Positions 1 through 64,000 of a stretch of 64,000 nucleotides of DNA are shown here, in pieces. Each line of letters starts with the position of its first letter. The first letter of the stretch is position 1. This DNA is from a phage. The stretch lies in the sequence record NC_101835.1, one strand, 5' to 3'. Position numbers and translations under genes: made by a program. The notes beneath the pieces were generated by a model, which searched no databases, had not been told where the DNA came from, and saw only the letters and a program-made list of their open reading frames with translations.

Positions 1-13
1 TTGGAGAGAAAAA

Positions 14-874
14 GTGAAAGTTGTAAAACGGGACGGTAGAGAAGAGGTCTATAACGGAATTAAGGTGATCAAGGCGGCAGAGTCCGCCTTACTTGAGTCT
101 GGACATACTGAAGAAGAAGCTTACCGGATCGCCTGCGCGGTTAATGAAGTTGTTGCTAACAATCTACCAACCGACCAGTGCACGATCTCTGTAAAAAATA
201 TCCATATCCTTGTTGAAGACGCTCTTATGGATATGGGTTTAAAATGTGCAGCCAGAGAATACATCCAGTATAGGCAGACAAGAGATAATAACAGAGAGGC
301 AGGTGGAAAACTGCTTGCAGATATTAGTGGCTTCTTGGATCGCACTTGTGATGAATTTACAAAAGAAAACGCAAATAAGCCTACCAATCATGTACACACT
401 CATCGTGACCTGCTTGCAGGCATCCTTAGCAAACACCTTGCATCAACACAGATCCTGCCAGACCGTGTCTCAGAAGAGCACAATAGAGGCTTCATCCATG
501 TGCATGATCTTGACTACTTGATCAGTCCGTTAACAAACTGTTGTTTGGTAAATTATCCAGATATGTTGGAAAACGGATTCAATATTGGTAACGCCCATGT
601 CAGTAAGCCGAAGTCAATAGGGGTTGCAACAACAATCCTTAGCCAAATCTCTAGTGCGGTAGCTAGTGCTCAATATGGTGGTCAGACTATGAGCCATATT
701 GATCATTATCTGGCACAGTATGCTGAAGCAACCTATGAGAAGAACCTTAAATTTTGCCAGGAACATTGGTTGCCAGATGCTGAGACTGTTGCAATGCAAA
801 TGACAGATAAGGACGTGTTTGACAGCATGCAGACGTTGCTTTATCAGATCAACACACTAACCTCGGTAAACGGT
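14..874 (+). CDS. nrdD: anaerobic ribonucleoside-triphosphate reductase NrdD, exon 1
   Basis: GTG start at 14 after GGAGAG; ATP-cone-like N-terminus and class III RNR core; reading frame hits a stop right after ...LTSVNG. Confidence 0.85.
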
Positions 875-1131
875 TAACAAACTGGCCGTTTTAAAACTCT
901 GCTAACCTCAGTATGAGGGGTCAGCTGATCGCTGGCTAACGGGGAACGCTAAGGCGAAAGCTATGCCAATCCCGTGACTAGCTTCACAAGGAGTGAGGCG
1001 GTTGTAACGACTAACCTTTTGGTGTAGGGATTATGGAAGATTCCGAAACGCAGAGGTCTGATTAATAATCACACGGTGTGATTTCAGGCAAGAGATAGTC
1101 TGGCCTTGTGGAAACATAAGGGTGGGGACCG
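875..1131 (+). mobile_element. group I intron in nrdD, no ORF
   Basis: Exon 1 ends on T(874), intron ends on G(1131); exon 2 resumes in frame (NG|QTPFITLSLGLDTS); P7-like agatagtctgg near 1093. Confidence 0.6.
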
Positions 1132-1431
1132 CAAACCCCTTTTATCACATTAAGTTTAGGTCTGGACACCTCAGTATTTGGTAGAATGATTACCAAAAAC
1201 TACTTGAAAGTCCACAAAATGGGTCTTGGTGAAGAACGTATCACACCTGTGTTCCCTAAAGTGCTGTTCTTCCTAGAAGATGGTGTCAACATGAACCCTG
1301 GAGATCCTAACTATGATTTGAAACGATTAGCTCTGGAATGCTCTGCAGAGCGGATTTATCCTGACTTTGTTTCTGTTCCACTAAATCGTAAAGTGACAGG
1401 CTCGACAGATGGTAAAGTAACGAGCATGGGT
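1132..1431 (+). CDS. nrdD: NrdD, exon 2
   Basis: Colinear with class III RNR (QTPF...GLGEERITPVFPK...NPGDPNYDLKRLALECS...VTSMG); frame closes 2 codons after MG. Confidence 0.8.
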
Positions 1432-2193
1432 AAACTATAACTGCTCATGTAAAATCTATCTAAACGGGGAAACTCCAGAACGGACAATCCCGTGCTAAAC
1501 GTAACAGAACTCCTGACCAAGAGGAGTCCTGAAATGAGAAAACAAATTCGTGATTTTGAAGGTTATGAAATTGACGAGATGGGCAATGTTTATTGCACCC
1601 GCTACGAAAATGAAAGAATTATTCATTCGTGGGAAGAGATAAACACAGGTTACCGTCTTGTTAGGATACGCAAGAACAAAAAGACTGTTTGCCTAAGGGT
1701 TCACAGACTTGTTGCTGAAGCGTTCTTACCAAATCCAGACAATTTACCCTATGTTAAGCACAAAGGGGACAACAGGAAAGATAACAGTGTATACAACCTT
1801 GAGTGGGGAGCTTGCCCAGACAATACGCAAGAAGGATACAACAACAACTGTTATGCTTTTTACACAAGATGCCACGGTGTGAAAGCCACCAACAAATTAA
1901 CTGGTGAGGTTTTCCACTTTAAAAGTCTGAGATGTTGTGCTGATGTTTTAGGAGTGGATAGAAAAAGAATATCTGCTATCCTGAAACGTGGTGCGCCTAA
2001 TAACTATGATTACGAGTTCTGTTACGAAATGCCTAACGACTAACCGTGATGAATGTAGCGGTGTAGGGTGTAAGCCGATGACACTCGAAATGGTAGACAC
2101 ACTAAGTGTGAAGATATAGTCTGATCTGCATGGGAACATGCAGCAGCACGTAAAGGTGCGGGGGTGGACTTGCGAACCACCCTGAACATAATG
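1432..2193 (+). mobile_element. group I intron in nrdD carrying an HNH homing endonuclease ORF
   Basis: 5' splice site after T(1431), last nt G(2193); exon 3 resumes MG|CRSFLSKY; aagatatagtc core motif at 2111-2121 downstream of the ORF. Confidence 0.6.
1492..2043 (+). CDS. intron-encoded HNH homing endonuclease
   Basis: HNH_3-type motif VHRLVAEAF...KHKGDNRKDNSVYNLEWG; lies wholly inside intron 2; true start may be the ATG near 1534. Confidence 0.75.
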   Translation: MLNVTELLTKRSPEMRKQIRDFEGYEIDEMGNVYCTRYENERIIHSWEEINTGYRLVRIRKNKKTVCLRVHRLVAEAFLPNPDNLPYVKHKGDNRKDNSVYNLEWGACPDNTQEGYNNNCYAFYTRCHGVKATNKLTGEVFHFKSLRCCADVLGVDRKRISAILKRGAPNNYDYEFCYEMPND

Positions 2194-3171
2194 TGTAGAA
2201 GTTTCTTATCGAAATATAGCGACCCTGTAACAGGCGAGGAGAAATACCTTGGCAGATTTAACTTAGGCGTTGTTAGCATTAACCTGCCAATGATTGCGGC
2301 AAAAGCTAAAACGGAAGGTGTTGATTTCTTTGCAGTTCTTGACGAATACCTGGATCTTGCATACGAGGCTCACCTTGTAAGGGTTAATCGTCTAAAAGGG
2401 GCAAAGGCAGGGCAGAACCCTATCATGTGGTGTGAAGGCGCTCTTGCTCGCCTGGATCCTGAAGAGAGTATTGATAAACTCTTCTATGACGGGTACGCTT
2501 CCATCAGTATTGGGTATATTGGTGTGTATGAAACCTGTCAGATTTTGGGCAGAGAGGGTGACAAGGCTTTAGCTCTTGGAATCCTTCAGCACATGAGAGA
2601 TGCTTGTGAGAGATACAAGAAGGAAAGTAGACTAGCGTTTAGCTTGTACGGCACCCCTTCTGAGAGTCTATGCTATAAAGCTGCAACCTGTCTGGATCGT
2701 GAATATCCTGAAGTGTTGAAGCACGAGCATGAATATCTCACCAACAGTTTCCATCAGCCAGTATGGATCAATAGCTCTCCTTTTGATAAGTGGAAGTATG
2801 AGGAAGGTTTTGCTATGATCTCCTCTGGTGGCAACATCGGATACGTAGAGACACCAAATCTGAAAAACAACTTAGATGCTTTGGAAGCTCTTGTTGATTT
2901 CGGATATAAACACATTATGTATTTTGGTATCAACCAGCCTGTGGATAAATGTCTTAAGTGTGGTTTCTCTGGTGAGTTCAGTGCAACAGCTAAAGGGTTC
3001 TGCTGCCCTGCGTGCGGATGCCACGATGAACAATATATCTCAGTGATCCGAAGAGTGTCTGGCTATCTCTCCAGCCCGAACAGTAGACCGTATAACACAG
3101 GTAAACAAGCAGAGGTTATCGAACGTGTTAAACATGTTGGGAATGTAGACTGGTGTCCGTTGAGTAAATAA
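2194..3171 (+). CDS. nrdD: NrdD, exon 3 (glycyl-radical domain)
   Basis: GRFNLGVVSINLP, C-terminal zinc ribbon CLKCG...CPACGC, glycyl radical motif RRVSGYL. Confidence 0.85.
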   Translation, partial: CRSFLSKYSDPVTGEEKYLGRFNLGVVSINLPMIAAKAKTEGVDFFAVLDEYLDLAYEAHLVRVNRLKGAKAGQNPIMWCEGALARLDPEESIDKLFYDGYASISIGYIGVYETCQILGREGDKALALGILQHMRDACERYKKESRLAFSLYGTPSESLCYKAATCLDREYPEVLKHEHEYLTNSFHQPVWINSSPFDKWKYEEGFAMISSGGNIGYVETPNLKNNLDALEALVDFGYKHIMYFGINQPVDKCLKCGFSGEFSATAKGFCCPACGCHDEQYISVIRRVSGYLSSPNSRPYNTGKQAEVIERVKHVGNVDWCPLSK

Positions 3172-3280
3172 GGAAAGAGATTGAGAGCAAGGATGCTCTC
3201 ATTTTTGTTTTTATTGACTTCTATTCCTCTTTTCTATAGTATGCAATATAAAGTGAATAGCGGAAGGGTCTGGTCTGGTA

Positions 3281-4213
3281 ATGAGGAGACTAACAACCGA
3301 AGAGTTTATAGAAAAAGCTCAGACTATACATGGTGACAAATATGATTACTTCAAAGTGGAGTATAAAAACAACAAGACACCTGTGTGTATAATTTGTCCT
3401 GAGCACGGTGAGTTCTGGCAAACCCCTGTGGCACATGCTTTCAAGAAGCATGGTTGTCCAAGGTGTGGTGGGTCAGCGAAAAAGAACACTGAAGAGTTCA
3501 TAAAAGAGGCTATGGTTGTTCATGGGGACAAGTACGATTACTCATTAGTCAAATATGCGAACATGAGAACGCCTGTAAAAATTGTTTGCCCTGAACACGG
3601 TGTGTTTGAACAATACCCTGAAAACCACTTATACCAAAGAAACGGCTGCCCAGAGTGCTATGACTTAAGACGTGGGCAAAGTCAAGCGTTAACCCATAAG
3701 GAGCATGCTGCAATTATCCACAAAGCCAACCCAGACATAGAAATATTAGAGAAAATTGCCAATGATAACACAAAAGTGCAATGTAGGTGCAAAATTTGTG
3801 GGTATAAGTGGTCTGCTAAACCTAATAACCTAAAAAGTGGTCGTGGCTGCTGTAAATGCGCACAAAATGGATTCTTATCTCATGAGTACGGTAAACTCTA
3901 CATTATGGTTGATGACTTAGAAGTGCCAACACTTATGAAAATCGGTGTATGCGTTAAAATGCACAGGAGGAAAAATGAGGTGCTTAACAGTGCTCGTAAA
4001 TCTGGCGCAGGTGTCCACACTCTTCACGTAGTAAAAACGTGGAGCGGATCAACTCAAAACATGGTAGACTTAGAAAAATCTGTGCATAAGGCCTTCAGCA
4101 AGTATAAAATAAACTTTCCTGTAAAATTTGACGGTAGCACTGAGTTTTTCTACTACAGGCCTGAAGTGTTTGACACGGTAGAAGAGGTATACAAGAAGAT
4201 TTGTGGTAAATGA
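3281..4213 (+). CDS. T5orf172 (GIY-YIG superfamily)-like endonuclease with three N-terminal zinc-ribbon repeats
   Basis: Three repeats HGDKYDY..V.Y.N..TPV.I.CP.HG.F.Q.P..H...GCP.C; C-terminal LYIMVDD..KIGV...GSTEFF resembles T5orf172. Confidence 0.5.
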   Translation: MRRLTTEEFIEKAQTIHGDKYDYFKVEYKNNKTPVCIICPEHGEFWQTPVAHAFKKHGCPRCGGSAKKNTEEFIKEAMVVHGDKYDYSLVKYANMRTPVKIVCPEHGVFEQYPENHLYQRNGCPECYDLRRGQSQALTHKEHAAIIHKANPDIEILEKIANDNTKVQCRCKICGYKWSAKPNNLKSGRGCCKCAQNGFLSHEYGKLYIMVDDLEVPTLMKIGVCVKMHRRKNEVLNSARKSGAGVHTLHVVKTWSGSTQNMVDLEKSVHKAFSKYKINFPVKFDGSTEFFYYRPEVFDTVEEVYKKICGK

Positions 4214-4265
4214 TCGTAGAAAGATACACATATCTTAAACATGCTATAAACTAAGGAGGTACAGT

Positions 4266-4382
4266 ATGTCTACAGGTATTTATAAAATTTGCAAGTGCGG
4301 CTGTAGTTGCAATCTTCGTTGGTGCAAGGCACTAGACGATTTTATCTGGCATTGCCCTAAATGTGATGCGGAGTATCTATGA
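4266..4382 (+). CDS. small Cys-rich zinc-ribbon protein (38 aa)
   Basis: AGGAGG RBS; CKCGCSC...HCPKC; stop overlaps the nrdG start (ATGA). Confidence 0.4.
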   Translation: MSTGIYKICKCGCSCNLRWCKALDDFIWHCPKCDAEYL

Positions 4383-4852
4383 ACATTGTCGGATACACAG
4401 AAATATCTTACACCGAAGGGCCAGGTATTAGAACTGCCTTGTGGGTATCTGGGTGCCCACACGCTTGCCCTGGTTGCTTTAATCAGGCATTTTGGTCAAA
4501 AGATAAGGGGAGGGAGTTCACTGAAGAAGACTTGCAAAAAATCTTGTCAGATTTAGATAACCCGTCTGTGTGCGGTATCTCTCTGCTGGGTGGAGAACCC
4601 TTAGCATACTATAATGAGCCAGATATTATTAGCCTGATGGAGAAAATTAAGGAAAAATTTGGTGACAAGAAAACTATTCTTGTATATACTGGGTTCACAT
4701 TTGACCATATCTCTAGTAATGTTCTTAAACTGGCTGATATCATCATTGACGGTAAGTATGTAAAAGATTTACCAACCAAGAAACCGTTCCGAGGTAGCGA
4801 TAACCAAAGAATGTTTAAAAAAGTAGCAGGCGGTTGGGTCCAGGTAGACTAG
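4379..4852 (+). CDS. nrdG: anaerobic RNR activating protein NrdG (radical SAM)
   Basis: GPGIRTALWVSGCPHACPGCFN and GISLLGGEP motifs typical of NrdG. Confidence 0.9.
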   Translation: MNIVGYTEISYTEGPGIRTALWVSGCPHACPGCFNQAFWSKDKGREFTEEDLQKILSDLDNPSVCGISLLGGEPLAYYNEPDIISLMEKIKEKFGDKKTILVYTGFTFDHISSNVLKLADIIIDGKYVKDLPTKKPFRGSDNQRMFKKVAGGWVQVD

Positions 4853-4855
4853 TTG

Positions 4856-4885
4856 TTGACAAAGCTTTGTTTAGATAGGTATAAT
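4856..4885 (+). promoter_or_regulatory. sigma70-like promoter (TTGACA-18-TATAAT)
   Basis: TTGACA at 4856-4861, TATAAT at 4880-4885. Confidence 0.6.
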
Positions 4886-4916
4886 TATCGTAAAATGAAA
4901 GCAGAGGAGGTGCCAA

Positions 4917-5030
4917 ATGGCTAAAAAAGCCTTGAAGAAGGCGTACAAGAAAGAGATTGCGCTTGAGCTTAAGAAAAAACACAAGCGTGAAAAGAAACAT
5001 CATGAAGATGAAGAGGGGGTGCAACAGTGA
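4917..5030 (+). CDS. small basic protein (37 aa)
   Basis: GAGGAGG RBS; MAKKALKKAYKK...; stop overlaps the next GTG start. Confidence 0.4.
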   Translation: MAKKALKKAYKKEIALELKKKHKREKKHHEDEEGVQQ

Positions 5031-5377
5031 CACAAGAACGTATCGATTTGGCTAATAAGTTTGTAGATCTCATTTTGCCACGGTTAGTTACTCAACATGC
5101 AGATGCTATTTCTACTAATCTTGATGGCTTACGTCTAATGCTGAATCGCACAGATGACCCTCGTATTCGGGCTGATTTAGAAGCCTCTGCCAACAAACTG
5201 GAAAAGTTCTTGCAAGTAGGTACGCAAGAAGCCTTACACAAGATTATGGTGGAAGGTTTCTCTAAAGAATTTACCATTAAAGAGCTTAAGGAGCTGATCC
5301 ACCAAGAAGAGATGAATATCCGAGTTCAGGCTGTTGCAAGCAGCATGGAAGCGGCTATTGAAAAACTGTTGCAGTAA
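5027..5377 (+). CDS. hypothetical protein
   Basis: Track ORF, GTG start coupled to upstream ORF. Confidence 0.5.
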   Translation: MTQERIDLANKFVDLILPRLVTQHADAISTNLDGLRLMLNRTDDPRIRADLEASANKLEKFLQVGTQEALHKIMVEGFSKEFTIKELKELIHQEEMNIRVQAVASSMEAAIEKLLQ

Positions 5378-5415
5378 AAGTTCCAGACACATCTCAATCT
5401 GAAAGGAGTCCCAAC

Positions 5416-6210
5416 ATGGGTCGAGCTAAAGAAACAAAACGCATGCGTGATGAAGCTAAAGAGGCTCGCAAATCTGATCGCCTGCGTAAAGCTGCTGAGA
5501 AATTTGCTGAAGAACGAGAGCACACAGCTCCAGCTCTCCGACCGATGAATAAAAAACAAGAGTATTATCTCCACCTTCTTAAAACTAAACAGTTAGTGAT
5601 CGCAACAGGGCTGTTTGGCACAGGCAAGTCGTTTATGGCTGCAGCTTATGCTGCAGACCTGCTTCGTAAGAACGAGATTGATAGAATTATTGTTTGCCGC
5701 CCAAATGTTGAATGTGGAAGCCATGGCACGGGGTTCAAACCTGGAGGTGTATTACAGAAAAACGAACCTTTCTTAAAATCAATTTTAGAAACTCTCAAAA
5801 AACGACTCGGACCTGGTGCTTATAGTACGTTATTGGGAGACGGTCAGACTGGGCGCATCGAGGTGCAAGAGGTTGCAACAATCCGAGGTCGAGATTTCTC
5901 TGATCGTTGCATCATCCTAGTTGATGAGTTTCAGTTGACAACCTGTGCAGAGGCTTTGGCAATTGCCACACGGCTTGGTGAGCATGCACAAATGATTTGC
6001 ATGGGAGACTTACGACAGAACGATCTCAAAGGCACCTCAGGACTTCAGTGGCTGATCGACTTTGTAACGAGGCACGAAATCAACGGTGTTGGTATCGTAG
6101 ATTTTGACGAGCCAGAAGATGTGGTTCGCTCAGGTATTGGTAGACTGTTTGCACTAGGCCTTATGACTGACCGTAATAAAGGTGTGTGGACCCCTGAGGC
6201 AGGTTTATAA
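5416..6210 (+). CDS. phoH: PhoH-like ATPase
   Basis: P-loop ATGLFGTGKSF, Walker B ILVDEFQ; PhoH-like architecture. Confidence 0.8.
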   Translation: MGRAKETKRMRDEAKEARKSDRLRKAAEKFAEEREHTAPALRPMNKKQEYYLHLLKTKQLVIATGLFGTGKSFMAAAYAADLLRKNEIDRIIVCRPNVECGSHGTGFKPGGVLQKNEPFLKSILETLKKRLGPGAYSTLLGDGQTGRIEVQEVATIRGRDFSDRCIILVDEFQLTTCAEALAIATRLGEHAQMICMGDLRQNDLKGTSGLQWLIDFVTRHEINGVGIVDFDEPEDVVRSGIGRLFALGLMTDRNKGVWTPEAGL

Positions 6211-6251
6211 TATATAGGAGAGAGGGTGATATTATTCACCCTCTATTTAAG

Positions 6252-7181
6252 ATGCGTTTAGGAGAACAGTTATCACGAGAAGAAGTGTTTATCAAGAAAG
6301 CTACTGATAAGCATGGTGACAAGTATGATTACTCCAAAGTTGTATACAAAAACAACACAACACCTGTGAATATAGTGTGCAACAAGTGTGGTACAGTTTT
6401 TAGTAAAACTCCTAAGTCTCACCTTATAGGCGCAGGATGCCCAGATTGTAAGAACAGGGAGTTAAGTGAGAGATTCCGAATGTCTAAGGAGGAGTTTGTA
6501 AAAAGGGCAACAGAACTGCACAAGGGGAAGTATGACTACTCTCTTGTAAAAAGTTTTTCTAACAGGAACGACACTGTTACTATTATTTGCCCCATCCACG
6601 GAGAGTTCAAGCAGACAGTTGCAAATCATTTAGCTGGTGGGTGCTACAAGTGTGGAAAAAGAGCGACAGCTAAAAAGATGAGGAAGTCTAAAGATAGATT
6701 CATAGAGGATGCTACTCAACTACACGGAGACATATATGACTATTCAGAAGTGAAGTATGTGAATACCCACACTCCTGTAACCATTATCTGCAAGTCTTGC
6801 GGGTGTAAGTTTCTTCAACAGCCTGCAAACCACCTGTGCGGTAACGGTTGCCCAGAATGCTCTACTTCAGGATTCAGGCAGAGTACTAAAGAGAGCTGTC
6901 TGTACCTTCTTGTTGATGATCTTACCATTCCCACGGTTATAAAAGTTGGGGTGACTATCAATCTACAGAGCAGACTATACAACATAAGAAGGAACACAAA
7001 TTTTCCTGTTCACGTGCTTAAAGTATTTACTTTCGAGCAGGGGTGTGCTACCATGCAGCTTGAAAAATTGGTGCATAAAGTCTTTGCAGATCGCAACTGC
7101 CACTTCGAAGGTTTCGACGGGGCAACGGAGTGGTTCTGGTACTCTCATGATATTGTAGAGTTTCTAGAAGACAATTGTTGA
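6252..7181 (+). CDS. T5orf172-like endonuclease with three zinc-ribbon repeats (paralog of 3281-4213)
   Basis: Same triple HGDKYDYS...CP.HG...GCP.C repeat; C-terminal LYLLVDD..KVGV...GATEWFWY. Confidence 0.5.
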   Translation: MRLGEQLSREEVFIKKATDKHGDKYDYSKVVYKNNTTPVNIVCNKCGTVFSKTPKSHLIGAGCPDCKNRELSERFRMSKEEFVKRATELHKGKYDYSLVKSFSNRNDTVTIICPIHGEFKQTVANHLAGGCYKCGKRATAKKMRKSKDRFIEDATQLHGDIYDYSEVKYVNTHTPVTIICKSCGCKFLQQPANHLCGNGCPECSTSGFRQSTKESCLYLLVDDLTIPTVIKVGVTINLQSRLYNIRRNTNFPVHVLKVFTFEQGCATMQLEKLVHKVFADRNCHFEGFDGATEWFWYSHDIVEFLEDNC

Positions 7182-7206
7182 CAAACAGATAAGCTTTAGG
7201 TATTAT
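7178..7206 (+). promoter_or_regulatory. sigma70-like promoter (TTGACA-17-TATTAT)
   Basis: Resembles the 4856 promoter (GTTGACAAA ... AGGTAT.ATTATCG). Confidence 0.55.
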
Positions 7207-7236
7207 TATCGGACAAAACAAGGAGAAGGAGATAGT

Positions 7237-7548
7237 ATGGCTACAATACAAGAGAGACTGAATAAAATATACTGCCTGTTTGTCTATAACGGCGAGACAA
7301 TTTTGGCAAATAAAGGATCCAAGAATGTGTGGATCAAGGACAGTGGTGGTAATATAATCAACTTAGCGTTGCTACGTGAGCGCCGACACAGATTCTTTAT
7401 CGAGTCTCGGATTATTGAAAGCAGCACCTGCTACAGAACAGGCGATAAAGTAATTGTTGACAATGATACGTGGTATGTGGTAGACTGGCAATCATTGAGC
7501 TGTGATGCTTCTGACAATCGTAAGTATTCCCTAGTGATTGCTAAATAA
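7237..7548 (+). CDS. hypothetical protein
   Basis: Track ORF downstream of promoter with GGAGAAGGAG RBS. Confidence 0.55.
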   Translation: MATIQERLNKIYCLFVYNGETILANKGSKNVWIKDSGGNIINLALLRERRHRFFIESRIIESSTCYRTGDKVIVDNDTWYVVDWQSLSCDASDNRKYSLVIAK

Positions 7549-7608
7549 AGGTAAATGTGAATCAGTTTTAAATAAATAGCTTTCAACTTCCAATATTAAG
7601 GATTTCTC

Positions 7609-8658
7609 ATGAATTTAACACCTCGCAGCACCATGGTACACGGCATGAAAGAAAAACAGAACGGTTTCGAACCTATGAGTAATAAAATGTTTGGTATGCC
7701 GGGTGGTATTATGGAAACATACAGCTACCCAACACCTGTTGTTGACCACGTTCTTTATATCGACGATTTGGAAGACTTACAAGATCATATGTCTCGTCTG
7801 CAGACGATCCGTATGGCTCAGCCAGAAGAAAGTATCCGTGTAATCATTAACAGTCCTGGTGGTTGCGTTCACATTGCTATGGCGTATTTGCAGGCATTCC
7901 GCGAGTCTCAGGCAAGCGTTGTTGCACATGCTGAAGGGATGTGCTGCTCTGCTGGAACAATCTTATGGCTTGGTTGTAAAGAACGTACTGTGGCTCCGGA
8001 CACAGAGTTTATGTTCCACTACTATCAAGGTGGCACTTATGGTAACGGTGTGAACATGAATACTCAGGTCAGCTACTGGAAAAAACGTTTTGAACGCCTG
8101 ATCGAAAAATACTACGGTGGGGTGCTGACAGAAGATGAGATCGCATCCATCACAGCTGGTGGCGAAGTGTGGTTGGACGGAGAAGAGCTGGCAGCACGCA
8201 CTGGAGCTATTATTCTGGATGAAGGCAACATACAACGCATCCAGAACGGACAAAAACCGAAAAAGCTTCTGGCAAAAGGTGATGAAGAAGGCGTGTTAGG
8301 TGAAGCAGGTCTTCCGGAGATTCACCAGTGCACATCTTTAGATGAGTTAGTTCATGCTGTTGAATCTGCAAAAGCGGGTGGTTCGAAAGGTGATGTTCAC
8401 ACTGTGTTCCTGAATCTGCAGATGGAAAGTGGCGAGACCGTCAGAATTGCCCTGAGTGAGATTACTTCAGAAGATCTGCAGAGATTCTCTGTCGTTGAAC
8501 TTCAGGATATTCTGTCTCAATTGAAGACTACTCTGAACGGCGGTGAAGAGGTTAAGGTGAAAGATAAGACTCGCAAGCGTCTGGTGGACAATATTATTAA
8601 AACAGCAAAAGAGCTCAATGAAAAAATCCTGGGTGCAGGAATTGTCGAAGAAGCTTAA
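7609..8658 (+). CDS. ClpP-like serine protease with long C-terminal extension
   Basis: INSPGGCVHIAMAY...AEGMCCSAGT resembles the ClpP/S14 core. Confidence 0.55.
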   Translation: MNLTPRSTMVHGMKEKQNGFEPMSNKMFGMPGGIMETYSYPTPVVDHVLYIDDLEDLQDHMSRLQTIRMAQPEESIRVIINSPGGCVHIAMAYLQAFRESQASVVAHAEGMCCSAGTILWLGCKERTVAPDTEFMFHYYQGGTYGNGVNMNTQVSYWKKRFERLIEKYYGGVLTEDEIASITAGGEVWLDGEELAARTGAIILDEGNIQRIQNGQKPKKLLAKGDEEGVLGEAGLPEIHQCTSLDELVHAVESAKAGGSKGDVHTVFLNLQMESGETVRIALSEITSEDLQRFSVVELQDILSQLKTTLNGGEEVKVKDKTRKRLVDNIIKTAKELNEKILGAGIVEEA

Positions 8659-8670
8659 ACATTAATTCTA

Positions 8671-8695
8671 AAGCCCTCTTCGGAGGGCTTTTATG
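8671..8695 (+). terminator. rho-independent terminator
   Basis: AGCCCTC-ttcg-GAGGGCT hairpin followed by TTTTAT. Confidence 0.65.
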
Positions 8696-8709
8696 ATCTG
8701 GAGATTTGC

Positions 8710-9243
8710 ATGACTTGTGCTAGAAAACCTGATGAACAACGTAACGCCTACGATGAGTATGTGACACCGGAGTGGTGTGCAGAAGGGCTGTATGACCTTA
8801 TTCCGTTCCCAGAAGACTGGACCTACTTAGAGCCTTGCAGGAATAGTGCCTCAGGTGTGTTCTACTCCCGTATGCCGTTAGGATCTGCATGGGGAGAAAT
8901 ACAAGAAGGTGTTGACTATCTGAATACAGAATACAACCATGTTGACTGTATTATCACCAACCCACCATACAGCCTGGCTCGTGAGTTTGTAGACAAGGCG
9001 TTGAAAGATGCTGACGTAGTTATTATGCTTTTGCGTCTTAATTTTCTGGAAAGCAAAGCCAGATTTGAATGGTGGCTTGATAATGCACCTACTACTGTGA
9101 TCACAATATCTAAGCGTCCATCATTTCAATCAAACGGCAGAACTGACGGGCAAGCATATGCGTATTTTGTGTGGGATAAGAAAAACCGTTTAGACTTGCC
9201 GCCGTTTATGTGGTTGGCACCCCCAGAGGTAGACCTGAAATGA
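8710..9243 (+). CDS. DNA N6-adenine methyltransferase (small phage Dam-like)
   Basis: Catalytic IITNPPYS motif; about 177 aa. Confidence 0.6.
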   Translation: MTCARKPDEQRNAYDEYVTPEWCAEGLYDLIPFPEDWTYLEPCRNSASGVFYSRMPLGSAWGEIQEGVDYLNTEYNHVDCIITNPPYSLAREFVDKALKDADVVIMLLRLNFLESKARFEWWLDNAPTTVITISKRPSFQSNGRTDGQAYAYFVWDKKNRLDLPPFMWLAPPEVDLK

Positions 9244-9524
9244 AAATGAGTGCTAAGGACAAATTACACCAGCTAGCGCTAAAACGCCCTGTAACGCTCC
9301 CTGACGAGCTTAACTCCATTTATGATGCGATTGTAGGGGAGATACAAAATAAAGCGTTAGCAGGCTTTCTGGGGTGCGGATTTTCGATAAATCTACCCTC
9401 GCATCTCTCAGATTACTTCCCGCACATTGTTGGAGATTTAAGGGCAGGAGGTCTGCAGGTAGATGTTGTTGGCATCTCCCCAGAGAAAAATAATACGGTT
9501 GCCTACTTGACAGTAACCTGGTAG
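9240..9524 (+). CDS. hypothetical protein
   Basis: In-frame ATG at 9240 overlaps upstream stop (ATGA); track ORF starts 9210. Confidence 0.5.
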   Translation: MKMSAKDKLHQLALKRPVTLPDELNSIYDAIVGEIQNKALAGFLGCGFSINLPSHLSDYFPHIVGDLRAGGLQVDVVGISPEKNNTVAYLTVTW

Positions 9525-9800
9525 TTGTGTATTGTTGTTTTCAACAAGAGGGGGTCATTTATGTACAAGTCATTTTCAATCTACTCAAGACAGGCGAAAC
9601 ACTACACAGAGATCCTGATCACTCAGAAAAAATCTGTGGAAGGTGAGTGGGAATATCACCATAAAATGTTGCGTCCAGACTGGGTTTTTGATAGACTTAT
9701 TGCTATGATCCCTCTCGGAGAAGTATACCCTCTGACAGCCCATCGCGATGCTTGGGATTTAATTGATTACATAGATTCATTTAAGGAGCCTAGATTATGA
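9525..9800 (+). CDS. hypothetical protein
   Basis: Track ORF; real start may be the internal ATG near 9561. Confidence 0.45.
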   Translation: MCIVVFNKRGSFMYKSFSIYSRQAKHYTEILITQKKSVEGEWEYHHKMLRPDWVFDRLIAMIPLGEVYPLTAHRDAWDLIDYIDSFKEPRL

Positions 9801-10195
9801 AGATTGAGATTACTAAAGAAGGTAAGAAAGTGTCCGGCAACTATGCAACAGTAATTCGGGATTTAATGTTTGAAGCCACCAAGATCGGTACATCTAAAGT
9901 TGGTCAAACTGTTAGTGTGAAAAGTAATATCTCCACAGGAGAGAAGGTATTCATTGTGGTCAAAGGGCAGGATCCCGTGGAAGGAACAGTGGGCCGAGGT
10001 GGCTACCTGTGCATTTCTGAAGAGCCGCGTATGTTAGTGGCTGACGCTACTATGGGTGGGAAACGTGTGTGCGAGGCGGATGAGGTAATGATTATCCAAC
10101 CTGTTGATCCAGATGACCCAGCAACTTGGGTGGTAGGAAATGAAATCTTCTCTTTAGAAGAGTTATCCTTCCCAGCACCGCGCTCTGTTCAGTAA
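9797..10195 (+). CDS. hypothetical protein
   Basis: Track ORF, start overlaps upstream stop. Confidence 0.5.
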   Translation: MKIEITKEGKKVSGNYATVIRDLMFEATKIGTSKVGQTVSVKSNISTGEKVFIVVKGQDPVEGTVGRGGYLCISEEPRMLVADATMGGKRVCEADEVMIIQPVDPDDPATWVVGNEIFSLEELSFPAPRSVQ

Positions 10196-10232
10196 TAATT
10201 TATCTTACCAGGGACGGTAGGTAGGAGGTAGC

Positions 10233-10466
10233 ATGAAAGTTAAATTTCTTACAGATTTAGGGTACCCTTCCTTGGTTGACTGTGTTGGTAAAATTGTGGA
10301 AGCAAAACGGCTATCTGCAAACGAGAATGTTGTCCTGGTTAAAGGGAAGGATTTACTAGCTGCAGGTGCAGAGTCTGGCAGGATCTCTCCTGATTATATG
10401 TATTACCTATCTTTAAGTAATCTGCCAGAGCGAGGCGGTAAAGGCCTTGAAGTTGTGGAGGAGTGA
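10233..10466 (+). CDS. small acidic protein, MKVK...VEVVEE family
   Basis: MKVKFL N-terminus, VKGKDLLAAGA core, C-terminal LEVVEE; paralog of 13792 and 14009. Confidence 0.55.
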   Translation: MKVKFLTDLGYPSLVDCVGKIVEAKRLSANENVVLVKGKDLLAAGAESGRISPDYMYYLSLSNLPERGGKGLEVVEE

Positions 10467-10996
10467 CAGGTATGCTTCTGATTAACTGGGAAGACCTCTA
10501 TGGGGACAAAGACCCTGTTGCGTTTGTTGATCGTAGGTGGAGATACACTGAAGAACAACTGGCGGCAAAAAATTTAACTGCAAAACGCAGAAAGATCATC
10601 CAGTGCAAGTACAAATACGCACAGTTTGCTGCAAAAGTGTCTCCACAAATCGAGAGCTTTGTGCTTAAATTGTATGACGAGTACCTCAAATTCAAATTGG
10701 ATTTTGTGCAGGTGTACCGTGCACAGGTACGACCAGATACCAACATATGTAGATGGAAGGTTGTTTGTGAAGGTAAAGATTTGCCGCTCAGCTTGACAAT
10801 TGAGTGGCGTTATGGGTATCATGAGTGTGGTCTGTATGATATTTGGGATGTCATTGTAGATCCTGCTAAGCATCTGAACACAGAGGAGCTGGAATATATC
10901 AATAAGGTTATTCTCGATATGTTTTTCAGCTACACACATGAAAACTCTGAGAAAGAACGGGATAATTTTCTTGACACCCTCAGCGACCATTTGTAG
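10463..10996 (+). CDS. hypothetical protein
   Basis: Track ORF, overlaps upstream stop. Confidence 0.5.
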   Translation: MTGMLLINWEDLYGDKDPVAFVDRRWRYTEEQLAAKNLTAKRRKIIQCKYKYAQFAAKVSPQIESFVLKLYDEYLKFKLDFVQVYRAQVRPDTNICRWKVVCEGKDLPLSLTIEWRYGYHECGLYDIWDVIVDPAKHLNTEELEYINKVILDMFFSYTHENSEKERDNFLDTLSDHL

Positions 10997-10999
10997 TAT
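10971..10999 (+). promoter_or_regulatory. sigma70-like promoter (TTGACA-17-TAGTAT)
   Basis: Consensus -35 with a reasonable -10, upstream of the 11027 gene. Confidence 0.45.
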
Positions 11000-11026
11000 A
11001 CAATTTAACCTACAAAGGGAGGACCA

Positions 11027-11254
11027 ATGAGTATAAATGTTGTGCTAATAGGTTACCTGGTAATGTCCGTTATAACAGCGGTATTCTTGACAGGTGTATG
11101 CATCGTGTCCAGACGAAGGGTGAAGTTTGATGATTTTATCACCATCATCACTGCTGCACCTTTTTGGCCTGTTGTTATCTTCATCGTAATAATGTGCCTA
11201 GTTGATTACTACAAGAATATCAGGAAGGAGAGTAGGGATGGAGACCGCACCTAA
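11027..11254 (+). CDS. small membrane protein (2 TM)
   Basis: GGGAGG RBS; two hydrophobic helices. Confidence 0.55.
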   Translation: MSINVVLIGYLVMSVITAVFLTGVCIVSRRRVKFDDFITIITAAPFWPVVIFIVIMCLVDYYKNIRKESRDGDRT

Positions 11255-11390
11255 AACTATCTATACTGTTCTTAAAGAGATTGCGTTCTACGCAGATCTT
11301 AGCCAGGCACCTTTATGGGAAAAGAGCATGTATTTAAAATGGTGCGTTAATTTAGGGAGACCTTCCAGTGTTTCAAGCCATGTTTATTGA
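11238..11390 (+). CDS. hypothetical protein
   Basis: ATG at 11238 with GGAAGGAG RBS; track ORF 11202-11390. Confidence 0.4.
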   Translation: METAPKTIYTVLKEIAFYADLSQAPLWEKSMYLKWCVNLGRPSSVSSHVY

Positions 11391-11487
11391 GATGCTATCT
11401 GGGATATTGTTACTGGTAGCCATCTTAGGTGGTGCAGTTCTGATGTATAACTATCTTGAAAAAGGAGACAGCAATGGTAAAAAATAA
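11380..11487 (+). CDS. small hydrophobic peptide (35 aa)
   Basis: MFIEMLSGILLLVAILGGAVLMYNYLEKGDSNGKK; below track cut-off. Confidence 0.3.
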   Translation: MFIEMLSGILLLVAILGGAVLMYNYLEKGDSNGKK

Positions 11488-11659
11488 ATCTTTAGAGCAG
11501 GCTGAAAACCTTCTCCACGAGCTGGTAAAGGAGTGGAAAGTTGAATACTCAGATTTTAATGCACGAGAGGGTGAAGATTATTGGCCTACGGAGCGCTCAG
11601 AGGGCGAATGGTATCAAGATTTTATAGAGTGGTTATATCAGACGTGCGATGAGGGGTGA
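11474..11659 (+). CDS. hypothetical acidic protein
   Basis: ATG at 11474 after AAGGAG; track ORF 11456-11659. Confidence 0.5.
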   Translation: MVKNKSLEQAENLLHELVKEWKVEYSDFNAREGEDYWPTERSEGEWYQDFIEWLYQTCDEG

Positions 11660-12126
11660 CGATGTTTGTTAAATATGTAAAAACGTGCCTCAACAGTCTT
11701 GGCAGAGAGCATTGGTACACCTTGCTTGAAAAAGGGGAAATTTTAACAAAATCTGGAAAGATAACTTTGATACCTCTTGATAGTAAAGGTAAAGACCCGT
11801 CACGACTTGTTATAGATGATTACGTTACAGGTGTGACGTTCGAGGTCTCTGTGGAGAGGTTAATACGCAGAGCTGGCGGCCCTTATGACCGAAGAGAGTA
11901 TGTTTTCGATTCCGTTACAGAGATGGGGGAGCATCCGTCTTTAATGTTCAGGATGGTAATCAGAGATATGAGGTCATCTATAGATAGGATCGTAAAGGAC
12001 ATTAAGGAACCTTTTAGAGTAAAAGTTAAGAAGTTTTTCGATTCTAAGATTAACATACTCGCCGTTGCACTAGGTGTAGTTCAACTTCTGTTAATTTTGC
12101 ACTATTTTGAACTGCTATTTAAGTAG
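11656..12126 (+). CDS. hypothetical protein with C-terminal TM helix
   Basis: Track ORF; hydrophobic C-terminus. Confidence 0.5.
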   Translation: MTMFVKYVKTCLNSLGREHWYTLLEKGEILTKSGKITLIPLDSKGKDPSRLVIDDYVTGVTFEVSVERLIRRAGGPYDRREYVFDSVTEMGEHPSLMFRMVIRDMRSSIDRIVKDIKEPFRVKVKKFFDSKINILAVALGVVQLLLILHYFELLFK

Positions 12127-12188
12127 TAGTTGAGATATGGCACAAAGGATGTGCCATAGTGAAATAAACTAAGAAAGAGGTAGAGAGA

Positions 12189-12536
12189 ATGCCAAAGATT
12201 AAAACGTTATTACTGTGGGTAGCTGTTTTAGCTTTTATAGGGTACTGGACTTGGGAAACTGAATTAAAAGATATCGGATATACCAGTCTTGAGAGCAAGG
12301 CGTGCATTGGCATAACCGATGCGTTCAGGCAAAATGCTATGGATCACGAATGTGTTGATGCAGATATAGATGAGAAACTGTCTAAGGACAAAGATTTTTA
12401 CCATGGGCATGCTTTACTTGATAGTGGTGACACTGTAGAGTTCTGGTCGTGGTTTCGTGAAGATGGAACAATAAAAACAGCAGTAAAGATCTCTAACAAA
12501 GAGTTAATGCTGTTGCAGCAAAAGGAGGCTCAATGA
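12189..12536 (+). CDS. membrane-anchored protein
   Basis: N-terminal signal-anchor (LLLWVAVLAFIGYW); RBS AAGAAAGAGG. Confidence 0.55.
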   Translation: MPKIKTLLLWVAVLAFIGYWTWETELKDIGYTSLESKACIGITDAFRQNAMDHECVDADIDEKLSKDKDFYHGHALLDSGDTVEFWSWFREDGTIKTAVKISNKELMLLQQKEAQ

Positions 12537-12820
12537 TCTGGATATCCTATGCTGATGGCACCATGCTGTATACTGCAGGTACCAGATATGAAGTTCAGGA
12601 GAACGATAAAAAATTTATCGTAAAAACATTTGACAAGGACGACAACCTTTTGCTAGAATTGACTTACAAAGTTGGAGAGGTATCCAATATCCAGTTGGAT
12701 TGTGGTCATAAAGATAATCCACTCAAAAAACCTGGAGTAGGTAAGGCTTCAGAAGAACGTCTGTCTCGTATTGCAGAAAGCGTTTCTCCCCAAAAATCTA
12801 AGAAGAGGACTAGAAAATGA
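12533..12820 (+). CDS. hypothetical protein
   Basis: Track ORF, coupled to neighbours. Confidence 0.5.
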   Translation: MIWISYADGTMLYTAGTRYEVQENDKKFIVKTFDKDDNLLLELTYKVGEVSNIQLDCGHKDNPLKKPGVGKASEERLSRIAESVSPQKSKKRTRK

Positions 12821-13011
12821 AAAACTTACGTTTTAACACTTATTACTACAACACATTGAATGATTTGTATTATATTGTTCGAAGTAAAAGTCCTGAAACA
12901 GTCCTATTCTGCCGCGAACCTTTCAAAGGGGAGGAAGTAGAGTCTGAGATGAATGTTAGCCAGATCACCTCTTTGTTGCTCTCAGGCGCAATGGAAGAAG
13001 CAATATTCTAA
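12817..13011 (+). CDS. hypothetical protein
   Basis: Track ORF, coupled to neighbours. Confidence 0.45.
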   Translation: MKNLRFNTYYYNTLNDLYYIVRSKSPETVLFCREPFKGEEVESEMNVSQITSLLLSGAMEEAIF

Positions 13012-13029
13012 ACCAGGCAGGAGGGTTTT

Positions 13030-13218
13030 ATGAAGCACTATTGCCTGTCTGGTAGAATGGGTGCAGATTGTGATTGGGTTTTCTTAAAACTTGTCAGCAT
13101 TCGAGAGTTCATCCCAGAGGAAGAGCAAGAAAGCGAGCTGATGTCATGGATCAACCATTACGGTAACACTTTTCGGCATGTTAAGGTAGAAGAGTTGCCA
13201 AGCGAGGCTGAATTATGA
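13030..13218 (+). CDS. hypothetical protein
   Basis: Track ORF. Confidence 0.45.
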   Translation: MKHYCLSGRMGADCDWVFLKLVSIREFIPEEEQESELMSWINHYGNTFRHVKVEELPSEAEL

Positions 13219-13511
13219 AACTTTTTGAGTGGTTTAAAAAGTTTAAATATAAAGCTGTAGCCATCGTGCCGTGGTCCATTCAGTGGGTTGATGAAGGTGG
13301 TCTACCGATACCTGGTGACAAAGATACTGGGTACTGGATTATGATGGAGAACGGGTTTGGAAAGCGAAAGTATACGTGCACAAACTCTACTCGATCTGCA
13401 CTTAATAGAGTGCCTGGTTACAAACTTATGGTTGTGTGGAAAATGTCAGGCGTGCCTCCAGCCAATGCTCAATTTCTTACTGACAATCCGACCACGGTAG
13501 AGGGAGATTGA
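13215..13511 (+). CDS. hypothetical protein
   Basis: Track ORF, ATGA overlap with upstream gene. Confidence 0.5.
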   Translation: MKLFEWFKKFKYKAVAIVPWSIQWVDEGGLPIPGDKDTGYWIMMENGFGKRKYTCTNSTRSALNRVPGYKLMVVWKMSGVPPANAQFLTDNPTTVEGD

Positions 13512-13795
13512 TAATGAAAAAGATTAACAGTAGTGAAGTAGAGTTTAAACTTGTCGGAAAAGGCACTTACTGGGAAGTTCGTCAAAAGGTATATTTGTTC
13601 GGTCTTATTCCCTACTGGTCTAAATTCTACTGGGGAGCTAACGAGTTGGGAAGATACGCCACCAAATCAATGGCACTTATTGGTATAGCAGAGTACATTG
13701 CAGCCCGAGACAGGGTTGGAACCACTTATTACTACACTGCTGACGATATTCGTAACAGTGTTTACGTCCCACAACCACCTGATGGAGACCGTTGA
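13508..13795 (+). CDS. hypothetical protein
   Basis: Track ORF, overlaps neighbours. Confidence 0.5.
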   Translation: MIMKKINSSEVEFKLVGKGTYWEVRQKVYLFGLIPYWSKFYWGANELGRYATKSMALIGIAEYIAARDRVGTTYYYTADDIRNSVYVPQPPDGDR

Positions 13796-14019
13796 TGAAA
13801 GTTAAAGTTTTAGATTCAAGCTTCTATATTGGTCAGGAGCCTTTAGTAGGAAAAGTGTTTACTGCTGTCCCTAACGAAGATTACCCTGACCTTTTAAAAA
13901 TAAAAGGAGCAGATCTTATTGCCGCTGGTGCATCTCAAGAATGCTTTGACAGTCAGTGGACCTATAACTTTGCCCTAGGTGAGGATGTAGAGGTAGTGGA
14001 GGACGATCATGAAGGTTAA
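13792..14019 (+). CDS. small acidic protein, MKVK...VEVVE family
   Basis: MMKVKVLDS...IKGADLIAAGA...GEDVEVVED. Confidence 0.55.
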   Translation: MMKVKVLDSSFYIGQEPLVGKVFTAVPNEDYPDLLKIKGADLIAAGASQECFDSQWTYNFALGEDVEVVEDDHEG

Positions 14020-14263
14020 AATTCTTGATTCTAACGTCTACTTGGGACAATCCTTCCTGAATGGAAAGGTCGTTCCTGCGGTATACTTTGAAGGGTTGCC
14101 GTGGGATGATCCTGTGCGGCAACATCACAGTTATGTAGGCCACAACGTGGTGTTTATCTTGGGATCAGACCTGATCACCGCTGGTGCACCTGAATATTAT
14201 TTCGGGGAAGAGTCCTACTATGCCTTTGGGGTAGGGTCAGATGCAGATATTGTAGAGCTGTGA
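14009..14263 (+). CDS. small acidic protein, MKVK family
   Basis: MKVKILDS...GSDLITAGA...SDADIVEL. Confidence 0.55.
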   Translation: MKVKILDSNVYLGQSFLNGKVVPAVYFEGLPWDDPVRQHHSYVGHNVVFILGSDLITAGAPEYYFGEESYYAFGVGSDADIVEL

Positions 14264-14275
14264 TGGGTAACCGTT

Positions 14276-14674
14276 GTGAAAAATAAACTGTTTAAAGTTA
14301 CAATGAAAATTCGCGGGGCTTGGAGCGTAAAGCAAGGGCGTATTCCAGAATTTGAGAAAGACTTCTACGTAGTCTCCACCTCGGAGGAGGCTGCATGCTG
14401 GCAGGCTGGCTATGCCTATGCAAGAACCTGGTACGAAGGATACCAGACTGGGGGCTATGACGGAGAAATTATCAGCAAGGGTGTAGAAGAAATTAATGTG
14501 TTGACAAGTGAAAAAGTTTTTGTTATAGTGCATCCAGATTCCAGAGTGAAGCATTACTGGAATGCCAGAACAAAAACTTGGACACCGTTTGCAGATTCTG
14601 CTACGCCACTTTTAAACCAGAAAGCTCTTGACTCTGCCCCAAGTTATGGGGTTGTTGAAGAAAAGCTAAACTGA
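14276..14674 (+). CDS. hypothetical protein (paralog of 16486-16881)
   Basis: Shared motif V.HP.S...YW.....WTP with the 16486 ORF. Confidence 0.55.
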   Translation: MKNKLFKVTMKIRGAWSVKQGRIPEFEKDFYVVSTSEEAACWQAGYAYARTWYEGYQTGGYDGEIISKGVEEINVLTSEKVFVIVHPDSRVKHYWNARTKTWTPFADSATPLLNQKALDSAPSYGVVEEKLN

Positions 14675-14691
14675 AACAGTGAGGTGTCACC

Positions 14692-14982
14692 ATGATGGAT
14701 TTAATTCTAAATATTGATAACGCAGGAGAGTTTAAAGACGATGGTGTAACAAGCATGGACAAACCCTGCTCTGCTAAGGTTGACTCAAAATGGACCTACA
14801 AGTTTGACGGAGAGATCTTCGCAAATGATGAGAAGGTTGTAGATGCTGCAGCCATTTTAAACGCTCTAGGGTACGACCCTGTGAATTCTTTGATCAAGGA
14901 TCCTGTTGAGTTTGCAGAGTATGTTCGAAAAATGGCAGATCTTGCTGTGGATATTTTAAAAACTATCGACAACAAGCTGTAA
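14692..14982 (+). CDS. hypothetical acidic protein
   Basis: Track ORF. Confidence 0.5.
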   Translation: MMDLILNIDNAGEFKDDGVTSMDKPCSAKVDSKWTYKFDGEIFANDEKVVDAAAILNALGYDPVNSLIKDPVEFAEYVRKMADLAVDILKTIDNKL

Positions 14983-14988
14983 AAACTG

Positions 14989-15017
14989 TTGACACAACGC
15001 TTCAGATTTAGTATCAT
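14989..15017 (+). promoter_or_regulatory. sigma70-like promoter (TTGACA-17-TATCAT)
   Basis: Upstream of the HPF gene. Confidence 0.5.
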
Positions 15018-15066
15018 TGTTTTCAAAGAGAGATAGTTATTCCCTCTTCCTTAAAAGGAACACGTT

Positions 15067-15387
15067 ATGCAAATTGAAATCACTGGCAACAATGTAGAAA
15101 TCACAGAAGGTATGGTATCTTTTATTTCCCGCAAAATGTCCAAGCTGGAGCGTTTACATCCCTCTGTTAACTATGCACGTGTGAGTGTAAAAGTTGAAAA
15201 TGATCACCAGGAAGTTATGGCGTTCATTTTTGACAATTCTGGAAAAGAAGTTATTGCCAAGGCTAAAGGCAGTGATGCTTACGAGGCAACTGACCGTATG
15301 GTAGATGTTGCAGCACGTCAGCTGGCTAAATGCGGTGGAAAGAAAGGTAAGGGGAAAGGCAAAGTAAAGATTGACTTTGGAGAATGA
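15067..15387 (+). CDS. hpf: ribosome hibernation promoting factor (HPF/RaiA family)
   Basis: MQIEITGNNVEITEGM...KLER...V.VKVE closely parallels E. coli HPF N-terminus as I recall it; Lys/Gly-rich tail. Confidence 0.8.
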   Translation: MQIEITGNNVEITEGMVSFISRKMSKLERLHPSVNYARVSVKVENDHQEVMAFIFDNSGKEVIAKAKGSDAYEATDRMVDVAARQLAKCGGKKGKGKGKVKIDFGE

Positions 15388-15396
15388 GGTGCTACA

Positions 15397-15498
15397 ATGG
15401 GTGTGATTAAGAAATTAGTCCCAAATGTAGAGATTGCATGCTTTGAAATTATGTTTGCAATCGCAGTTGTAGTTAATGTGTTAGGTTACGGCTATTAA
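15397..15498 (+). CDS. small hydrophobic peptide (33 aa)
   Basis: MGVIKKLVPNVEIACFEIMFAIAVVVNVLGYGY; below track cut-off. Confidence 0.3.
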   Translation: MGVIKKLVPNVEIACFEIMFAIAVVVNVLGYGY

Positions 15499-15524
15499 TA
15501 TCAAATAATTGAGGAGACCTCTAA

Positions 15525-15794
15525 ATGAAAATTAAATTATTCCAAACTGAGCTGGCAGACAAAAATTGTGGACTGGTTGAAGGCATGATTGTTGAAGCAC
15601 AACCAGTGGACTATATGAAGGTGGTTCGTGATGCCCTAGGTGAAGGTTTTGATCTGATGGAGCCAGCTCTGCGAGAAGATGTTATCGAGATGGCTAAAAA
15701 GCACACACCTGAAGGTTTGGTGGTGTTTGTTGCACCGGGTAACGGAGAAGAGTTGATTGTAACTCCTGATGTGTATGAGATTGTAGAGGAATAA
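15525..15794 (+). CDS. small acidic protein, MKIK...YEIVEE family
   Basis: MKIKLF N-terminus, C-terminal VYEIVEE. Confidence 0.55.
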   Translation: MKIKLFQTELADKNCGLVEGMIVEAQPVDYMKVVRDALGEGFDLMEPALREDVIEMAKKHTPEGLVVFVAPGNGEELIVTPDVYEIVEE

Positions 15795-15885
15795 TCCTGC
15801 TTGGATTAGCATACTTCCTCGCTAAGGAAGATTTGTAATTATTTGTGGGAAAGGAGTCCCAATCTCTTACCAGAGGTGATACTAT

Positions 15886-16149
15886 ATGATTGTTTATTTT
15901 AAAACTTCAGGTGGATACCCTGATTCTCAAAGCTTGATCGGAAAAACGTGCACAGCATACTCACCTCTTGATGAGGAGGTAAGCGATATTTTACGAAATA
16001 TGTATCGGATTGACCCCCAAGAAGCCTTTGATCAAAACCTTGTATTTGTCAAGGGCTCAGATATGAAGTCTTTGGGAGCATTCCCTGAAGCAGATGATGA
16101 TGCCGTTTATTCGTTCATGACTCCTTTTGAAGCTATGGTTGTTGGGTGA
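15886..16149 (+). CDS. small acidic protein (counterpart of 13792 in duplicated module)
   Basis: LIGKTCTAY..VFVKGSDMKSLGA parallels LVGKVFTAV..LKIKGADLIAAGA. Confidence 0.5.
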   Translation: MIVYFKTSGGYPDSQSLIGKTCTAYSPLDEEVSDILRNMYRIDPQEAFDQNLVFVKGSDMKSLGAFPEADDDAVYSFMTPFEAMVVG

Positions 16150-16153
16150 TAAT

Positions 16154-16486
16154 ATGAAAGTACGCTTTATTGGTGAAACAATTCCTGTGCATCTCCGGTC
16201 GCCTGAGGATTCTGCAGATCTTGCATCTCAAAAGGCGAGAGGTTATGATAAGAAAGTAACCTCAACCGATGTAGTGCTTGAGGCTACTAGTCTACCTGAC
16301 CCTGCTGCATTCTTTAATCATTATGGGTACTATTTCAGCAATCTGATGAATATCGGTGAGCTTGTGTTTATTAGTGGTGGAGAAATTGTTAGCAAGCTTG
16401 GCGGCGATCCGGATATCTTTCATGAAACCTGTCCTTTTGCATTTGTGGTAGGTTCAGATGTGGAAGTTATTGAGGAGGTGCGGTAA
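16154..16486 (+). CDS. small acidic protein, MKV...VEVIEE family (counterpart of 14009)
   Basis: In-frame ATG at 16154 (track 16127); C-terminal FVVGSDVEVIEE. Confidence 0.5.
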   Translation: MKVRFIGETIPVHLRSPEDSADLASQKARGYDKKVTSTDVVLEATSLPDPAAFFNHYGYYFSNLMNIGELVFISGGEIVSKLGGDPDIFHETCPFAFVVGSDVEVIEEVR

Positions 16487-16881
16487 TGGTAAGCCTATAC
16501 CGTGTTGAGTATAGCTCAGATACTGTATACAACGTAAGAAGCAAAGATCGCAGCGACAGAGTGCAAGAAATGTATGTTCTTGCCGACAGTCCGTTATCTG
16601 CAGCGTTCAAGGCAGGGGCTCTTGCATCTCGTTGGAAATTTGAAGGTGGATCTTTCTATGAAGAAACCCTTGAAGATTCTGTTGTTATTTCTTCTGTAGA
16701 GGTTTCAGATGACTACGAAGGGAAAAAGTTCGTAATGCGGCACCCACACAGCAACATTGCGTACTACTGGGATGTTCTGAACAACGAGTGGACCCCAGAT
16801 CTTCAGAAGGCTACTGTGCTAACACCGTTTTTGGCAGATAAGTTCCCACCAGAAGGTAATTTATCCGCACTGTTTCAGTAA
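16486..16881 (+). CDS. hypothetical protein (paralog of 14276-14674)
   Basis: FVMRHPHSNIAYYWDVLNNEWTP vs VIVHPDSRVKHYWNARTKTWTP. Confidence 0.55.
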   Translation: MVSLYRVEYSSDTVYNVRSKDRSDRVQEMYVLADSPLSAAFKAGALASRWKFEGGSFYEETLEDSVVISSVEVSDDYEGKKFVMRHPHSNIAYYWDVLNNEWTPDLQKATVLTPFLADKFPPEGNLSALFQ

Positions 16882-16957
16882 TTTTCTTGCACACAGGTGT
16901 TGACAACGCCAACCCTGTGTGAAATAATACCTTCATCTTAATAAGACAGGGGACCGA

Positions 16958-17218
16958 TTGATGAAGATTAAATTGAAAAACCTTGAAACGGCAGAGATTC
17001 AGGACGGTGTTGATTTCCGTTCTAAAGATGGTGACATCTTAGAGGTAAATATTCCAACCTACGAGCTGATTAAAGGTTTTGGCAACGTTCCGGAAGAGGA
17101 TATTACAGAAATTCTTATGATGTTGATTCTTGACGGAACTGTGTTTGTAGGTGAAGGTGAGAACGCTATTGCAATCCCAGGCCATTTTTATGAAGTAGTT
17201 GACGAAGAGGTGCTGTAA
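16958..17218 (+). CDS. small acidic protein, MKIK...YEVVDEE family
   Basis: MMKIKLKN...FYEVVDEEVL. Confidence 0.55.
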   Translation: MMKIKLKNLETAEIQDGVDFRSKDGDILEVNIPTYELIKGFGNVPEEDITEILMMLILDGTVFVGEGENAIAIPGHFYEVVDEEVL

Positions 17219-17569
17219 ATGAAAGTAGAAATTACCGGTTTTGATGTGAATGTGGTTCCGGAAGATATTTTAGCTAAACTTCCAGAAGGTTTTGGTAACG
17301 GCGTTGTGGTGGATGCTGTTCCTCCTACCAAAGACATTCTGCTGCAGTATGGTGTAGCAGAGGAAGATGTCGATAAAGTTCTTACAATGATGGCAATCGA
17401 TCGTGTTGTCGTTGTTAAAGGTCTCGATAATTTTGAGAGTGATCCCTTGATTATTCGTGGAGATGACTACAAAATCATCGATAATGAAGGCCAAGAGTTC
17501 TATGAACCTTGTGCAGAAGATATTCTTAACTTATTACTGGAAGCAGGTACCGAAGAGGAGGACGAATAA
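17219..17569 (+). CDS. small acidic protein
   Basis: MKVEITG N-terminus; very acidic C-terminus. Confidence 0.5.
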   Translation: MKVEITGFDVNVVPEDILAKLPEGFGNGVVVDAVPPTKDILLQYGVAEEDVDKVLTMMAIDRVVVVKGLDNFESDPLIIRGDDYKIIDNEGQEFYEPCAEDILNLLLEAGTEEEDE

Positions 17570-17898
17570 TGAAGATTGACCCGTTACTGAAGGCTCGTGC
17601 AGAAAAAGCGTACACCATTAAGCTGACCAACCTGGTTCCTACTTGTCATCCAGATGTAGGTTGGCCTGAAGGTCTGGTAGAGGGGACTGTAACAGCTGCA
17701 TACCTCCCTAACATCAAATACCTCATGGAAATCTTGGAGCTGGATGAGGAAACGGCAGAAGAGTTCCAGTTGGACATGAAACAAAGTGGGACTCTGGTTA
17801 TTCACGGGTGGTACAATACTAGAGATGCAGAAGACCCTCTGGTAACTTCTAATCTGGCATATGAAATCTTAGGGCCTTTGAACCTGGAGGAAGACTAA
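17569..17898 (+). CDS. hypothetical acidic protein
   Basis: Track ORF, ATGA coupling. Confidence 0.5.
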   Translation: MKIDPLLKARAEKAYTIKLTNLVPTCHPDVGWPEGLVEGTVTAAYLPNIKYLMEILELDEETAEEFQLDMKQSGTLVIHGWYNTRDAEDPLVTSNLAYEILGPLNLEED

Positions 17899-18185
17899 TG
17901 AAAGATCTGGTTAAGATTAAGATTAAAGATACCAATGGAGAACTCAGTCATTTTGGAATTAATGATGGTGACGAGCTGATCGCACACCTGCCTACCAAGG
18001 AGGTTGTAAGCAAAGCAGTTGCCGGAGAAGAAGCTGCAATGCAGGCTGCAGGTGTGGATGAAAACTATGTAGCTATGTGCATGTGCCGAGATCAGGTTGT
18101 TCTGTATAAAGCGTATCGACCAAACGGAGCCACGGAGTGGCTTGTATTCCGACCCGAAGGATATGAAATCTTAGAGGCACTATGA
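17898..18185 (+). CDS. hypothetical protein
   Basis: Track ORF, ATGA coupling. Confidence 0.5.
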   Translation: MKDLVKIKIKDTNGELSHFGINDGDELIAHLPTKEVVSKAVAGEEAAMQAAGVDENYVAMCMCRDQVVLYKAYRPNGATEWLVFRPEGYEILEAL

Positions 18186-18265
18186 TAAATCTTGCCAAGG
18201 TTGCAACGGCACTGTTAGTTATTTGCTGGTCTGTAACCTTAACACTGTGTCTTGTATTTCAGTGA
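18182..18265 (+). CDS. small hydrophobic peptide (27 aa)
   Basis: MINLAKVATALLVICWSVTLTLCLVFQ; ATGA overlap with upstream stop. Confidence 0.3.
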   Translation: MINLAKVATALLVICWSVTLTLCLVFQ

Positions 18266-18274
18266 GGTGCTTGT

Positions 18275-18538
18275 ATGAACATCCTGATGTGGGTTATAGC
18301 AGTGGCGTTTGTTGCATGTTTTTGCTGCTGGGTTGCGGTGAGGATTTCTGTAGCTACCCTTCGGAAGTTGGGGTTCTCAGAATGGGATATTAATATCCTT
18401 TCTTTTCGCAATGAAACAATCTCAGCCGCCCTGCTTTGTAAGAAATTTAAGTGGGAACCTTGTGAGGTCATGAGCTATCTAAGAACAGGCGATATCCCTG
18501 AAAGATTTAAAAAAGTTCTTGACGGCAAGGATAAATGA
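18275..18538 (+). CDS. small membrane protein
   Basis: N-terminal TM (ILMWVIAVAFVACFCCWVAV). Confidence 0.5.
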   Translation: MNILMWVIAVAFVACFCCWVAVRISVATLRKLGFSEWDINILSFRNETISAALLCKKFKWEPCEVMSYLRTGDIPERFKKVLDGKDK

Positions 18539-18566
18539 CAGTATAGTGACTAACAAGAGGTGAGGA

Positions 18567-18707
18567 ATGACTGATTTTACTGAAGCTTTAATGATGGCCT
18601 TGTCTGTTTTAGCGCTATCGGTGTGTTTTGGGGCGTTATTCACATCTCTGGTTAAAGTTTTACATACAGTATTATTACCCAAGGAGCGCAGTAATGACGA
18701 AGATTGA
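18567..18707 (+). CDS. small membrane peptide (46 aa)
   Basis: TGAGGA RBS; hydrophobic core; below track cut-off. Confidence 0.35.
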   Translation: MTDFTEALMMALSVLALSVCFGALFTSLVKVLHTVLLPKERSNDED

Positions 18708-18945
18708 CTTAAATGCTGGAGACCATGTTGTTGTCAAATGCATCGGAGATTATCTTGGATTCACAATCGGCAATACTTACGAGGCGGTAGTGGCGAAGGT
18801 TTACCATGATAAAGTCCTCAGTCTTGTATTTGACTGCGATGATGATGGGGATGACCGATACGTCTGTGAGGTGCTGGCACGAGACGATAGTGAAGACCAG
18901 AAATTCCTGGTTATTGAACTGAACGGTATTTTTGTAGAACGTTAA
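18694..18945 (+). CDS. hypothetical acidic protein
   Basis: ATG at 18694 after AAGGAG (track ORF 18628-18945). Confidence 0.5.
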   Translation: MTKIDLNAGDHVVVKCIGDYLGFTIGNTYEAVVAKVYHDKVLSLVFDCDDDGDDRYVCEVLARDDSEDQKFLVIELNGIFVER

Positions 18946-18973
18946 TTTAAAACAACATAAGGAGACTCTTACT

Positions 18974-19279
18974 ATGGCTAAATCTAAAGTTGAACTGTTC
19001 ACCTCTCTTCCTTCTGACACTGCAGAGCGTGATCGCCTTCGCAAAACAATCGAAGAACTGGTAGAACTCCAACTTCAGATTAAAGATCTGAAAGATGCCA
19101 TTAAGGATATCATTCTCGTTGAGAAGCAGGATCACCTGTATTCTCCTAAATTCATCAAATCTCTGGTGGCTACCGAGTTCGATATTCGCTATGAGGCTGA
19201 AAAACGTCGCGCTAAAATCGAAGAAGAGGTTGAGCACATGTCTGAGGCAGACATTCTGTTCAAACGCTCTGTAGAATAA
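18974..19279 (+). CDS. hypothetical protein, coiled-coil-like
   Basis: AAGGAGA RBS; charged heptad-like sequence. Confidence 0.55.
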   Translation: MAKSKVELFTSLPSDTAERDRLRKTIEELVELQLQIKDLKDAIKDIILVEKQDHLYSPKFIKSLVATEFDIRYEAEKRRAKIEEEVEHMSEADILFKRSVE

Positions 19280-19285
19280 TGACAA

Positions 19286-19312
19286 AGAGGGGGGCTTGGG
19301 CCCCTCTTTTTA
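19286..19312 (+). terminator. rho-independent terminator
   Basis: AGAGGGG...CCCCTCT hairpin followed by TTTTT. Confidence 0.7.
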
Positions 19313-19334
19313 CTATCTATGAAGGAGATTTGAG

Positions 19335-19661
19335 ATGGGTATACCGATTACTGTAAAAGAGCTAAATGAACGTGATGCAGGTGGTCTATGGCCTGCACGA
19401 AAAATCCGCTGCGTCTATATGAAAGAGAATCTTGAACATCTTGATCAACAGATAAAGGTCGGCGATATTTTCGAGGTCTTCTATTCCAATCGGCGCAACT
19501 GGGAAACCATTCAGCCTTCTGGTTTTGTTCTTGCCAAACTTGACACTGGAGAAGTGATTATCCCTGGGTTGGATATTGTCTTCGAAATTATCCAAGAGTG
19601 GGATCCGGATAAGATTAGATACGAAGAATTATTCGGTAAAGGTATTATCAAACCTGTGTGA
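19335..19661 (+). CDS. hypothetical protein
   Basis: GAAGGAG RBS. Confidence 0.55.
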   Translation: MGIPITVKELNERDAGGLWPARKIRCVYMKENLEHLDQQIKVGDIFEVFYSNRRNWETIQPSGFVLAKLDTGEVIIPGLDIVFEIIQEWDPDKIRYEELFGKGIIKPV

Positions 19662-19669
19662 GGTGGATT

Positions 19670-19969
19670 ATGTCTACAAAGGCGGCTAAATACTCCTATA
19701 TGCCATCAACCTCTGCAGAGGTAGACTTTAGTTTCGATGTGTTTCCACTGTTTGAGGTGGTTCTGGCATACCCAACAATACTAACTACTCCTGAATCACT
19801 TGTGCCTGTTAAGTTGCAGAACGCTATGCATTCTATGCACTACAACAATAAATGTAGGCACAGATGGTGTCAGGACGAGGAAAAAGATTTGGATAGTTTG
19901 AGAGATTTTGACAGTCACCTTTTGACACCTTTTAGCTACTCCAACCTTGATAAGCCCTCATGGGTATAG
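19670..19969 (+). CDS. hypothetical protein
   Basis: In-frame ATG at 19670 after GAGGTGG (track 19658-19969). Confidence 0.45.
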   Translation: MSTKAAKYSYMPSTSAEVDFSFDVFPLFEVVLAYPTILTTPESLVPVKLQNAMHSMHYNNKCRHRWCQDEEKDLDSLRDFDSHLLTPFSYSNLDKPSWV

Positions 19970-19993
19970 CAAAATATCAAATTTAAGACACCT

Positions 19994-20022
19994 AGGACGC
20001 TCTGTGGCGTCCTTTTCTTTGT
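19994..20022 (+). terminator. rho-independent terminator
   Basis: AGGACGC-tctgtg-GCGTCCT followed by TTTTCTTTG. Confidence 0.65.
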
Positions 20023-20183
20023 CTGGTGCACGATTGCATACCTTGGACAGATAATCTCGTTACAGAGCGTTTAAGAGCTTCCTACAAACAACTCCATATT
20101 TCGAGCGTAGCGAGAACGCACGTCCGTTTTGACCCAAATCACCATACGCTCGGATTTTAACCAAACCCTCGCGGCGTTTCTAT

Positions 20184-20212
20184 TGACACATTACAGCTCC
20201 AGTGATAATATC
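20184..20212 (+). promoter_or_regulatory. sigma70-like promoter (TTGACA-17-TAATAT)
   Basis: Consensus -35/-10 about 20 nt upstream of the 20232 ORF. Confidence 0.5.
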
Positions 20213-20231
20213 CACACATCATTTGGAGAAT

Positions 20232-20333
20232 ATGGAATACACTATGAGAACATTGTCCGAAGTTTTAGTGGTGATCCTGATGATCATTACGTCCATAGCG
20301 GCTGTTGCCGGAATACTCACAGGTGGAACATGA
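20232..20333 (+). CDS. small hydrophobic peptide (33 aa)
   Basis: GGAGAA RBS; MEYTMRTLSEVLVVILMIITSIAAVAGILTGGT; ATGA coupling to next ORF. Confidence 0.35.
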   Translation: MEYTMRTLSEVLVVILMIITSIAAVAGILTGGT

Positions 20334-20542
20334 TCAACACACATGCATCTGAAGAGACATCCGAAGGAGTGACCATATGTCCCTTGGATGAGCCAGTTAA
20401 AGAGGAAAACTTAGATTCTGAGGACTCTTCATCTTCGTCCCAGACAGATCCTGAGGCTGATGACCTGACGTGGGAGGACATCGTAGATATCTGGTTCTCT
20501 ATTATGCCTGAGCACGAAGAGTTCAGAGGTGGTAGACTATGA
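20330..20542 (+). CDS. small acidic protein
   Basis: In-frame internal start of track ORF 20129-20542, whose 5' part overlaps the promoter. Confidence 0.4.
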   Translation: MINTHASEETSEGVTICPLDEPVKEENLDSEDSSSSSQTDPEADDLTWEDIVDIWFSIMPEHEEFRGGRL

Positions 20543-20661
20543 AGCACCGAGCCCACACAGGTTCCTCATGCTAAAGCATGGCCTGAAGAGGCAAACGTGC
20601 ATAATTCCTGCGCATTTGGACGTATAATCCTGTTCACACTCTCATTTCCAGAGGAGATTTT

Positions 20662-20877
20662 ATGAAGATAGAGATATTTGGTGGAGCTGACAACACTCGT
20701 GGCCTGATTTACCTTGAATTCGATGAATCATACCTGCCAGAGGTGTTAAATATAGACTCTGTTGCTGAGGCTTTGGGAGTAAACCCTAAAGAACTCCACT
20801 CTTGTGCTGAGATCGATGGTTGGGAAGAGACCATGAACATTGATTTCAGTGAAGTAGAGGATGAACCGCTGGACTGA
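20662..20877 (+). CDS. small acidic protein
   Basis: GAGGAG RBS; MKIEIFGG...SEVEDEPLD. Confidence 0.55.
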   Translation: MKIEIFGGADNTRGLIYLEFDESYLPEVLNIDSVAEALGVNPKELHSCAEIDGWEETMNIDFSEVEDEPLD

Positions 20878-21079
20878 CACACAATTAGCTGCCCGGCTAA
20901 AGTGCTGGAAGCACCTATAACACATCTTTCAACTAAATTTCCTACCACCACAATCACTTACCTCCCACACATGACTGTTTGCTTGTTTAGTGAGCAGTCA
21001 TGCCTTGACATTCTTGCCTATCCTGATAAAATTAAGTTCTTCTCTTTTCTTTTACCGAGTAATTCGGGTTTTCTGTTCT

Positions 21080-21300
21080 CTTCGGTTTGAAGGGGTATGG
21101 AGATACACCTGAGTGAACAGGGTGAACAACCGAACCTTTGGCTATGGCATTAGCATGGCGAAGCGGACGGGTGACGAAAGAGGGGCCGGAGGACACCAGT
21201 CACTGCCATATGATATATGGGTGATAACCTGAAGAGTCTGAATAAGTGTTTAAGTACCAGTCAGAGGAAAAGGTGAATGGTAGCCGAAGGGGGGAGGGGG
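21080..21300. other. GC-rich structured island in ORF-free region (possible ncRNA)
   Basis: Several short hairpins with GAAA/GCGAAG-type loops, ends in GGGGGGAGGGGGGG; no ORF. Confidence 0.3.
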
Positions 21301-22439
21301 GTTTCTTGTATCTTTAATTTGTATATTATGTATACACTTGTAAACCAATCTAATCTGAATCTGTTTACCACACAAAGCGGATAGAGACAAATATTGCCTA
21401 TTAAACTTGAATTATTTATAGAAAATACCACAACACTACTTAAGTCTTTGATTTTACACACAAATCCTGCAGATATTCACCCTCCATATTTAACATACTT
21501 GTAACATATTCCATACTCTACCTGCCCGATCAATTCACCCAACTACATCCCCATATTTTCCCTGTCTGTACTACCCCTGCCCCGCCGGGAGTCCCATCAT
21601 ATCTGGCTTTCCAGCAAATATCACACCCACAAATATCATTGCCTGAAGAGGGTTTCATCCCATAATACCTGCCTTACCTGAAGAGCGCTTCATACACCAC
21701 GTAAATTTTTTAATTGACCTCCCCCTGCCCCGCCGGAGAGGTTGGCTTTTCCCACACAGACCTGAAGAGTCAGCCAGAAATATCTGAATAGGCCCAATTC
21801 TACCACGATTTTGACCTGACCTACAGGGAGGCCCGAAGGGTCTAGCTTTCAGCTAGAGTCCTTGCAGGACCTACAGGAGCGCTGCCAGGCGGACGGAATG
21901 GGAATACTTCTCATTCTTATAACAATTCTCAAATATCGAGGCAGTGAGAGAAATTAATAGGCCAGGCCGTTCACACAGTGGCACAACATTTGCAACCTAT
22001 TTTGTGTGGATGAATGAGAATACCTATCATTATGAGAATAGTTATCATTACTGGCAATTTAACATAATACCCATTATGCGCACCACTGGCGATCCATACA
22101 GGGATTGATAACATGAGTTACTGTTTACGCATATAACAATTATATTTATTACTATTTGTGTTGGGTATAGTTAGCAGCCGATAGATTAGATATTGACCTG
22201 CAGACTTCCAACTGTCTAGACGTCTAAACGCCCACACAGCAAGGATTATACATACACAACTGAATGTAAACAGGGCCGCAAAAATGCTACCATACCAGAT
22301 TGTAAATTTTTCATGCAGCACTTGACAAAGAGGAGGAAAACTTGTCTGACATACTGTGACATAATATGACATAATAGTGACACACTGGGCATACTCAACA
22401 CTGGATACAATAACAATTGTTACTATTGCATGCCTCACT

Positions 22440-22750
22440 GTTCACGCATAGATGATAAGCCATGCCATTCGTTTGCATGACAATAATTAACTTGTTTACA
22501 ATCTTTCACTGGCTATGCCAGGTGACCTTTGGTCACCCCTTCGGGTGTTTCTATGACATAATATAAAAGCAGGGCAACTATTAGAAGATCTATAGTTGCC
22601 TTGCTTGTTATGTCATGATTAACTAAATACAAGGCAACTATGATCTGATTAATAGATTGCAGACAAACTATCACGGGGGTGATGGTTACTGCTTTTATAT
22701 TATGTCGCGACTCCGTCGCGCCATGCCATTCGTTTGCATAGTTGCCTTAT
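22440..22750. repeat. nested palindrome and direct-repeat complex
   Basis: GCCATGCCATTCGTTTGCAT twice (22459, 22720); GGCAACTAT/ATAGTTGCC arms four times; GACATAATATAAAAGC inverted at 22555 and 22691. Confidence 0.6.
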
Positions 22751-23351
22751 TGTTACAGGTAAAATAATTACATTATTAATTATTTCTTATCTTTCTCTTA
22801 GTCATCTAATGATTCCAGTCAGTATAGTAATGTACAGTAAACATTAGACGACTAAATATTTCTCTGTTTATGATAACTCACCGTGACAATTTCGGACTGT
22901 TTACGAAAAATGTTGACACCTAAGCTGATTTATGTTATGCAGTTTACACGAATAATTATTTTATGCAGGTATTGACTATTCCGTTATTCTGTGGTTGGAA
23001 TAAATACTTTGCAGGCTATAGAATGGCGTGCGTACATGAATTCTGAGATCTGGCGGCTATAGTTATACTCGATTTTTCACGTAGAACACGCTTTTTAGTT
23101 TGTGTAAGTGTATGACTTATAAGAATTTTTACTTGTTGACAAGATATTGAAGATCTGCATCAGGTTAAAATTTGTGCAATAGCTGCATTACGTGCAATTT
23201 TGGAAGGGAAAACGGGTAAAAATAGCCCTGCTACCACACAATGAAAAGTTATGCAATAGTTATTTTACATGTATATTTGTACAGTGTGTGGGGTTGATGG
23301 CTCGTCAATTATTCCACTTGCCAGGTAGGGCCGTTTATGGTAGGAGAAGAG

Positions 23352-23381
23352 CAGACAAAAAGAAAGGGGCCTAAGCCCCTT
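23352..23381 (-). terminator. rho-independent terminator closing the leftward array
   Basis: On minus strand AGGGGC-tta-GGCCCCT followed by TTCTTTTTGTC, just after the stop of 23400-23819. Confidence 0.6.
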
Positions 23382-23399
23382 GATAATTCAGTTAAAAAA

Positions 23400-23819
23400 T
23401 TATAATGATTCGTATATTTCAAAAATCCGATTTGCCAGGTCGTTACGGTAGCGGAATTTTTCCTCACGTTTGATCATAAGATCTTTATAGCCGTACTCTT
23501 TAAGCACTTCATTAACTTTATGGCGGCATACTTTCATATTATCCTGCGCGTCACCAATAAATCTGTTGCTATGGTGCATGGCTTTAATTTCTTCTTCCAG
23601 GACCAGGGCAACTATGCGGACCGGATCAAGCTGATAGGCGGTAACATCCATGCGGCATTGTAAACGGCTTTTTACGTCTGCCACCGGATATACTGCAACC
23701 TCTTCCCCGTCAACATTGACAATAATTAGTTTACCATCGATTTCGAATCCTTTCGCCGCCGGACCGTGACAAAAAGCGTTATCAAAGCTATATGCCGGAT
23801 TATTAGATTTAATGTTCAT
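23400..23819 (-). CDS. hypothetical protein
   Basis: Own promoter (TTGACA-17-TATATT on minus strand near 23890-23862); RBS AAGAGG. Confidence 0.55.
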   Translation of the reverse strand: MNIKSNNPAYSFDNAFCHGPAAKGFEIDGKLIIVNVDGEEVAVYPVADVKSRLQCRMDVTAYQLDPVRIVALVLEEEIKAMHHSNRFIGDAQDNMKVCRHKVNEVLKEYGYKDLMIKREEKFRYRNDLANRIFEIYESL

Positions 23820-23963
23820 GGTGTTTTTACCTCTTAGTTAATTTTCTTACAACTTCCCTTCAAAAAAGAATATAGCAAAACTGCCGATCCCTGTCAACCA
23901 GGGATAGCATAATTTTTATGTGATCAAGGGGCTTTATTGCCCCTGACCATGTAACTTGTTGTA

Positions 23964-24227
23964 TTATTTGTTGCTCATCCAGTTTTCCCAAGCTGCCTGA
24001 TAATCTGCCTCACTACGGCGGATCTCTTCTTGCTCTTCAAGGCGGATCTCTTCTTCCAGGTACCCCAAGATGTCAGCCTTTTTAGTCTGGCGCAGCATCC
24101 AGTCATCTTTTTTGCGAGTGAAGATCTTATAAGCTTTCTCGCAAACCTCTTTTTTGCTACCTTTCTGGACTTCAAGAACACGATAAGCCATATATTGAAC
24201 TAATTTGAGCTGATCAAGACGTTTCAT
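23964..24227 (-). CDS. hypothetical protein
   Basis: Leader hairpin GGGCC-aaaa-GGCCC (24260-24273) then cacaaagaggtaaacatc-ATG. Confidence 0.55.
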   Translation of the reverse strand: MKRLDQLKLVQYMAYRVLEVQKGSKKEVCEKAYKIFTRKKDDWMLRQTKKADILGYLEEEIRLEEQEEIRRSEADYQAAWENWMSNK

Positions 24228-24287
24228 GATGTTTACCTCTTTGTGCGGTTCTGATTAGTGGGCCTTTTGGCCCGTGTCATTATCTTA

Positions 24288-24560
24288 TTACTTATGGCGG
24301 CAGAATTCAAGCGTTTTTAATTGATAATCTTCCTCAGCTTGGAGTACGACCGCCTCGATCATTTCGTTGGCATTGTTAAAGCCATAACCTTTAGCGAACT
24401 CATCCGCGCCACCTTCGTGATCATGTTCTGCGTTCATCGCTTCCACAAAATGGAATTCCAAATTGTTGAGGTAGGGGCTTGATGTTCCGTCCTCTTTTTC
24501 GATGAGATCCCAAATAGCATTAAAACGTGATTCGACTTCTTGATTAATCCAGCTTGACAT
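24288..24560 (-). CDS. hypothetical acidic protein
   Basis: Leader hairpin GGGCA-aaag-TGCCC then RBS. Confidence 0.55.
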   Translation of the reverse strand: MSSWINQEVESRFNAIWDLIEKEDGTSSPYLNNLEFHFVEAMNAEHDHEGGADEFAKGYGFNNANEMIEAVVLQAEEDYQLKTLEFCRHK

Positions 24561-24668
24561 AGTGTTTTCCTCTCTCCTGGTTGTTGTGTGGGCACTTTTG
24601 CCCCTTCAAGATAAATGTTACCCCACCCCATGGCAGATGTCAACGGTTTTTATAGTTCTTATATGACA

Positions 24669-24711
24669 GGCAGGCCCGGTGATTGTCTCCCCCCGTCGCC
24701 AGGTGCCTGCC
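24669..24711 (-). other. conserved 43-nt stem-loop element, copy 1
   Basis: GGCAGGC...GCCTGCC imperfect hairpin just after a TTGCAA-16-TATACT promoter; related copies at 33658 and 33809. Confidence 0.5.
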
Positions 24712-24771
24712 GTGAAACAAGTATAACAAAAAACAGGACCATTGCAAGCCCTGTTTTGTAGTTTATAAATA

Positions 24772-24963
24772 TTATATTTTTTCGCCTATGTAGTCCGGTC
24801 GGTTTTTCTCTGTCATGCGCTTTAGCAATTCTTGCATGTTGCTTATGGCTTGTAGTGTATCCCCTTCCAGGCTTGAATCGACATAATCAGGATCGTCTAT
24901 GACCTTTCTATGATTATGATAACGCAGTACCGCCAATACCTTTCTGACTTGTTCGATATTCAT
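24772..24963 (-). CDS. hypothetical protein
   Basis: Track ORF. Confidence 0.5.
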   Translation of the reverse strand: MNIEQVRKVLAVLRYHNHRKVIDDPDYVDSSLEGDTLQAISNMQELLKRMTEKNRPDYIGEKI

Positions 24964-24975
24964 TTTTACCGCTCT

Positions 24976-25110
24976 TTAAAACAAGGTGCCAACCGTTTCC
25001 AATAGATCACTGACTGCCAGGACAATACCGATCAGCACATATCTAACCATAAGGGGAAAGAGCGCCAATATTGCCACCACAATCCCCAAGGTGATAATTA
25101 TCTTTCTCAT
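24976..25110 (-). CDS. small membrane peptide (about 44 aa)
   Basis: MRKIIITLGIVVAILALFPL...; below track cut-off. Confidence 0.3.
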   Translation of the reverse strand: MRKIIITLGIVVAILALFPLMVRYVLIGIVLAVSDLLETVGTLF

Positions 25111-25112
25111 GG

Positions 25113-25406
25113 TTAACGGTTCACGTAAGTTTTCCCGTTCACGGTTATGGGCAGATCCTCCAGGTCTGGATCTTCCTTAAGGTCGCGAGCAAGCTCACCG
25201 CACCGGATACCCTCGAATCCGTAGTACTCTGTTGTGCCGTCCTTAAAAGTTTTAGCGGCAAGGCATAAGCGATAAGTAACCCCGATTTGATTGACGGCAT
25301 GAATATCCGTTAGATTAACCTCTTTTGCCAGCTCTTTAGCCATTACAGGCGCATTAAGTCCAACAACCAGGGCAACCACTGCGATCATCTTTTTCATTGT
25401 GTCCAT
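25113..25406 (-). CDS. secreted protein (signal peptide)
   Basis: MKKMIAVVALVVGLNAPVMA signal-peptide-like N-terminus. Confidence 0.55.
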   Translation of the reverse strand: MDTMKKMIAVVALVVGLNAPVMAKELAKEVNLTDIHAVNQIGVTYRLCLAAKTFKDGTTEYYGFEGIRCGELARDLKEDPDLEDLPITVNGKTYVNR

Positions 25407-25488
25407 CCTCTTTCTGCTACGTTTAAGGCGGCGGTAACCGCCTGTTTATGCTTTGTTGGTTAATTTTCGGGTATAGGTATAAATTAAA

Positions 25489-25704
25489 CTATGCTGTACG
25501 CTCAACTATAACAACGGCTTGAGGGATCTCACCTTCAACCACTATCAAGGCTTTTTTCTGCGTGATAGATATCTTTACCCGCTTCAGCGTGGCGGTAAAA
25601 TCTTTCATTTCGTCACGTGGTGTTTTAGTGCAATACCAGATCTCAGGCTTGCCGATCTGTAAGTTGCGTAAAAATTCTGTTTTGCCTGTTTTGTTAGTGA
25701 TCAT
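25489..25704 (-). CDS. hypothetical protein
   Basis: Track ORF. Confidence 0.45.
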   Translation of the reverse strand: MITNKTGKTEFLRNLQIGKPEIWYCTKTPRDEMKDFTATLKRVKISITQKKALIVVEGEIPQAVVIVERTA

Positions 25705-25713
25705 TTGGCAACC

Positions 25714-25818
25714 TCACCCGATACCGTTGGAAGACAAGATCGCATTAGCCATGGTTGCAATCAGGCCAATACCCAGGGCAATAACCAAGATCACTGCATC
25801 GATTAATTTCTGTTTCAT
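25714..25818 (-). CDS. small membrane peptide (34 aa)
   Basis: MKQKLIDAVILVIALGIGLIATMANAILSSNGIG; leader hairpin 25854-25873. Confidence 0.3.
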   Translation of the reverse strand: MKQKLIDAVILVIALGIGLIATMANAILSSNGIG

Positions 25819-25895
25819 GGTGTTTATTCTCTTCTGTTAGTAACCTTATTCATGGGGCCGCTACCACAGCCCCAAGGTAAGGCAGCTATGTGCTT

Positions 25896-26141
25896 TTAGT
25901 GTTTCATTCCAACCATCGCGGCACGGATCGCCGTAGTGCTGTACTTGAAGCCGTCCGGGGTCTTATCTTGTCCGGTTAGCTCCAGAAAAAGCATCATATC
26001 CCGCGCCGCATCATTACGATTAGCATTGGCGTTAATAAAGCCTTGGGCCAACCGGTACAATGACTCATCGTTATTAATCCAAAGGCTTACATTCCAATGA
26101 GTTTTGTTTTTGTAACCGTTATAACCTTTATTGCTTTTCAT
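25896..26141 (-). CDS. hypothetical protein
   Basis: Leader hairpin GGTGG...CCACC then AAGAGG RBS. Confidence 0.55.
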   Translation of the reverse strand: MKSNKGYNGYKNKTHWNVSLWINNDESLYRLAQGFINANANRNDAARDMMLFLELTGQDKTPDGFKYSTTAIRAAMVGMKH

Positions 26142-26232
26142 GGTGTTTACCTCTTCTTTGTTCCAGGTGGCGGATCATTCTACCACCTTATGTATTATGC
26201 TTTGTTAGATGGTTGTTTGTTGTCAAACTATT

Positions 26233-26412
26233 TTACCGATAATCATCATATGCTTTATTTACCTGGCGAATATAACATTCAAAAGCCAAATCAATAGATT
26301 TATATTCACGGATATACTCACCATAGGAAACCACATACATTTCTATAGCTTCCTCATATGCGAGGAGAATAGAATCTAAGCCTACGATCTCAGTCTTTGC
26401 AATAATAGCCAT
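26233..26412 (-). CDS. hypothetical protein (59 aa)
   Basis: MAIIAKTEIVGLDSILLAYEEAIEMYV...; just below track cut-off. Confidence 0.35.
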   Translation of the reverse strand: MAIIAKTEIVGLDSILLAYEEAIEMYVVSYGEYIREYKSIDLAFECYIRQVNKAYDDYR

Positions 26413-26487
26413 GATTTTTTATCCTCTTTGTGGTTGGTGGGGTTCGTTGCCCCTTTGATTTATATATTACAGTCTTATATGGTCATG

Positions 26488-26721
26488 TCAACTATTTTCA
26501 AAAAATTTTTCTGCTGTGATATTCTTCCCGGTAGGGTTCGCTACTTTCAAAATTTTATCATGCACTGGACGCCCAAAAGAATAAGCGCCGTACACAGTAA
26601 ACCAATAATCGCCGTCAGGTTGTACTATTACTGCCGCATATGGTACGCCTTTTTCGTTTTTGCTGACAAAATAGATCACGTTGCCATTAATAGCCTCGGC
26701 GCGTTTAATTTGTTCCATCAT
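26488..26721 (-). CDS. hypothetical protein
   Basis: Track ORF. Confidence 0.5.
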   Translation of the reverse strand: MMEQIKRAEAINGNVIYFVSKNEKGVPYAAVIVQPDGDYWFTVYGAYSFGRPVHDKILKVANPTGKNITAEKFFENS

Positions 26722-26777
26722 GATGATTTGCCTCTCTTTATTTTCATAATTGGGGGGCCTTTTCGGCCCCGCCAGGT

Positions 26778-27062
26778 TTATTTATTGATAGCGTGCAGCG
26801 GGAAAGGTACGCCAGGTTGATAGATAACCTTTACAACCTCATCAGGACAAAAGAAGTTGCAGAACTCACCGCAATAGGCCTCATCCTCTTTCAACTCTTC
26901 ATCAACATACTCAAAAAAGTAGTCGATGCTTGGATAATCTTGACCAGGGTTATAATCAACCATAGTGAGGACCAGTTCAAGATCATTGCGGATGATATGC
27001 ATACCAGCTTTTAAATACTTCGCTTCCATTTTTACTACATCGCCAGCGGTAACAATAGCCAT
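26778..27062 (-). CDS. hypothetical protein
   Basis: Internal ATG (MAIVTAGD) with GGAG RBS; track ORF extends to 27128. Confidence 0.5.
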   Translation of the reverse strand: MAIVTAGDVVKMEAKYLKAGMHIIRNDLELVLTMVDYNPGQDYPSIDYFFEYVDEELKEDEAYCGEFCNFFCPDEVVKVIYQPGVPFPLHAINK

Positions 27063-27293
27063 GGTTTTAACTCCTGTTTCTGTTAATGATTGGAGGCATA
27101 ACCCCCCTCGACAACTCTTATTATCCATATTGTAGGGCTTGATGCAAGTACTTCTTTAAAAAAAAAAATTTTTTAAGTGCCTTGGAGGCCGCTGTAACGC
27201 CAAAATAATAAAGGCCATGCAACCGCATAGCCTTTATGTGATTATATCGCTGCAGGCCCTGCTAGGGGCCTTATTTTGCATCATTTGCCGGAA

Positions 27294-27602
27294 CTATACA
27301 GAGAAAACATCGTTCACAATAGCGATCACAATGCCGCCCACCTTGTCACGGTCAACAATGCACAAATCACCATAGATCATGTGGTAGTCTGGATGATCTT
27401 TCACGGAATAGTCAATGAGCGTTTTCTTGTCGTCCAGCTTTGTAACTTCCATTCTCATAACGATATGAGAATCATCAAAGGCATTATTCCGAAAAGTCAT
27501 AGCCTGACCACCAGGGCACCCAGTGATCTCCACTTCCACACCGTCTACGATCTGACCATCAAAGAAATAAAGATTATTAGCCAGGATAAACATGTTTATC
27601 AC
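27294..27602 (-). CDS. hypothetical protein
   Basis: Directly downstream of conserved 45-bp element copy 1; RBS AAGGAG. Confidence 0.55.
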   Translation of the reverse strand: MINMFILANNLYFFDGQIVDGVEVEITGCPGGQAMTFRNNAFDDSHIVMRMEVTKLDDKKTLIDYSVKDHPDYHMIYGDLCIVDRDKVGGIVIAIVNDVFSV

Positions 27603-27639
27603 TCCTTGTTAACTGCGTGTTATTTTACCACGATTAAAA

Positions 27640-27685
27640 TTTACTTTACTGATGGCCCTGGCGTCAAGGCCATCTAAAAATAAAT
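27640..27685 (-). promoter_or_regulatory. conserved 45-bp promoter/hairpin element, copy 1
   Basis: Minus strand TTTATTTTTAGATGGCC-TTGACGCCAG-GGCCATC...TAAATT: 7-bp stem flanking a -35-like TTGACG, then a -10-like hexamer. Confidence 0.45.
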
Positions 27686-27886
27686 TTACAGGCCTACAAT
27701 CTCTTTGATTCGTTTAACTGCTGCCTCAGCGCCTTGGGGGTAGAAATTATGGTAACCGATCACGCGAGTGATACTAATCGCAGTTTGATGATCTTCATAA
27801 TAGCCCTTGAAGATTTCTTGACCGTCAATCAGCACGGCAATTTTTTCTTCTTTTTTGAAGTTAATAACGCGGATATTGTTGCTCAT
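27686..27886 (-). CDS. hypothetical protein
   Basis: Leader hairpin GGGGA...TCCCC then AAGGAG RBS. Confidence 0.55.
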   Translation of the reverse strand: MSNNIRVINFKKEEKIAVLIDGQEIFKGYYEDHQTAISITRVIGYHNFYPQGAEAAVKRIKEIVGL

Positions 27887-28027
27887 TTTGTTTCTCCTTT
27901 CTGGTTTTTGTGTTGGTGGGGATTAGCTCCCCGTTGATTATTATTATCCATATTTCGGACCGGATTGCAACACCCCGGAAGAAAAATTTTTTGAAAAAGT
28001 TAGGCCCCCAGGGATCGGGGGCCGTTA

Positions 28028-28147
28028 TCAGTTACTTACAGCGATAAAATACATCCCTACGCCTAACAATATTTCAAGGGCGATGATCTCAAGCCATACC
28101 ATAACCCGGCGCACCTTATCGGTGCGGGGCTTATCCTTGGTTGTCAT
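28028..28147 (-). CDS. small membrane peptide (39 aa)
   Basis: MTTKDKPRTDKVRRVMVWLEIIALEILLGVGMYFIAVSN; below track cut-off. Confidence 0.3.
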   Translation of the reverse strand: MTTKDKPRTDKVRRVMVWLEIIALEILLGVGMYFIAVSN

Positions 28148-28407
28148 CGTCTCCCCCTTTCATCCTGGTAGTAGTGACGTGGTTTACAATGGCCCCCAGG
28201 AGTACCATCACCACGCACATCACAAGAAAAATTATCTCTGTCGTTGTTCGATCCATTGTTATAAAATTCCTTAAGATCAGGCCTGAAAATAAAGCGTTCG
28301 TTATTGAATCCATCACGCCAGGCGGCTGGCTTCAAATCTTCATCAAAGGGATTAATTAACGTGGTATTATTTAAACGGCTGGCCCACATATTTTCTATTC
28401 CTCTCAA
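28144..28407 (-). CDS. hypothetical protein (start uncertain)
   Basis: Track ORF; overlaps neighbouring ORF in another frame. Confidence 0.3.
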   Translation of the reverse strand: MRGIENMWASRLNNTTLINPFDEDLKPAAWRDGFNNERFIFRPDLKEFYNNGSNNDRDNFSCDVRGDGTPGGHCKPRHYYQDERGRR

Positions 28408-28738
28408 ATAGGCGATCCGCCTCAGTTAAACAAATCTCATGGGCGTGATCTCTGGTTTTAGCTTCATCGAAAACCTGTTGTGCAAGGCTGCAGCGTAGGG
28501 AGACTGGAAGATCACTATAATAGGCGTTGACAAATGTTTGCGCGTCATACAGGTCGGAAAATACTTTACCCTTTCTATTATCGCCTTTGTCAACAATTGC
28601 AAGGATAACAAGTACAATAGTTGCAACCACCCCCAGGAAAATAGATATAATAAACCATAAAAAGGCGGATCTACCCATCTTGCCAGCGATCCAGGCGTTA
28701 AACAAGGCAACTAATACGGCCAAAATAATAAATTCCAT
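28367..28738 (-). CDS. membrane protein (2 TM)
   Basis: Internal start MEFIILAVLVALF...; two hydrophobic helices. Confidence 0.5.
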   Translation of the reverse strand: MEFIILAVLVALFNAWIAGKMGRSAFLWFIISIFLGVVATIVLVILAIVDKGDNRKGKVFSDLYDAQTFVNAYYSDLPVSLRCSLAQQVFDEAKTRDHAHEICLTEADRLFERNRKYVGQPFK

Positions 28739-28802
28739 TCTATGTACCTCTTTTGCAGTTCTGTTTAACAATAAGGCGGCAAATATGCCGCCTGTTACCT
28801 GA

Positions 28803-29183
28803 TTAAAAATTATCGCCGTAAATCTTTCCGCTTTCTGCCCACACCACCACGCGGGGCATACTATCCCACACGTCTTGTTTTAGATTGAGCGCGTGCAATT
28901 CTTCGGTGGTGCCCATACCAGGCACGGGCTGATTGTATACTGCAAAACGACCACCCGCATAGTCATAGGCCAGAGTTAAATCACACTGGATCATCTTTTT
29001 GATCATGGCATTAAGCATGGCGTTAGCCGCATACTGATCACGTTTTAAAGGCAACTCTTTGATTAGTTTGCGATAGTTTTCAATGTGATCGCACACTGTT
29101 TCACGTGGAAGATCTTTCATATCCTCGCGAAAGGTAACCAGGTTAAACATGACGGTGTCAATAGCTTTAGTAGTGTTTTTCAT
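28803..29183 (-). CDS. hypothetical protein
   Basis: Internal ATG at 29183 preceded by AAGAGG and leader hairpin. Confidence 0.55.
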   Translation of the reverse strand: MKNTTKAIDTVMFNLVTFREDMKDLPRETVCDHIENYRKLIKELPLKRDQYAANAMLNAMIKKMIQCDLTLAYDYAGGRFAVYNQPVPGMGTTEELHALNLKQDVWDSMPRVVVWAESGKIYGDNF

Positions 29184-29207
29184 GATGTTTTCCTCTTTGT
29201 TTTGTGT

Positions 29208-29228
29208 GGGGGGCAAACGTCTTGCCCC
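29208..29228 (-). promoter_or_regulatory. 5' leader stem-loop (example of a recurring class)
   Basis: GGGGCAA-gacg-TTGCCCC about 8 nt after a TTGCAA-16-TATATT promoter and 25 nt before the ATG. Confidence 0.5.
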
Positions 29229-29273
29229 TTGAGTTTTAATATAGCAGGTTTTTAGATTATTGCAACACTTTAT

Positions 29274-29897
29274 TTATGAAAAACTCATCTCTCCATATTC
29301 ATCCACATCAAACCGCCAATCATTGGCCTCGATAAGGCCGATCAGGTTTTCGGTAGTAAATTGTTCAAGATAAGCTTGCTCCAGGTCTACGTAAACCTTG
29401 CGGGATAGTTCCCGTACGTTCTCGGTGATCAACTCTTCCAGCTCTTCAACCTTACTTTCTTGCTTGGCTGTCAGGTCTAGCCATGTAGTATCGATGTACC
29501 CGCTTACAGTGTTTTCGTGACTATAGCGGCTATATGGATCACGCTCAACACTTGCGGATAGCTCGCCATCGTGCATTGTGCCGAACAAGTGACGAATTGA
29601 GCGGAATTTAGTCAGAGACTTGACTTTACGCAAGAATTTTTCTAAATCCACGTTTTCCGCACTGATTGACGCGCCGTCGCCCTGGCACCAAAAGCCGGAC
29701 CAATGTACCTTGGTATCTTCAAGGCCATACTCTGGAAAGATATGTTCTTTATAGTCTTCAATTACACTTTCTGCAAAAAAGTTATCCCCGCTGTGTTCTT
29801 CTCTTTCGCGGACCATTTCAATAGCTTTTTCTTTTTGTTCATCGGTCAGCACGTCGAAAGATAAATTGTAACCTGTGGTAATGTTAACGGTGGTCAT
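29274..29897 (-). CDS. hypothetical protein (207 aa)
   Basis: Leader hairpin GGCGGGAA...TTCCCGCC at about 29925-29945. Confidence 0.55.
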   Translation of the reverse strand: MTTVNITTGYNLSFDVLTDEQKEKAIEMVREREEHSGDNFFAESVIEDYKEHIFPEYGLEDTKVHWSGFWCQGDGASISAENVDLEKFLRKVKSLTKFRSIRHLFGTMHDGELSASVERDPYSRYSHENTVSGYIDTTWLDLTAKQESKVEELEELITENVRELSRKVYVDLEQAYLEQFTTENLIGLIEANDWRFDVDEYGEMSFS

Positions 29898-29971
29898 GAT
29901 ATTTTCTCCTATTTTCTTTGTTAGTGGCGGGAAGTTTTCCCGCCTGTGTGTTTAAGTATACTTATCGAGAT

Positions 29972-30232
29972 TTACTTGTCAACACTATTTTTTAAATTAT
30001 TGTGGCGCAAAATGCTTAAAATCTCTTCAACGTCATCAACACGGCGGCAATTTTTAAACGCTACCAATTGCCCCATGATTTTAATCACTGGACGGCCTTG
30101 CCAGTGCCCCTGGAGAAAGCGCGCCTTGACTTTATCGGTGGAACTATCACGCCACCAAATGGCCTTGTTATTGCAGTAGTAAAAATTATTCAGGACAACA
30201 TCAACTTTATCAAAATTTTTTAATTTACGCAT
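29972..30232 (-). CDS. hypothetical protein
   Basis: Track ORF. Confidence 0.5.
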   Translation of the reverse strand: MRKLKNFDKVDVVLNNFYYCNNKAIWWRDSSTDKVKARFLQGHWQGRPVIKIMGQLVAFKNCRRVDDVEEILSILRHNNLKNSVDK

Positions 30233-30478
30233 GGCGTTTACTCCTTCCTTCTTGCTTTGATGTGGTTAGTATATCCGGACTATTCCAAGGTGTCAAGCTT
30301 TAAATAAAATCACTGTCAATGATATTTTTTAACACCATAAAACGGCCCTGGGTGATGTTTTCAGGTTAATAAAGGGGATTGCATAGGTAGGGGCTTTTGT
30401 GGCGTTTGTGGGGCCAACCAGGGGCGCTATTCGTAGGATAGAAATAAAAAACCCCGCACAATGGCGGGGCGTTGGTTG

Positions 30479-30676
30479 CTATTTGTCTTTGTGGCGGTAT
30501 CGTTCCGCTTGTCGTTCACGTTCCAAAAGCAGGCTGGGTAATTTGCGATCATAGTGATTTCGCCAGATCTTCCCAAATCTTTTCGGCTTATTCAGTTTAT
30601 TGTTACGCTGGCGTCGTTCCGGCAGCTCTTCGGAATCATGAGATCGCTTTACAATCTTCTCAAAATTAATCTTCAT
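30479..30676 (-). CDS. small basic protein
   Basis: Internal start MKINFEK; Arg/Lys-rich. Confidence 0.45.
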   Translation of the reverse strand: MKINFEKIVKRSHDSEELPERRQRNNKLNKPKRFGKIWRNHYDRKLPSLLLERERQAERYRHKDK

Positions 30677-31019
30677 ATATTCCCCCCTTGCTAACTTCAA
30701 TATTGGCCTGAATAGCCCGGATACGGCGCTTTATAACCTCCTGATCCTTGCAATCATATCCCCAAAAGTCTACGATTTTTGCGCCTCCAGCCTTTAGGCG
30801 GTATAGTGTTTCTTGCATCTTGTAAGCCGGGATCGGTCGCGGTGTTACCTGGTCGCCCTTCTCATTCTTGTACTTGATAATGTAGTCTTCATTGTCGTTG
30901 AATACCCAAAATGGGTATTCTGTGAGCGCGTTGCTCTCTTTTTCGTTTTTAGATTGGATCTTGTTTACAATTAAAGCCGTAGCAATAGCGCCAATAATAA
31001 AACTTGCCCCGCTGATCAT
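30666..31019 (-). CDS. membrane-anchored protein
   Basis: Internal start MISGASFIIGAIATALIV (TM). Confidence 0.5.
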   Translation of the reverse strand: MISGASFIIGAIATALIVNKIQSKNEKESNALTEYPFWVFNDNEDYIIKYKNEKGDQVTPRPIPAYKMQETLYRLKAGGAKIVDFWGYDCKDQEVIKRRIRAIQANIEVSKGGIYED

Positions 31020-31094
31020 GTACTTTCTCCTTTCATTGTGTTGATAAACTATCTTTATAGATGGCCCTGCTACCAGGACCACCGAAAAAACAGC

Positions 31095-31340
31095 TTATTT
31101 GACGATACCGACAAAACAGATCCCGCCTTCCCCTATATAGGCAATATCGGTAATTTTATAATTTGTCAAGATCCGCGTGTTCAGATCATTAATAAAATCG
31201 GTCATCGCGTTGGTGTGGTTGTCTTCCGTGTCTAAGGCATAATCCCAGGTGTAAACCTTTTTACGTCCGAAGCCTTTTACCATGATACGGGCGCTTTTGG
31301 TGTTGGTAGGGGCATAATATTTGGTGATTAGTGCTGCCAT
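31095..31340 (-). CDS. hypothetical protein
   Basis: Downstream of conserved 45-bp element copy 2; RBS GAGGAG. Confidence 0.55.
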   Translation of the reverse strand: MAALITKYYAPTNTKSARIMVKGFGRKKVYTWDYALDTEDNHTNAMTDFINDLNTRILTNYKITDIAYIGEGGICFVGIVK

Positions 31341-31382
31341 GGTTTTAACTCCTCTGAATTAGTTCAGTGTTAACAGTATAAA

Positions 31383-31427
31383 GTTTACTTTATTGATGGC
31401 CCTGAAGTCAAGGCCATCTAAAAATAA
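31383..31427 (-). promoter_or_regulatory. conserved 45-bp promoter/hairpin element, copy 2
   Basis: GTTTACTTTATTGATGGCCCTGAAGTCAAGGCCATCTAAAAATAA, near-identical to copy 3. Confidence 0.45.
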
Positions 31428-31429
31428 TC

Positions 31430-31771
31430 TTACTCGTTTTCTTCCAGCTCCGCAAGCTCTTCTTTTGCTTCTTCTAACTCTGTCTGTAGTTCCTGGTATT
31501 CTTCATCGTCCTCAATATCCAGGCTGTCGATGTAGTCGCTAAATCCGCAGCGGTAAGCGATAGGATCTAGCTCCTTGAGGATACGCGACGGAAGAAAAGA
31601 AATGTTTCCGATCATAATTTCGCCGTAGATCTCGTCTAACCATTCATCATAGTTTTCGTCGTACTTGTCCTCGTCGATTTCAAAGTTATCGATCTTGTTC
31701 TCAAGGTCTGCGATCTGTTTTTTCAGCGCGGCGATCTGCATAGCTTTTTCTGCGGCGGTCATAGTAGTCAT
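31430..31771 (-). CDS. hypothetical acidic coiled-coil protein
   Basis: Leader hairpin GGGAA-gtt-TTCCC then RBS. Confidence 0.55.
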   Translation of the reverse strand: MTTMTAAEKAMQIAALKKQIADLENKIDNFEIDEDKYDENYDEWLDEIYGEIMIGNISFLPSRILKELDPIAYRCGFSDYIDSLDIEDDEEYQELQTELEEAKEELAELEENE

Positions 31772-31850
31772 GGTGTTTTCTCCTTTTGTGTGCTCTGGGA
31801 AGTTTTCCCGTTTACGTGTTTAAGTATATCGATCTAAGTTAGTTTGTCAA

Positions 31851-31970
31851 TTAAAAATTTAAGAAAAATTTTGCAAAACTGTTAGCGCTACTCATTAACA
31901 TTTGCGCCAGGATGTAACCGACAACGCAAACGATAATAGTTACCTTTGTGTATTGGCGTGTAGTGCTCAT
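31851..31970 (-). CDS. small membrane peptide (39 aa)
   Basis: MSTTRQYTKVTIIVCVVGYILAQMLM...; follows element copy 3. Confidence 0.35.
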   Translation of the reverse strand: MSTTRQYTKVTIIVCVVGYILAQMLMSSANSFAKFFLNF

Positions 31971-32004
31971 CTTAAAGCCCCCTTTTTTCGCTTAGTTGAG
32001 ATTA

Positions 32005-32049
32005 GTTTACTTTATTGATGGCCCTGAAGTCAAGGCCATCTAAAAATAA
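32005..32049 (-). promoter_or_regulatory. conserved 45-bp promoter/hairpin element, copy 3
   Basis: Same sequence as copy 2; directly after the stop of 32052-32546. Confidence 0.45.
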
Positions 32050-32051
32050 AC

Positions 32052-32447
32052 TTAGTAAGTTTTCAGTACTTTACCGTCCAACCTGTCAAGCTGGATCTCG
32101 ATAGCTGCAGAAAACCTATTGTAAACCACATCGCCCATAGAATCCAACCAGTCTATGACATTATACACCTGCTCTTTATTCTTGCAAGTCCGGATCCGTT
32201 TCATTACGTAAGACGGATCAATATTAGTGCTCCCGTTGTTGTGGTCATGCGCCTGGCCTGCTGCACTGGTTATAGATTTTACAACCACCTGAAAGGGCTT
32301 TAAGGTGCCTTTTGCGTTCATCTCACGCGCTTTTGCGGCGCGGTTGTTATATGTTACACAACGGCGGCAAATGTTGACTAAATGCATGTCAATAATTTTT
32401 TCATCGTTTGCCAGTTCGTTCATGATGCGGCGTACGTTCTTATTCAT
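32052..32447 (-). CDS. hypothetical protein
   Basis: Internal start MNKNVRRIMNE after leader hairpin GGCGGGAA-aca-TTCCCGCC. Confidence 0.5.
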   Translation of the reverse strand: MNKNVRRIMNELANDEKIIDMHLVNICRRCVTYNNRAAKAREMNAKGTLKPFQVVVKSITSAAGQAHDHNNGSTNIDPSYVMKRIRTCKNKEQVYNVIDWLDSMGDVVYNRFSAAIEIQLDRLDGKVLKTY

Positions 32448-32530
32448 GATCTTTTTTCCTTTGTGCTGGCGGGAAACATTCCCGCCTTTTGTGTCTAGTT
32501 TACTTAAATTTTGCAGCGTGTCAATGATTT

Positions 32531-32929
32531 TTATTCGTGGGCGCATGTCACAATGTGCTTTTTATAGCCCAGGTGGTCAGCAAGTGCCGACAAAAACTCT
32601 TCTTCGTAGATCCAGCCGTCGGCAGTGATCCCCATAGCATTTAATGCGCTCTCAAGTGCTGCGTTAGCTTTATCGTAACCGTGACCGCTAGCCTTGCCGC
32701 CAGTATAACCGTACTTATTGTTCTTGTTGTCGTGAATCCAAAACACGCAGTAGTGAGTGTTACCACTGGCGGCGGCATAATACCGGATCTCAGCTACTTC
32801 GTGCAAATTATTGTCATCGTCCAGGCCCACCAGATTATAAGCCTTGTAAAATCCACGATCACGGCGGCAGTTCTTGACATCAGAAAAAGAAAAGTCGGCA
32901 TTATCAAAATTAAAGGTTGTGGTTTTCAT
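32531..32929 (-). CDS. hypothetical protein
   Basis: Track ORF; RBS AAGAGG. Confidence 0.55.
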   Translation of the reverse strand: MKTTTFNFDNADFSFSDVKNCRRDRGFYKAYNLVGLDDDNNLHEVAEIRYYAAASGNTHYCVFWIHDNKNNKYGYTGGKASGHGYDKANAALESALNAMGITADGWIYEEEFLSALADHLGYKKHIVTCAHE

Positions 32930-32993
32930 GATTTTATCCTCTTAGTGTCTTTTGTGATTTCAGTATATTTTGTGTCAGACTACATGTCAATAT

Positions 32994-33191
32994 TTATTTT
33001 TTATTAAACCAGTGGTTGATCTGACCTTTTGTCAGGGCGCAACGATTAAGCTGTTGCAGGGTATAGCTATGACCGCGACGAAATTTATAAAGGCCTTGCC
33101 CGTTGTTGATGGTTACATCCACCCGGCAAATCACTTGATTGGTGACCACCTGGCGAGTGTTGCGACGTACTTTAATTCCGTAGGCGTTCAT
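32994..33191 (-). CDS. small basic protein
   Basis: Internal start MNAYGIKVRRNTRQ; RBS AGAGAGGA. Confidence 0.45.
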   Translation of the reverse strand: MNAYGIKVRRNTRQVVTNQVICRVDVTINNGQGLYKFRRGHSYTLQQLNRCALTKGQINHWFNKK

Positions 33192-33277
33192 GATTTTTTT
33201 ATCCTCTCTGTTAATTGGTGTGGTGTTGTTCACCTTGCGAGGATAAGAATAACAAGAACTGTCCGAGCTGTCAACCA

Positions 33278-33454
33278 TTAGTTAAAATTATTTTTTGGGT
33301 AGAATTCTCCAGCCGCCGCCCCTGCCAGGTTAACCATCATTTTTTCGTACTCTTCTTTATGTTCCAACGCTCCCGCCATAGCCTTTTCAACCAGGGCGAT
33401 AGCCTCAGCGTCATTAATAGCTACATTTTCCAGGGGGATCATATTACCTTCCAT
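33278..33454 (-). CDS. hypothetical protein (58 aa)
   Basis: MEGNMIPLENVAINDAEAIALVEKAMAGALEHKEEYEKMM...; RBS GAGGAGG. Confidence 0.35.
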   Translation of the reverse strand: MEGNMIPLENVAINDAEAIALVEKAMAGALEHKEEYEKMMVNLAGAAAGEFYPKNNFN

Positions 33455-33657
33455 TTTTGTACCTCCTCTTCAATTGTTACCTATCCTATAGCATAGGCCC
33501 ACCAGGTTTACAAGCCTTCATTCTCCCCTACCTGGTCAGTTAGGTCCTGCCAGGCTGGCCCCGCCAGGTTGCAGCGGTTAGCGCATCAGGTTAGAAAAAT
33601 TTTTTGAAAAGTGTTGACAGCGGCCCCGCCAGGTGGCACAATATACCTATCGAAAGG

Positions 33658-33693
33658 ACGGCAGGCACTGGTGACGGGGGAGACAACCACCGG
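33658..33693 (+). other. conserved stem-loop element, copy 2
   Basis: GGCAGGCACTGGTGACGGGGGAGACAACCACCGGGG, homologous to the reverse complement of 24669-24711. Confidence 0.45.
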
Positions 33694-33808
33694 GGATGGG
33701 CGCTGCATAAAATGAGAACGATTATCATTATCATTTAAAAATTTATGCAAAAAATCCTTGCTTTCTTTGTCCTGTGTGATACTATAATAACAAGCCGGGG
33801 CAACAGGG

Positions 33809-33832
33809 GCCGGGAGACAATCACCGGGCCTG
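33809..33832 (+). other. conserved stem-loop element, partial copy 3
   Basis: CGGGAGACAATCACCGGGCCTGCC matches the 3' half of the 24669 element. Confidence 0.45.
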
Positions 33833-33949
33833 CCCGTTATTCTGCAAACGAGAATGATTATCATTCAAAATTCTAAATGAGAACTCCTCGCATTTAATAA
33901 ATTTAATTAGCACGCTAATTACCTACCGTGACAATTATATATAAAATAA

Positions 33950-34440
33950 TACCTCCTAAAATATTTCCATATACAAATTTTAAAAATCCATTTCTGAAAA
34001 CGAAAAATCGATTTCGTCCCCAAAAATTTCAGGTCGAGATCCGGAACGATTTCCAGAAAATCCGATTTAGAAAACGAAAAACAGATCGAGTACTGAGAAA
34101 TTTATCGAGAAAAATTTTCAGAAAATCCAAGCCATGAAATGAAAAGTAGATCGAGTACTGGAAAAATTGTACCGCAACCCACTGATAGTGATGGGTTTTC
34201 CGTCATAAATCACTAAGAGTGAGTGGAGAAAGGTATGGTGGAGAGGTGTGTATGTGTGGGAAATCTGTAATGGTGGCCTGAAATATGGTGCAAACGGCTA
34301 GATAGATTGGCACAATTTTCCGCGCCTGTGTTGAAAAAATCCATTTTAGTTTTCGATCCATTTTCTGATTTTCTAAGGATTTTAAAATATCCTGGTAGGT
34401 AAAATATCAAAAGGAGGAAATCCATTTTAGAAATCCCCCT
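33950..34440. repeat. AT-rich iteron region
   Basis: GAAAATCC(A/G)(A/T)TT five times, AGATCGAGTACTG twice (34083, 34148), palindrome TAATTAGC-ac-GCTAATTA near 33903. Confidence 0.55.
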
Positions 34441-34470
34441 TATACTTGATATGCCAGGAATTTTCAAGTA

Positions 34471-34800
34471 TCAGTTGTCTTTGTTTTTAGGTTTGTACAT
34501 GCGCAGAGGTATGGTCTTTGTAACATTCCATTTCCTCAACCCTTCCCAGCTCCAGTTGTGGGCGTGGTATCCGGTTATGCATGCACTACTGGAGTGATCG
34601 TAAGCATAAGAGAACGCTAAGCGCACCAGGTGGGGCCAGTCCTTCCATGGTTGTGGACCGTAAGCTTTTCTCCAACACCGACACAAACTAAATGTCTCAA
34701 GGATAGGAAGGATAACAAACCCATACACTGTCACCAAAATAGTCAGTGCAATGATTGTCAGGAACACATACCCTGCAGTTGAAATGATGATCTCTGTCAT
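34471..34800 (-). CDS. membrane protein
   Basis: N-terminal TM; ATGA coupling. Confidence 0.5.
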   Translation of the reverse strand: MTEIIISTAGYVFLTIIALTILVTVYGFVILPILETFSLCRCWRKAYGPQPWKDWPHLVRLAFSYAYDHSSSACITGYHAHNWSWEGLRKWNVTKTIPLRMYKPKNKDN

Positions 34801-35000
34801 TTGTCGTCCCCTTTCTTACGGATATAAATGTGAGAACCTGCCTGTATATAAATTTCTCGACCATCTTCTGCGAAGATGTGGAATACACGGTCACCTTCGT
34901 ACTCAATACGAGATATCTTCATAGTGGTCTTCCCACCGGGGATACGGATCTCATCACCCACAGCAATGTTCCATGCGGATTTAAGCTTAAACATCAGCAC
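34797..35000 (-). CDS. hypothetical protein
   Basis: Track ORF. Confidence 0.5.
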   Translation of the reverse strand: MLMFKLKSAWNIAVGDEIRIPGGKTTMKISRIEYEGDRVFHIFAEDGREIYIQAGSHIYIRKKGDDK

Positions 35001-35232
35001 CCTCCTTTGGGAACTTAAACTCTGGCATAGCCATGTACGCTACAACAGGGTTGTGATCAAAGTAGAACTGACCGTTAATTATCCCGGTTTTGTCCACATA
35101 GTTACCAGATCCTGCAAGAACAACCTCGCAAGCTCCGAAATCCACATTGCCATCCTCATCAGCCATGGCTACGATATACTTTCCAAGAGGCATGTTTTTA
35201 ACGCCGTCTACAAATGTCCACTCTGTGTTCAT
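34987..35232 (-). CDS. hypothetical protein
   Basis: Track ORF. Confidence 0.5.
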   Translation of the reverse strand: MNTEWTFVDGVKNMPLGKYIVAMADEDGNVDFGACEVVLAGSGNYVDKTGIINGQFYFDHNPVVAYMAMPEFKFPKEGADV

Positions 35233-35241
35233 ACTTTACCC

Positions 35242-35574
35242 TTAAGGTAGCCAGTAAACAATCTCGCCTTTCAGCTTCATGTCGTTTCCAACATAAATTT
35301 CCCAGCCATCCATCTTAGCCACTGCAGGAGTGAAGTCCGTAGAACCACTAACCTCTTTCCAAGTCCCGTAGTCAGGTTGCCAGATATAGAATCCACCTTC
35401 CTTGTCCCATGCTCCATATACCACATCGAGCAGGTTGCCCATTGCAACAATAATAGGCCGTGGGAATAATACATCTACAGATGCGCCACAATTTCGGGTA
35501 TCTTTTAAGTTGCAATCCCAAAAGATGTCTGCCAGTGTGGCGGCGATAGCTTTACGTCTTTCCAATGTTACCAT
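35242..35574 (-). CDS. hypothetical protein
   Basis: Track ORF. Confidence 0.5.
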   Translation of the reverse strand: MVTLERRKAIAATLADIFWDCNLKDTRNCGASVDVLFPRPIIVAMGNLLDVVYGAWDKEGGFYIWQPDYGTWKEVSGSTDFTPAVAKMDGWEIYVGNDMKLKGEIVYWLP

Positions 35575-35581
35575 ATCATAC

Positions 35582-35773
35582 TCACTTGTTGTTAAGAAGT
35601 TCTAAAACTTTCTGTTTTACTTTATCAAGATCTGTTGATTCAAAAACTGTGCGATATCCCCAACTTTGCCCGTAGGAGTGACTGCAATCCCCGTAGCACC
35701 ATTGCTCAATTTGATAGTATTCAAGGAACGGGTGCTGTCTAACTATGATACCATCCCGGTTAAAAATTACCAT
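35582..35773 (-). CDS. hypothetical protein
   Basis: Track ORF. Confidence 0.45.
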   Translation of the reverse strand: MVIFNRDGIIVRQHPFLEYYQIEQWCYGDCSHSYGQSWGYRTVFESTDLDKVKQKVLELLNNK

Positions 35774-35836
35774 AATACATCACTCTCTGTTAGTTTATGC
35801 ATATATTATACACTGCAGTTTTCAGATGTCAATCTT

Positions 35837-36031
35837 TTACAGGTTACTCCAGTATAATCGGCATTTACATTTTGGGCAATGAGGTTCTTTTATGTAATAA
35901 CCATCAGTCTTTGGAACACTTTTTGGTGCAGTTTTAAGATTGTACCTGGTAAAACATCGGAAGCAGGTTACCTCTCCCACCTGTTGATCGTTGATCCACT
36001 CACCAGAGTAAAGCTCTTTCTTGTTTCTCAT
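35837..36031 (-). CDS. small zinc-ribbon protein
   Basis: Internal start MRNKKELY; CFRC...CPKCKC. Confidence 0.45.
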   Translation of the reverse strand: MRNKKELYSGEWINDQQVGEVTCFRCFTRYNLKTAPKSVPKTDGYYIKEPHCPKCKCRLYWSNL

Positions 36032-36282
36032 AATTCTCTCCCAAATCCTCTGCAATCTTATACCAAAATCTCCAGCCAGAAAGCACACGGGAACACTTTG
36101 AGGATTGAATCTTTACTTGGCTCGGAAGTTCTTTTTCCGTATGGTAGGTAGAAATACCCTCCTGCAGATTCGAATATAGCTCCTTCGGTTGTATCTACCA
36201 CAGCAAGAATTAAGATTTTAGTCTCCACAGTGCTCTCCTCTCTTAGTTGTTGTGGAGACTATATCACCTCAGAAGATGGTCG

Positions 36283-36681
36283 TCAACACTTTTTGTACTC
36301 TACTACAACCACATCAATATCTGTGGTTGCAAGATTAATTACATCTTCTACATGTTCCCACTTTAGACCGCCAATACCGCATCCGATTTTAGGAATGTAG
36401 AACGGCAATGACACACCTTTGAATACCTCGTTGACTCGCTCAAAACCTTTCATGATTGAGAAGTATTCAGCATTGGGCCCTGGGTAGAACTGGGTATACA
36501 GGTTGATTCCATATACGACCCTGTTCTTGGCAAAATGCTCCCAACAAGAAAACATACCCAGCTTGCCTAGATCACCATAAGCAGTCTCTTTGTCGGCTGC
36601 CAGTGCTTGAGGGAACTCACGGGCAATATCTTTCGCTATGCCTGCACCCATTGTGTGAAAGCAGTTACAACCGTGGATCAT
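36283..36681 (-). CDS. putative macro-domain-like (ADP-ribose binding/processing) protein
   Basis: N-terminal HGCNCFHTMGAGIAKDI pattern resembles macro-like domains; from memory only. Confidence 0.35.
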   Translation of the reverse strand: MIHGCNCFHTMGAGIAKDIAREFPQALAADKETAYGDLGKLGMFSCWEHFAKNRVVYGINLYTQFYPGPNAEYFSIMKGFERVNEVFKGVSLPFYIPKIGCGIGGLKWEHVEDVINLATTDIDVVVVEYKKC

Positions 36682-36731
36682 GTGGCCCGACCCTTTCTTG
36701 AAAAGAGAGATTAGATCTCCCCCCTATAGTA

Positions 36732-37157
36732 TCAATAATCACGGTATGCCAGCTCCTCTTCCGCAATTTCAAAAAACTCAGTCCAGCACTGTGGCATATT
36801 GGAGTTACCGAAGTGGCTTTCATAGTAAAGGTTCTCACCGCTCGGGAGGTAGAAATCTGTTACCTCGTAGAATCCACAATCGTCGCACTCACCTTCTTCA
36901 AACTTGGCCTCAACCTTAATACCGAGGAAGGTGAAAAGTTTATGGATATCTTCAGTTTCGAACTCCCAGCAAATATTGTTTTCCGCATCGGTATAGAACT
37001 GGATCAGCAGACCATTGTCCAGTTTACCAAAATACTCTGTGAAGTAACTTCCTTCCCAGAAATCTTTATGACAAATAATATCCATGCGTTTGCCCATAAT
37101 AATGGTGTGAGCGTTTTGGGCATCGTCACGAATCAGTTTTGGCATTTCATAGATCAT
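36732..37157 (-). CDS. hypothetical acidic protein
   Basis: Track ORF. Confidence 0.5.
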   Translation of the reverse strand: MIYEMPKLIRDDAQNAHTIIMGKRMDIICHKDFWEGSYFTEYFGKLDNGLLIQFYTDAENNICWEFETEDIHKLFTFLGIKVEAKFEEGECDDCGFYEVTDFYLPSGENLYYESHFGNSNMPQCWTEFFEIAEEELAYRDY

Positions 37158-37225
37158 CTTAGTTCTCCGGGTTCAACAGGTGGTGGTGCTACAGGAAGAT
37201 CATAAAACATGGCTATCACAGTCTC

Positions 37226-37423
37226 TTACACAGGAATTGCTTCAAATAGACCGTTATCTATACCGTCCTTCAGATAGAGATTATATTCTATGTCGGTATC
37301 TGTATAAAGGGCAGCATCCAGCATTCTATCTGTGAGTCCATCCATCGGGTGGAGAAACCACCACCCACGCCAGTCAAAGTAACAGCCTGGTGCATCTTCT
37401 CTTACACGGATTCGATAAATCAT
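37226..37423 (-). CDS. hypothetical protein
   Basis: Track ORF. Confidence 0.45.
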   Translation of the reverse strand: MIYRIRVREDAPGCYFDWRGWWFLHPMDGLTDRMLDAALYTDTDIEYNLYLKDGIDNGLFEAIPV

Positions 37424-37519
37424 GGGCAGTGGCCTCCTGTTAGTTATACATCCCAGTTTTCTTCGTTCATCACGTCCTCCCGTTTTATGAAGTTATAATT
37501 GCACACCTTTCAACCTGTG

Positions 37520-37936
37520 TCAACAGAAAACTTCAACAAATTCTTCCACAGTTTTAATGTCATGGGAAAAAGGTTTACGGCTATAACGGGCAATAGCACT
37601 ATCAACCACCGCCCGATACTCAAGATCTTCAGAATATTTCATGAAGCATTGCAGCGTCTCTGGGCAGATAGCTAAATAGCTCCACCACCCTTCTTCAGAT
37701 TGGTAGTCGAATCCCATACTCTCCAACCATGAAGCATATACTCCAGCACCCTCAAGCCAGTGAGTATTTTCATCCAGAAACTTGTTAACAGACATGTGAG
37801 CTTCTAAGCACTTGTCCAGCTCTTTTCCGTTAACCAGCCACGCACTAACTGTGGCGCATCCAAGGTCTACAGATTGAGTTGACAGGTTGTATTGGTCATA
37901 GTTCTCAGGTTTAACAATGATATCTTCTAATGTCAT
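37520..37936 (-). CDS. hypothetical protein
   Basis: Track ORF. Confidence 0.5.
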   Translation of the reverse strand: MTLEDIIVKPENYDQYNLSTQSVDLGCATVSAWLVNGKELDKCLEAHMSVNKFLDENTHWLEGAGVYASWLESMGFDYQSEEGWWSYLAICPETLQCFMKYSEDLEYRAVVDSAIARYSRKPFSHDIKTVEEFVEVFC

Positions 37937-37998
37937 TTTTCAGATCTCCTTATACAAAAATGCCCCACCCTTTCGGGCAGGGCTATGTCAGTTAGGTG

Positions 37999-38577
37999 CT
38001 AAAAGTATTCATAGAGGTATCCATCGGGAGCTGGAATTTTTTCATGAATGTAGTAACCAACATATATTCCGGTTTCTCTGCTGCAAGAGTTGTGGGATAC
38101 CCATTCTTTAAGAACGTTGCCATTCATGTCCAACCTCCTTACATTTTTGCACCGTCTACCGCTGGTGCTTCTATGTAACAGAATATCCTCTGTCTGCTTG
38201 TCTTTATTTTCTCCCCAAGTCGTTAAACGGATATTATCAAAAGAGTATCCTTTGAAATCGTCTATCCTGTCACAAGAAGGCTTTTTCCTTTTGTCGTATC
38301 CGCTGGCTACCCATTGGTCATACAACTCTTTGTAACCGTTTAGGTATAGCCACTCTTTAAACTCTTTTTTGGTGTAAGTCGGAGGAGGGTGACCTCTTTG
38401 CTTGCTGTTGCACTTTTGAGTCTTGTACAACACACGTATTACACCTTTTTCTGAAGAGTCTTTAGCAAATTGGTCAGCCTCCCTGCTGGCCTTCTTACAG
38501 CACTCTTTGCACGTTGATTTGTTGCTGGTGTAGAAGTCGGAGGCCTCCTTGTCCTCCCCACAACGTTTGCATTTCAT
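37999..38577 (-). CDS. zinc-ribbon plus HNH-like protein with substituted catalytic His
   Basis: N-terminal CKRCG...CKEC; CDRIDDFKGYSFDNIRLTTWGEN follows the HNH_3 pattern with H replaced by R. Confidence 0.35.
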   Translation of the reverse strand: MKCKRCGEDKEASDFYTSNKSTCKECCKKASREADQFAKDSSEKGVIRVLYKTQKCNSKQRGHPPPTYTKKEFKEWLYLNGYKELYDQWVASGYDKRKKPSCDRIDDFKGYSFDNIRLTTWGENKDKQTEDILLHRSTSGRRCKNVRRLDMNGNVLKEWVSHNSCSRETGIYVGYYIHEKIPAPDGYLYEYF

Positions 38578-38585
38578 AACTGACC

Positions 38586-39812
38586 TCAGAAAGGGATCGA
38601 GTCATCAAAGGCGTACTGTGCTGGATTCTGATCCATCGGGTCATCTTCCTCATCATTTACAGGAGGAGCGTCTACAGTGTTTTGCTGTGGAGCTGCTTCC
38701 TGTTTGGCAGCCTGAGGTTCTTGATGGTCAGTTGACCCAGCACCGTTCTTGATCCAATCGTACAACGGCTCAGCCAGATTAGTCAAGACATCTTTTGCTT
38801 CTGCAGTAATTGCCACTGCAAAATCATCAACTTTCGTTTTCTTGTCAATACGGCGACAAGCGTTCAACACCGCATTACCGACACTGGCACCTACTTCATC
38901 TTCAGTTCGGTTGGTGGCTTGAGCATACTCTTTCTTAAGCTCAATAGTGACTACGTGTAGTGTTTTAGCCACTCCTAATGGGTCGTCTACCTTAAACCCG
39001 CGATCCAGGATGATCTGCAACGCATTGATGCTATGCCCCGTTTCCACACCGATAGGGTCGTAAGAGGATTTACGCTTGCCACCGGAGCCTTGAGTGCCGT
39101 TCTCTGCCTTAGGAGGATAGGCCTTGAAACCACTGATAATGTTTCCAGTGTCTTTGTCAACAATGGCTGCAACACGACCACCTACCACCAGGTCTTTAAG
39201 CTGCTCATCAGTGACAACCATAGCACCTTCGCCAATCTTGTGGTCATTAACAGTAACCACGTTGCCAACAATCTGAGTCACATCACCATAGATGCGTAAA
39301 ACGTCCTGATTGGCATTCTGCTGAGGTTTCTGCTTCTGGCCTTGTGATTGTGCACCTTGTTGCTGTTTTTGCTGCTGAGTCGCTGCTGGAGCCTCTCCTG
39401 CACCCAGCTTGACCATCTTAGCCAGTGAGCCTTTGTAATAGGTCTTACCGTTATGCTCGTTTGCCTTCAAAGGGATATTTACGATCCATCCTGGCGTTAC
39501 GGTTTCCCACTTGTCATCAATTTTAACAGAGACAGAGTCTTGATGACCCGGTTTAAGCAACTTATCGCCCATACTGATCCAAACTTCTTCACCACCTTGA
39601 AGCAGGTTATCAGAGGAATCCAGTTCAGAAATCAGTAAAGAGATGGTGTGGCTGGATTCAATTTTCTTACCTTGCCACACAGTGGTTTTAATACCTGTTG
39701 TAGGATCAGCACCTTTGATAGGCTTGATGCTGACACGTTTAATCATGCCGTGAGCCAGTAAAACAGTTTCACGCGGATTCATCGGGTTAGCGAATTGTTG
39801 AATAACGCTCAT
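38586..39812 (-). CDS. putative ssDNA-binding protein with host-SSB-like C-terminal tip
   Basis: Gln-rich linker, acidic tail ending AFDDSIPF (cf. bacterial SSB DDDIPF); sits at the head of the replication module. Confidence 0.4.
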   Translation of the reverse strand: MSVIQQFANPMNPRETVLLAHGMIKRVSIKPIKGADPTTGIKTTVWQGKKIESSHTISLLISELDSSDNLLQGGEEVWISMGDKLLKPGHQDSVSVKIDDKWETVTPGWIVNIPLKANEHNGKTYYKGSLAKMVKLGAGEAPAATQQQKQQQGAQSQGQKQKPQQNANQDVLRIYGDVTQIVGNVVTVNDHKIGEGAMVVTDEQLKDLVVGGRVAAIVDKDTGNIISGFKAYPPKAENGTQGSGGKRKSSYDPIGVETGHSINALQIILDRGFKVDDPLGVAKTLHVVTIELKKEYAQATNRTEDEVGASVGNAVLNACRRIDKKTKVDDFAVAITAEAKDVLTNLAEPLYDWIKNGAGSTDHQEPQAAKQEAAPQQNTVDAPPVNDEEDDPMDQNPAQYAFDDSIPF

Positions 39813-40177
39813 TATTTGTCTCCTTGTTCTTCGTTAGTGTTTGCCGTGTGTGCAAACCCTGCTTGAATTAATTTGTCCTGAACTTGAGCCAACAGGCCCA
39901 TTGCAAAACTTGTAGTCCCAGAGAGGGCCATTAGCATATCTCGTTGTTGAGCTACCCAACCTAAGGCATAGTCCAAACGACGATATTTTTCTTCTTCACG
40001 CAGAGCCTGAAATAATTGTTCAGCCTCCGGTTGTTGTGTGAGCTCCTGAAGTCTTCCCATGAAAGAAGAAAGCACTAGCAGAAGAGACACTTGATCTTTA
40101 CTTAACCCTAAGAAAAATTCTTGAGGTTGTTCTTGCTCGTTCATCGCAACCGACGCTTGATCGTTCATTTGTTCCAT
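39812..40177 (-). CDS. hypothetical protein
   Basis: Track ORF. Confidence 0.5.
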   Translation of the reverse strand: MEQMNDQASVAMNEQEQPQEFFLGLSKDQVSLLLVLSSFMGRLQELTQQPEAEQLFQALREEEKYRRLDYALGWVAQQRDMLMALSGTTSFAMGLLAQVQDKLIQAGFAHTANTNEEQGDK

Positions 40178-40260
40178 TATGGAATCTCCGATTTTATTTG
40201 AACAACATAGAAGGAGACACTATTTTAGCATCCCCTTCTGTAAATTACAATAGGTATTTG

Positions 40261-40506
40261 TTAGCCAATCACTTCGAAAGTTCCCCAATTCCCGTCCAGC
40301 AGGCAGGTGATCGGATCTCCATCGTCGTCAAAGATTTCAAAGTTTTCAGCATCCAGGATGTGGCCCTCGAACACAATACTCTCGTCGCCACCACCAGAAA
40401 TAACAGCGTATTCCTTACCTTGAGTCAAGTTTTGACACCCTTTGCCACCAAAACCTACTTCCACACAACGTACTTTCTGTCCTGCGCGAGCAACTACTTC
40501 AGCCAT
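40261..40506 (-). CDS. hypothetical protein
   Basis: Track ORF. Confidence 0.5.
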   Translation of the reverse strand: MAEVVARAGQKVRCVEVGFGGKGCQNLTQGKEYAVISGGGDESIVFEGHILDAENFEIFDDDGDPITCLLDGNWGTFEVIG

Positions 40507-40523
40507 CTTAAGGTCTCCTGATA

Positions 40524-40844
40524 TTAATCGTCAAGTTCAAAATAGATTTTAACAGCTTCATCAAAGATTGGAATCCCGACGTTGTTGATAAGCTGCCAAA
40601 CTACCATATCTTTACCTGGATCTGGGAGAATGTCAACCTTTCTCCATGCGCTGTATATCCAGTTCGGACCACCTTCTGCACTAACTGGCAGATTTTCACC
40701 AGCTTCCTGTAGATACTTATACAGCAAAAGATATTCTGGATACTCTAGAACACTGTCCTCTGTAGTATATAGCAGTTCACGGTATACTTTTAAGAACCCT
40801 GCTGGGGTAATGTTTTCAGTCTTCATTTGCCGCTTCTCCTGCAT
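40524..40844 (-). CDS. hypothetical protein
   Basis: Track ORF. Confidence 0.5.
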   Translation of the reverse strand: MQEKRQMKTENITPAGFLKVYRELLYTTEDSVLEYPEYLLLYKYLQEAGENLPVSAEGGPNWIYSAWRKVDILPDPGKDMVVWQLINNVGIPIFDEAVKIYFELDD

Positions 40845-41205
40845 TCATCAGGTCTGCCATAGCGTCACCCACGAAGAGAACAACCACATCGTTGACAGCG
40901 TCAGCATCATCTTTGTTGACGTTGCTGAATTTAGGACACACAGCAATGATCATATAGACACCGTTACCAACCTGGACTGTCCGTGTGGTGCACATCATGG
41001 CGGTATTTGTGCCTTCTTTGAAGGCGAAGCCTTGAAGACGCTCCTCTAAAGTGTTACCGGTAGACTTCAGAAGCGCCAGCTCGTCCAAGGCATAGATGAT
41101 ATCTCCGGAAGTTAGTGTTGCCTTGCCATCAGACACCATAATCACTCCATCAGTACCGTCAAGCTTAGAGGCTTCAAAGATATCAATATCCCAAATATTT
41201 TTCAT
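40816..41205 (-). CDS. hypothetical acidic protein
   Basis: Track ORF. Confidence 0.5.
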   Translation of the reverse strand: MKNIWDIDIFEASKLDGTDGVIMVSDGKATLTSGDIIYALDELALLKSTGNTLEERLQGFAFKEGTNTAMMCTTRTVQVGNGVYMIIAVCPKFSNVNKDDADAVNDVVVLFVGDAMADLMNAGEAANED

Positions 41206-41537
41206 TACGCTTCCTCGTCGTCTAAGTAATCATCAAGAGAGGCGAAGATTTCACCGAAGTATTCTAAGATTTCTAGCTCACGTGTGGTGCAGCAAACATA
41301 ATCGCCTTGGTCGTCCTTAATAGTGGCCTCTTTACCCAGAATATCTACTTCAAGTTCATCGTTCAACAGGACGGCCCCTGTGTAAACTTTGTCAGCTGTG
41401 CAGTCCCGAAAAGCAGAGTCCTTCTCCAGATAGTCTGGCTTAACCTTGGCTTTAATTCGTTGGTATTGTTTGGTCATTGCTGTGGTCCCCTTTCGTTTTG
41501 ATAGGGCCATTATATTAGGCCCTATCACTGTTGTCAA
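41205..41537 (-). CDS. hypothetical protein (tandem paralog of 41541-41795)
   Basis: Shared KP(D/E)..A(F)(K/R)DCT...KDD(Q/E)GD..(C)T motifs. Confidence 0.5.
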   Translation of the reverse strand: MTTVIGPNIMALSKRKGTTAMTKQYQRIKAKVKPDYLEKDSAFRDCTADKVYTGAVLLNDELEVDILGKEATIKDDQGDYVCCTTRELEILEYFGEIFASLDDYLDDEEA

Positions 41538-41540
41538 GTA

Positions 41541-41795
41541 TTAATGTTCAGGTTTTACAAAAACGACTTCATTAACAGTGCACCAGACAGAGTCTCCTTC
41601 ATCATCTTTAAAGGTAAGGCACTGTGCTGAGTTTTCCAGCTCATCGATCTCTTCTTGTGATAAAGGGGCCCCTTCTTCCAGAAGGGCTTTTACCAGAGGG
41701 TTCTCACAAAACTCTGCTTCATAAATTGCACCGACTGTGCAATCTTTAAAAGCTCGGTCATTTGCAACGCATTCTGGCTTCAAAGTAATTTTCAT
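41541..41795 (-). CDS. hypothetical protein (tandem paralog)
   Basis: See 41205-41537. Confidence 0.5.
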   Translation of the reverse strand: MKITLKPECVANDRAFKDCTVGAIYEAEFCENPLVKALLEEGAPLSQEEIDELENSAQCLTFKDDEGDSVWCTVNEVVFVKPEH

Positions 41796-41871
41796 CTTGG
41801 CAGTCTCCTCAGTTATTTAAAAATCAACGCTCTGTTTGTGTGAAGCATCTTATATCTAATCTTACTTCTTG

Positions 41872-42270
41872 TCAATGGCTATTTTCAATCAGCCACACAG
41901 GGTCGAGGTAAATTTGTTGGCGTGTTGCCCAATGACAAACTTCATTGTACATCTGAATCTCTTTGTCTGTCAATTCACGAATAGGCTCATCTATACCCTC
42001 ATTTTTGTGGTAATCCCAGTCGGCATCGATTTCCCACAGCCATGACTTGTTGTCACCACGCTTACGCACACAGAAGTCACCAGGACGGCCTGCCAATGCA
42101 TTTAAGAACTCGTTCTCCGCTCGCTCTTGGAGAATACTAAGGAGCAAAACGTTAGAACATGACCGTAGAATATGCTTCAGCTCACAATCATCAATCTCAA
42201 CTTCAATACGTTGTTTGACTGTGTGGGTACCTTTTACTAACATCCTACCTCCTCTAAACGAACTCTGCAA
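41872..42270 (-). CDS. hypothetical protein
   Basis: Track ORF. Confidence 0.5.
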   Translation of the reverse strand: MQSSFRGGRMLVKGTHTVKQRIEVEIDDCELKHILRSCSNVLLLSILQERAENEFLNALAGRPGDFCVRKRGDNKSWLWEIDADWDYHKNEGIDEPIRELTDKEIQMYNEVCHWATRQQIYLDPVWLIENSH

Positions 42271-42448
42271 GGGTTGTGTTGTTCACTGCACCGCAGTAAA
42301 TGGAGTATCCCAGCCCATTAGAGTGCAGAAACCACGGCGTGCCGAAATTATCTTTCACGTAGACATCGCCGTTGCTTGTAAAGGGCCAATATTCTTCACC
42401 AAGGGTGAAATACCTACTCATACCCTCAGCCAGATACTTTACTTTCAT
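42254..42448 (-). CDS. small protein, G..W(F/Y)L family
   Basis: KDNFGTPWFLHSNGLGYSIYCGAV; related to the next two ORFs. Confidence 0.5.
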   Translation of the reverse strand: MKVKYLAEGMSRYFTLGEEYWPFTSNGDVYVKDNFGTPWFLHSNGLGYSIYCGAVNNTTLAEFV

Positions 42449-42672
42449 AGGCCCTCTTCAACAGCTACAAACTTGGCAAGCAGGGTGGTTCCGTAGATAT
42501 GATACTCACCGTTTGCCAGATGGGAGATAAACCAGGAAATCCCTTCCTCGTCTTTAATCATCTTGTTTGCACGATTTTTATCGTAATAAACCTCGTAGGT
42601 CTTTCCTTCTTTAAAGAATGACAGGTCTGTCATCTTTTCTTCTACAAAAGTAGCTTTAACCAAAGTTGTCAT
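42445..42672 (-). CDS. small protein, G..W(F/Y)L family
   Basis: KDEEGISWFISHLANGEYHIYG. Confidence 0.5.
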   Translation of the reverse strand: MTTLVKATFVEEKMTDLSFFKEGKTYEVYYDKNRANKMIKDEEGISWFISHLANGEYHIYGTTLLAKFVAVEEGL

Positions 42673-42986
42673 TGATCGGTCTCCTTCTTGTTAAGTCTGA
42701 ATACTGCAATAATAGCATTCCCAAGGTGCAGTGTCAAATCATTTCCAAGATACCACAACATTCCACGGTCATCTTTAATGAAAGGGTAACAATCTGGTGC
42801 CTTCCAGACATTGTACACTTTCCCAACCTGAAAGAAATCAGGCCCTGTTGGGATTTTGGTGCCAGGCCACACTTGGGATGCCTGAACACACTCCACCTGC
42901 ATAATAACAGGGATAGTCATAGATGTAAATGTTTTTGTTGGTTCTACTACCATAAAAGTCTCCTCTTTGCTCAACAACACTTCCAT
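42669..42986 (-). CDS. small protein, G..W(F/Y)L family
   Basis: KDDRGMLWYLGNDLTLHLGNAII; internal start MEVLLSKEE chosen to clear the polymerase exon. Confidence 0.45.
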   Translation of the reverse strand: MEVLLSKEETFMVVEPTKTFTSMTIPVIMQVECVQASQVWPGTKIPTGPDFFQVGKVYNVWKAPDCYPFIKDDRGMLWYLGNDLTLHLGNAIIAVFRLNKKETDQ

Positions 42987-43002
42987 GTGTTGATAGTTTA
43001 CA

Positions 43003-43356
43003 TTAGTGACAATCACCCCAATTACGACCACACAAGTATTCACCTGTGATCTGGAACGGGACTCCCATCATTTTAGAAGCTTGCCAGAAGCAATGTACCA
43101 CCATTTCGCCCACAGGACTCCAGATAAGTTCAAGCTTTCCGTCATCGTTCAAGATAGGATCGTACACCGTGTTTCCGTTTCTGTCAACCACTTCGTTTCC
43201 GTTTTCATCCTTGCGTGCCTTTTTGTACTTATGACCGTCGAACACATGAAGTTTGGCCTCCTGCTCTGCCTTAAATGCTTCCAATTCTTCAATTGTGTCG
43301 AAGGTGTACACAGTCTTATACTTAGGTGTGTCAGGGACCTGAAGTTGGTACTCATC
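43003..43356 (-). CDS. DNA polymerase A, exon 2 (motif C to C-terminus)
   Basis: Begins DEYQLQV (motif C acidic pair after splicing to ...YYH), ends GRNWGDCH as in T7/Pol I C-termini. Confidence 0.7.
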   Translation of the reverse strand, partial: DEYQLQVPDTPKYKTVYTFDTIEELEAFKAEQEAKLHVFDGHKYKKARKDENGNEVVDRNGNTVYDPILNDDGKLELIWSPVGEMVVHCFWQASKMMGVPFQITGEYLCGRNWGDCH

Positions 43357-43632
43357 CAATAGTTCAGGTAGGTCGTTAAGCTACCCCGCACCATTACGTG
43401 CATAGCCATACGTTTTCACGTAGGATCGGACCATCTCATATTCCTATGATAAGCAACCACAGGAATCCTCCCATTTCGACCGCACTTGCTGGTCTACTTC
43501 CTTTCGGAATGGCCTCTGAGCGTTCGCTCTTTTGAGCGCTTCGTTGCGGATTACCTTGCCATAAGGTTTAGGCTTCCCGCAGTTAAAGAGGTTATTCGAC
43601 ATAGATTACTCTATGAAGCCACAATGTTATTT
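43357..43632 (-). mobile_element. group I intron in DNA polymerase gene, no ORF
   Basis: Exon 1 ends on U after ...IIYYH, intron ends on G before DE; splicing rebuilds the YYH|DE motif; 276 nt. Confidence 0.6.
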
Positions 43633-46056
43633 ATGGTAATAAATAATACGACGAACACCTTCATCGTACCACCCACGCTTCACCATTTGGTGGTGCATAA
43701 GTATCCCAACCAAGTCACACAGCGATGCACCACCATTCTGTTGATATGCATTAAGTAAAGAGTGTTTAGATCGGGTCCAGATGGCATGACCATCAAAAGA
43801 GTAGATAAACTTCTTACCCGTTGCTTCCCAGAATTTCTCCAGATCCTCTTTACGGCCCTTAAGACCAGGGTTGGCATCCCAAAGCGCATCGATTACCCTT
43901 TGTCCCAACTCTGGAGAGATGTCCAGCATATCTGCAACTTTATCTTTTTGTGCCCCGTACATAACCCCATACGTGATAGGTTTACCGTCGTTACGGGACA
44001 CCTCTCTACCTGCTACTTTTGTATATGCCTCAGCATTGTTTTGGTGTGCGTCCCCGTTACTTACAACATCGTAATACAGGCCGTTGTCGAACTCAAAGGC
44101 ACCCCAAGCCCCGATAAGCTGCTCTAAGTTGGACCCGTCAATACCGATCTCAAAGTATCCCGGAGGAACACCCCACAGACTACGCATCTCTTTACCCATA
44201 ACCACTTTAGGAGATGGTTTAGGCATGTTTGCACAAATACTGTGTTTCTGTCTGGAAGTGTTTGTTAATCCAGAGCTTTTAGCAGGAAGCTTATGGTCAA
44301 TCTTCAAACGTGGGTGATTAAGAAGACCAGTGTCAACCTTATCCTCCTTGATTGGATCAAGTACCGATCTGCGGTTTCGCAATGATAACCATAAGACGAT
44401 ATCTTTAGCCATCTCTCCGTTCAATTTTTCAAGATTCGGACACAGGTGTCCAAACGTATCTTTCAGTTGCGGAGAAGTAATAAGTGCCCTAGCTTTTCTA
44501 CGTATTTTCCCGAATACTTCCTTTTTAATCCTTTCGGAGTTAGGAAAGCTTCGGAACTTGTGCACTGTTGTCTGAAACTTAGCATCAGTTTTGTTCCAGA
44601 AGTTGATAATTAGGTCACAATACTCTGACTCTAAAAGCTCGTCCATGTATGCATATACTCGTGCATCAACATCTGCATCAGGTAGAGCTTTCTTCTTGCT
44701 GTCTTTAGTTACATCCTTAGTTCTCCACATTGTCGGAAGCCAACCAGCACTGATCAGGTATCGCTTAATGTCGTCCTGATTGCTGATTTTCATAGGTATC
44801 TTGCAGTCAGGCATTCGCTTCTGCTGCAGATCGCTTATTGCCTGATCCATCAGCTCTTTAGGCAAAGGTTGTGGTGTGGAGGTGCCCTTAATATAACCTC
44901 TCAAGAAATCAGCCATCTTGTCGGGGTCTTTGCAGCCCATCTCTTCACACCATTTTATCCCCATCTTACTGACATCTCCTGTGGAGGTAAATGCTCTCTT
45001 AGGCGGGGCTTTGAACTCTAGAGCGCTCATGTCTACAGGATAGCCAAGCTTATCTTTTAACCATTTCCAACCATTATTAGAGATTGTCCCGTCTTGGTTA
45101 AACGGCTTTTCAGGGAACTTGGGCCGCTGAGACATTGACAGCTCTTTTAAAGGCAGTTGTGGTTCAACACGATCAGCGATTTCTTTCATCCACGCATCGC
45201 AACGGTCACGTAAAGCAATAGCTCCATCTATGTCGAAGTATACACCCTGACGGGCCTGCAGCTCCATCAGGAAGTGCTGCAGCATGCCTCGACGTAATGC
45301 GTTCTTCCAGGTGATCTTCTTGAACCCTTTCGGCTTCTCTTTGGCAGGATCGTACATAAAGTTCTGCATGTCAGATTTGCCGTAGAATACACCTTTTGAT
45401 TCCGCTACCAGTTCTTTCCAGAGCAGCTCCTGGATGATAACGTCCTCAAATACACGATCCACATACTTCCACAACGGAAGATCGCGCCAGTCATCAATTT
45501 GAACTTTCTGGTTACCAAGGGCATAGCCCCATGCCATAAGGCCGTGGGGACCAACAGGCTGCATTTTCTTAGTAACCGGGTTGAATACAGCGTCCGGACA
45601 ACCTTTTGGTAAAGGGCGATCAGGCCACAAGATTCGGCTCATCGCCAACGTATCAAACAGGTTAACCTGGTGGTCGTTGATAGTCCCCATGCATTTAGGA
45701 TCACGGAACATATCAAAATGAATACCGGATAATCTTTCCATCAGCATAAAGTCATAACTGTAGCAGTTATGGCAGTTCAAAGCTGTTGGTGACCAGTCGG
45801 AATTGCCTGTAAGCCAACCTTCCAACTCCGAAAAATCTGCTATGCGAACTTCAAAACCTTTATAAAGAGTTTTCTTTGCCAGAATGAAGTTCTTAGCCTT
45901 TTCTATATCCTCCTCGGAGTAGTGTGTGCGGTCATTTAGAGGAAGGAACAGCATAAAACGGTTCTTATTCAGCTCTTTAAACAGGCCGCAGTGATAATAA
46001 AGATCTGGATCTTCCAAAAGCCCTGAGGCCTCCAGATCGAAGCACCAATTACTCAT
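43633..46056 (-). CDS. DNA polymerase A, exon 1 (3'-5' exonuclease and polymerase motifs A/B)
   Basis: Exo I FDLEASGL; motif B RNDGKPITYGVMYGAQ; upstream of motif C colinear with T7 gp5. Confidence 0.8.
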
Positions 46057-46787
46057 ACTGTCTCCTCCTGTGTCTTCTCAGCATTCTTTCTTGCAGCTAT
46101 TGCATCGTCCCTGTTCTTGAAATACCCAAGGCATTTCCTTTTACCATCTACATAAATTCTGGCTACCCATCTTTCATGGGTTTTATCCCAATTCACCCCT
46201 GAGCAACCGCTGGTGTTATTATACTGCACGGCTCTTCCACTCTTGTGCGAAAAACCATTATCTTCGAAGAACTTTCTTGCCCACTCTGCCTCTTCAAAAG
46301 TTCTGTACTGGCCTAGCCAGACCCTTTCACCTACAGAGTCTGTGCCTTGAGCTACCCATGCCCCTCTTTCTTCAGAATAGTGCACCCCGACCCTGCCAGA
46401 TTTGTTGTTGCTACGAGGTATCTTGCAACTTTTCTTTTTGTTATCTGTAGGTTCGAGTAGTTGCAAATTTTGAATACTGTTGTCAGCCACACCACCTGTT
46501 TCCCTTATCTCCTTGATGTGGTCAACCTCATACCCTTCCGGTACAGGACCGTTAAACATTTCCCAGATTATAACGTGGGCACCTTTAGTGCAATGCTTTC
46601 CTAGACTAACCACAGGCCTGCCATCAGCATCTTGCCCCTTGTCAGCTCTGGAGCCTGCTGAAGTTTTAACATATCCTACACCGCTGCCTGCCAGAATGTC
46701 TATCTTCCAAAAAAGATTTTGACCGTCATACTCCAATATTTCTGACCACAAGTGATTAGCTACACAGTGATCTCTGAACTCGTTCAT
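46053..46787 (-). CDS. HNH-AP2 homing endonuclease (free-standing)
   Basis: HNH motif HVIIWEMF...EVDHIKEIRETGGVADNSIQNLQLL; two AP2-like repeats (GVHYSEERGAWVAQ, GVNWDKTHERWVARI). Confidence 0.75.
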   Translation of the reverse strand: MNEFRDHCVANHLWSEILEYDGQNLFWKIDILAGSGVGYVKTSAGSRADKGQDADGRPVVSLGKHCTKGAHVIIWEMFNGPVPEGYEVDHIKEIRETGGVADNSIQNLQLLEPTDNKKKSCKIPRSNNKSGRVGVHYSEERGAWVAQGTDSVGERVWLGQYRTFEEAEWARKFFEDNGFSHKSGRAVQYNNTSGCSGVNWDKTHERWVARIYVDGKRKCLGYFKNRDDAIAARKNAEKTQEETV

Positions 46788-46845
46788 AAAGTGTTCTCCT
46801 TAAAGGGGAGGCGGTTGTACTACCCCTCCCACTCTTTGTTAAACA

Positions 46846-48924
46846 TTAAAAAGGCGTTTCATCATCCTCAAAACCAGGGACCGGGTCAGAGGATGGATCA
46901 TCGTACTGGAGGTCTTCCTGCGTGTCAACAGGCTTAACAGTAGGAGTTACAACCTTATCAGCCACAACCTTGCCCATAGGTGTTTCTACAACTGCATGCT
47001 CCTGATCCTCAAACATAGCCTGAGGTCTCCAAACAACCTCCCCACCTTCTCCGTCTGTAAACATTTGCATTTCTTTGTCCCAGTACCAATTACTGGCATC
47101 ATGGAACTTACCTGTATGTGGGTCCATAACTAAAGTGTCAGCAATACCTAAAGTTTTTGCTGGACGGTTTTTAAGACCTACCAGACGGACACGCCCACGA
47201 GAACGATCCACCATTTCTTCGGCCTCGACACCTATGACTACCCAACTCAACTGTTCAAGCCCAGCCGATCCTCGCAAATTCTCTTTTCGCACAGGATACC
47301 AGAAAGGTAATGGGTTACCATCCTTGTCCTTAGGGGGCACAATCTCTGTACGTTTGAGGTGAGCGATCACCAAGATAAACACGTTAAACTGCTTACAAAA
47401 CGCAGCCAGCTGAGTCATAGCCATGTCCAGTTCTTTTCGCTCATCTTTAACATTAAGCCCTGAAATTACCATAGACAGGTGATCCAGCACAATATAGCGA
47501 CAATGGTACAGGCAGACCATTTGCTTAAGCTTGGTAATCAACTCGTCCACTGGAATAGACCCGAAATGTTTGAACACTTTGATTTTTCCAGCTTTTGCCC
47601 ATGATTGGTGAATCTCTGCATGTTCTTGATCAGTTAAAAACTGGCTAGGATCTTCAACAAACTCTTTAACATCAAACCCTAACTGGTTTGCATACAAGGA
47701 GTTAATTGCTTCCTCTGGGTCCTCCTCAAGATGAATCATGCATAGACGATCATCCTCTTCGTAGTCATCGGCCTTTGGACATGTCGGGTCCATTAGGTAT
47801 CTTGCAATACAGTGTTCCAGTTTTTTGGCTACAGTTGTTTTACCACCTCCTGATGGACCTGTAAGCATTACGAGTGTCCCTTTGTGCAAGCCTTTTAGCA
47901 TTTTTTGCAGTTTTGGAAACTCTGCGCTGATATCTACCCCGTTGGAAGTCTTTTTCCGCAAAGATTCGATAGAGAAGTCTTCTAAATCCGACACAGCATC
48001 AGGCACATACTTAACAGGATGCCGGAACATGTTTACAATATCTTCCAGCTTTTTAGCCTTCAGCATGTCACGGATATCTTTTACACCATCAGGGTCGTTT
48101 ACCTCGCCAGGATATTCCACGTGGTAAACGTTGTCAGCCATCAAAAATGCTGCAATATTATGTGTGGCTTCAACACCTTTGATAACGTGTTTTTGCTTCT
48201 CTACCTCGTTAGCCGCATCGTTGTCCATTGCAAGGACCACTGTTCCGTAGCTACGGATAAATTTCTCATTGTTTGCAAAAGTATCTACTGCGTTTGCACA
48301 TCCACAGTTAATTCCAACAAAAGGTAGGCAGGGTTTTCCTGCCAGATCACCCCCGTTGATAACTGCATCGATCCCGTCCTGGACCTCTTTAGCCCACTGT
48401 TTCACCTTTGCCGGGGCTTTAGCGTTGGTGAGAATCCCTTTTACTTGTATCTGATATGCAGCCTGCCATGCTGCAATAACATCACCTTCCCCCTCACAAA
48501 CGTTAATCTGCTTACGGTTGTTAGAAGATGCACACAGCTTTTGCCCAAACATTTGGGAGTTAGCCTTTACGATCCCAACCGTCGTAAAGTGCCCACGTTG
48601 CTCTTTGGGGATCGTCCAGTCACGCTTTTTGAAACCGGACAGATTCCCGTAGCGGTCGTAATATGGGAAATATGTTGCAGTAACTGTCACACCGTCTTCT
48701 TGGGACAATGCTGATCGCACACCAAAATATTGTGCAGCCATCAGACCGATATTTTGTTGTGGGACAGGGACGATTTTAGTATTTTCTAAAACAGTCTCTA
48801 CAGTTTCAACTTCTTTTTCATCACGATAGTCTCGTTTCACACTTCCCCCACTTTTATACTTAGTTGCTTTCGGGTTTGGCTCACCGAAACGGTTGTATGC
48901 AGATGCCATAAATTTACTTCCCAT
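46846..48924 (-). CDS. primase-helicase (TOPRIM primase fused to DnaB-like helicase)
   Basis: TOPRIM VCEGEGD; Walker A GPSGGGKT; acidic C-terminal tail ...FEDDETPF. Confidence 0.8.
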   Translation of the reverse strand: MGSKFMASAYNRFGEPNPKATKYKSGGSVKRDYRDEKEVETVETVLENTKIVPVPQQNIGLMAAQYFGVRSALSQEDGVTVTATYFPYYDRYGNLSGFKKRDWTIPKEQRGHFTTVGIVKANSQMFGQKLCASSNNRKQINVCEGEGDVIAAWQAAYQIQVKGILTNAKAPAKVKQWAKEVQDGIDAVINGGDLAGKPCLPFVGINCGCANAVDTFANNEKFIRSYGTVVLAMDNDAANEVEKQKHVIKGVEATHNIAAFLMADNVYHVEYPGEVNDPDGVKDIRDMLKAKKLEDIVNMFRHPVKYVPDAVSDLEDFSIESLRKKTSNGVDISAEFPKLQKMLKGLHKGTLVMLTGPSGGGKTTVAKKLEHCIARYLMDPTCPKADDYEEDDRLCMIHLEEDPEEAINSLYANQLGFDVKEFVEDPSQFLTDQEHAEIHQSWAKAGKIKVFKHFGSIPVDELITKLKQMVCLYHCRYIVLDHLSMVISGLNVKDERKELDMAMTQLAAFCKQFNVFILVIAHLKRTEIVPPKDKDGNPLPFWYPVRKENLRGSAGLEQLSWVVIGVEAEEMVDRSRGRVRLVGLKNRPAKTLGIADTLVMDPHTGKFHDASNWYWDKEMQMFTDGEGGEVVWRPQAMFEDQEHAVVETPMGKVVADKVVTPTVKPVDTQEDLQYDDPSSDPVPGFEDDETPF

Positions 48925-49708
48925 TAATTCTGCTCCTTACTACAGGCTCGTTTGCTAAGAATACGGCTTTTGCCCAGCCACGTGGTGTGAGGCTTCGGAT
49001 CATCTTCGTTCTTGCACTCTTTCCACCCAGCTTGGCGTGTTGCATGGAATACCCGCTAACCGCGTCAACTATTTGCGGGACAGGTTTTGTGGCCGGGATT
49101 ATAAATCCATTACCTATCCAGCCGCAAGTTATTTTTGGATAGGCATCACGTGGAGCTATAAATTCAGGAAACCAAGGGTTTACATCATCCTCCGGTAAAT
49201 ACCCTCCATAGTCAGAAGGATGAAAACGGTAATCAGGTTTGCGCCACAGTGTGGACATAACACCAACAGGATTCTCTACATGCCACGGGCAATCGTAAAT
49301 CTCTCCCAGCTCTTCCGCAACCCGAGCATCCTTTACAGCATTAATTTGGATCATGGGGTCCTTAGCCAGCTTTTTCTTAAAATGTGCAGCACCTGATACC
49401 GCTAAATGCGTGCACGGAGGAAATGCAAGAATAAAGTCTGGGGCTGGGTACATGCAAAAAGTTTCCTGAGGGAACCATGGGTCAATCCAATAATCCACAT
49501 AGTGGATGTTGGGATGATCGGTTATCACCTCTGCATAACTGCCGTGATCAGCACCTTCTGCATTGAAGCATAGGCACAGGTACCCAGCTTTTGCCCAGTC
49601 AATGACTGCACCACCAGACCCGTCAAATAGACTCCACACAACACCTTTGTGGTAGTGTTCTTTGTAGATAAATTTCAATTTGCTGTCTCCTAATGCAAAA
49701 AGCCCCAC
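48914..49708 (-). CDS. DNA cytosine-C5 methyltransferase-like protein
   Basis: Motif I LFDGSGG, motif IV-like AFPPCTHLAVSG, motif VI HVENPVG. Confidence 0.55.
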   Translation of the reverse strand: MGLFALGDSKLKFIYKEHYHKGVVWSLFDGSGGAVIDWAKAGYLCLCFNAEGADHGSYAEVITDHPNIHYVDYWIDPWFPQETFCMYPAPDFILAFPPCTHLAVSGAAHFKKKLAKDPMIQINAVKDARVAEELGEIYDCPWHVENPVGVMSTLWRKPDYRFHPSDYGGYLPEDDVNPWFPEFIAPRDAYPKITCGWIGNGFIIPATKPVPQIVDAVSGYSMQHAKLGGKSARTKMIRSLTPRGWAKAVFLANEPVVRSRINGK

Positions 49709-49729
49709 CCTTTCGGGCAGGGCCTAGTG

Positions 49730-50212
49730 TTAAACCCGGATACCTATTGTATACTCGGTGGATACCAATGTCAAATCTAAATTTAAAATTTCTTGCATCT
49801 CATAGTATGCGTCCAGGGTGAGATACATTTCCCCATCCTTTTCTACATACTTGTCCAAGTGCTTGAGGCATTTCGGATAACTATCGAGCGCAGCTTTCAG
49901 ACACTCAAACTCTGTGCTGTTGATGAGTCCTTCCATCTTGGCTACCCGTTCTGGGGTAACGATAGCACTGTAGTGAGATTTAGCTTCCTGAATGCAATGG
50001 GTCCAAGCATCAACTTTCTCTTCGAAAAGTCCGAAGAATTTCTTTTTGGTGAGCTTCAGATTCTTTAAGTGCTTAAGCACTCGGTTGCCGATCACAGCCA
50101 CATCACGAAACTTAAGGATCACTTTGTCGATATCTTCGCGACCTATTTTCACAAAACAGGCCTTACACATTTCAGGGGAGGAATAACCAACTTTCCACAT
50201 AAAATCTGACAT
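49730..50212 (-). CDS. hypothetical protein
   Basis: Track ORF. Confidence 0.5.
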   Translation of the reverse strand: MSDFMWKVGYSSPEMCKACFVKIGREDIDKVILKFRDVAVIGNRVLKHLKNLKLTKKKFFGLFEEKVDAWTHCIQEAKSHYSAIVTPERVAKMEGLINSTEFECLKAALDSYPKCLKHLDKYVEKDGEMYLTLDAYYEMQEILNLDLTLVSTEYTIGIRV

Positions 50213-50224
50213 ACCACCCTCTCC

Positions 50225-50620
50225 TTATTCCTGAAAAGCAACGATATCATATGAACTTGCAGACGATCCTAGTGAAGAATGACTCCAGTCCAGGTTATCA
50301 GAGTAGTCAGCGTACTGTGCACCACTACGTAGTTTATATTTTACCCACTTACCTGGTGCAGGGTTTTCACCACCTTCCCATACTTCCCAGTCTTCTGGCA
50401 GGCCGTCCTGAGGGTAGTCATCCACCTCACTAATAATCTTAGGGTTTGGCACCAAGACCCATGCAGGCTCTTCCTTCCGGGTAAGTGTCCACACAGCGTA
50501 GGTATCTGAGCAGGCGCATGATAGCAAAGTATATCCACTATTCAGAACTTCTGCAAGCTCTTTTTCAGCATCTCCCAATTTGGTTAAGTGGTATTGGATA
50601 ATCTTCACACCTGTAATCAT
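50225..50620 (-). CDS. hypothetical protein
   Basis: Track ORF. Confidence 0.5.
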   Translation of the reverse strand: MITGVKIIQYHLTKLGDAEKELAEVLNSGYTLLSCACSDTYAVWTLTRKEEPAWVLVPNPKIISEVDDYPQDGLPEDWEVWEGGENPAPGKWVKYKLRSGAQYADYSDNLDWSHSSLGSSASSYDIVAFQE

Positions 50621-50922
50621 CAGAAACCTCCCACTTCTTCAGCAAATGCAGCTGCTGTCGTCGCTGCATCCAGATAGGACTCTAGTTCACGGGCTGCACG
50701 TTTGTAAATTGAGTGGCGCATATCGTTTGGCAGTTGGTGGAAGTCCACCTCTTCACCGTTGTGGTAAACACGCACATCGGTAATTTGTCTAAATCCGTAA
50801 TAGTCAACATCAGAGTCACGGCACTCCGAGTCTGGCAGCTGGACAACTGCTTGAGCTTCCACAGTAAACATATCGTCAAGTTCGAAATCGATTTCAAAAG
50901 TGTATGGTTTATAACGTTTCAT
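50620..50922 (-). CDS. hypothetical protein
   Basis: Track ORF. Confidence 0.5.
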   Translation of the reverse strand: MKRYKPYTFEIDFELDDMFTVEAQAVVQLPDSECRDSDVDYYGFRQITDVRVYHNGEEVDFHQLPNDMRHSIYKRAARELESYLDAATTAAAFAEEVGGF

Positions 50923-50982
50923 CGTTTAGTGCTTCCTTAGTTTTTGTGGGGAGGAGTGCCTCCCCTTTAGACTAACATCTTA

Positions 50983-51324
50983 CTACTGAAGGTCTTCAGA
51001 GTCAAGCTCAAAAAGAATCAAACTGTGCATGCCTGCAGAGAGATCAACGCACCCTGCAATAATAAGGGTCTGATAGTAAGGTTCAGCACCATCAATGTCT
51101 TCGTTAAAATCTACAACAAGATAGTCACCTTTGTTAAAGGTGTATTTGTCCGATGTAAACGCAAAACCTACCCAGTCCCCTACTGCAGGATCTTTATCAG
51201 TCACCTTTGTTAGCAGTAGATCTTTTTCACGAGATCTTTTAGTAAAATCGTGAATCACAACATCCTTCTCTTCAGGAGTTGGATTGCCGCACACGTAGTT
51301 AACTATATTTCTCCACAAACTCAT
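50983..51324 (-). CDS. hypothetical protein
   Basis: Track ORF. Confidence 0.5.
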   Translation of the reverse strand: MSLWRNIVNYVCGNPTPEEKDVVIHDFTKRSREKDLLLTKVTDKDPAVGDWVGFAFTSDKYTFNKGDYLVVDFNEDIDGAEPYYQTLIIAGCVDLSAGMHSLILFELDSEDLQ

Positions 51325-52691
51325 ACGTCCCCCTCTTCGGCTCTGGTTTCAAAATCTTTCCTGACAATTTTGTCTAAGTCAGGGAATGTTGTATTGTAAA
51401 ACTCTACGACTCGCGGGTCAACAATAATGTCAACTTCTCTTAGTGGACGCAACAAGTTTATTCCTTGTATTGTCTTAACTCGACTCAAAGCAACATACGT
51501 CATCCCCGGAGAGAAAGCTCCGTTCTTTCCAAGGTCTAGGTTGTAACAATCTAGCGTAAGTCCTTGACTTTTATGAGATGTTACGGCGTACCCAGATTTC
51601 AGAGGAAGTTGCTTGTATGACCCAATCACTACCCTCTCTATAAACTTCTCCATCTTCCTTTCTGCAATATTGTATCTCTGAGAGGGCTTATACTCGTTAT
51701 TCTCCCACAACCTCTGCTCTATGTCAACCTGTGTTCCATCTTCAAGCTCTACCACCACCGCCTTGTTCTTAAATTTAACAATTGTGGCACGTGTTCCGTT
51801 AACATAATAAGGTACTTTGTGCGTCGGGTCAACATCGTTGGCGGTTATCATAACTTTCATGCCAATTTTCAACTTCATCTCCTGCTCAACTGGCAGGGTG
51901 GAGGGAAACTTACCCTTCATTTCACCAGTGTATACCTTCTCTGGGGCGTTGATGGCATCATAGAACCTTCTGTTTACTTCCTCTGCTTGTTTGTTGGTGG
52001 CGCAAATTGTGAGAGCATCTGTTGGTACACCACCTTTGTAACAGCGAGCATTAAGTTCTGCTACAACCTCTTTTATGCGACGACCCTCACGAACACAGTT
52101 GAGCATTGTGGCAAATCGAATAGACTCCTGTCGGAACTGATCTATTAGGGCTATGTTGTGGAGGTCAAGCTCTTTCCAAGATTCGGTATAGCAACACAGG
52201 TCCGTATGGTAGAAGTTGAAGTAGGCTTCCTTCTCCATAGAAGAGACAACAGGAGGTGCCTGGTAAAAATCGCCAAACAATATGACCTGTATGCCCCCGA
52301 AAGGTTTGTCATTTTTTCGAAGGAAGCGGAGTTTCCTATCCATCTCTATAAACTTATCAGCACGAATCATAGAGATTTCATCGATAATTAGGATGGTAAA
52401 TGCCTTGCTTTTCAAAGGCTTTGCTGTTTTTGCCCTTATTGCGGTCCAGTCCGACTCCATGCTCACACCTGCTGCAAGATCGAAGGTTCGGTGTGCTGTT
52501 GCTCCATTAACGTTTAAAGCGGCTACCCCTGTCGGGGCAACCGTTATGCAAGAGTCTCCATACATTGACTGGATCATGTTGATGAGGTACGTCTTCCCAC
52601 AACCTGCGGGTCCTGAAACGAAGACATTCTCACCGCTCATGATTGCAACGAGGGCAGCATCTGTGCCTACATCATACTGCCCTTTTTCCAT
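51321..52691 (-). CDS. SF1 DNA helicase (Dda/RecD/PIF1-like)
   Basis: Walker A GPAGCGKT, Walker B ILIIDEISM, C-terminal VTSHKSQG.T...ALSRV. Confidence 0.8.
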   Translation of the reverse strand: MEKGQYDVGTDAALVAIMSGENVFVSGPAGCGKTYLINMIQSMYGDSCITVAPTGVAALNVNGATAHRTFDLAAGVSMESDWTAIRAKTAKPLKSKAFTILIIDEISMIRADKFIEMDRKLRFLRKNDKPFGGIQVILFGDFYQAPPVVSSMEKEAYFNFYHTDLCCYTESWKELDLHNIALIDQFRQESIRFATMLNCVREGRRIKEVVAELNARCYKGGVPTDALTICATNKQAEEVNRRFYDAINAPEKVYTGEMKGKFPSTLPVEQEMKLKIGMKVMITANDVDPTHKVPYYVNGTRATIVKFKNKAVVVELEDGTQVDIEQRLWENNEYKPSQRYNIAERKMEKFIERVVIGSYKQLPLKSGYAVTSHKSQGLTLDCYNLDLGKNGAFSPGMTYVALSRVKTIQGINLLRPLREVDIIVDPRVVEFYNTTFPDLDKIVRKDFETRAEEGDV

Positions 52692-53896
52692 TACGCCTCC
52701 TCGTAAAGAATGTCGATAGTATTACCGTCACGATCAACTACATATTCAATAGGGTCTCCATCTTTGCGTGCTTCCGGAGCTACCACAATCTCATAGCGGC
52801 ATGCACGGCACTTAGCGCTATTGTGTTGGTATGGCACACTAACCACATCTGCAGGATCAACCATAACAGTCATTACAGTGCCGTAGCTCTTTGCATACTC
52901 TTTGCTGGCGCAGTGTAAGCCATAGGAGCACGCAGCTTCCGGATCATCCTCTACAAAGTTACGAGGCATGGATACAAAAGCACCCTGGTATTGTGGAACT
53001 TTACCACTGTGCCAATCCACCCACTTGCTGCCGTTAAACTGAACCCCTTTGTAGCAAATGATTCGACCATCTTCTGCAATCTGGATATCGTTGGCCTGCA
53101 TAAAATCGTAGAGCATGTTTACAGATTTTGCAGAAGGATTGCGTAGCAGGCGAACGAGGAATTTCACATAGCGGTCATCCAGCGTTCCGTCTGCATAATC
53201 TTTCTCAATTTTCTTTGCAATGGTGGATCGCATCTCTACACCGTAGTAGTAGAGCTTACCATCTTTCATGATCAGGTTGTCTGCAAGTGTGGTGAACTCA
53301 TTCTTGCGTTCCAGCCAGACAAGGATTTCACCAATTGCCTCATCATATTCCTGAACAGAGATATGGTCGAAGACTTTCTGGTAAACTTCCTCACTTTCGC
53401 TGCGGCGAATTTCAAAAATGCCTTCGTTGCAGGTGATCTGGAGGAGTTCACCACAAATAACTACCAAAGGCTCGATGCTTCGAGTCTGTTGCTGAGACAC
53501 ACTGCTCACCACCTCCAGCACCGGGTCTTTGACTTCTACTAAAGGTTCTTCTGACTTGATTGCCACCCCAGTGAACCCCACACCGTGAACAACACACAGT
53601 GGGTATACCACGCCCCAACGTTTAACGGAACCTTCGCCTAAGTCTAAGATCATGGCGTACTTACCATTATCTTCCAGCCCATATCGAAATAGACGGGCCT
53701 CTTCACGGGTTTCAAAATCCTCACGGGTGTAGCAGACGCTGTCACGGTCAGGATCGAACAATTCTGGGGCACCCACTGCCAGTGTCCAGGTTGTGTCACC
53801 TTTCTCAATGGCACATGTGAAACCCTTCTTCTCAAGTTCTGCACGGCGGTCGCGTGCTTCTTTACGAGTTTTGAAATGTTCGTAGATGAAAATCAT
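52691..53896 (-). CDS. hypothetical protein (possibly rIIB-like, speculative)
   Basis: Immediately downstream of and coupled to the GHKL protein; no motif recognised. Confidence 0.3.
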   Translation of the reverse strand: MIFIYEHFKTRKEARDRRAELEKKGFTCAIEKGDTTWTLAVGAPELFDPDRDSVCYTREDFETREEARLFRYGLEDNGKYAMILDLGEGSVKRWGVVYPLCVVHGVGFTGVAIKSEEPLVEVKDPVLEVVSSVSQQQTRSIEPLVVICGELLQITCNEGIFEIRRSESEEVYQKVFDHISVQEYDEAIGEILVWLERKNEFTTLADNLIMKDGKLYYYGVEMRSTIAKKIEKDYADGTLDDRYVKFLVRLLRNPSAKSVNMLYDFMQANDIQIAEDGRIICYKGVQFNGSKWVDWHSGKVPQYQGAFVSMPRNFVEDDPEAACSYGLHCASKEYAKSYGTVMTVMVDPADVVSVPYQHNSAKCRACRYEIVVAPEARKDGDPIEYVVDRDGNTIDILYEEA

Positions 53897-53906
53897 CTTG
53901 GTCTCC

Positions 53907-55889
53907 TTATTTGATGTTATTCTTTGTATCGATCAGTTCACGGTATTCAATCATAGCAGGAGTGTCCCAATATTTCAAGCCTACATGCTTCAAAAGTGGG
54001 TATTTCTTTTCCAATCTTGCAATATAGGCCTTCCCGCATTTAACTCGGTTGGCGATTAAGATTTTGGCACGATGATTTAGCTCACTGTGCTTCCACGTGG
54101 TGTTACCTTCCCACTTGTGGAAATGTGGCCGATAATTTCCAAAATCTTGCATGGGAATAATTTTCCCTAATTGTCTATACAGGCTGTCATAAGAAGTCTC
54201 ATTTGCTGCACGGGTCAGTAAGAATTTCCAAGCATCCTCTTTCAACAGGTGCTCCACATTCTTCTCTGTAACATACTGGCAATCAGGATCAGTCCAAAGC
54301 AGACGAGATTCAGATACCAGATACAGATCTTCACCTTCAGGAATCTGAAGTGCCGCACGTACACGGTCATAATCTTGCTGGTAGATGTTACTCATCTGCC
54401 CCAGCCAACAACTTCCACGTTGGATATCACCCTCATAAGGGATGCAGTGTTTAATCTTCCGGAACTCTGCCTTAGTAATACGCTCACGGCGGAAGTAACC
54501 ATCCTTCTCAAGTTTTTTAACCCAATAGCCTGGCTCATAACGAGTTTTTGTTTCACCTTTCTTGGCAGGTCGGCGAGGGAGCTCCGATAACAATTTGACC
54601 GTATCTGCAAAGAACGGGTGGTGTGCCGCTTCTTTAAACTCTTCCACCAGATCCGTGGTACGGCAATAGAAAACGTTGCGTCCGGTGATCTCGCTTAAGT
54701 AGTTACACTTATTTCGGTTATATTTGCCGTCTCCGTCGTTAAATACTAAATAGACTCCCCGTAAGAACTCTGACTTTCCATAACGAGCATAGCCTATGCG
54801 GCCTTTATTTAAGCCGCCAGCGAAAATTTCACAATCGCCTAAGTCTCCAAGTCCTGTTTCTTCCCAACGGTTCCACATAAAGTTTTTGCCGAAGATGTGT
54901 CCGAACACCCCACTATTCTTCATCATTTCACGTGCTTCTGAGGATGTTTTTGCTGTTTCCAATTCCGCAACAACTTCTGCCCCACGAAGACGGATACCTT
55001 CTTTGACAAAGGCCTCCAGGCGATCCTGGAATCCACCGTCGTCATGGCCCTCTATGGTCCATTCACGCCCAGGGTTAATATTGCAATCCCCAATAGGAAT
55101 TTCCACGCAGATTGCAGGGTAATCGGTCAATGTCTCCAGGAACTTGGAGCGGTAAGGTTGGTGACCCATCACAACACGGCTCTCATCAGAACTGGTATAA
55201 CCTTTCAGGATGGTCATTTTCCAGCCATCCTTCTCGTAATGATACTGTGCCTCAACCTTGTCACCTTCTAACATCTTACTGGTCATAGGATCGGTGACGA
55301 TGAACGGAAACTTCGCATAGCGTAAGCACGATGCAATAGCAGTGCGATATTTCAGGACATGCTCTTTCTTAACATGGAACTGAACTTTTACCCCGTTGTG
55401 CTCTTCAGTCTTCCGCTCACGGATCTTGGTAACGTTTGGGATACCCTGATCCAAGAACAATAGATATGTGCTTTCAACACCATTGTGCACACTGATAACA
55501 TCGAAAGTGTCCACCATACTGAACGGAGCCTTTGAACCAACACCTTTATTACCTACCAGAGCGTTGCTGTTGCGCTTGGTTGACTCCCCGAGATTCATGA
55601 AAGTGTTGCGGACCATCTCTTCTGACATGCCCAATCCAACGTCCTGCACAAAGAAGTATGGTTCAAGGTCTGTAGGGGAGTGAATGATGATCGGTACATC
55701 ACCCCGTCCAGACTCAACATGGGAGTCCACAGCATTGAAGATTGGTTCACGGCAGCTTGCCAGCACCTTATCTTCGTAAATCCCTTTAATGATTAGCCCA
55801 AAAGTCTCTTTGTTCAGAGAAATTGAGCCCCTGGTGACCTCCATATTTCCGGTTAGTACTGCTTTAGTTTCATTACTGTTTACAATCAT
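53907..55889 (-). CDS. GHKL-family ATPase (possibly rIIA-like)
   Basis: Bergerat-fold boxes: N-box REPIFNAVDS, G1 DVGLGM, G2 GNKGVGSKAPF. Confidence 0.5.
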   Translation of the reverse strand: MIVNSNETKAVLTGNMEVTRGSISLNKETFGLIIKGIYEDKVLASCREPIFNAVDSHVESGRGDVPIIIHSPTDLEPYFFVQDVGLGMSEEMVRNTFMNLGESTKRNSNALVGNKGVGSKAPFSMVDTFDVISVHNGVESTYLLFLDQGIPNVTKIRERKTEEHNGVKVQFHVKKEHVLKYRTAIASCLRYAKFPFIVTDPMTSKMLEGDKVEAQYHYEKDGWKMTILKGYTSSDESRVVMGHQPYRSKFLETLTDYPAICVEIPIGDCNINPGREWTIEGHDDGGFQDRLEAFVKEGIRLRGAEVVAELETAKTSSEAREMMKNSGVFGHIFGKNFMWNRWEETGLGDLGDCEIFAGGLNKGRIGYARYGKSEFLRGVYLVFNDGDGKYNRNKCNYLSEITGRNVFYCRTTDLVEEFKEAAHHPFFADTVKLLSELPRRPAKKGETKTRYEPGYWVKKLEKDGYFRRERITKAEFRKIKHCIPYEGDIQRGSCWLGQMSNIYQQDYDRVRAALQIPEGEDLYLVSESRLLWTDPDCQYVTEKNVEHLLKEDAWKFLLTRAANETSYDSLYRQLGKIIPMQDFGNYRPHFHKWEGNTTWKHSELNHRAKILIANRVKCGKAYIARLEKKYPLLKHVGLKYWDTPAMIEYRELIDTKNNIK

Positions 55890-56386
55890 TTATTGCGCTC
55901 CTTGTAGTAGATATGACTCCCGAATTGAGCTGTCCTCTGCATCTTTTTTGCCCATTTCGGTCGTACTTTGGTTGTATGGTAGTGTGTTGCTCCACCTGTT
56001 ATATCCATAGCCATGTATGCAACATGGTTGTTATTATAGACCTTTAGAAGCATCTTTGCAAGACTTTTAGCGTGATCCCATGAATCTTTTTCTGTCACCT
56101 TAAAAGTTTTGCCGTGGTTTGTCCACGAAAACTGGTTGGGTTGGTAGACAATCTTTCTTATAGTGTCTGGGTATTTAGGGTGAGATTTCCTGTTTAATGT
56201 GGCAAACCCAGATGCCAGCATACCCATCGTGCCATCCCCTCTAGCTTCCCTGTAGATATTACATGCCAAAATGTTTTCCTTAGTATCTGAGGGCTTGCAA
56301 GTATGATATACTTTTTGTTTTGGTGCTGCAACAACAGGCAGCGATAAAAATGCGCTCAAAATAATAGCAAAGATCTTAATTTTCAC
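55886..56386 (-). CDS. secreted SleB-like cell wall hydrolase
   Basis: Signal peptide MKIKIFAIILSAFLSLPVVAA; Hydrolase_2-like NIYREARGDG...LNR...YP. Confidence 0.6.
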   Translation of the reverse strand: MKIKIFAIILSAFLSLPVVAAPKQKVYHTCKPSDTKENILACNIYREARGDGTMGMLASGFATLNRKSHPKYPDTIRKIVYQPNQFSWTNHGKTFKVTEKDSWDHAKSLAKMLLKVYNNNHVAYMAMDITGGATHYHTTKVRPKWAKKMQRTAQFGSHIYYKERNK

Positions 56387-56434
56387 AATAACTCCAAATA
56401 GAAAATCCCCGCCGAAGCGGGGTGGTATTAGAAA

Positions 56435-56815
56435 TTAATCGTAGTGTGCCAAAATCTCTCCATCGTTGCAAGTTCCCTCTACAAAGTTATGAAGATTCAT
56501 GCACTCATCTTGATAGAAGAATTTACCGCTTTTCAGCCGTAAGCCAAACAACTCCGCATCTCCACGATGGCAAGCCTCTACAAGTTCATAGATTTCATAC
56601 GGCAACTCTCCGTCGTCATGGAAGAACCCAGCCTTATCGTTGACATAGATGAAGAAATAATCACTGCTATCGCAAGCGTCCAATATTTTAAACCAGATTT
56701 CATCTACATCTTTTTCTCGGATATCGATCACGCAAGTGGAGCTGCATTCGTACTCCTTCTCCGGCTCCTCGGTCAATACCACCAGGTAGTTTCCCCGCTT
56801 ACCTACTTTAGCCAT
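56435..56815 (-). CDS. hypothetical acidic protein
   Basis: Track ORF. Confidence 0.5.
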   Translation of the reverse strand: MAKVGKRGNYLVVLTEEPEKEYECSSTCVIDIREKDVDEIWFKILDACDSSDYFFIYVNDKAGFFHDDGELPYEIYELVEACHRGDAELFGLRLKSGKFFYQDECMNLHNFVEGTCNDGEILAHYD

Positions 56816-56824
56816 ACAACCTCC

Positions 56825-58009
56825 TTAAGCTTTAGCCAAAATGGCGCTAAACTCTTCACCAAACTCTTTTACAATCTTCATCAGGTTTGGGTATGCTTTG
56901 ATCAGCTGAGCAACAATCTTGTCACGACCTTTACCGATAAGCAAGGCATTTCCTAAGGCATTAGGTTTCATCATCGCCATAAAGACTGAGAATACAAAAT
57001 CTCGGTTCTCGTCCTTGAAGTTTTCCCAAAGGAAATCGAGGAAGTTTGCCACACAGCTAACAAGATCTTCGTCGGAGATACTTGCATTTTCCATCATATT
57101 ACGAATAGCGATACAACCTTCAGATCCAAGAATCCACAAGATGTCTGGCTGTTTAGGGCCTACGTATTCTTTGCAACCTCCTGCCATAATCCGACCTATT
57201 TCCGGTAAGTTGCGTTTCTTGGTGTGGTAAGTCCAGATCTCTACCGCTGCAGTGTGACCAATAGCACCTTGTAGAAGAACACGGGCCATAGCGTCAGAAA
57301 TAATACCGCTGTCAAAATCGTGCAAGATATCAGATGCAGCAACCCAAGATCGCGGTGTGGCAAAAGATGGACAATTAATCTCAGCCATGGCCTCATAATT
57401 ATCAATAGCTGATGGAACTCTTTTCAGATATCCAATTACAGAGGAGTGCACCCCATTAAGGAATGCGTAGTCCTCAATAAACACCTCTGCGTTGCTTGTA
57501 ACTTCTACAATGATAAAGCGGTTAGCCAGAGGGGCTTCGAGCGCCGAAAGAACAGCACCATCTGTAGAACGGTTACCTGCAGCTACAAAAACAGAGCCCT
57601 TAGGGAATGCATAGGTGCCACACTTGTGGTCGAGCATAATCTGCATTGCAACCTTTTGCAGGTAGTTATCTGCATGAGTGAGCTCATCCAGAAAGACAAT
57701 TCCGCTCCAGTCAGGATCCGCAGGCCAAAATTCTGGGATTGCAAACACTGTACGTGTAGTCCCATCCGCTTCTACAGGGATAGGTAGCCCAGATAAGTCG
57801 GCAGGATCTTTATCTGACAGCCGCACGTCAACCAGGTTGTCATCTCTCTCACCGAACATATTATCAGCGATCTGCTTCATCACCTGACTCTTTCCCACAC
57901 CCATTGGTCCTAAAATCAGGACAGATCGGTTATGACGCTGGGCAAACTGAATGATAGCTGGCAACTCACGGACAGTGATTTGACCACTTTCAAATACGTT
58001 TCTTGACAT
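56825..58009 (-). CDS. MoxR/CbbQ-type AAA+ ATPase
   Basis: Walker A LILGPMGVGKSQ, Walker B IVFLDELTHAD. Confidence 0.7.
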   Translation of the reverse strand: MSRNVFESGQITVRELPAIIQFAQRHNRSVLILGPMGVGKSQVMKQIADNMFGERDDNLVDVRLSDKDPADLSGLPIPVEADGTTRTVFAIPEFWPADPDWSGIVFLDELTHADNYLQKVAMQIMLDHKCGTYAFPKGSVFVAAGNRSTDGAVLSALEAPLANRFIIVEVTSNAEVFIEDYAFLNGVHSSVIGYLKRVPSAIDNYEAMAEINCPSFATPRSWVAASDILHDFDSGIISDAMARVLLQGAIGHTAAVEIWTYHTKKRNLPEIGRIMAGGCKEYVGPKQPDILWILGSEGCIAIRNMMENASISDEDLVSCVANFLDFLWENFKDENRDFVFSVFMAMMKPNALGNALLIGKGRDKIVAQLIKAYPNLMKIVKEFGEEFSAILAKA

Positions 58010-58311
58010 TAGTAAAAGTCCTCTACTTGTGTGTAAGTGTTTTCAAAGTTTTCCAAAACAGATATCACATCGGATCTGTCAATATCGTACACAACTTCCC
58101 AGTTGTATGCAACCCTTTCTGCTGTTGCCTCTTCTGGCGCTAGTCGTCTGCTGGCATAAAAGAGTGTTGGAGTACACTTTCTTGCTTGCCCTCTAACTTT
58201 CCCATAATAATATCTGTGAATATCTTTGTCAAAATTTAACTCTTTTTCTGCACGAAGTTCATATTGCTGGTATAACATGTTTATTACTCTTTTAAGTGGC
58301 ATCCTTGCCAC
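58009..58311 (-). CDS. hypothetical protein
   Basis: Track ORF. Confidence 0.5.
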   Translation of the reverse strand: MARMPLKRVINMLYQQYELRAEKELNFDKDIHRYYYGKVRGQARKCTPTLFYASRRLAPEEATAERVAYNWEVVYDIDRSDVISVLENFENTYTQVEDFY

Positions 58312-58317
58312 TACCTG

Positions 58318-58698
58318 CTAGAATACGGTCCGAATCCAGACAAGGTTCTTATCTGCCCAATCATAGAGGCAAGTCATTGCACTGTTGAATTGCTCACACG
58401 GAGGATAATCTTCTTCCATCTGGCGCATAGCAGAGCCTTGTGGGTAAAGCTCCTGTGCTGCAAACCACGCGTCGTAGTCATCAACGGTGTCGAAGTAGTA
58501 TACAACATCCTCCAACTCAGGATCGAACTTTGAACTATCAGGATCCAGTTGTTCAGGGAACTTGGAGCGTAACTTGCCAGCCACAATACTTGCCAACTCG
58601 CTAACATGCTTATTGTCCCACTCCACTAGCTTCCCGCCTTCAGTGATGCGTCCTAACCACTGATCATGAAGGTCAACTGTTGTCTTCCACTGGGCCAT
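58318..58698 (-). CDS. hypothetical protein
   Basis: Track ORF. Confidence 0.5.
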   Translation of the reverse strand: MAQWKTTVDLHDQWLGRITEGGKLVEWDNKHVSELASIVAGKLRSKFPEQLDPDSSKFDPELEDVVYYFDTVDDYDAWFAAQELYPQGSAMRQMEEDYPPCEQFNSAMTCLYDWADKNLVWIRTVF

Positions 58699-58700
58699 TA

Positions 58701-58958
58701 TCAGTCCACCTCTTCTTCTCGTTGTAGTTCAAGATACCCGTAGGTCTGGACATCTTCAAGGGTGTGGAACTCCTCATCTGCCGCTAATGCACGAACAACT
58801 TGGCACAAAACCTTATGAGGAACTTCATCCAGACCAAGATTCAGTGCAGGGAACACCTTATCTAAGTCAACAAAATAAATGAACTGTAGCTCACCAGCTT
58901 CAAAAGGTGTATCTTCAATAAACATCTTCTCGGCATTAGTCAAGATCTGCACTTTCAT
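58701..58958 (-). CDS. hypothetical protein
   Basis: Track ORF. Confidence 0.5.
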   Translation of the reverse strand: MKVQILTNAEKMFIEDTPFEAGELQFIYFVDLDKVFPALNLGLDEVPHKVLCQVVRALAADEEFHTLEDVQTYGYLELQREEEVD

Positions 58959-59335
58959 TATTCTACCTCCTCTTCTTTTTCTTCGGCATTAGTTTCATGG
59001 CTACCCCACTCTGGAGTTTCCACCTCGATAGTAAACTCACGCACTACACGGTAATTACCCATGAAGCGCTCCACTTCGTCAAGGCTTACGGAGAAGCCAT
59101 TGGCAACCAGGTCTGCAGCACCCTCTTCTACCAGGTAGTCCAGATTGGCTTCCAGAGCTTCAGGCTCAAACCCTGTCAATGCAATCAGATAACCTTCCCC
59201 TTCATCAGGTAGGACAATACAGCCCAACTGATTTTCTTTAAAAAGGCAGTGACCATCATTATTGATCGGGTGTTCATTGCAGTAAATAGCTGCACGATAA
59301 GTAACTTTAGACATAGGTAAGGTCTCCTTAGGCAA
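58958..59335 (-). CDS. hypothetical acidic protein
   Basis: Track ORF. Confidence 0.5.
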   Translation of the reverse strand: MPKETLPMSKVTYRAAIYCNEHPINNDGHCLFKENQLGCIVLPDEGEGYLIALTGFEPEALEANLDYLVEEGAADLVANGFSVSLDEVERFMGNYRVVREFTIEVETPEWGSHETNAEEKEEEVE

Positions 59336-59606
59336 TTGTCATTTTACATTCTTGAAATTTTAACACAAGACGGTGATTGTGCCTAGTGTCTAAAAAGATT
59401 TTCTCAACCATCAGGCACACGGTATAACCGTCCATCTTGTTGATAACAAAATCTCCAGGGTGAGGGAGGATGTCTCCCGGATTGGGGAAACATAGTCCAC
59501 TCAGAAAGGCATCGTCAGTGGTGGACTTAATAGATTTCCACACACTGTCTGCCTGAACATGTTCACCGACGTAATATACATTACCACATGCCTTCATCAT
59601 AGTCAA
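59328..59606 (-). CDS. hypothetical protein
   Basis: Track ORF. Confidence 0.5.
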   Translation of the reverse strand: MTMMKACGNVYYVGEHVQADSVWKSIKSTTDDAFLSGLCFPNPGDILPHPGDFVINKMDGYTVCLMVEKIFLDTRHNHRLVLKFQECKMTIA

Positions 59607-60502
59607 ACCCTCGCATAAATTAAACTTGTATCAGTATACTTCTTTAATGGGTAAATATCCTGTCCATAGATGCAATCATTAAACACCTCATCTACCCAAA
59701 GGCTACACTTATATCCCATCATTTCTAAAACACCCATCTCTTCTTCGGTAAACTTATCACCGCTCTTGCAAGATGTCAATACCTCATTCTGAACTCTTGC
59801 TACCTCGAAGCGGTTATTGGCAATATCGCTATTGGCGATCAAATACTCACCTAGAGGGTGTGCGGCATTAAAGATGCACAGTGGACGGCTGACGTAATAG
59901 TCTCCGGGTGTATAAAAATTGTTGAGGTCTTTCACTAGAACATTCTTATCAGTCACTTCATTTATAACATCATGCATATCGCACATCTTTATATGTTTGA
60001 GGATTCCATCCCCCATCACAAAATAAAAACTTGCTGAGACACTTTCGGCATAGATCTTACTAGATCCGTTGTAGTTGTATTTTACTCGGATGCTAACGGG
60101 GGTTTTTCCTGTCGCGTTAGCCATCATCCAAAGAAATGGCAGCTCATACTTCTCCTCTGAGGAAACAAAAGGTGAGGTAGCCAGAGATCGAAAACCTCCA
60201 GAGAAGTTGAAAGTTACAGAACCGCTCCGGCGGTATGATACCGCGTATTCTACTTTTATATCGACATACCCATTGGAATAGGTGTGTCCTTCATTATCTA
60301 AATATGTCCACTTATCAGACCCAGATACCAATCTACGCTCAATAACCTTCATCACTATAGGAATTAATGGGTTGGTACAAACCGCTTTTGAAGTAGCTTT
60401 ATCATCTAAAGCCTCGTAAATTGCAGAAAGGATGTCTCCAGCTGAAAGATTGGTTGTTATATCCTGTTGCCACCGCGTACTAAAACTGTTAAGATTTGCC
60501 AT
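59603..60502 (-). CDS. hypothetical protein (299 aa)
   Basis: First gene of the leftward operon that ends with the MoxR ATPase. Confidence 0.55.
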   Translation of the reverse strand: MANLNSFSTRWQQDITTNLSAGDILSAIYEALDDKATSKAVCTNPLIPIVMKVIERRLVSGSDKWTYLDNEGHTYSNGYVDIKVEYAVSYRRSGSVTFNFSGGFRSLATSPFVSSEEKYELPFLWMMANATGKTPVSIRVKYNYNGSSKIYAESVSASFYFVMGDGILKHIKMCDMHDVINEVTDKNVLVKDLNNFYTPGDYYVSRPLCIFNAAHPLGEYLIANSDIANNRFEVARVQNEVLTSCKSGDKFTEEEMGVLEMMGYKCSLWVDEVFNDCIYGQDIYPLKKYTDTSLIYARV

Positions 60503-60584
60503 GAGTGAGTGCTCCTATGTTAGTTTTCTTTCGAATGGGTGCACTATATCGGAGATTTAGAGTAAAGTCAACACGTTTTTGATG

Positions 60585-60625
60585 TTGACATCTGTTGAGA
60601 CAATTGATAAGATTTCTTCACTTAC
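60585..60625 (+). promoter_or_regulatory. promoter with palindromic operator-like site
   Basis: TCAACA-N9-TGTTGA inverted repeat overlapping TTGACA-17-TAAGAT. Confidence 0.4.
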
Positions 60626-60644
60626 AGAGCACGAGAGACAACTC

Positions 60645-61622
60645 ATGAATCTTGAAAAATATTATACACCAGAAGAGTTAGAGCGCCTGCTCAAAAAATA
60701 TAGACGCAAACAGAATAATGCACGGAAACGAGATATAGAGTTCGACCTGTCGTGGGAAGAATACCTACTATTTGGTAAAAAACTTTTAGGGGAAGGGGTA
60801 TGCGACTACACCCTTATACCTTTCGACATGCACACAGATGAAAACGGACTGGGAAATCCTTTCTATCCATCTCTGGAGCGGATAGATGATGAAGGTCCTT
60901 ACGCAATTGATAATTGTTGTGTGGTAGGGTTGAGGTGCAACGCTCTGAAGGACTGTCTGGTAGATAAAAAGACTGCAATATTGATAAAAGACAAAACTGA
61001 TCGAAAAATTGTCCAGCAGATGATGCTCCACCTGAGCGAAGAGCGTATGGAGAAATTGAAAGGTGATTATACTTTCGAAGATTTCATCTTGCAATACGGG
61101 ACAGAAGAAGATAAACTAGCACTTTTTGACGAAGAGGAAGAAGATATGTCACCAATGCAGGACTTTAAAAATTTCATGGCTGATCGTGCAGCCAACAAAC
61201 ACATTTCAGATATCGTAAACGAAACTGTGACAGAAGAAATTGAAGAACAGAACTCTGAAGAGGAAAAAGAGCCTCAGGAGGTCGAAGAGGAGATTGCAGA
61301 AGAGGTTCCTGCACTGCCTGATGATGTTGAGGTTGCTAAGGCTTACACTTTCTATTGTCAAACGTTCTACGATGCAGGTATGAAAGTTGATCTGTCGTTC
61401 AGCCAATTTAAGAGTTCATATATTCGCAAATGCTGTGCTTTAACTGGTGAACGTCTCGGAGCTGGACTTAAACCGCTGTTGGTGACCGACTGGAATAAAG
61501 GTTTCACTAAAGGAAACTTTATGGTAGTATCTCCAATTATGGAAAAAGCCATGACAGATCTTATGAAGACCACTCGCATGACAATGACTGAGTTGGCAGG
61601 TATTTTCAAACACGTTAAATAA
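60645..61622 (+). CDS. endonuclease VII/HNH-like His-Me finger domain protein, acidic C-terminal half
   Basis: SLERIDDEGPYAIDNCCVVGLRCNALK resembles the endo VII core with His positions substituted; start placed downstream of the promoter. Confidence 0.4.
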   Translation: MNLEKYYTPEELERLLKKYRRKQNNARKRDIEFDLSWEEYLLFGKKLLGEGVCDYTLIPFDMHTDENGLGNPFYPSLERIDDEGPYAIDNCCVVGLRCNALKDCLVDKKTAILIKDKTDRKIVQQMMLHLSEERMEKLKGDYTFEDFILQYGTEEDKLALFDEEEEDMSPMQDFKNFMADRAANKHISDIVNETVTEEIEEQNSEEEKEPQEVEEEIAEEVPALPDDVEVAKAYTFYCQTFYDAGMKVDLSFSQFKSSYIRKCCALTGERLGAGLKPLLVTDWNKGFTKGNFMVVSPIMEKAMTDLMKTTRMTMTELAGIFKHVK

Positions 61623-61634
61623 TGACAGGGGCCA

Positions 61635-63116
61635 ATGGCCCCTTCTGGAGTTTTAATGGATAGCAGAAGTTCAGAAATCGTTGCCTCACAGAAAGATGAT
61701 GCCCTGAGAATGTTGCAGGCTGCACGTATGTATCTCCTTGAAAAGCTGCCGTTTTATGGCACACTGCTGTCAGGGTTGCAGTTCGTAGAAAACCACACAT
61801 GGTGCTCCACCATGGCAACCGACCATAAACGCATCTATTACAGCCCTGAGTTCATTATGGGATTGGCTGATGAACGCAAGGCTATTCTTAAGGCCTCTCT
61901 AACTGACAAGCAGTTTGAGATGGCTGAGGTTTTCTATTCCCCCAAATCTGTGAAAGAGGTGGCCTTTCTTCTGTCGCATGAGGTGGGGCATATTATCTGT
62001 GATCACCTGGTCCGTGGTAAAAGCTTTGAGCCGGAACTGTTCAATATTGCTTGTGATCACGTTATCAACACAGGCCTTGTGGTTGACTTTAGCAAACCTC
62101 CTTGTGTTTTCTTCTCGAAGGGGAAAAGCACTACGTTCGTGAAAGGTAAGCCTTTTGGCTTCTTAGCCAGCTGCTACTGCGACATGAAGTTTCATGGATG
62201 GATTGCTGAGAACGTTTATGCAGTTCTTGATAAGCAAAGAGATCAGAATAACGGTAAAAGTAAGAGCGGTAAAGGTGAGAACTCTCAAGAAGATAAGCGA
62301 CAAACCGATGATCACATGAGTGGTAACGGTGGCACCAGTGATGATCTTGGAAAGGCTATGGGGTATGATCAGCCACAACCTGTAATCAGTCAATCTGATA
62401 AAGATCAGGCCATGCAGGACTCTGGTGACATGCTGGAGGCAGCAATGCAAGCTTCCGGAGGTCGTTGCCCTGAGGCGGTTCGTGAGTTTGTCAAGAATAG
62501 AGGTAAGCCTGTAATTAATTATATAGACATCATCAAGCAACGCATGTTGTCTAAACGAAAGGCTGAACTGACCTACAGAAAACCTGGTCGCCGATCTGGG
62601 TCTTTGACCAGCACAATGCGAAAAGTTGGGGCTATAAACAAGAACCAGCACGTTATTGTTCCTGGTCGTAATCCGGAAAACACCATAGATATTGTGGTAG
62701 CTTTAGACGTTTCTGGCTCGATCTCTCAAAGAACTTTAAAGAAAATGTTCAATGAAATCACCGGATTGTGCAATCTGTATAAAGAGTTTAAGGTTACAAT
62801 GTTCTGTTGGTCAACTGAAGTCGGAGAGGTTAAAGTATACACTCGCGGCAACATAGACGAGATGATCAACTATGAGGTACACTCAACATGGGGCACAACA
62901 GCTGCTTGCGTGTTCGAGTATCTGGATGCCAACATACCGAATGCAAAAGATGTCATCGTCCTGACCGACCTATACTTTGAGCATAACTTTGAACAAAAGG
63001 CTGTTGACAACAAGTGGAAAAAGTACGATACTTTATGGGTTCTCACCGAAGGGTATAATAAAAATTATATCCCTAGCTTTGGGAAAACTGTGGAATTAAT
63101 CGAGTACGCTAAGTAA
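61635..63116 (+). CDS. VWA-domain protein with N-terminal HExxH metallopeptidase-like domain
   Basis: HEVGH zinc motif; MIDAS motif DVSGSIS; typical partner of MoxR ATPases. Confidence 0.65.
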   Translation: MAPSGVLMDSRSSEIVASQKDDALRMLQAARMYLLEKLPFYGTLLSGLQFVENHTWCSTMATDHKRIYYSPEFIMGLADERKAILKASLTDKQFEMAEVFYSPKSVKEVAFLLSHEVGHIICDHLVRGKSFEPELFNIACDHVINTGLVVDFSKPPCVFFSKGKSTTFVKGKPFGFLASCYCDMKFHGWIAENVYAVLDKQRDQNNGKSKSGKGENSQEDKRQTDDHMSGNGGTSDDLGKAMGYDQPQPVISQSDKDQAMQDSGDMLEAAMQASGGRCPEAVREFVKNRGKPVINYIDIIKQRMLSKRKAELTYRKPGRRSGSLTSTMRKVGAINKNQHVIVPGRNPENTIDIVVALDVSGSISQRTLKKMFNEITGLCNLYKEFKVTMFCWSTEVGEVKVYTRGNIDEMINYEVHSTWGTTAACVFEYLDANIPNAKDVIVLTDLYFEHNFEQKAVDNKWKKYDTLWVLTEGYNKNYIPSFGKTVELIEYAK

Positions 63117-63122
63117 GAGAGG

Positions 63123-63389
63123 ATGTTATTTATGGCAACAGAGGTAGTAATTAAAGCTGAACGCCCAGTTAAAAAAGCTATCAACACGTTCCCTGTGGGA
63201 ACCATTGTGAGCATGATCACAGAGTCAGGTCGTGTATCTACGCTGCTGATTGTGAAATCTGCATGTTCTTCTTGTGTGTGGGCTTACGATCTGGACAAGA
63301 AAGAACTAAAATATTTTGTTGGGGAGCTGAAAGCAACCGAGCTCGATGCTCGTATCGAAGTATTTGGTGAAACTATGGAGGAAGAGTAA
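63123..63389 (+). CDS. hypothetical protein
   Basis: Track ORF. Confidence 0.5.
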   Translation: MLFMATEVVIKAERPVKKAINTFPVGTIVSMITESGRVSTLLIVKSACSSCVWAYDLDKKELKYFVGELKATELDARIEVFGETMEEE

Positions 63390-63652
63390 TGACCACGAAA
63401 ATCACTATTGCAGAACCGAAAGCTAACACGCAACCTATCGAAAAATTTAAATGTGGTGAGGTGGTAACATTTACACCAGATAATGAAGATGCTAAGATTT
63501 TCGCCATGGTCACAGCTGAGTGGATGTGCGACAATACCACACAGGTTCTGCGTTTTGACACCTATCTTACCGATGAAATCAGGAACGACAAGATCGTGAC
63601 TGGTGTTGATACTGAAATTATTTTCTACAAGAGCTTTTTAGAGGGTTTCTGA
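63389..63652 (+). CDS. hypothetical protein
   Basis: Track ORF, ATGA coupling. Confidence 0.5.
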   Translation: MTTKITIAEPKANTQPIEKFKCGEVVTFTPDNEDAKIFAMVTAEWMCDNTTQVLRFDTYLTDEIRNDKIVTGVDTEIIFYKSFLEGF

Positions 63653-63653
63653 T

Positions 63654-63887
63654 ATGGAAAAAATTCGTAAATTATCCAGCAATCAGGTTGTGAAAGACTT
63701 TGAATCTGGAGAGATTCTGTATGTTCGTGATGCAGATGACGAAGGTGAAGATCTTGTTATGTTGGTGGGGCACGCTGAGGACGGATGCATCCAAGCTGTT
63801 TTTCTTGAAACAGCTATGGTGCACTGGATAGAGCTGGACTTGAAAGCACGAAAACCTAAAGCAGAAATCCTGATTTACGAAGATTAA
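63654..63887 (+). CDS. hypothetical acidic protein
   Basis: Track ORF. Confidence 0.5.
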   Translation: MEKIRKLSSNQVVKDFESGEILYVRDADDEGEDLVMLVGHAEDGCIQAVFLETAMVHWIELDLKARKPKAEILIYED

Positions 63888-64000
63888 CAAAAAGGAGATA
63901 GCCGTGTTGAGCAAGCGTGAATGCGACAGCATTAGCCTGAATTCTTATAAGAAACAATGGTTTGGGGTAGAAGTTTGCCGACTGCGGCTAGGCTCCTACC

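Follow-up and report, generated by a model that had tools for sequence, protein, structure and literature searches.

The nrdD gene of an rV5-like (Vequintavirus) E. coli myovirus lies in three segments within the window, by which we mean the whole analysed stretch of 64,000 nucleotides, and this locus raises the question of whether the two inserts between the segments are removed from the RNA as introns or whether NrdD is made in pieces. The initial annotation held that the segments rejoin colinearly, and the joined gene bore this out. Excision of positions 875-1131 (257 nt) and 1432-2193 (762 nt) gave a single 712-codon nrdD ORF with no internal stops, and the spliced protein was equal in length to NrdD of the intron-less phage naam and identical to it at 702 of 713 aligned positions (98.5%). 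The three segments, all on the plus strand, covered the Pfam NRDD profile in order. Exon 1 (14..874; Pfam ATP-cone, NRDD profile 1-154) encodes the ATP-cone and the N-terminal class III ribonucleotide reductase core and ends ...TSVNG; exon 2 (1132..1431; profile 156-263) comprises 100 codons, QTPFITL...KVTSMG; and exon 3 (2194..3171; profile 264-562 and Gly_radical) starts with the Cys388 codon and contains the glycyl-radical domain (RRVSGY, Gly677). Exons 1 and 2 were colinear with naam NrdD. By computed positions, Cys388 aligned with Cys290 of T4 NrdD, which reportedly has a catalytic role. The exons showed purifying selection (dN/dS 0.06-0.12), and substitutions relative to naam peaked at the junctions, with 11 and 17 in the two 60-nt bins containing them and 0-7 in every other bin. 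Exons were extracted by pairwise alignment, a multi-locus MAFFT alignment having put about 20 nt at junction 2 in the wrong place.

The boundaries of the inserts were examined in relatives, the nearest deposited record being about 98% identical to the window genome. All four states (no intron, intron 1 only, intron 2 only and both) were found among Vequintavirus relatives with the same break points, which fixes the intron boundaries to the base. Intron 1 is missing at exactly this point in naam and EPFV3, and intron 2 in naam, RudolfGeigy and EmilHeitz. The bases at the boundaries were as first described, with a T before each 5' junction (874 and 1431) and a G at the end of each insert (1131 and 2193), and the joints predicted after splicing are GGU/CAA for intron 1 and GGU/UGU for intron 2. 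Introns in nrdD at the same sites were present in FV3, EmilHeitz, RudolfGeigy, 241Ecol014PP, phita32, VEcB, Justusliebigvirus alia and Vibrio phage F96. Copies of intron 2 were 99-100% identical in 11 records and 84% identical in VEcB.

The proposal that both inserts are group I introns stood: each has empty-site alleles, a P1 with a U·G pair, a terminal G, a complete P3-P9 helix set, and covariation or compensatory changes. Both carry hairpins P7.1 and P7.2 between the 5' strand of P7 and the 3' strand of P3, and by these sequence features the two would be classed as IA2-like. The covariance-model search suggested as a check returned RF00028 matches in both introns, neither of which reached the gathering threshold of 50 bits; the gathering-threshold Rfam scan gave the polymerase-gene intron only, and the nrdD introns surfaced in the E-value scan. 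No other Rfam family matched the nrdD intron stretch at E below about 0.5. The polymerase-gene intron, counted from the start as the third in the window, scored 64.7 bits at 43407-43642 on the minus strand, where intron-less relatives lack about 276 nt, and at E < 0.05 the window gave no RF00028 match beyond the nrdD and polymerase introns.

Intron 2 (1432..2193, plus strand, 762 nt) has a P1 of 8/8 bp formed by GCAUGGGU at 1424-1431 and GCUCAUGU at 1443-1450, with U1431·G1443 at the cleavage site, and a possible P10 at 1435-1439/2194-2198. Its core comprises P3 (1455-1460/2092-2097), P4 (1464-1468/1489-1493), P5 (1474-1476/1482-1484), P6 (1494-1495/2031-2032), P6a (1500-1512/2014-2026), P7 (2038-2042/2117-2121), P7.1 (2043-2062), P7.2 (2066-2086) and P8 (2098-2110), followed by P9 (2126-2143), P9.1 (2146-2159), P9.2 (2162-2182) and the terminal G at 2193. 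The core motif AAGATATAGTC was found at 2111-2121, as had been noted. In an alignment of five sequences (A1; mean column identity 69%), the 74 intron 2 pairs were paired in 94.5% of cells and 32 of them carried compensatory changes, compared with 33-42% pairing for slid partners; the observed values were reached in 0 of 500 shuffles. Both P7.1 and P7.2 covaried in A1. The RF00028 score of intron 2 in the window was 35.3 bits, from the 3' half only, compared with 105 bits for T4 sunY. In Justusliebigvirus alia and in a Vequintavirus contig from IMG/VR, ORF-less orthologues at the same MG/C site reached 72.3 and 70.5 bits, respectively, so the sub-threshold score reflects the 0.5-kb ORF in P6a. 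The intron 2 core was 79-81% identical to the T-even nrdD introns by BLAST, and on this sequence likeness we assign it to the T4 nrdD (sunY) type of ribozyme.

Intron 1 (875..1131, plus strand, 257 nt) carries no ORF, in agreement with the initial annotation. Its P1 pairs AAACGGU (868-874) with GCCGUUU (885-891) over 7/7 bp, with U874·G885, and P3 pairs CUCUGC (897-902) with GCAGAG (1050-1055). The remaining helices are P4 (939-943/971-975), P5/P5a (948-966), P6/P6a (976-1003), P7 (1009-1013/1096-1100), P7.1 (1014-1023), P7.2 (1027-1044), P8/P8a (1056-1089) and P9 (1104-1121), with the terminal G at 1131; a base-by-base check found all helices canonical. Intron 1 is atypical in having two additional hairpins between P3 and P4 (906-918 and 920-936), a non-canonical 31-nt element at 906-936, and precedents for P3-P4 elements exist (PMC2396411, PMC3873408). 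The RF00028 alignment spanned the full model length at 30.1 bits, and the P3-P4 hairpins are probably the cause of its mis-assigned P3. That Rfam P3 (CGCUG.../...CAGAG) is mismatched, and we rejected it in favour of 897-902/1050-1055 on account of perfect pairing, covariation in EmilHeitz and presence in the minimum free energy (MFE) fold, which gave the same helices (z = -3.59; the pseudoknotted P7 falls outside what an MFE fold represents). Relative to the EmilHeitz variant, compensatory changes were found in P1 (A to C in the exon, U to G in the guide), P3 (CUCUGC/GCAGAG to CUCUCC/GGAGAG), hairpin B, P6a and P9 (U-A to C-G). These variants were compared by direct reading; the MAFFT alignment (A2) was out of register at P7.1-P8. 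The comparison covers three sequences, with the ORF-less form represented by two sequence variants, and it remains thin because pattern scans of IMG/VR for diverged intron 1 homologues returned one contig only. BLAST of intron 1 gave no match to T-even nrdD introns, and a match to Bacillus phage S4-2 was set aside as uninformative, covering 50 nt of P4-P5 only. A further 28 phage records hold at the intron 1 site an intron with a 177-aa HNH ORF in P8, whose P7.1-P8 segment differs from that of the window, and the sequences indicate that intron 1 is an ORF-less relative of this intron.

These features bear on the possibility that only intron 2 splices efficiently, intron 1 being degenerate or factor-dependent and splicing poorly or needing a protein cofactor, which would leave nrdD partly or conditionally inactive. 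The Rfam score of intron 1 is the lowest of all (about 27-30 bits in each copy examined, below the gathering threshold), its P3-P4 insertion departs from the canonical form, it has no ORF, and the covariation of the ORF-less form derives from just the two variants. However, every core helix is intact and recovered in the MFE fold, P1, P3 and P9 changed in compensatory fashion relative to the ORF-bearing variant, 13 records retain the ORF-less form at 98.8-100% identity with intact exons, the nrdD exons are under purifying selection, and the P3-P4 element has the precedents cited above. We therefore consider a failing intron 1 unlikely.

Still less likely, and in our judgement very improbable, is that the inserts are kept in the RNA and that NrdD consists of two or three polypeptides assembling after translation, as reportedly happens in Aeromonas phage Aeh1, where NrdA is split by mobE and the separate polypeptides assemble. 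In-frame starts are available for such products (ATG 1186; GTG 2164, with AAGGTG upstream; ATG 2191), databases list nrdD_1, nrdD_2 and nrdD_3 as separate CDSs, and one HNH-associated 'intron' of phage CB7 failed to splice (PMC7344957). Against this, both inserts keep complete ribozyme cores through compensatory changes, the U·G and terminal-G rules hold at their boundaries, the break before Cys388 would part residues that adjoin each other in the intron-less protein, a start at ATG 1186 would cost the exon 2 fragment its first 18 codons, and splicing is known for the homologous T4 intron (PMC2988022). In-frame TAA stops directly after both 5' junctions (875-877 in intron 1 and 1438-1440 in intron 2) exclude both read-through and inteins, group II introns are refuted by the RF00028 matches and group I core motifs, and an assembly artefact is refuted by the double-intron arrangement, which recurs in at least six genome records of independent origin. 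We put the probability at roughly 0.88 that nrdD carries two group I introns which are spliced out, the second with a homing endonuclease gene.

The endonuclease gene of intron 2 encodes a 169-aa I-HmuI-like HNH protein on the plus strand (1534..2043) and is looped out of P6a. The ORF had initially been placed at 1492-2043, and this start probably does not hold: GTG 1492 is a mechanical choice, and ATG 1534 is most likely the true start. A putative Shine-Dalgarno sequence, GAGGAG (1521-1526, plus strand), precedes it, relatives annotate a 510-nt CDS starting at the equivalent of 1534, and the VEcB homologue has the same N-terminus (MRKQIRDF) downstream of divergent sequence. The last nine codons and the stop (2041-2043) double as the 3' strand of P6a, J6/7 and the 5' strand of P7. 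Assignment to the HNH family rests on matches to phrog_59 (E 3e-32) and I-HmuI (PDB 1U3E; E 1.8e-7, query residues 3-166 against 4-172 of the 174 in the chain). The Pfam type named at the outset, HNH_3, stayed below threshold (19.8 bits; cut-off 24.8), as did Pfam I-HmuI_NUMOD-like (20.0 bits; cut-off 27). The HNH His and Asn of I-HmuI are conserved, and the equivalent of its Asp74, before the catalytic His, is Lys, which makes nuclease activity plausible rather than assured. The gene is under strong purifying selection (dN/dS 0.038 relative to the VEcB homologue), and a maturase-like or other role could also account for this selection. Upstream of the gene, ACUCCU (1509-1514) and AGGAGU (1522-1527) can pair over 6/6 bp in a plus-strand hairpin (1509..1527) that partly competes with P6a, and analogous stems were read from sequence ahead of the ORFs in VEcB and Vibrio F96. 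By analogy with T4 intron endonucleases, for which sequestration of the ribosome-binding site is known (PMC2988022), this hairpin is a candidate for sequestering the Shine-Dalgarno sequence.

The mechanism that we propose for splicing and homing is as follows. After transcription each intron would fold into its ribozyme core, with the 5' exon held in P1 by the internal guide sequence and cleavage set by the U·G pair. External guanosine would attack after U874 or U1431, and the released 5' exon would then attack 3' of the closing G (1131 or 2193), joining GGU to CAA and GGU to UGU into one mRNA for the 712-codon NrdD. During mixed infection the intron 2 enzyme may nick or cut intron-less nrdD alleles, and repair from intron-bearing genomes would copy in intron 2 together with flanking exon sequence by co-conversion (the TGTAGAAGTTTCTTATCG tract). 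Having no ORF, intron 1 would be unable to home by itself. The patchy distribution, the junction-linked exon substitutions and the endonuclease dN/dS fit homing, as indirect indications from sequence comparison.

For annotation, one joined 712-codon CDS should replace the three fragments and 'hypothetical' pieces of nrdD, here as in many deposited relatives. Most deposited records annotate the fragments nrdD_1, nrdD_2 and nrdD_3 and not the introns, and the BASEL records already join the exons across intron 1. Introns with an HNH gene are normal selfish DNA in large lytic phages, the arrangement is already deposited, and its presence in nrdD is unsurprising to phage-intron specialists; we found no literature describing the nrdD ribozymes of Vequintavirus, Justusliebigvirus or Vibrio phages. 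The locus offers a natural series in which one gene has zero, one or two introns, each with and without an endonuclease gene, and lends itself to work on homing, co-conversion and the gain and loss of endonuclease genes in genetically tractable E. coli phages.

Among known systems, the closest is the T4 nrdD (sunY) intron, which self-splices and homes (PMC2988022). It interrupts the same host gene, it can be aligned with intron 2 from P3 to P9.2 with covariation, both lack P2 in the A1 alignment and have P7.1 and P7.2, and the 3' ends are similar (...ACAUAAUG against ...ACACAUUG). The two differ in insertion site, T4 splitting codon 180 after CDS nt 538 (QAYE/YEV) and intron 2 following codon 387 at nt 1161 (SMG/C388). 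They also differ in endonuclease: T4 encodes the GIY-YIG enzyme I-TevII 3' of P9, and the P6a loop of intron 2 holds an HNH ORF. Despite the different sites, the T4 intron and intron 2 of Vequintavirus, Justusliebigvirus and Vibrio phages have an identical 8-nt internal guide sequence, GCUCAUGU. In T4 nrdD, P1 pairing of at least six contiguous pairs with this guide was found at two positions only, the intron's own site and MG/C290, which is the site occupied by intron 2. We tentatively raise the possibility, which we hold to be rather doubtful, that a sunY-type ribozyme moved between the two nrdD sites guided by its own internal guide, after which unrelated endonuclease genes would have invaded separately, GIY-YIG after P9 and HNH in P6a. 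Alternatively to reverse splicing, only guide-compatible ectopic insertions may survive. The best circumstantial cases of spread by reverse splicing so far come from rDNA (PMC3984707), and a site switch, if true, would be circumstantial evidence of such ectopic spread in a phage protein-coding gene. The guide common to the T4 and MG/C sites is a concrete, testable case for possible site change by a group I intron.

The endonuclease finds its counterpart in I-HmuI from the DNA polymerase intron of Bacillus phage SPO1, likewise encoded in a phage group I intron and matched end to end by the intron 2 protein, including the HNH His, the NLxW asparagine and a putative C-terminal NUMOD-like DNA-binding region. 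I-HmuI differs in having Asp74 where Lys stands here, and in its host gene and ribozyme; its ORF sits in P8, compared with P6a in intron 2. Genes with more than one intron are also known: nrdE of Staphylococcus phage Twort contains two group I introns (PMC7344957, its reference 85; PMC3984707), and the polymerase gene of Pectobacterium phage CB7 contains two HNH introns (PMC7344957). In CB7, a related phage, HNH-containing introns in other genes were found to splice by RT-PCR (PMC7344957). Twort and CB7 differ from the present case in genes, sites and ribozymes, and splicing, predicted from sequence for nrdD, was demonstrated experimentally there. They resemble the present case in that a single gene of nucleotide metabolism or replication carries several group I introns, with an HNH ORF in some of them.

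Over the whole of its first 3.3 kb, the window matched Vequintavirus (rV5-like) E. coli myoviruses at 94–98% identity, the closest annotated record being Escherichia phage 241Ecol014PP. The interrupted gene, nrdD, codes for the class III anaerobic ribonucleotide reductase. Relatives have the gene order glutaredoxin gene, nrdD, nrdG, and in the window nrdG lies downstream at 4379–4852. Three nrdD ORF segments (14–877; 1132–1440, in frame; 2194–3171) covered positions 1–154, 156–263 and 264–562 of the Pfam NRDD profile, with an ATP-cone at the N-terminus and a glycyl-radical domain at the C-terminus of the product. As the initial annotation had proposed, the segments rejoined colinearly once 875–1131 (intron 1) and 1432–2193 (intron 2) were removed, giving a 2139-nt ORF whose product equals the uninterrupted NrdD of phage naam (MN850630) in length and is identical to it at 702 of 713 aligned positions. 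The junctions read T874, G1131, T1431 and G2193, so that both 5′ junctions follow a T and both introns end in G, and the core motif AAGATATAGTC was found at 2111–2121; the features described thus exist at these coordinates. In-frame stop codons immediately 3′ of both 5′ junctions make translation through the inserts impossible. Purifying selection acts on the nrdD exons whether or not the genome carries introns (dN/dS 0.06–0.12). The analysis supports the interpretation as two group I introns, one with an HNH ORF, with four refinements: the start of the ORF, the endonuclease family, the atypical nature of intron 1, and the kinship of intron 2 with sunY, the T4 nrdD intron, at a new site.

All four occupancy states were seen among close relatives: neither insert (naam), intron 1 only (RudolfGeigy, with the CDS already joined by the depositors), intron 2 only (EPFV3) and both (241Ecol014PP), while EmilHeitz, phita32 and FV3 carry a longer intron 1 with a 177-aa ORF. 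The break points were identical in every state compared. Among the records of the phage collection, 13 had the ORF-less intron 1 at ≥98.8% identity and 28 the ORF-bearing variant; full-length intron 2 was present in 28 records, Justusliebigvirus among them (VEcB, 84.6% identity), and the double-intron state in at least 6. A Vequintavirus contig, IMGVR_UViG_3300010279_000001 (comparison locus L013), has both nrdD introns ORF-less, at 1718–1974 and 2246–2485, the second with a short, T4-like P6a. The unannotated GenBank records MG065639–MG065690 ('Campylobacter phage A147, A135, C2 ...'), labelled as Campylobacter jejuni phages, were 97–100% identical to E. coli Vequintavirus/Justusliebigvirus across nrdD and its introns, and from this similarity their host label looks doubtful.

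Intron 2 belongs to the sunY type of group I ribozymes. The covariance model RF00028 (the Rfam group I intron family) matched both nrdD introns, each below the gathering score of 50 in the window. In intron 2 it aligned only the 3′ part (2038–2143, 35.3 bits), because the 0.5-kb ORF splits the core; the ORF-bearing VEcB copy scored likewise low (39.3 bits), whereas ORF-less copies at the same nrdD site reached 72.3 bits in Justusliebigvirus alia (L007, 1455–1730) and 70.5 bits in the IMG/VR Vequintavirus contig (L013, 2246–2485), and T4 sunY 105.3 bits. Both ribozyme halves matched T-even nrdD introns at 79–81% identity (BLAST). We aligned the cores of the window, alia, Vibrio phage F96, T4 and F2 introns, with the ORF deleted or absent, and wrote out P1, P3, P4, P5, P6, P6a, P7, P7.1, P7.2, P8, P9, P9.1 and P9.2. 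Standard pairs filled 94.5% of cells, compared with 33–42% in slid-partner controls, and both sides had changed in 32 of 74 pairs; none of 500 shuffles reached the observed values. In the window, P1 is formed by 1424–1431/1443–1450 (8 bp, U1431·G1443), P3 by 1455–1460/2092–2097, P7 by 2038–2042/2117–2121 and P9 by 2126–2143. A 5-bp P10 (1435–1439 with 2194–2198) is possible, and an analogous pairing of different sequence was read in F96.

The predicted endonuclease ORF is looped out of P6a, a perfect 13-bp stem (1500–1512/2014–2026). Its presence in intron 2 was borne out, but not the proposed start at 1492: ATG 1534 is the likely start, with GAGGAG upstream at 1521–1526. GTG 1492 falls within P4/P6, relatives are annotated with a 510-nt CDS, and the VEcB homologue has an identical protein start preceded by different RNA. 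The ORF ends inside the ribozyme core, its final nine sense codons and its stop overlapping the 3′ strand of P6a, J6/7 and the 5′ strand of P7 (GAC UAA, 2038–2043). The Shine-Dalgarno can pair with 1509–1514, perhaps sequestering the RBS as in the intron endonuclease genes of T4 (PMC2988022). The product matched phrog_59 'HNH endonuclease' (E 3e-32) and, nearly full-length, I-HmuI (PDB 1U3E; E 1.8e-7); the assignment to the HNH family rests on these two matches, while the match to Pfam HNH_3, the type first assigned, fell under the cut-off, as did a Pfam I-HmuI NUMOD-like match. Both the HNH His and the Asn of NLEW are kept as in I-HmuI, whereas a Lys aligns with I-HmuI Asp74. Against the VEcB homologue, dN/dS was 0.038 (dS 1.2), indicating that the protein is maintained by selection. 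The distant Vibrio phage F96 (L011, 1176–1945) carries a sunY-type intron at the same SYMG/CRS site, with a homologous HNH ORF (~50% amino-acid identity) and the same ...EMPND* end overlapping P7; the intron/endonuclease pair is thus shared by phages that infect different bacteria.

Intron 1 is well supported, though by less evidence than intron 2. RF00028 aligned over its full length (865–1121) at 30.1 bits, and none of the relatives' intron 1 copies scored higher. P1 (868–874/885–891, U874·G885), P3 (897–902/1050–1055), P4 (939–943/971–975), P7 (1009–1013/1096–1100), P9 (1104–1121) and the terminal G1131 were read from the sequence together with P5/P5a, P6/P6a, P7.1, P7.2 and P8/P8a, every pair being canonical. 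The unconstrained MFE fold gave the same helices except the pseudoknotted P7 (ΔG −89.2 kcal/mol, z = −3.59; 0 of 200 shuffles as stable). Between the window and the ORF-bearing variant, compensatory changes were found in P3 (CUCUGC/GCAGAG to CUCUCC/GGAGAG), P1 (exon GUAAACGGU with guide GCCGUUU to GUCAACGGU with GCCGUUG), P9 (CCUUGUG/CAUAAGG to CCCUGUG/CACAGGG), hairpin B and P6a. Canonical group I introns have J3/4 alone between P3 and P4; here P3 and UAA are followed by two hairpins (906–918, 920–936) ahead of P4, after which the model mis-places P3, a plausible cause of the low score. IMG/VR pattern scans for further intron 1 copies returned only one more. The variant at this site in EmilHeitz (L005, 1075–1870), FV3, phita32 and 25 other records is a mosaic: over its first 141 nt, from P1 to P6, it shares 87% identity with window intron 1, and its P7 3′ strand and P9 read as very similar, whereas P7.1–P8 are unrelated; the 177-aa HNH ORF looped out of P8 starts at an AUG within the P8 5′ strand and stops in J8/7.

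Compared with naam, the window exons carried 11 and 17 substitutions in the two 60-nt bins holding the junctions and 0–7 in each other bin. Every ORF-less intron 1 was flanked by one constant set of synonymous exon variants (upstream ~40 nt, downstream 12 nt), and the 3′ exon start TGTAGAAGTTTCTT accompanied intron 2 even in Justusliebigvirus. Intron-less alleles read GGG, not GGT, at the intron 1 site and are thus without the U that P1 requires. These patterns are consistent with homing accompanied by co-conversion, a process established for the introns of T4 (PMC2988022, PMC3984707). The ORF-less intron 2 of alia (L007, 1501–1780) keeps the 5′ leader of the VEcB ORF (L010, 1501–2270) and continues straight into the 3′ strand of P6a, so that it resembles a deletion derivative that recently lost the endonuclease gene.

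The third group I intron, placed in the polymerase gene by the initial annotation, was recovered in the family A DNA polymerase gene (43407–43642, minus strand; RF00028 64.7 bits), where intron-less relatives lack ~276 nt; the window held no further RF00028 match at E < 0.05. Between nrdD and nrdG lies a free-standing, endonuclease-like 310-aa ORF (3281–4213, plus strand) with Pfam T5orf172 and DUF723/CapR/DUF4379 zinc-finger repeats (phrog_681 'endonuclease', E 4e-65), paralleling T4 mobC in the same gene interval. In several close relatives it is missing, and nrdD is followed by ~64 nt, a 38-aa ORF and nrdG; since many relatives match up to 3134 only, the final ~37 nt of nrdD seem to move along with this 310-aa ORF. 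A 244-aa ORF with HNH_3 and AP2 domains (46053–46787, minus strand), abutting the polymerase ORF start, probably encodes a further homing endonuclease of the free-standing type.

The only introns mentioned in the genome paper on rV5 are in the terminase (PMC3606486), the paper on the related phage CB7 shows spliced HNH introns in other genes and none in nrdD (PMC7344957), and the BASEL paper states that comparison was used to annotate intron boundaries (PMC8594841), its records joining nrdD across intron 1. Our literature search found no paper describing the ribozyme of either intron. As copies were already deposited and partly annotated, the finding is the correct recognition of existing elements, which belong to a well-known class.

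In T4, codon 180 is split by the intron after CDS nt 538 (QAYE/YEV); the insertion point of intron 1 (SVNG/QTPF) is ten codons further downstream than the corresponding position. Intron 2 comes after codon 387, so that the next exon opens with Cys388, the counterpart of T4 Cys290 in the alignment; Cys290 is reported to be the catalytic thiyl-radical cysteine of T4 NrdD (Logan et al. 1999; Andersson et al. 2001). Intron 2 has the same guide, GCUCAUGU, as the introns of T4 and F2; its pairing partner is UUAUGAGU in T4 and GCAUGGGU in the window. We scanned nrdD for U(−1) and at least 6 contiguous pairs to this shared guide. Only two positions were found in T4 nrdD, T4's own site and MG/C290, and four in window nrdD, including the one used. 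These results suggest that complementarity to the guide may have limited the change of intron site; the two-site pattern would follow from reverse splicing, or from ectopic insertions of which only the splicing-competent ones survived. The endonuclease genes are unrelated and occupy different loops, the T4 GIY-YIG gene lying downstream of P9 and the HNH gene of intron 2 in P6a.

Follow-up and report, generated by a model that had tools for sequence, protein, structure and literature searches.

Two zinc-ribbon nuclease genes around nrdG and phoH

The stretch of DNA analysed here (the window, 64 kb) comes from a Vequintavirus, an rV5-like E. coli myophage. A first-pass annotation had placed two endonuclease-like genes around nrdG and phoH; both are present on the plus strand at the positions it gave, with that gene content between them. 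The genes, here called ORF1 and ORF2, and the features of this region are:

3281..4213, + strand: ORF1, 310 aa
3281-3478, + strand: ORF1 zinc-ribbon repeat 1 (aa 1-66)
3479-3682, + strand: ORF1 zinc-ribbon repeat 2 (aa 67-134)
3683-3868, + strand: ORF1 zinc-ribbon repeat 3, CapR/DUF4379 subtype (aa 135-196)
3869-4210, + strand: ORF1 T5orf172/GIY-YIG-fold domain (aa 197-310)
4266..6210, + strand: interval bracketed by ORF1 and ORF2
4266-4382, + strand: 39-aa Cys-rich ORF
4379-4852, + strand: nrdG
5027-5377, + strand: phrog_7650 ORF
5416-6210, + strand: phoH
6252..7181, + strand: ORF2, 309 aa
6261-6473, + strand: ORF2 zinc-ribbon repeat 1 (aa 4-74)
6474-6677, + strand: ORF2 zinc-ribbon repeat 2 (aa 75-142)
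6678-6869, + strand: ORF2 zinc-ribbon repeat 3 (aa 143-206)
6870-7178, + strand: ORF2 T5orf172/MUG113 domain (aa 207-309)

In relatives, another small ORF (~37 aa) is annotated between nrdG and the ORF at 5027.

The two proteins had been called paralogous, and they are indeed homologous along their whole length (BLASTP, 38% identity, E 1e-56). The relationship is distant, with nuclease domains only ~35% identical; they are therefore not recent duplicates, and these two identities rule out a recent tandem or dispersed duplication. A tblastn search of the 64-kb window found no third copy.

The N-terminal part of each protein is an array of three zinc-ribbon repeats. Every one of the six repeats in the two proteins shows the pattern C-x2-(H/C) ... 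C-x2-C, and their alignment has invariant Cys and Gly positions. Matches to zinc-module families in Pfam exceed the cut-off in ORF1 (DUF723, E 2e-13; CapR-homology, 6.6e-10; DUF4379, 7.3e-10) and in ORF2 (DUF4379, E 5.1e-10; DUF723, E 6.7e-6). The top Foldseek match is the DUF4379 protein 6yxx_E2 (E 2.4e-4), and a PDB search with the full-length profile returned DUF4379 zinc-ribbon proteins only. The first-pass annotation had described three tandem repeats of about 50 aa that share an HGDKYDYS-type motif. The number of repeats is correct and ~50 aa is the length of the conserved core, but the period is 62-71 aa. The motif is absent from ORF1 repeat 3, which belongs to a distinct, CapR/DUF4379-like subtype (NPDIEILEKI...CRCKICGYKW...GCCKC) and is 28% identical to ORF1 repeat 1. 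Judging from their sequence, the arrays probably bind DNA in a sequence-specific manner.

Membership of T5orf172 (Pfam PF10544) was defined as a score above the curated gathering cut-off of 20. Both proteins score above it (ORF1: 33.0 bits, E 8.6e-8; ORF2: 37.8 bits, E 2.8e-9), in agreement with the earlier assignment to this family of the GIY-YIG superfamily. ORF2 also matches MUG113 (E 4.6e-8, 34.0 bits, cut-off 22.3), and PHROG 681, 'endonuclease', matches both (ORF1, E 4e-65; ORF2, E 6e-67); NCBIfam gave no match for either. The AlphaFold models of ORF1 are confident (pLDDT 88.5 for the full-length protein, 95.1 for the C-terminal domain), and the GIY-YIG alpha/beta fold is recognized. Across 20 homologues there is no variation at Y207, K220, G222, R230, E265, H269 or E288 (ORF1 numbering); ORF1 and ORF2 of the window are intact and keep every family-invariant residue.

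The first GIY-YIG tyrosine is present as Y207 in LYI, while the canonical second tyrosine is absent and an invariant lysine (K220, in KIG) stands in its place. Both residues fit the LYI...KIG motif that had been called typical of T5orf172, and alternative residues at core GIY-YIG motif positions have been described (PMC8263062). In the model of the ORF1 C-terminal domain, R230 and E288 lie on the expected secondary-structure elements and may be equivalent to the catalytic residues R27 and E75 of I-TevI. This proposed equivalence rests on the fold and the literature (PMC8263062), since an hhalign comparison with the I-TevI catalytic domain was not significant (probability 0.2) and the nuclease-domain profile had no match among PDB sequences.

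Distribution and replaced flanks

Neither gene is fixed in the genus. At ≥80% query coverage, 18 of the 137 records with a match contain the ORF1 allele, and 6 of 120 contain ORF2; among the matches listed for the phage collection, no record has both. ORF1 is missing from phiWec191, ORF2 from CM1, and both from AlexBoehm; in the majority of phages the site is empty and measures ~75-100 bp. The features that distinguish carriers from phages without the putative homing endonuclease genes (HEGs) are:

3061..3171, + strand: nrdD 3' end, ORF1-linked variant (codon comparison, alignments)
3132..4253, + strand: ORF1 cassette as insertion, 1122 bp versus 76 bp in AlexBoehm
3182..3211, + strand: terminator-like hairpin after nrdD, 8-bp stem and T-run (-14.7 kcal/mol, z -3.7)
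3214..3242, + strand: weak sigma-70-like promoter match upstream of ORF1 (TTGACT-17-TAGTAT, 9/12, consensus match only)
4520..8426: near-identity block common to ORF2 carriers, 3.9 kb
5553..6210, + strand: divergent phoH segment, codons ~47-264, the entire PhoH ATPase domain
6216..6254, + strand: phoH-ORF2 junction, with AGGAG (6216-6220), a 9-bp hairpin (6221-6244), 7 nt and the ATG at 6252
7178..7206, + strand: promoter of the gene downstream of ORF2 (TTGACA-17-TATTAT, 11/12)

At the ORF1 locus, nrdD positions 3061-3135 differ from HEG-less AlexBoehm by 17 synonymous codon changes, within the last ~25 shared nrdD codons, and one non-synonymous change. The nrdD C-terminus reads VGNVDWCPLSK with ORF1 and YGSCGC in AlexBoehm. 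At the nrdD 3' end, the ORF1 carrier CM1 matches the window with 99% identity; JEP1 has only the left part of the variant tract in common with the window, and the tract is thus mosaic. The hairpin at 3182..3211 stands in place of the hairpin GCCACAAGGATGTGGC found in HEG-less phages, and the length of its T-run differs between ORF1 carriers. Two copies of ORF1 are broken, by a +1 frameshift in CM1 and an 11-bp deletion in PMBT16. Elsewhere the site is occupied by related genes with reshuffled arrays, four A-type repeats in SophiaRose and A-B-A in JEP1, whose nuclease domains are 57-72% identical.

At the ORF2 locus, the divergent phoH segment is confined to ORF2-carrying phages. The ATPase domain it encodes is 100% identical among carriers and ~52% identical in protein sequence to all other phage phoH; by tblastn, identity outside the six ORF2 carriers does not exceed 52.6%. 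Its Walker A (GTGKS) and DEFQ motifs are intact. The hairpin at 6221-6244 is a terminator-like structure of phoH (-17.1 kcal/mol, z -3.7), and we found neither a Shine-Dalgarno sequence directly before the ORF2 ATG nor a promoter for ORF2 alone. The arrangement AGGAG-hairpin-7 nt-ATG might be a hairpin-bridged ribosome-binding site that ties translation of ORF2 to read-through at the phoH terminator. At the other end, the TGA stop of ORF2 (7179-7181) lies inside the -35 hexamer of the downstream gene's promoter, which is kept in HEG-less phages; the ORF2 block has its right junction here.

Over the near-identity block the window has one mismatch with phiWec191 and two with SophiaRose, compared with a background divergence from phiWec191 of 1.65% over 8413-21827 (13 kb). 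The closest relatives of the window switch at ~4520, from AlexBoehm-type over 4254-4520 to ORF2 carriers onward. The right edge is not sharp, with only five mismatches from 8427 to 10200; close kinship, and not co-conversion, could account for part of the block. Among six records gathered in different places, ORF2 itself keeps at least 98% identity, and 54 sequences belong to its 90% cluster. Searches for a lineage that could have donated ORF2 with its phoH allele found none in IMG/VR (nothing above 46% identity), by tblastn of phoH, or among 5.8 billion proteins, where ORF2 homologues leave a gap between ~46% (best full-length) or 52% (partial) and 99%.

Proposed homing and alternative explanations

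We consider it probable that ORF1 and ORF2 are free-standing HEGs, independent of each other, from the T5orf172 branch within the GIY-YIG superfamily. This reading is built on domain content, fold, conserved residues, presence/absence polymorphism, replaced flanks, the near-identity block and decayed copies. The resemblance to free-standing homing endonucleases noted in the first-pass annotation gains from the replaced flanks, the near-perfect local identity at ORF2 and the decaying copies. That annotation had also named two observations that would speak against it, no nuclease-family match and genes present at the same locus in all relatives without signs of mobility; neither was made.

DNA binding, cleavage, homing, target position, immunity and current activity are predicted from these data. 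The three-module zinc-ribbon array would read a long asymmetric site in the HEG-less allele, located for ORF1 at the nrdD 3' end or in the nrdD-nrdG spacer and for ORF2 in phoH or the downstream spacer, and the tethered GIY-YIG-fold domain would cleave close to the bound site. When both kinds of phage infect one cell, the cut HEG-less genome would be repaired with the HEG-carrying genome as template, bringing in the nuclease gene and neighbouring markers. Because carrier flanks differ from the HEG-less allele, carrier genomes may be immune, through the recoding of the nrdD 3' end in the case of ORF1 and the ~52%-identical phoH domain in that of ORF2.

More tentatively, and with doubt prevailing, the ORF2 HEG may have been the vehicle by which a conserved phage gene was replaced with a very distant, functional phoH that serves as the immunity allele. 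The intact ORF2-linked ATPase domain is nearly unchanged in at least six Vequintaviruses. If this is true, a T5orf172 HEG mediates heterologous gene exchange across a large evolutionary distance.

It is unlikely that both genes are inactive relics, with a patchy distribution produced by deletion and ordinary homologous recombination when Vequintaviruses co-infect, and not by nuclease-driven homing. These genomes are mosaic throughout (91-98% identity, varying by block), two ORF1 copies are already disrupted and ORF2 has no obvious ribosome-binding site, all as expected of relics. However, in the window neither copy is disrupted and no family-invariant residue is lost, and the conservation and cluster size of ORF2 described above argue against decay. 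General recombination also does not predict that each of the five insertions of >500 bp distinguishing the window from AlexBoehm encodes a nuclease, or that recombination breakpoints fall at the ORF genes.

We regard as quite improbable that the genes are domesticated HEG derivatives that serve the phage without spreading themselves, as CapR-like repressors or Odn-like nucleases against competitors or satellites. The CapR-homology match of ORF1 and documented co-option of T5orf172 and zinc-finger proteins, E. coli phages included (PMC10448857; PMC8263062), point in this direction, as does a weak PADLOC candidate match of ORF2 (PDC-S57, E 1.4e-4). Against it, most relatives have neither gene, frameshifted copies speak against a useful phage function, and the putative catalytic residues are kept, unlike in a pure repressor. 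Moreover, Pfam detects no RepA_N or other target-mimicking domain, and the genes sit exactly at the start of the replaced flanks. A defence-system reading was rejected, as PADLOC offered that single weak candidate, for ORF2 alone.

That ORF1 and ORF2 are the ends of one 'HEG island' mobilizing nrdG-phoH as cargo, a design proposed in PMC10448857 and suggested by the ~2 kb of conserved genes that they bracket, is very improbable: the ORF1 allele and ORF2 never occur together among the records listed and relatedness switches at ~4520 between them, a distribution on which such cooperation was rejected, the nuclease domains are only ~35% identical, and the two genes and their cargo are not inherited as one highly conserved block.

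Relation to known homing endonucleases

T5orf172 HEGs with CapR/DUF723/DUF4379 zinc-finger arrays are a known class in vibriophage ICP1, T5-like and other phages, according to Barth, Dunham & Seed 2023 (PMC10448857). As described there, the class has the architecture of ORF1 and ORF2, in which an N-terminal array of repeated zinc-finger modules precedes a T5orf172 domain at the C-terminus, and their location beside ribonucleotide-reductase and other conserved genes; arrays are likewise reshuffled between alleles and genes lie at genetic-exchange boundaries. By contrast, the T5orf172-rich lineages named in the sections consulted do not include Vequintavirus, and outside its own cluster the full-length homologues of ORF2 do not exceed ~46% identity. 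A study of the Vequintavirinae reported HNH and LAGLIDADG HEGs only (PMC7344957). ORF1 and ORF2 are most likely an ordinary, clean example of an already described HEG type, and current understanding of homing endonucleases is unchanged by them. With them, the lineages where T5orf172 zinc-finger HEGs move come to include an E. coli phage genus that is well sampled, and they merit annotation as putative T5orf172/GIY-YIG homing endonucleases in place of 'hypothetical' or 'DUF723'. As filled, empty, decayed and alternative-array alleles all occur in culturable phages, several of them in the BASEL collection, the genus is convenient for work on T5orf172 homing, modular zinc-ribbon recognition and co-conversion tract lengths.

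The only close relative with biochemically proven DNA cleavage is Odn (ICP1 Gp88), a T5orf172 protein that needs a conserved Glu (E180A) and, like ORF1 and ORF2, has a conserved Arg and Glu in this domain (PMC8263062). Odn differs in its RepA_N DNA-binding domain and satellite-origin target, whereas ORF1 and ORF2 have zinc-ribbon arrays and the population pattern of selfish elements. With T4 Seg proteins and I-TevI they share a modular design in which the nuclease is tethered to a DNA-binding part, intergenic insertion adjoining conserved genes and, as predicted for ORF1 and ORF2, co-conversion of flanking markers and protection of the carrier by polymorphic flanks. Unlike in those enzymes, the nuclease of ORF1 and ORF2 is C-terminal, the binding modules are zinc-ribbon repeats and not NUMOD or helix-turn-helix modules, and the YIG tyrosine is a lysine; sequence similarity is undetectable. 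CapR, the capsid repressor of PLE satellites (PMC8096241), has the zinc-finger DNA-binding module that ORF1 matches (E 6.6e-10), but it is a domesticated repressor, whereas ORF1 and ORF2 retain a complete nuclease domain.

Domain architecture of ORF1 and ORF2

The window derives from a Vequintavirus, an rV5-like E. coli myophage of ~137 kb with hundreds of relatives at 93-99% identity. The genes discussed here are arranged as follows:

14-3171, + strand: nrdD, in pieces
3281-4213, + strand: ORF1, 310 aa
4266-4382, + strand: Cys-rich 39-aa ORF
4379-4852, + strand: nrdG
5027-5377, + strand: phrog_7650 ORF
5416-6210, + strand: phoH
6252-7181, + strand: ORF2, 309 aa
3' of ORF2, within 1-8700, + strand: 103-aa ORF, then a ClpP-like protease

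The first-pass annotation had proposed two homologous T5orf172-type genes around nrdG-phoH, and this is upheld by their coordinates and by an end-to-end alignment of ORF1 with ORF2 (38% identity, E 1e-56); no third copy is present in the 64 kb window. In Pfam searches, the N-terminal two-thirds of both proteins contain DUF723, DUF4379 and CapR-homology zinc modules, and the C-terminal T5orf172 domain scores above the cut-off of 20 in both, as had been anticipated (33.0 bits for ORF1; 37.8 bits for ORF2, with an additional MUG113 match). Both proteins also match PHROG 681 'endonuclease' (~1e-65). The predicted array of three tandem 'HGDKYDYS' repeats of about 50 aa per protein was right in number, but the six repeats are 62-71 aa long, and repeat 3 of ORF1 belongs to another, CapR/DUF4379-like subtype ('NPDIEIL...CRCKICG'; type B), the other five being of the 'HGDKYDYS' type (type A). 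The alignment of all six shows an invariant C-x2-(H/C) ... G-C-x2-C pattern. The repeat module is very widespread (>7000 matching proteins, with variable copy number) and in some proteins is fused to nucleases of other kinds, for example Vsr-like PF04480. The temperate coliphage mEp021 has a related zinc-ribbon protein in its replication module.

AlphaFold2 models were confident both for full-length ORF1 (pLDDT 88.5) and for the last 114 residues alone (pLDDT 95.1, pTM 0.86). Alignment of 20 full-length homologues identified Y207, D211, K220, G222, R230, K252, E265, H269, G285, E288 and F290 as invariant in the nuclease domain, giving the pattern LYI ... KIG ... R ... G-x-x-E-F. Three residues of this pattern (the first Tyr, the Arg of helix 1 and the Glu) agree with the catalytic set of GIY-YIG enzymes, and the position of the second GIY-YIG Tyr is a Lys in the ORF1 homologues. 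As sequence methods did not bridge the T5orf172 domain of ORF1 to solved GIY-YIG enzymes, the equivalence of these residues rests on the fold and on the literature: Odn, a T5orf172 nuclease with DNA-cleaving activity in vitro, loses that activity on mutation E180A, E180 being the Glu aligned with the catalytic Glu of I-TevI (PMC8263062).

Expression of both genes is probably low, judging from sequence signals, because a terminator or terminator-like hairpin precedes each, the promoter match of ORF1 is weak and no Shine-Dalgarno sequence adjoins the ORF2 ATG. The terminator-like hairpin of phoH precedes ORF2 (-17 kcal/mol, z -3.7). At 6216-6254, an AGGAG lies just 5' of a 9-bp hairpin that is followed by 7 nt and the ORF2 ATG; speculatively, the folded stem would place AGGAG 7 nt from the start codon, as a hairpin-bridged ribosome-binding site.

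The 39-aa ORF, MSTGIYKICKCGCSCNLRWCKALDDFIWHCPKCDAEYL, is conserved, overlaps the nrdG start and lacks a Pfam match; it is found alike in phages with and without the endonuclease-like genes, and is annotated in some records as an NTP-reductase fragment.

Distribution and alleles at the ORF1 site

ORF1 and ORF2 are best read as two independent free-standing homing endonuclease genes (HEGs). The first-pass annotation was correct in suggesting a homing-endonuclease-like nature, given the patchy presence of the genes in relatives, the flanks that travel with them and the broken copies. Among related phages, AlexBoehm has neither gene, phiWec191 has ORF2 without ORF1, and CM1 has ORF1 without ORF2; SophiaRose has ORF2, and at the ORF1 site another gene, for a 'GIY-YIG nuclease family protein' of 386 aa. 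Window 3132-4253 corresponds to 76 bp in AlexBoehm, and 5553-7162 to 683 bp. Of the matching records in the phage collection, 18 of 137 have the ORF1 allele and 6 of 120 have ORF2, with no overlap between the two lists; a cooperative island formed by the two genes is less well supported than independent HEGs.

From 3061, directly past the RVSGY glycyl-radical motif, nrdD differs synonymously from HEG-less phages in 17 of ~25 codons. The last codons are replaced (VGNVDWCPLSK in the window versus YGSCGC in HEG-less phages), and the terminator hairpin also differs. The window is 99-100% identical to the ORF1 carrier CM1 over 3001-4200, versus 92-95% on both sides. In SophiaRose, WalterGehring and JEP1 the insertion lies directly 3' of the resident terminator hairpin, and JEP1 shares the synonymous nrdD tract with the window at its left part only; the site is therefore a recombination hot spot, invaded more than once. 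The alleles found there have nuclease domains 57-72% identical and differing arrays (window and WalterGehring, A-A-B; JEP1, A-B-A; SophiaRose, A-A-A-A). The length of the T-run 3' of the nrdD hairpin (~3201-3211) differs by as much as 9 nt between phages that carry ORF1.

Of eight ORF1 copies examined, two are broken: a +1 frameshift in CM1 deprives the nuclease domain of its Glu-bearing end, and 11 bp are missing near the start of the gene in PMBT16. The view that both genes are inert relics moved by general recombination is less well supported than homing, as is their domestication as regulators or anti-satellite nucleases. As HEGs, they would bind an allele lacking the HEG through the zinc-ribbon array and cut it with the GIY-YIG-fold domain; during co-infection, repair from the carrier genome would transfer the gene together with its flanks, and the carrier itself would be shielded by its altered flanks.

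ORF2 and the phoH ATPase domain

Identity of phoH to the AlexBoehm gene is 97% over codons 1 to ~46, versus ~55% in protein for the whole PhoH ATPase domain from 5553. In tblastn searches, the segment from 5553 was 100% identical in six ORF2 carriers and at most 52.6% in 2607 other phage records. The right junction of ORF2 is exact, its TGA lying within the -35 hexamer (TTGACA, 7178-7183) of the next gene's conserved promoter. Over 4520-8426 the window differs by 1 base from phiWec191 and by 2 from SophiaRose, against divergence from phiWec191 of 4.5% over 4298-4519 and 1.65% over 8413-21827; the right edge of this block is soft (5 mismatches over 8427-10200). The ORF2-linked swap of the phoH ATPase domain for a ~52%-identical allele is the sole mildly unusual element.

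Known systems and other insertions

In the sections of Barth, Dunham and Seed (PMC10448857) on which we draw, 87% of 229 T5orf172 HEGs carry CapR, DUF723 or DUF4379/4397 zinc fingers, their arrays are repetitive and shuffled, and the genes adjoin ribonucleotide-reductase and other essential genes and mark genetic-exchange boundaries. ORF1 and ORF2 match these HEGs, as described there, in architecture and behaviour; the finding is real and was correctly interpreted, but is ordinary. Those sections do not name Vequintavirus among T5orf172-rich lineages. Vequintavirinae are rich in HNH and LAGLIDADG HEGs (PMC7344957). Public records label near-identical genes variously, as 'putative GIY-YIG nuclease family protein' (SophiaRose_123), 'phage T5, ORF172 domain containing protein' (I29_104) or 'DUF723 domain-containing protein'; the WalterGehring allele at the ORF1 site is labelled 'putative homing endonuclease'.

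All insertions >500 bp relative to AlexBoehm in the 64-kb window encode a nuclease. Two group-I-intron-like inserts interrupt nrdD. That at 865-1121 has no ORF and is missing in phiWec191; its score against Rfam RF00028, 30.1 bits, is below the gathering threshold. That at 1432-2201 holds an HNH/NUMOD-like endonuclease ORF (1492-2043) and an RF00028 match (35.3 bits, 2038-2143); it is absent from AlexBoehm, SophiaRose and CM1, and across it phiWec191 is 99-100% identical to the window. A 613-bp insertion relative to AlexBoehm encodes, at 37999-38577 on the - strand, a protein of 192 aa with a CxxC...CxxC motif near the N-terminus, a PHROG 1035 'endonuclease VII' match (E 6e-33) and no Pfam match, probably another free-standing endonuclease. 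A 753-bp insertion relative to AlexBoehm, located between the genes for DNA polymerase and primase/helicase, encodes at 46053-46787 on the - strand a 244-aa HNH_3 and AP2 protein, a typical HNH-AP2 homing endonuclease. Conversely, the polymerase gene of AlexBoehm contains a 643-bp insert (~43499-43567) that is absent from the window.

About 20 GenBank records (MG0656xx, e.g. L007 and L010) entitled 'UNVERIFIED: Campylobacter phage', with C. jejuni as the stated host, are Vequintavirus genomes 97-100% identical to the window; these host labels are probably wrong.

Follow-up and report, generated by a model that had tools for sequence, protein, structure and literature searches.

Old paralog families and a diverged duplicated block among the small genes of an rV5-like Escherichia phage

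How does a phage genome come to carry the same order of small genes twice, and what might the copies do? In this study, we examined a 64,000-nucleotide stretch of phage DNA (NC_101835.1; the window) belonging to an rV5-like Escherichia phage, genus Vequintavirus, with ~99% identity to Murica. A preliminary description had reported here a diverged tandem duplication of a three-gene module within a wider family of small acidic proteins. Few coliphages are isolated more often than the rV5-like phages, which also serve in cocktails for phage therapy and biocontrol; about 45 consecutive small genes of this region have no assigned function. Our findings sort twelve of them into three families of small and for the most part acidic proteins, all old and confined to the genus (table 1; genes are named by their first coordinate): family I, with five copies (10233, 13795, 14009, 15886, and 16154); family II, also with five (15525, 16961, 17219, 17569, and 17898); and family III, with two copies of ~130 aa (14276 and 16486). 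Module A spans 13795-14674 and module B 15886-16881; a phage-encoded ribosome hibernation factor (HPF gene) is located between them. All previously listed ORFs and quoted peptide matches are present, and the Murica annotation calls the same genes, with a ribosome binding site before each. The proposed start at 16154 was kept, whereas at 13792 the TTG gives way to a likelier ATG at 13795. We consider it fairly probable that the locus is best explained by old paralog families and a duplicated block encoding early accessory binders.

Table 1. Genes of the three families, crossover segments, and promoter-like sites (positions in the window)
Feature	Coordinates	Strand	Evidence
Family I, dispersed copy, 77 aa, MKVK...LEVVEE	10233..10466	+	phrog_5009 E=8e-36; profile P=3e-15 to 13795; orthologs in L009, L010
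Family I, module A gene 1, 74 aa from ATG (ORF opens TTG 13792), SH3-like barrel	13795..14019	+	
Family I, module A gene 2, 84 aa	14009..14263	+	P=4.5e-17 to 13795; 78% bootstrap with 13795
Family I, module B gene 1, 87 aa, most divergent member	15886..16149	+	P=3e-6 to 7e-6 vs 10233, 13795, 14009
Family I, module B gene 2, 110 aa, strands 2 and 3 separated by a long insertion	16154..16486	+	Profile link
Family II, 89 aa, MKIK...YEIVEE	15525..15794	+	P=9e-8 to 16961; orthologs in L009, L010
Family II, 85 aa	16961..17218	+	P=1.3e-7 to 17219
Family II, 116 aa, net charge -21, acidic tail	17219..17569	+	Charge and profile comparison
Family II, 109 aa, missed by the preliminary description	17569..17898	+	P=3e-6 to 17219
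Family II, 95 aa, missed by the preliminary description	17898..18185	+	P=5e-6 to 15525
Family III, A-type, 132 aa, pI 7.8	14276..14674	+	phrog_7379 E=4e-74; P=3.7e-17 to 16486
Family III, B-type, 131 aa, pI 4.7	16486..16881	+	phrog_7379 E=2e-66
Crossover segment in 13795, encodes conserved DLIAAGA motif	13910..13938	+	Hybrid genes P0010/P0011; 29-nt junction overlap
Partner crossover segment within 14009	14166..14194	+	29-nt junction overlap
Sigma70-like promoter, TTGACA-17-TATCAT, intergenic gap before HPF gene	14989..15017	+	Consensus match only
Sigma70-like promoter, TTGACA-17-TG-AATAAT, before family II array	16900..16928	+	Consensus match only

Significance was assessed by Smith-Waterman comparison against composition-preserving shuffles and by profile-profile comparison of ortholog groups. 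The two family III proteins match over their full length (shuffle p=2.6e-10), and the phrog_7379 HMM covers both end to end. In family I, the phrog_5009 HMM matches 13795 (E=2e-38) and 14009 (E=4e-32) end to end, as it does 10233; its match to 15886 is weak (E=1e-4), and 16154, which gave none at a cut-off of 0.1, was joined through profile comparison. The latter is equally close to 13795 and 14009 (profile-profile P=1.2e-6 to each, over the C-terminal ~40 aa), and its shuffle p against 14009 is 2.6e-6, again for the C-terminal ~40 residues only. Likewise, the profiles of 10233 and 14009 match 15886 as well as that of 13795 does. Its pairwise comparison with the 13792 ORF is weak (p=1e-3), the profile P being 5e-6. 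This weak pairwise value, and the short length and biased composition of the proteins, would speak for similarities owed to chance or composition, with no real duplication. We find this scarcely credible: shuffles gave p down to 7e-15, profile similarities, on whose significance the earlier claim had been staked, reach P=4e-17 within families, PHROGs arrived independently at the same kind of grouping, and an independent BFVD model fits onto that of 13795 with TM 0.81, the modeled protein (87 aa, from Shigella phage CM1) being equated with 15886 on the grounds of length and phage. Chance similarity is refuted by the shuffles, the profile comparison, and this superposition. Given the phrog_5009 and phrog_7379 groupings, most of the paralogy was already implicit in public clustering; PHROGs gives neither group a function, and keeps 15886 (phrog_13920) and 16154 (phrog_13661) as singleton families apart from phrog_5009.

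The wider family needs redrawing. Of the additional members proposed for it, 10233 belongs to family I, sharing the PHROG of 13792 and 14009, while 15525, 16958 (16961 in table 1), and 17219 stand apart from it, in one family together with 17569 and 17898. Four of the five family II copies make up a tandem, start-stop-overlapping array behind its own promoter-like site. Could families I and II nonetheless be one superfamily, as the preliminary description implied, all ten proteins being SH3-like barrels, with an added helical segment between strands 2 and 3 in family II? We hold this possible, at somewhat less than an even chance. Both families have the rare MK(V/I)K start and a hydrophobic-acidic last strand of the YE(V/I)VEE type; the shared terminal motifs are real and rare, both occurring in 6 of 46 genes here and in 0 of 355 control ORFs, although the regular expressions were composed after inspecting these same sequences. 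The families are also similar in size and charge and adjoin each other, a global profile alignment places strands 1, 2, 3, and 5 in register, and two family I members (15886 and 16154) have insertions where family II bears its extra segment. Against this, the profile-profile P values between the families (0.007-0.011) are at the level of the best unrelated controls; the best of them, 0.0067 over 31 N-terminal residues, compares with 0.0097. HMM searches do not cross from one family to the other, no significant link emerged from pairwise, HMM, or profile-profile comparison (richer profiles, local and global), and the BFVD structural matches include no identifiable family II ortholog.

Was the module, then, copied gene for gene? 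In each module the family III gene comes straight after a family I pair, and under a model of random gene order the I-I-III order would arise twice with a chance of ~3e-5, which makes a block duplication likely. The diverged duplicated block thus stands; of the proposed gene-for-gene match, the third pair (14276/16486) holds, and the first two do not, per profiles and tree. On sequence comparison, modules A and B are homologous as blocks, with specific one-to-one pairing for the third gene only. In a neighbor-joining tree, 13795 and 14009 cluster together (78% bootstrap), away from their positional counterparts, which favors a duplication within module A. Alternatively, a three-gene I-I-III block was copied gene for gene and conversion between the module A family I genes then erased the positional signal. 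The identical gene order, the natural recombination between 13795 and 14009 described below, and the FxVGSDxxhhE C-terminus common to 14009 and 16154, with a 20/23-nt DNA trace, speak for it; yet, 16154 is no closer to one module A gene than to the other, and 13795 and 14009 are now only ~40% identical (DNA identity 79% over 33 nt), so that any conversion between them must be ancient. Together with the tree, this leaves gene-for-gene copying rather unlikely. We prefer a model in which a block of family I gene(s) plus a family III gene doubled long ago into modules A and B; afterwards family I expanded further, 13795/14009 being a later tandem pair and 10233 a dispersed copy. In module A, 13795 and 14009 overlap by 11 nt; in module B, the 16154 stop and the 16486 start overlap by 1 nt.

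Relatives date these events and reveal how individual copies fare. Homologs among 5.8 billion proteins are near-identical only, and no candidate from the 40-kb syntenic loci of other Vequintavirinae genera (PVP-SE1, FENT2, KB57, AV124, CR3, and phiTE) outscored reversed-sequence decoys; families I, II, and III thus appear, from these searches, restricted to the genus. Divergent metagenomic relatives hold A-type or B-type copies separately, so the duplications are old; the paralogs are old too, as a relative whose ClpP is only 69% identical possesses a separate ortholog for every one of them. In L010, each of the five family I paralogs has an ortholog. The A-type ortholog of 14276 in L009 (P0056) is 38% identical to 14276 and 27% to 16486, and the B-type ortholog of 16486 in L010 (P0057) is 40% identical to 16486 and 27% to 14276. 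L009 has no module B and L010 no A-type family III gene, and the unassigned ORFs flanking the family III genes of these two are not degenerate family members. Families I and III thus occur apart, which weakens the idea of a three-gene functional unit and makes any partnership non-obligatory. In the viable phage Bas59, window positions 10869-14588 are missing and module A with them; the twice-repeated block is dispensable for laboratory growth. In L013 and L014, 13795 and 14009 are fused into a single 70-aa hybrid gene, and the paired segments of table 1 are, to judge from the junctions, the site of the unequal recombination that joined them. As copies have been lost, fused, or deleted in single lineages, these are accessory genes.

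The preliminary description had further suggested that an expanded family of small acidic proteins in an early region points to diversifying host-interaction factors. The expansion is real, and so are the small size of the proteins and, for most, their acidity: all members of families I and II have a pI of 4.05-5.4, the exception to acidity being 14276. "Diversifying", on the other hand, is not the right word. Across eight genus genomes, pN/pS is 0.05-0.17 for every paralog, not above neighboring genes, and the paralogs are old; there is therefore no sign of ongoing diversifying selection, and these ratios indicate that purifying selection maintains each copy. The early assignment seems apt, as the region resembles a sigma70-driven early/accessory region, with near-consensus promoters in scarce intergenic gaps. 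Over the promoter-like sites as a whole, 36 were found against 26.4 +/- 5.1 expected, with no clear enrichment.

What kind of protein is this? Pfam, NCBIfam, and PDB-sequence searches with all members and family profiles returned nothing meaningful, and no enzymatic or known domain. AlphaFold gives family I a confident SH3/KOW-like barrel (pLDDT 91), and the model passes the SH3 test as a five-stranded, partly open beta-barrel of SH3 topology; family I is thus predicted to be a free-standing barrel of this type. Its nearest folds are SH3-like small beta-barrels (SH3, the KOW domains of Spt5/NusG and ribosomal proteins, PsaE, and the retroviral integrase C-terminal domain), and a fold search with the model found no relative of known function. 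The likeness to KOW is structural only, Pfam and NCBIfam giving no match to the sequence motif of NusG/Spt5/uL24. Small uncharacterised BFVD proteins from other large lytic phages (RB49, Merlin, Sf20, CS01, ZCKP1, and others) have the family I mini-barrel fold and size (TM 0.6-0.88), at 13-37% identity; no relationship can be demonstrated from sequence, and either remote homology or convergence on a small barrel may account for the likeness. For family III, an AF2 model from a three-sequence alignment is poor (pLDDT 56). An apparent Kelch propeller blade, matched by the family III profile in the designed protein SAKe6 (PDB), was rejected: six identical repeats contribute ~5 bits each, with individual E>100, and since only the summed score looks significant this is a repeat-summation artefact, as are matches to repeat proteins of 645-2655 aa in an exhaustive search.

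A role in host interaction may reasonably be inferred from dispensability, gene turnover between lineages, and a predicted non-enzymatic, binding-type fold; the non-enzymatic binder reading covers family I, the only one with a confident model. Literature searches turned up no data on the function or expression of these genes. We suggest that the proteins would be expressed early from host-type promoters and, being small and non-enzymatic, would work in stoichiometric amounts by binding macromolecules of the host or its defences, perhaps with one partner per paralog; in module B, the tight packing of family I and III genes could favor co-expression and possibly a complex. The low pN/pS carries no arms-race signature and counts against this host/defence-binder proposal. 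A much more specific version, in which family I and perhaps II are KOW/SH3-barrel mimics docking on the ribosome, NusG/NusE, or RNA polymerase alongside the hibernation factor, each paralog with its family III partner addressing a different host component or variant, strikes us as improbable. So does DNA mimicry of the Ocr, ArdA, or Arn kind, blocking restriction or other DNA-binding defences. Low pI and strongly negative net charge of most members, as well as the early-type location, would suit it; but family I is a compact SH3-like barrel rather than an elongated fold with a DNA-like charge array, no Ocr-, ArdA-, or Arn-type structure is among the matches listed, and 14276 is not acidic. Moreover, Vequintavirinae are reported to be exceptionally susceptible to restriction-modification systems (PMC8594841); because of the family I fold and this published sensitivity, we reject DNA mimicry.

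Multi-copy families of small early or accessory genes are a general phenomenon in large phage genomes: short, overlapping genes stand in tandem near a promoter, can be spared in laboratory culture, and come and go even among closely related phages. A repeated dispensable block is a well-supported but ordinary feature. Unlike multi-copy phage families in general, the copies here are of long standing and each is conserved in its own right (pN/pS ~0.1) rather than recently amplified, and one family pair forms a repeated two-family block. In the literature searched, the module repeat, the fold, the duplication age, and the natural variants are not described. What is gained, besides the sorting itself, is a confident fold for one family and a dated duplication history. 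The natural mutants, namely the Bas59 module A deletion, the 13795::14009 hybrid, and the lineages lacking module B, make function testable with little engineering. Should a role as binders in host takeover or counter-defence be borne out, the sets of paralogs would offer a compact system for studying target diversification by small phage binders; should a phenotype be absent, they would add another example of conserved accessory genes. As a minor observation, 10233 also gives weak matches to phrog_8603 and phrog_13367.

Our comparisons show that the small-protein genes of this rV5-like phage, named here by start coordinate, belong by sequence to three families rather than one: I (10233, 13795, 14009, 15886, 16154), II (15525, 16961, 17219, 17569, 17898) and III (14276, 16486), with 13792 and 16958 denoting alternative starts of 13795 and 16961. 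The preliminary description had seen a duplicated three-gene module within one wider family of small acidic proteins; its ORFs and quoted peptides were found as described, and what it noticed is genuine and, for the most part, significant. Large phage genomes commonly carry small paralogous accessory genes. Smith-Waterman scores, judged against composition-preserving shuffles, relate 13792 to 14009 (p=7e-15), 14276 to 16486 (p=2.6e-10), 10233 to 13792 (p=3.5e-9), 14009 to 16154 (p=2.6e-6) and 13792 to 15886 (p=1e-3). Most of the grouping is already contained in public clustering: in PHROGs, phrog_5009 unites 10233, 13792 and 14009, and phrog_7379 unites 14276 with 16486. Pfam gave no match for family members. 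The all-versus-all comparison proposed earlier, run with one profile per ortholog group (genus variants plus two divergent relatives; 231 profile pairs), returned mostly significant similarities: family III is linked over its full length (P=3.7e-17), family I at P=4.5e-17 to 7e-6, except 15886/16154 (2e-3) and 10233/16154 (2.2e-3), and family II in 7 of 10 pairs (P=9e-8 to 1.6e-4), the others (15525/17569, 16958/17569, 15525/17219) lying at P=0.012-0.021. The single wider family is not borne out: the strongest cross-family pair, 10233/15525, reaches P=0.0067 over 31 N-terminal residues against 0.0097 for an unrelated control pair, and whole-family profiles of I and II give P=0.007-0.011 against 0.013 and 0.018 for controls. 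The shared terminal motifs do hold: by patterns defined post hoc, 6 of 46 genes here, members of I and II alike, combine an MK(V/I)(K/R/E) start with a hydrophobic-acidic last strand, as do 0 of 355 ORFs of matched size in other genera. This difference favors a common superfamily of I and II; yet, since the patterns were composed with the sequences already in view and the profile scores approach those of controls, we consider such kinship possible but somewhat doubtful.

Structure prediction, also proposed earlier, yielded a confident family I model: AlphaFold2, given 13795 and 13 family I sequences, reached a mean pLDDT of 90.7 and pTM 0.78 (5/5 models at least 87), predicting five strands with a short helix following strand 3. 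Foldseek returned nothing significant for this model in the PDB; in BFVD it matches many small uncharacterised phage proteins, including an 87-aa Vequintavirus CM1 protein (TM 0.81), taken as the 15886 ortholog by length and source phage, thus independently supporting the weakest family I sequence link. For family III, prediction gave a poor model (pLDDT 56), which was left unused.

Two family I genes immediately precede each family III gene, in modules A (13795, 14009, 14276) and B (15886, 16154, 16486). Given the improbability of this order by chance (~3e-5 under random gene order), block duplication is the natural explanation, and at that level the proposed module duplication probably stands. 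The gene-for-gene correspondence does not: 16154 is equally close to 13795 and 14009 (profile P=1.2e-6 each), 15886 to 10233, 13795 and 14009 (P=3e-6 to 7e-6), and a bootstrapped NJ tree groups 13795 with 14009 (78%). In the simplest history, an ancestral block of family I then III would have duplicated, tandem duplication of family I coming later; duplication of a complete I-I-III block, with ancient gene conversion afterwards, seems rather unlikely. The DNA similarity remaining between modules is only a 20/23-nt trace.

The copies are old. A search of 5.8 billion proteins retrieved same-genus orthologs only, and across six phages (Seunavirus, Mydovirus, Certrevirus) the three family HMMs, run on the 40-kb syntenic loci, scored nothing above reversed-sequence decoys. 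Exhaustive HMMER with the family III profile against 1.84 billion representatives found two real full-length distant homologs, P0056 (38% identical to 14276, 27% to 16486) and P0057 (40% to 16486, 27% to 14276); thus, the A/B split predates these lineages. Both lie on syntenic, divergent rV5-like metagenomic contigs. L010 (ClpP 69% identical) has orthologs of 5/5 family I and 5/5 family II genes and a B-type family III gene, but no A-type. L009 (ClpP 62%) has a 10233-like gene, four family II genes and an A-type family III gene between unrelated ORFs, without the 13795/14009 pair, module B or HPF. The differing contents show that families I and III can be separated and that this region is a mosaic shaped by gene turnover. 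ORFs at L009 9367-9642 and L010 8068-8358, apparently homologous by eye and without window counterpart, each fill a slot adjoining module A genes, further evidence of gene replacement there. Separately, L009 carries an inserted IS605 OrfB/TnpB-type (Cas12f-like) gene in its early region (13532-14644), and L010 an extra ORF (10467-10763; PF27050, Phage_P22_Y8K6), with no window counterpart, between its B-type gene and family II array.

The paralogs had been thought to be diversifying. Comparing the window with seven further genomes of the genus, modest counts give a gene-wide pN/pS of 0.10-0.14 in family I, 0.06-0.17 in family II and 0.05-0.06 in family III (neighbouring genes 0.09-0.35), with no sign of gene-wide positive selection in any paralog. 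Every paralog is a conserved functional gene under purifying selection. The region's highest value (0.35) belongs to 14692-14982, which evolves faster than all family genes (14-17 non-synonymous, 6-13 synonymous differences from several genus members).

Natural mutants make function testable and, with the family I fold, are the main value of these findings. Window 10869-14588 is missing from EduardKellenberger (Bas59), a phage that was both isolated and grown on E. coli K-12; module A is therefore dispensable as a whole. The deletion joins the 10463 N-terminus to the last ~30 residues of 14276; this fusion is the 'putative glycosidase' of MZ501061.1 (8719-9186), an annotation that is probably wrong. 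P0010 and P0011 are hybrids of the 13795 N-terminal and 14009 C-terminal halves, crossing over within a shared 29-nt stretch coding for the conserved DLIAAGA motif; two contigs have a single 70-aa gene in place of the pair, and P0004 is a 14276::14692 fusion.

About 100 rV5-like Escherichia phages of the genus Vequintavirus (e.g. Murica, SophiaRose, slur16) are 98-99.4% identical to window 13000-18500. Murica annotates each of these ORFs as hypothetical and gives each a ribosome-binding site; the sole named gene nearby is a RaiA/HPF homolog, present in L010 and, in the window, preceded by its own promoter-like site. From ~7600 to ~20900 every gene is on the + strand, and genes for PhoH, a ClpP-like protease and a DNA methyltransferase lie upstream; intergenic gaps are scarce, and start/stop overlaps (13795/14009, 16154/16486, 17219/17569, 17569/17898) are compatible with coupled translation.

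Features near the paralogous families
Feature	Window position	Location	Evidence
Short ribosome hibernation factor	15067-15387	between modules A and B	PF02482, E=4e-15
Sigma70-like site	14989-15017	before HPF gene	11/12 consensus matches, in intergenic gap
Sigma70-like site	16900-16928	before family II array	11/12 consensus matches, in intergenic gap

These small proteins are presumably expressed early from host-type promoters and may bind host or defence components stoichiometrically, each paralog perhaps with one partner. Acidic proteins could alternatively be DNA mimics, an unlikely role given the compact barrel fold of family I and the exceptional sensitivity to RM systems reported for Vequintavirinae (PMC8594841). 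Fold and HPF neighbour might suggest KOW mimicry at the transcription-translation machinery, which we regard as highly improbable. The window has no tRNA genes. It also holds a paralogous pair (3281-4213, 6252-7181; 38% identity) of homing endonuclease-like genes with T5orf172/GIY-YIG-like and treble-clef zinc-finger domains, adjoining nrdG and PhoH; being absent at those positions in Murica, they look like mobile insertions. In some 18 MG0656xx records labelled 'Campylobacter phage', with C. jejuni given as host, the sequence shares ~98-99% identity with rV5-like coliphages, and these host labels likely reflect contaminants or mislabelling.
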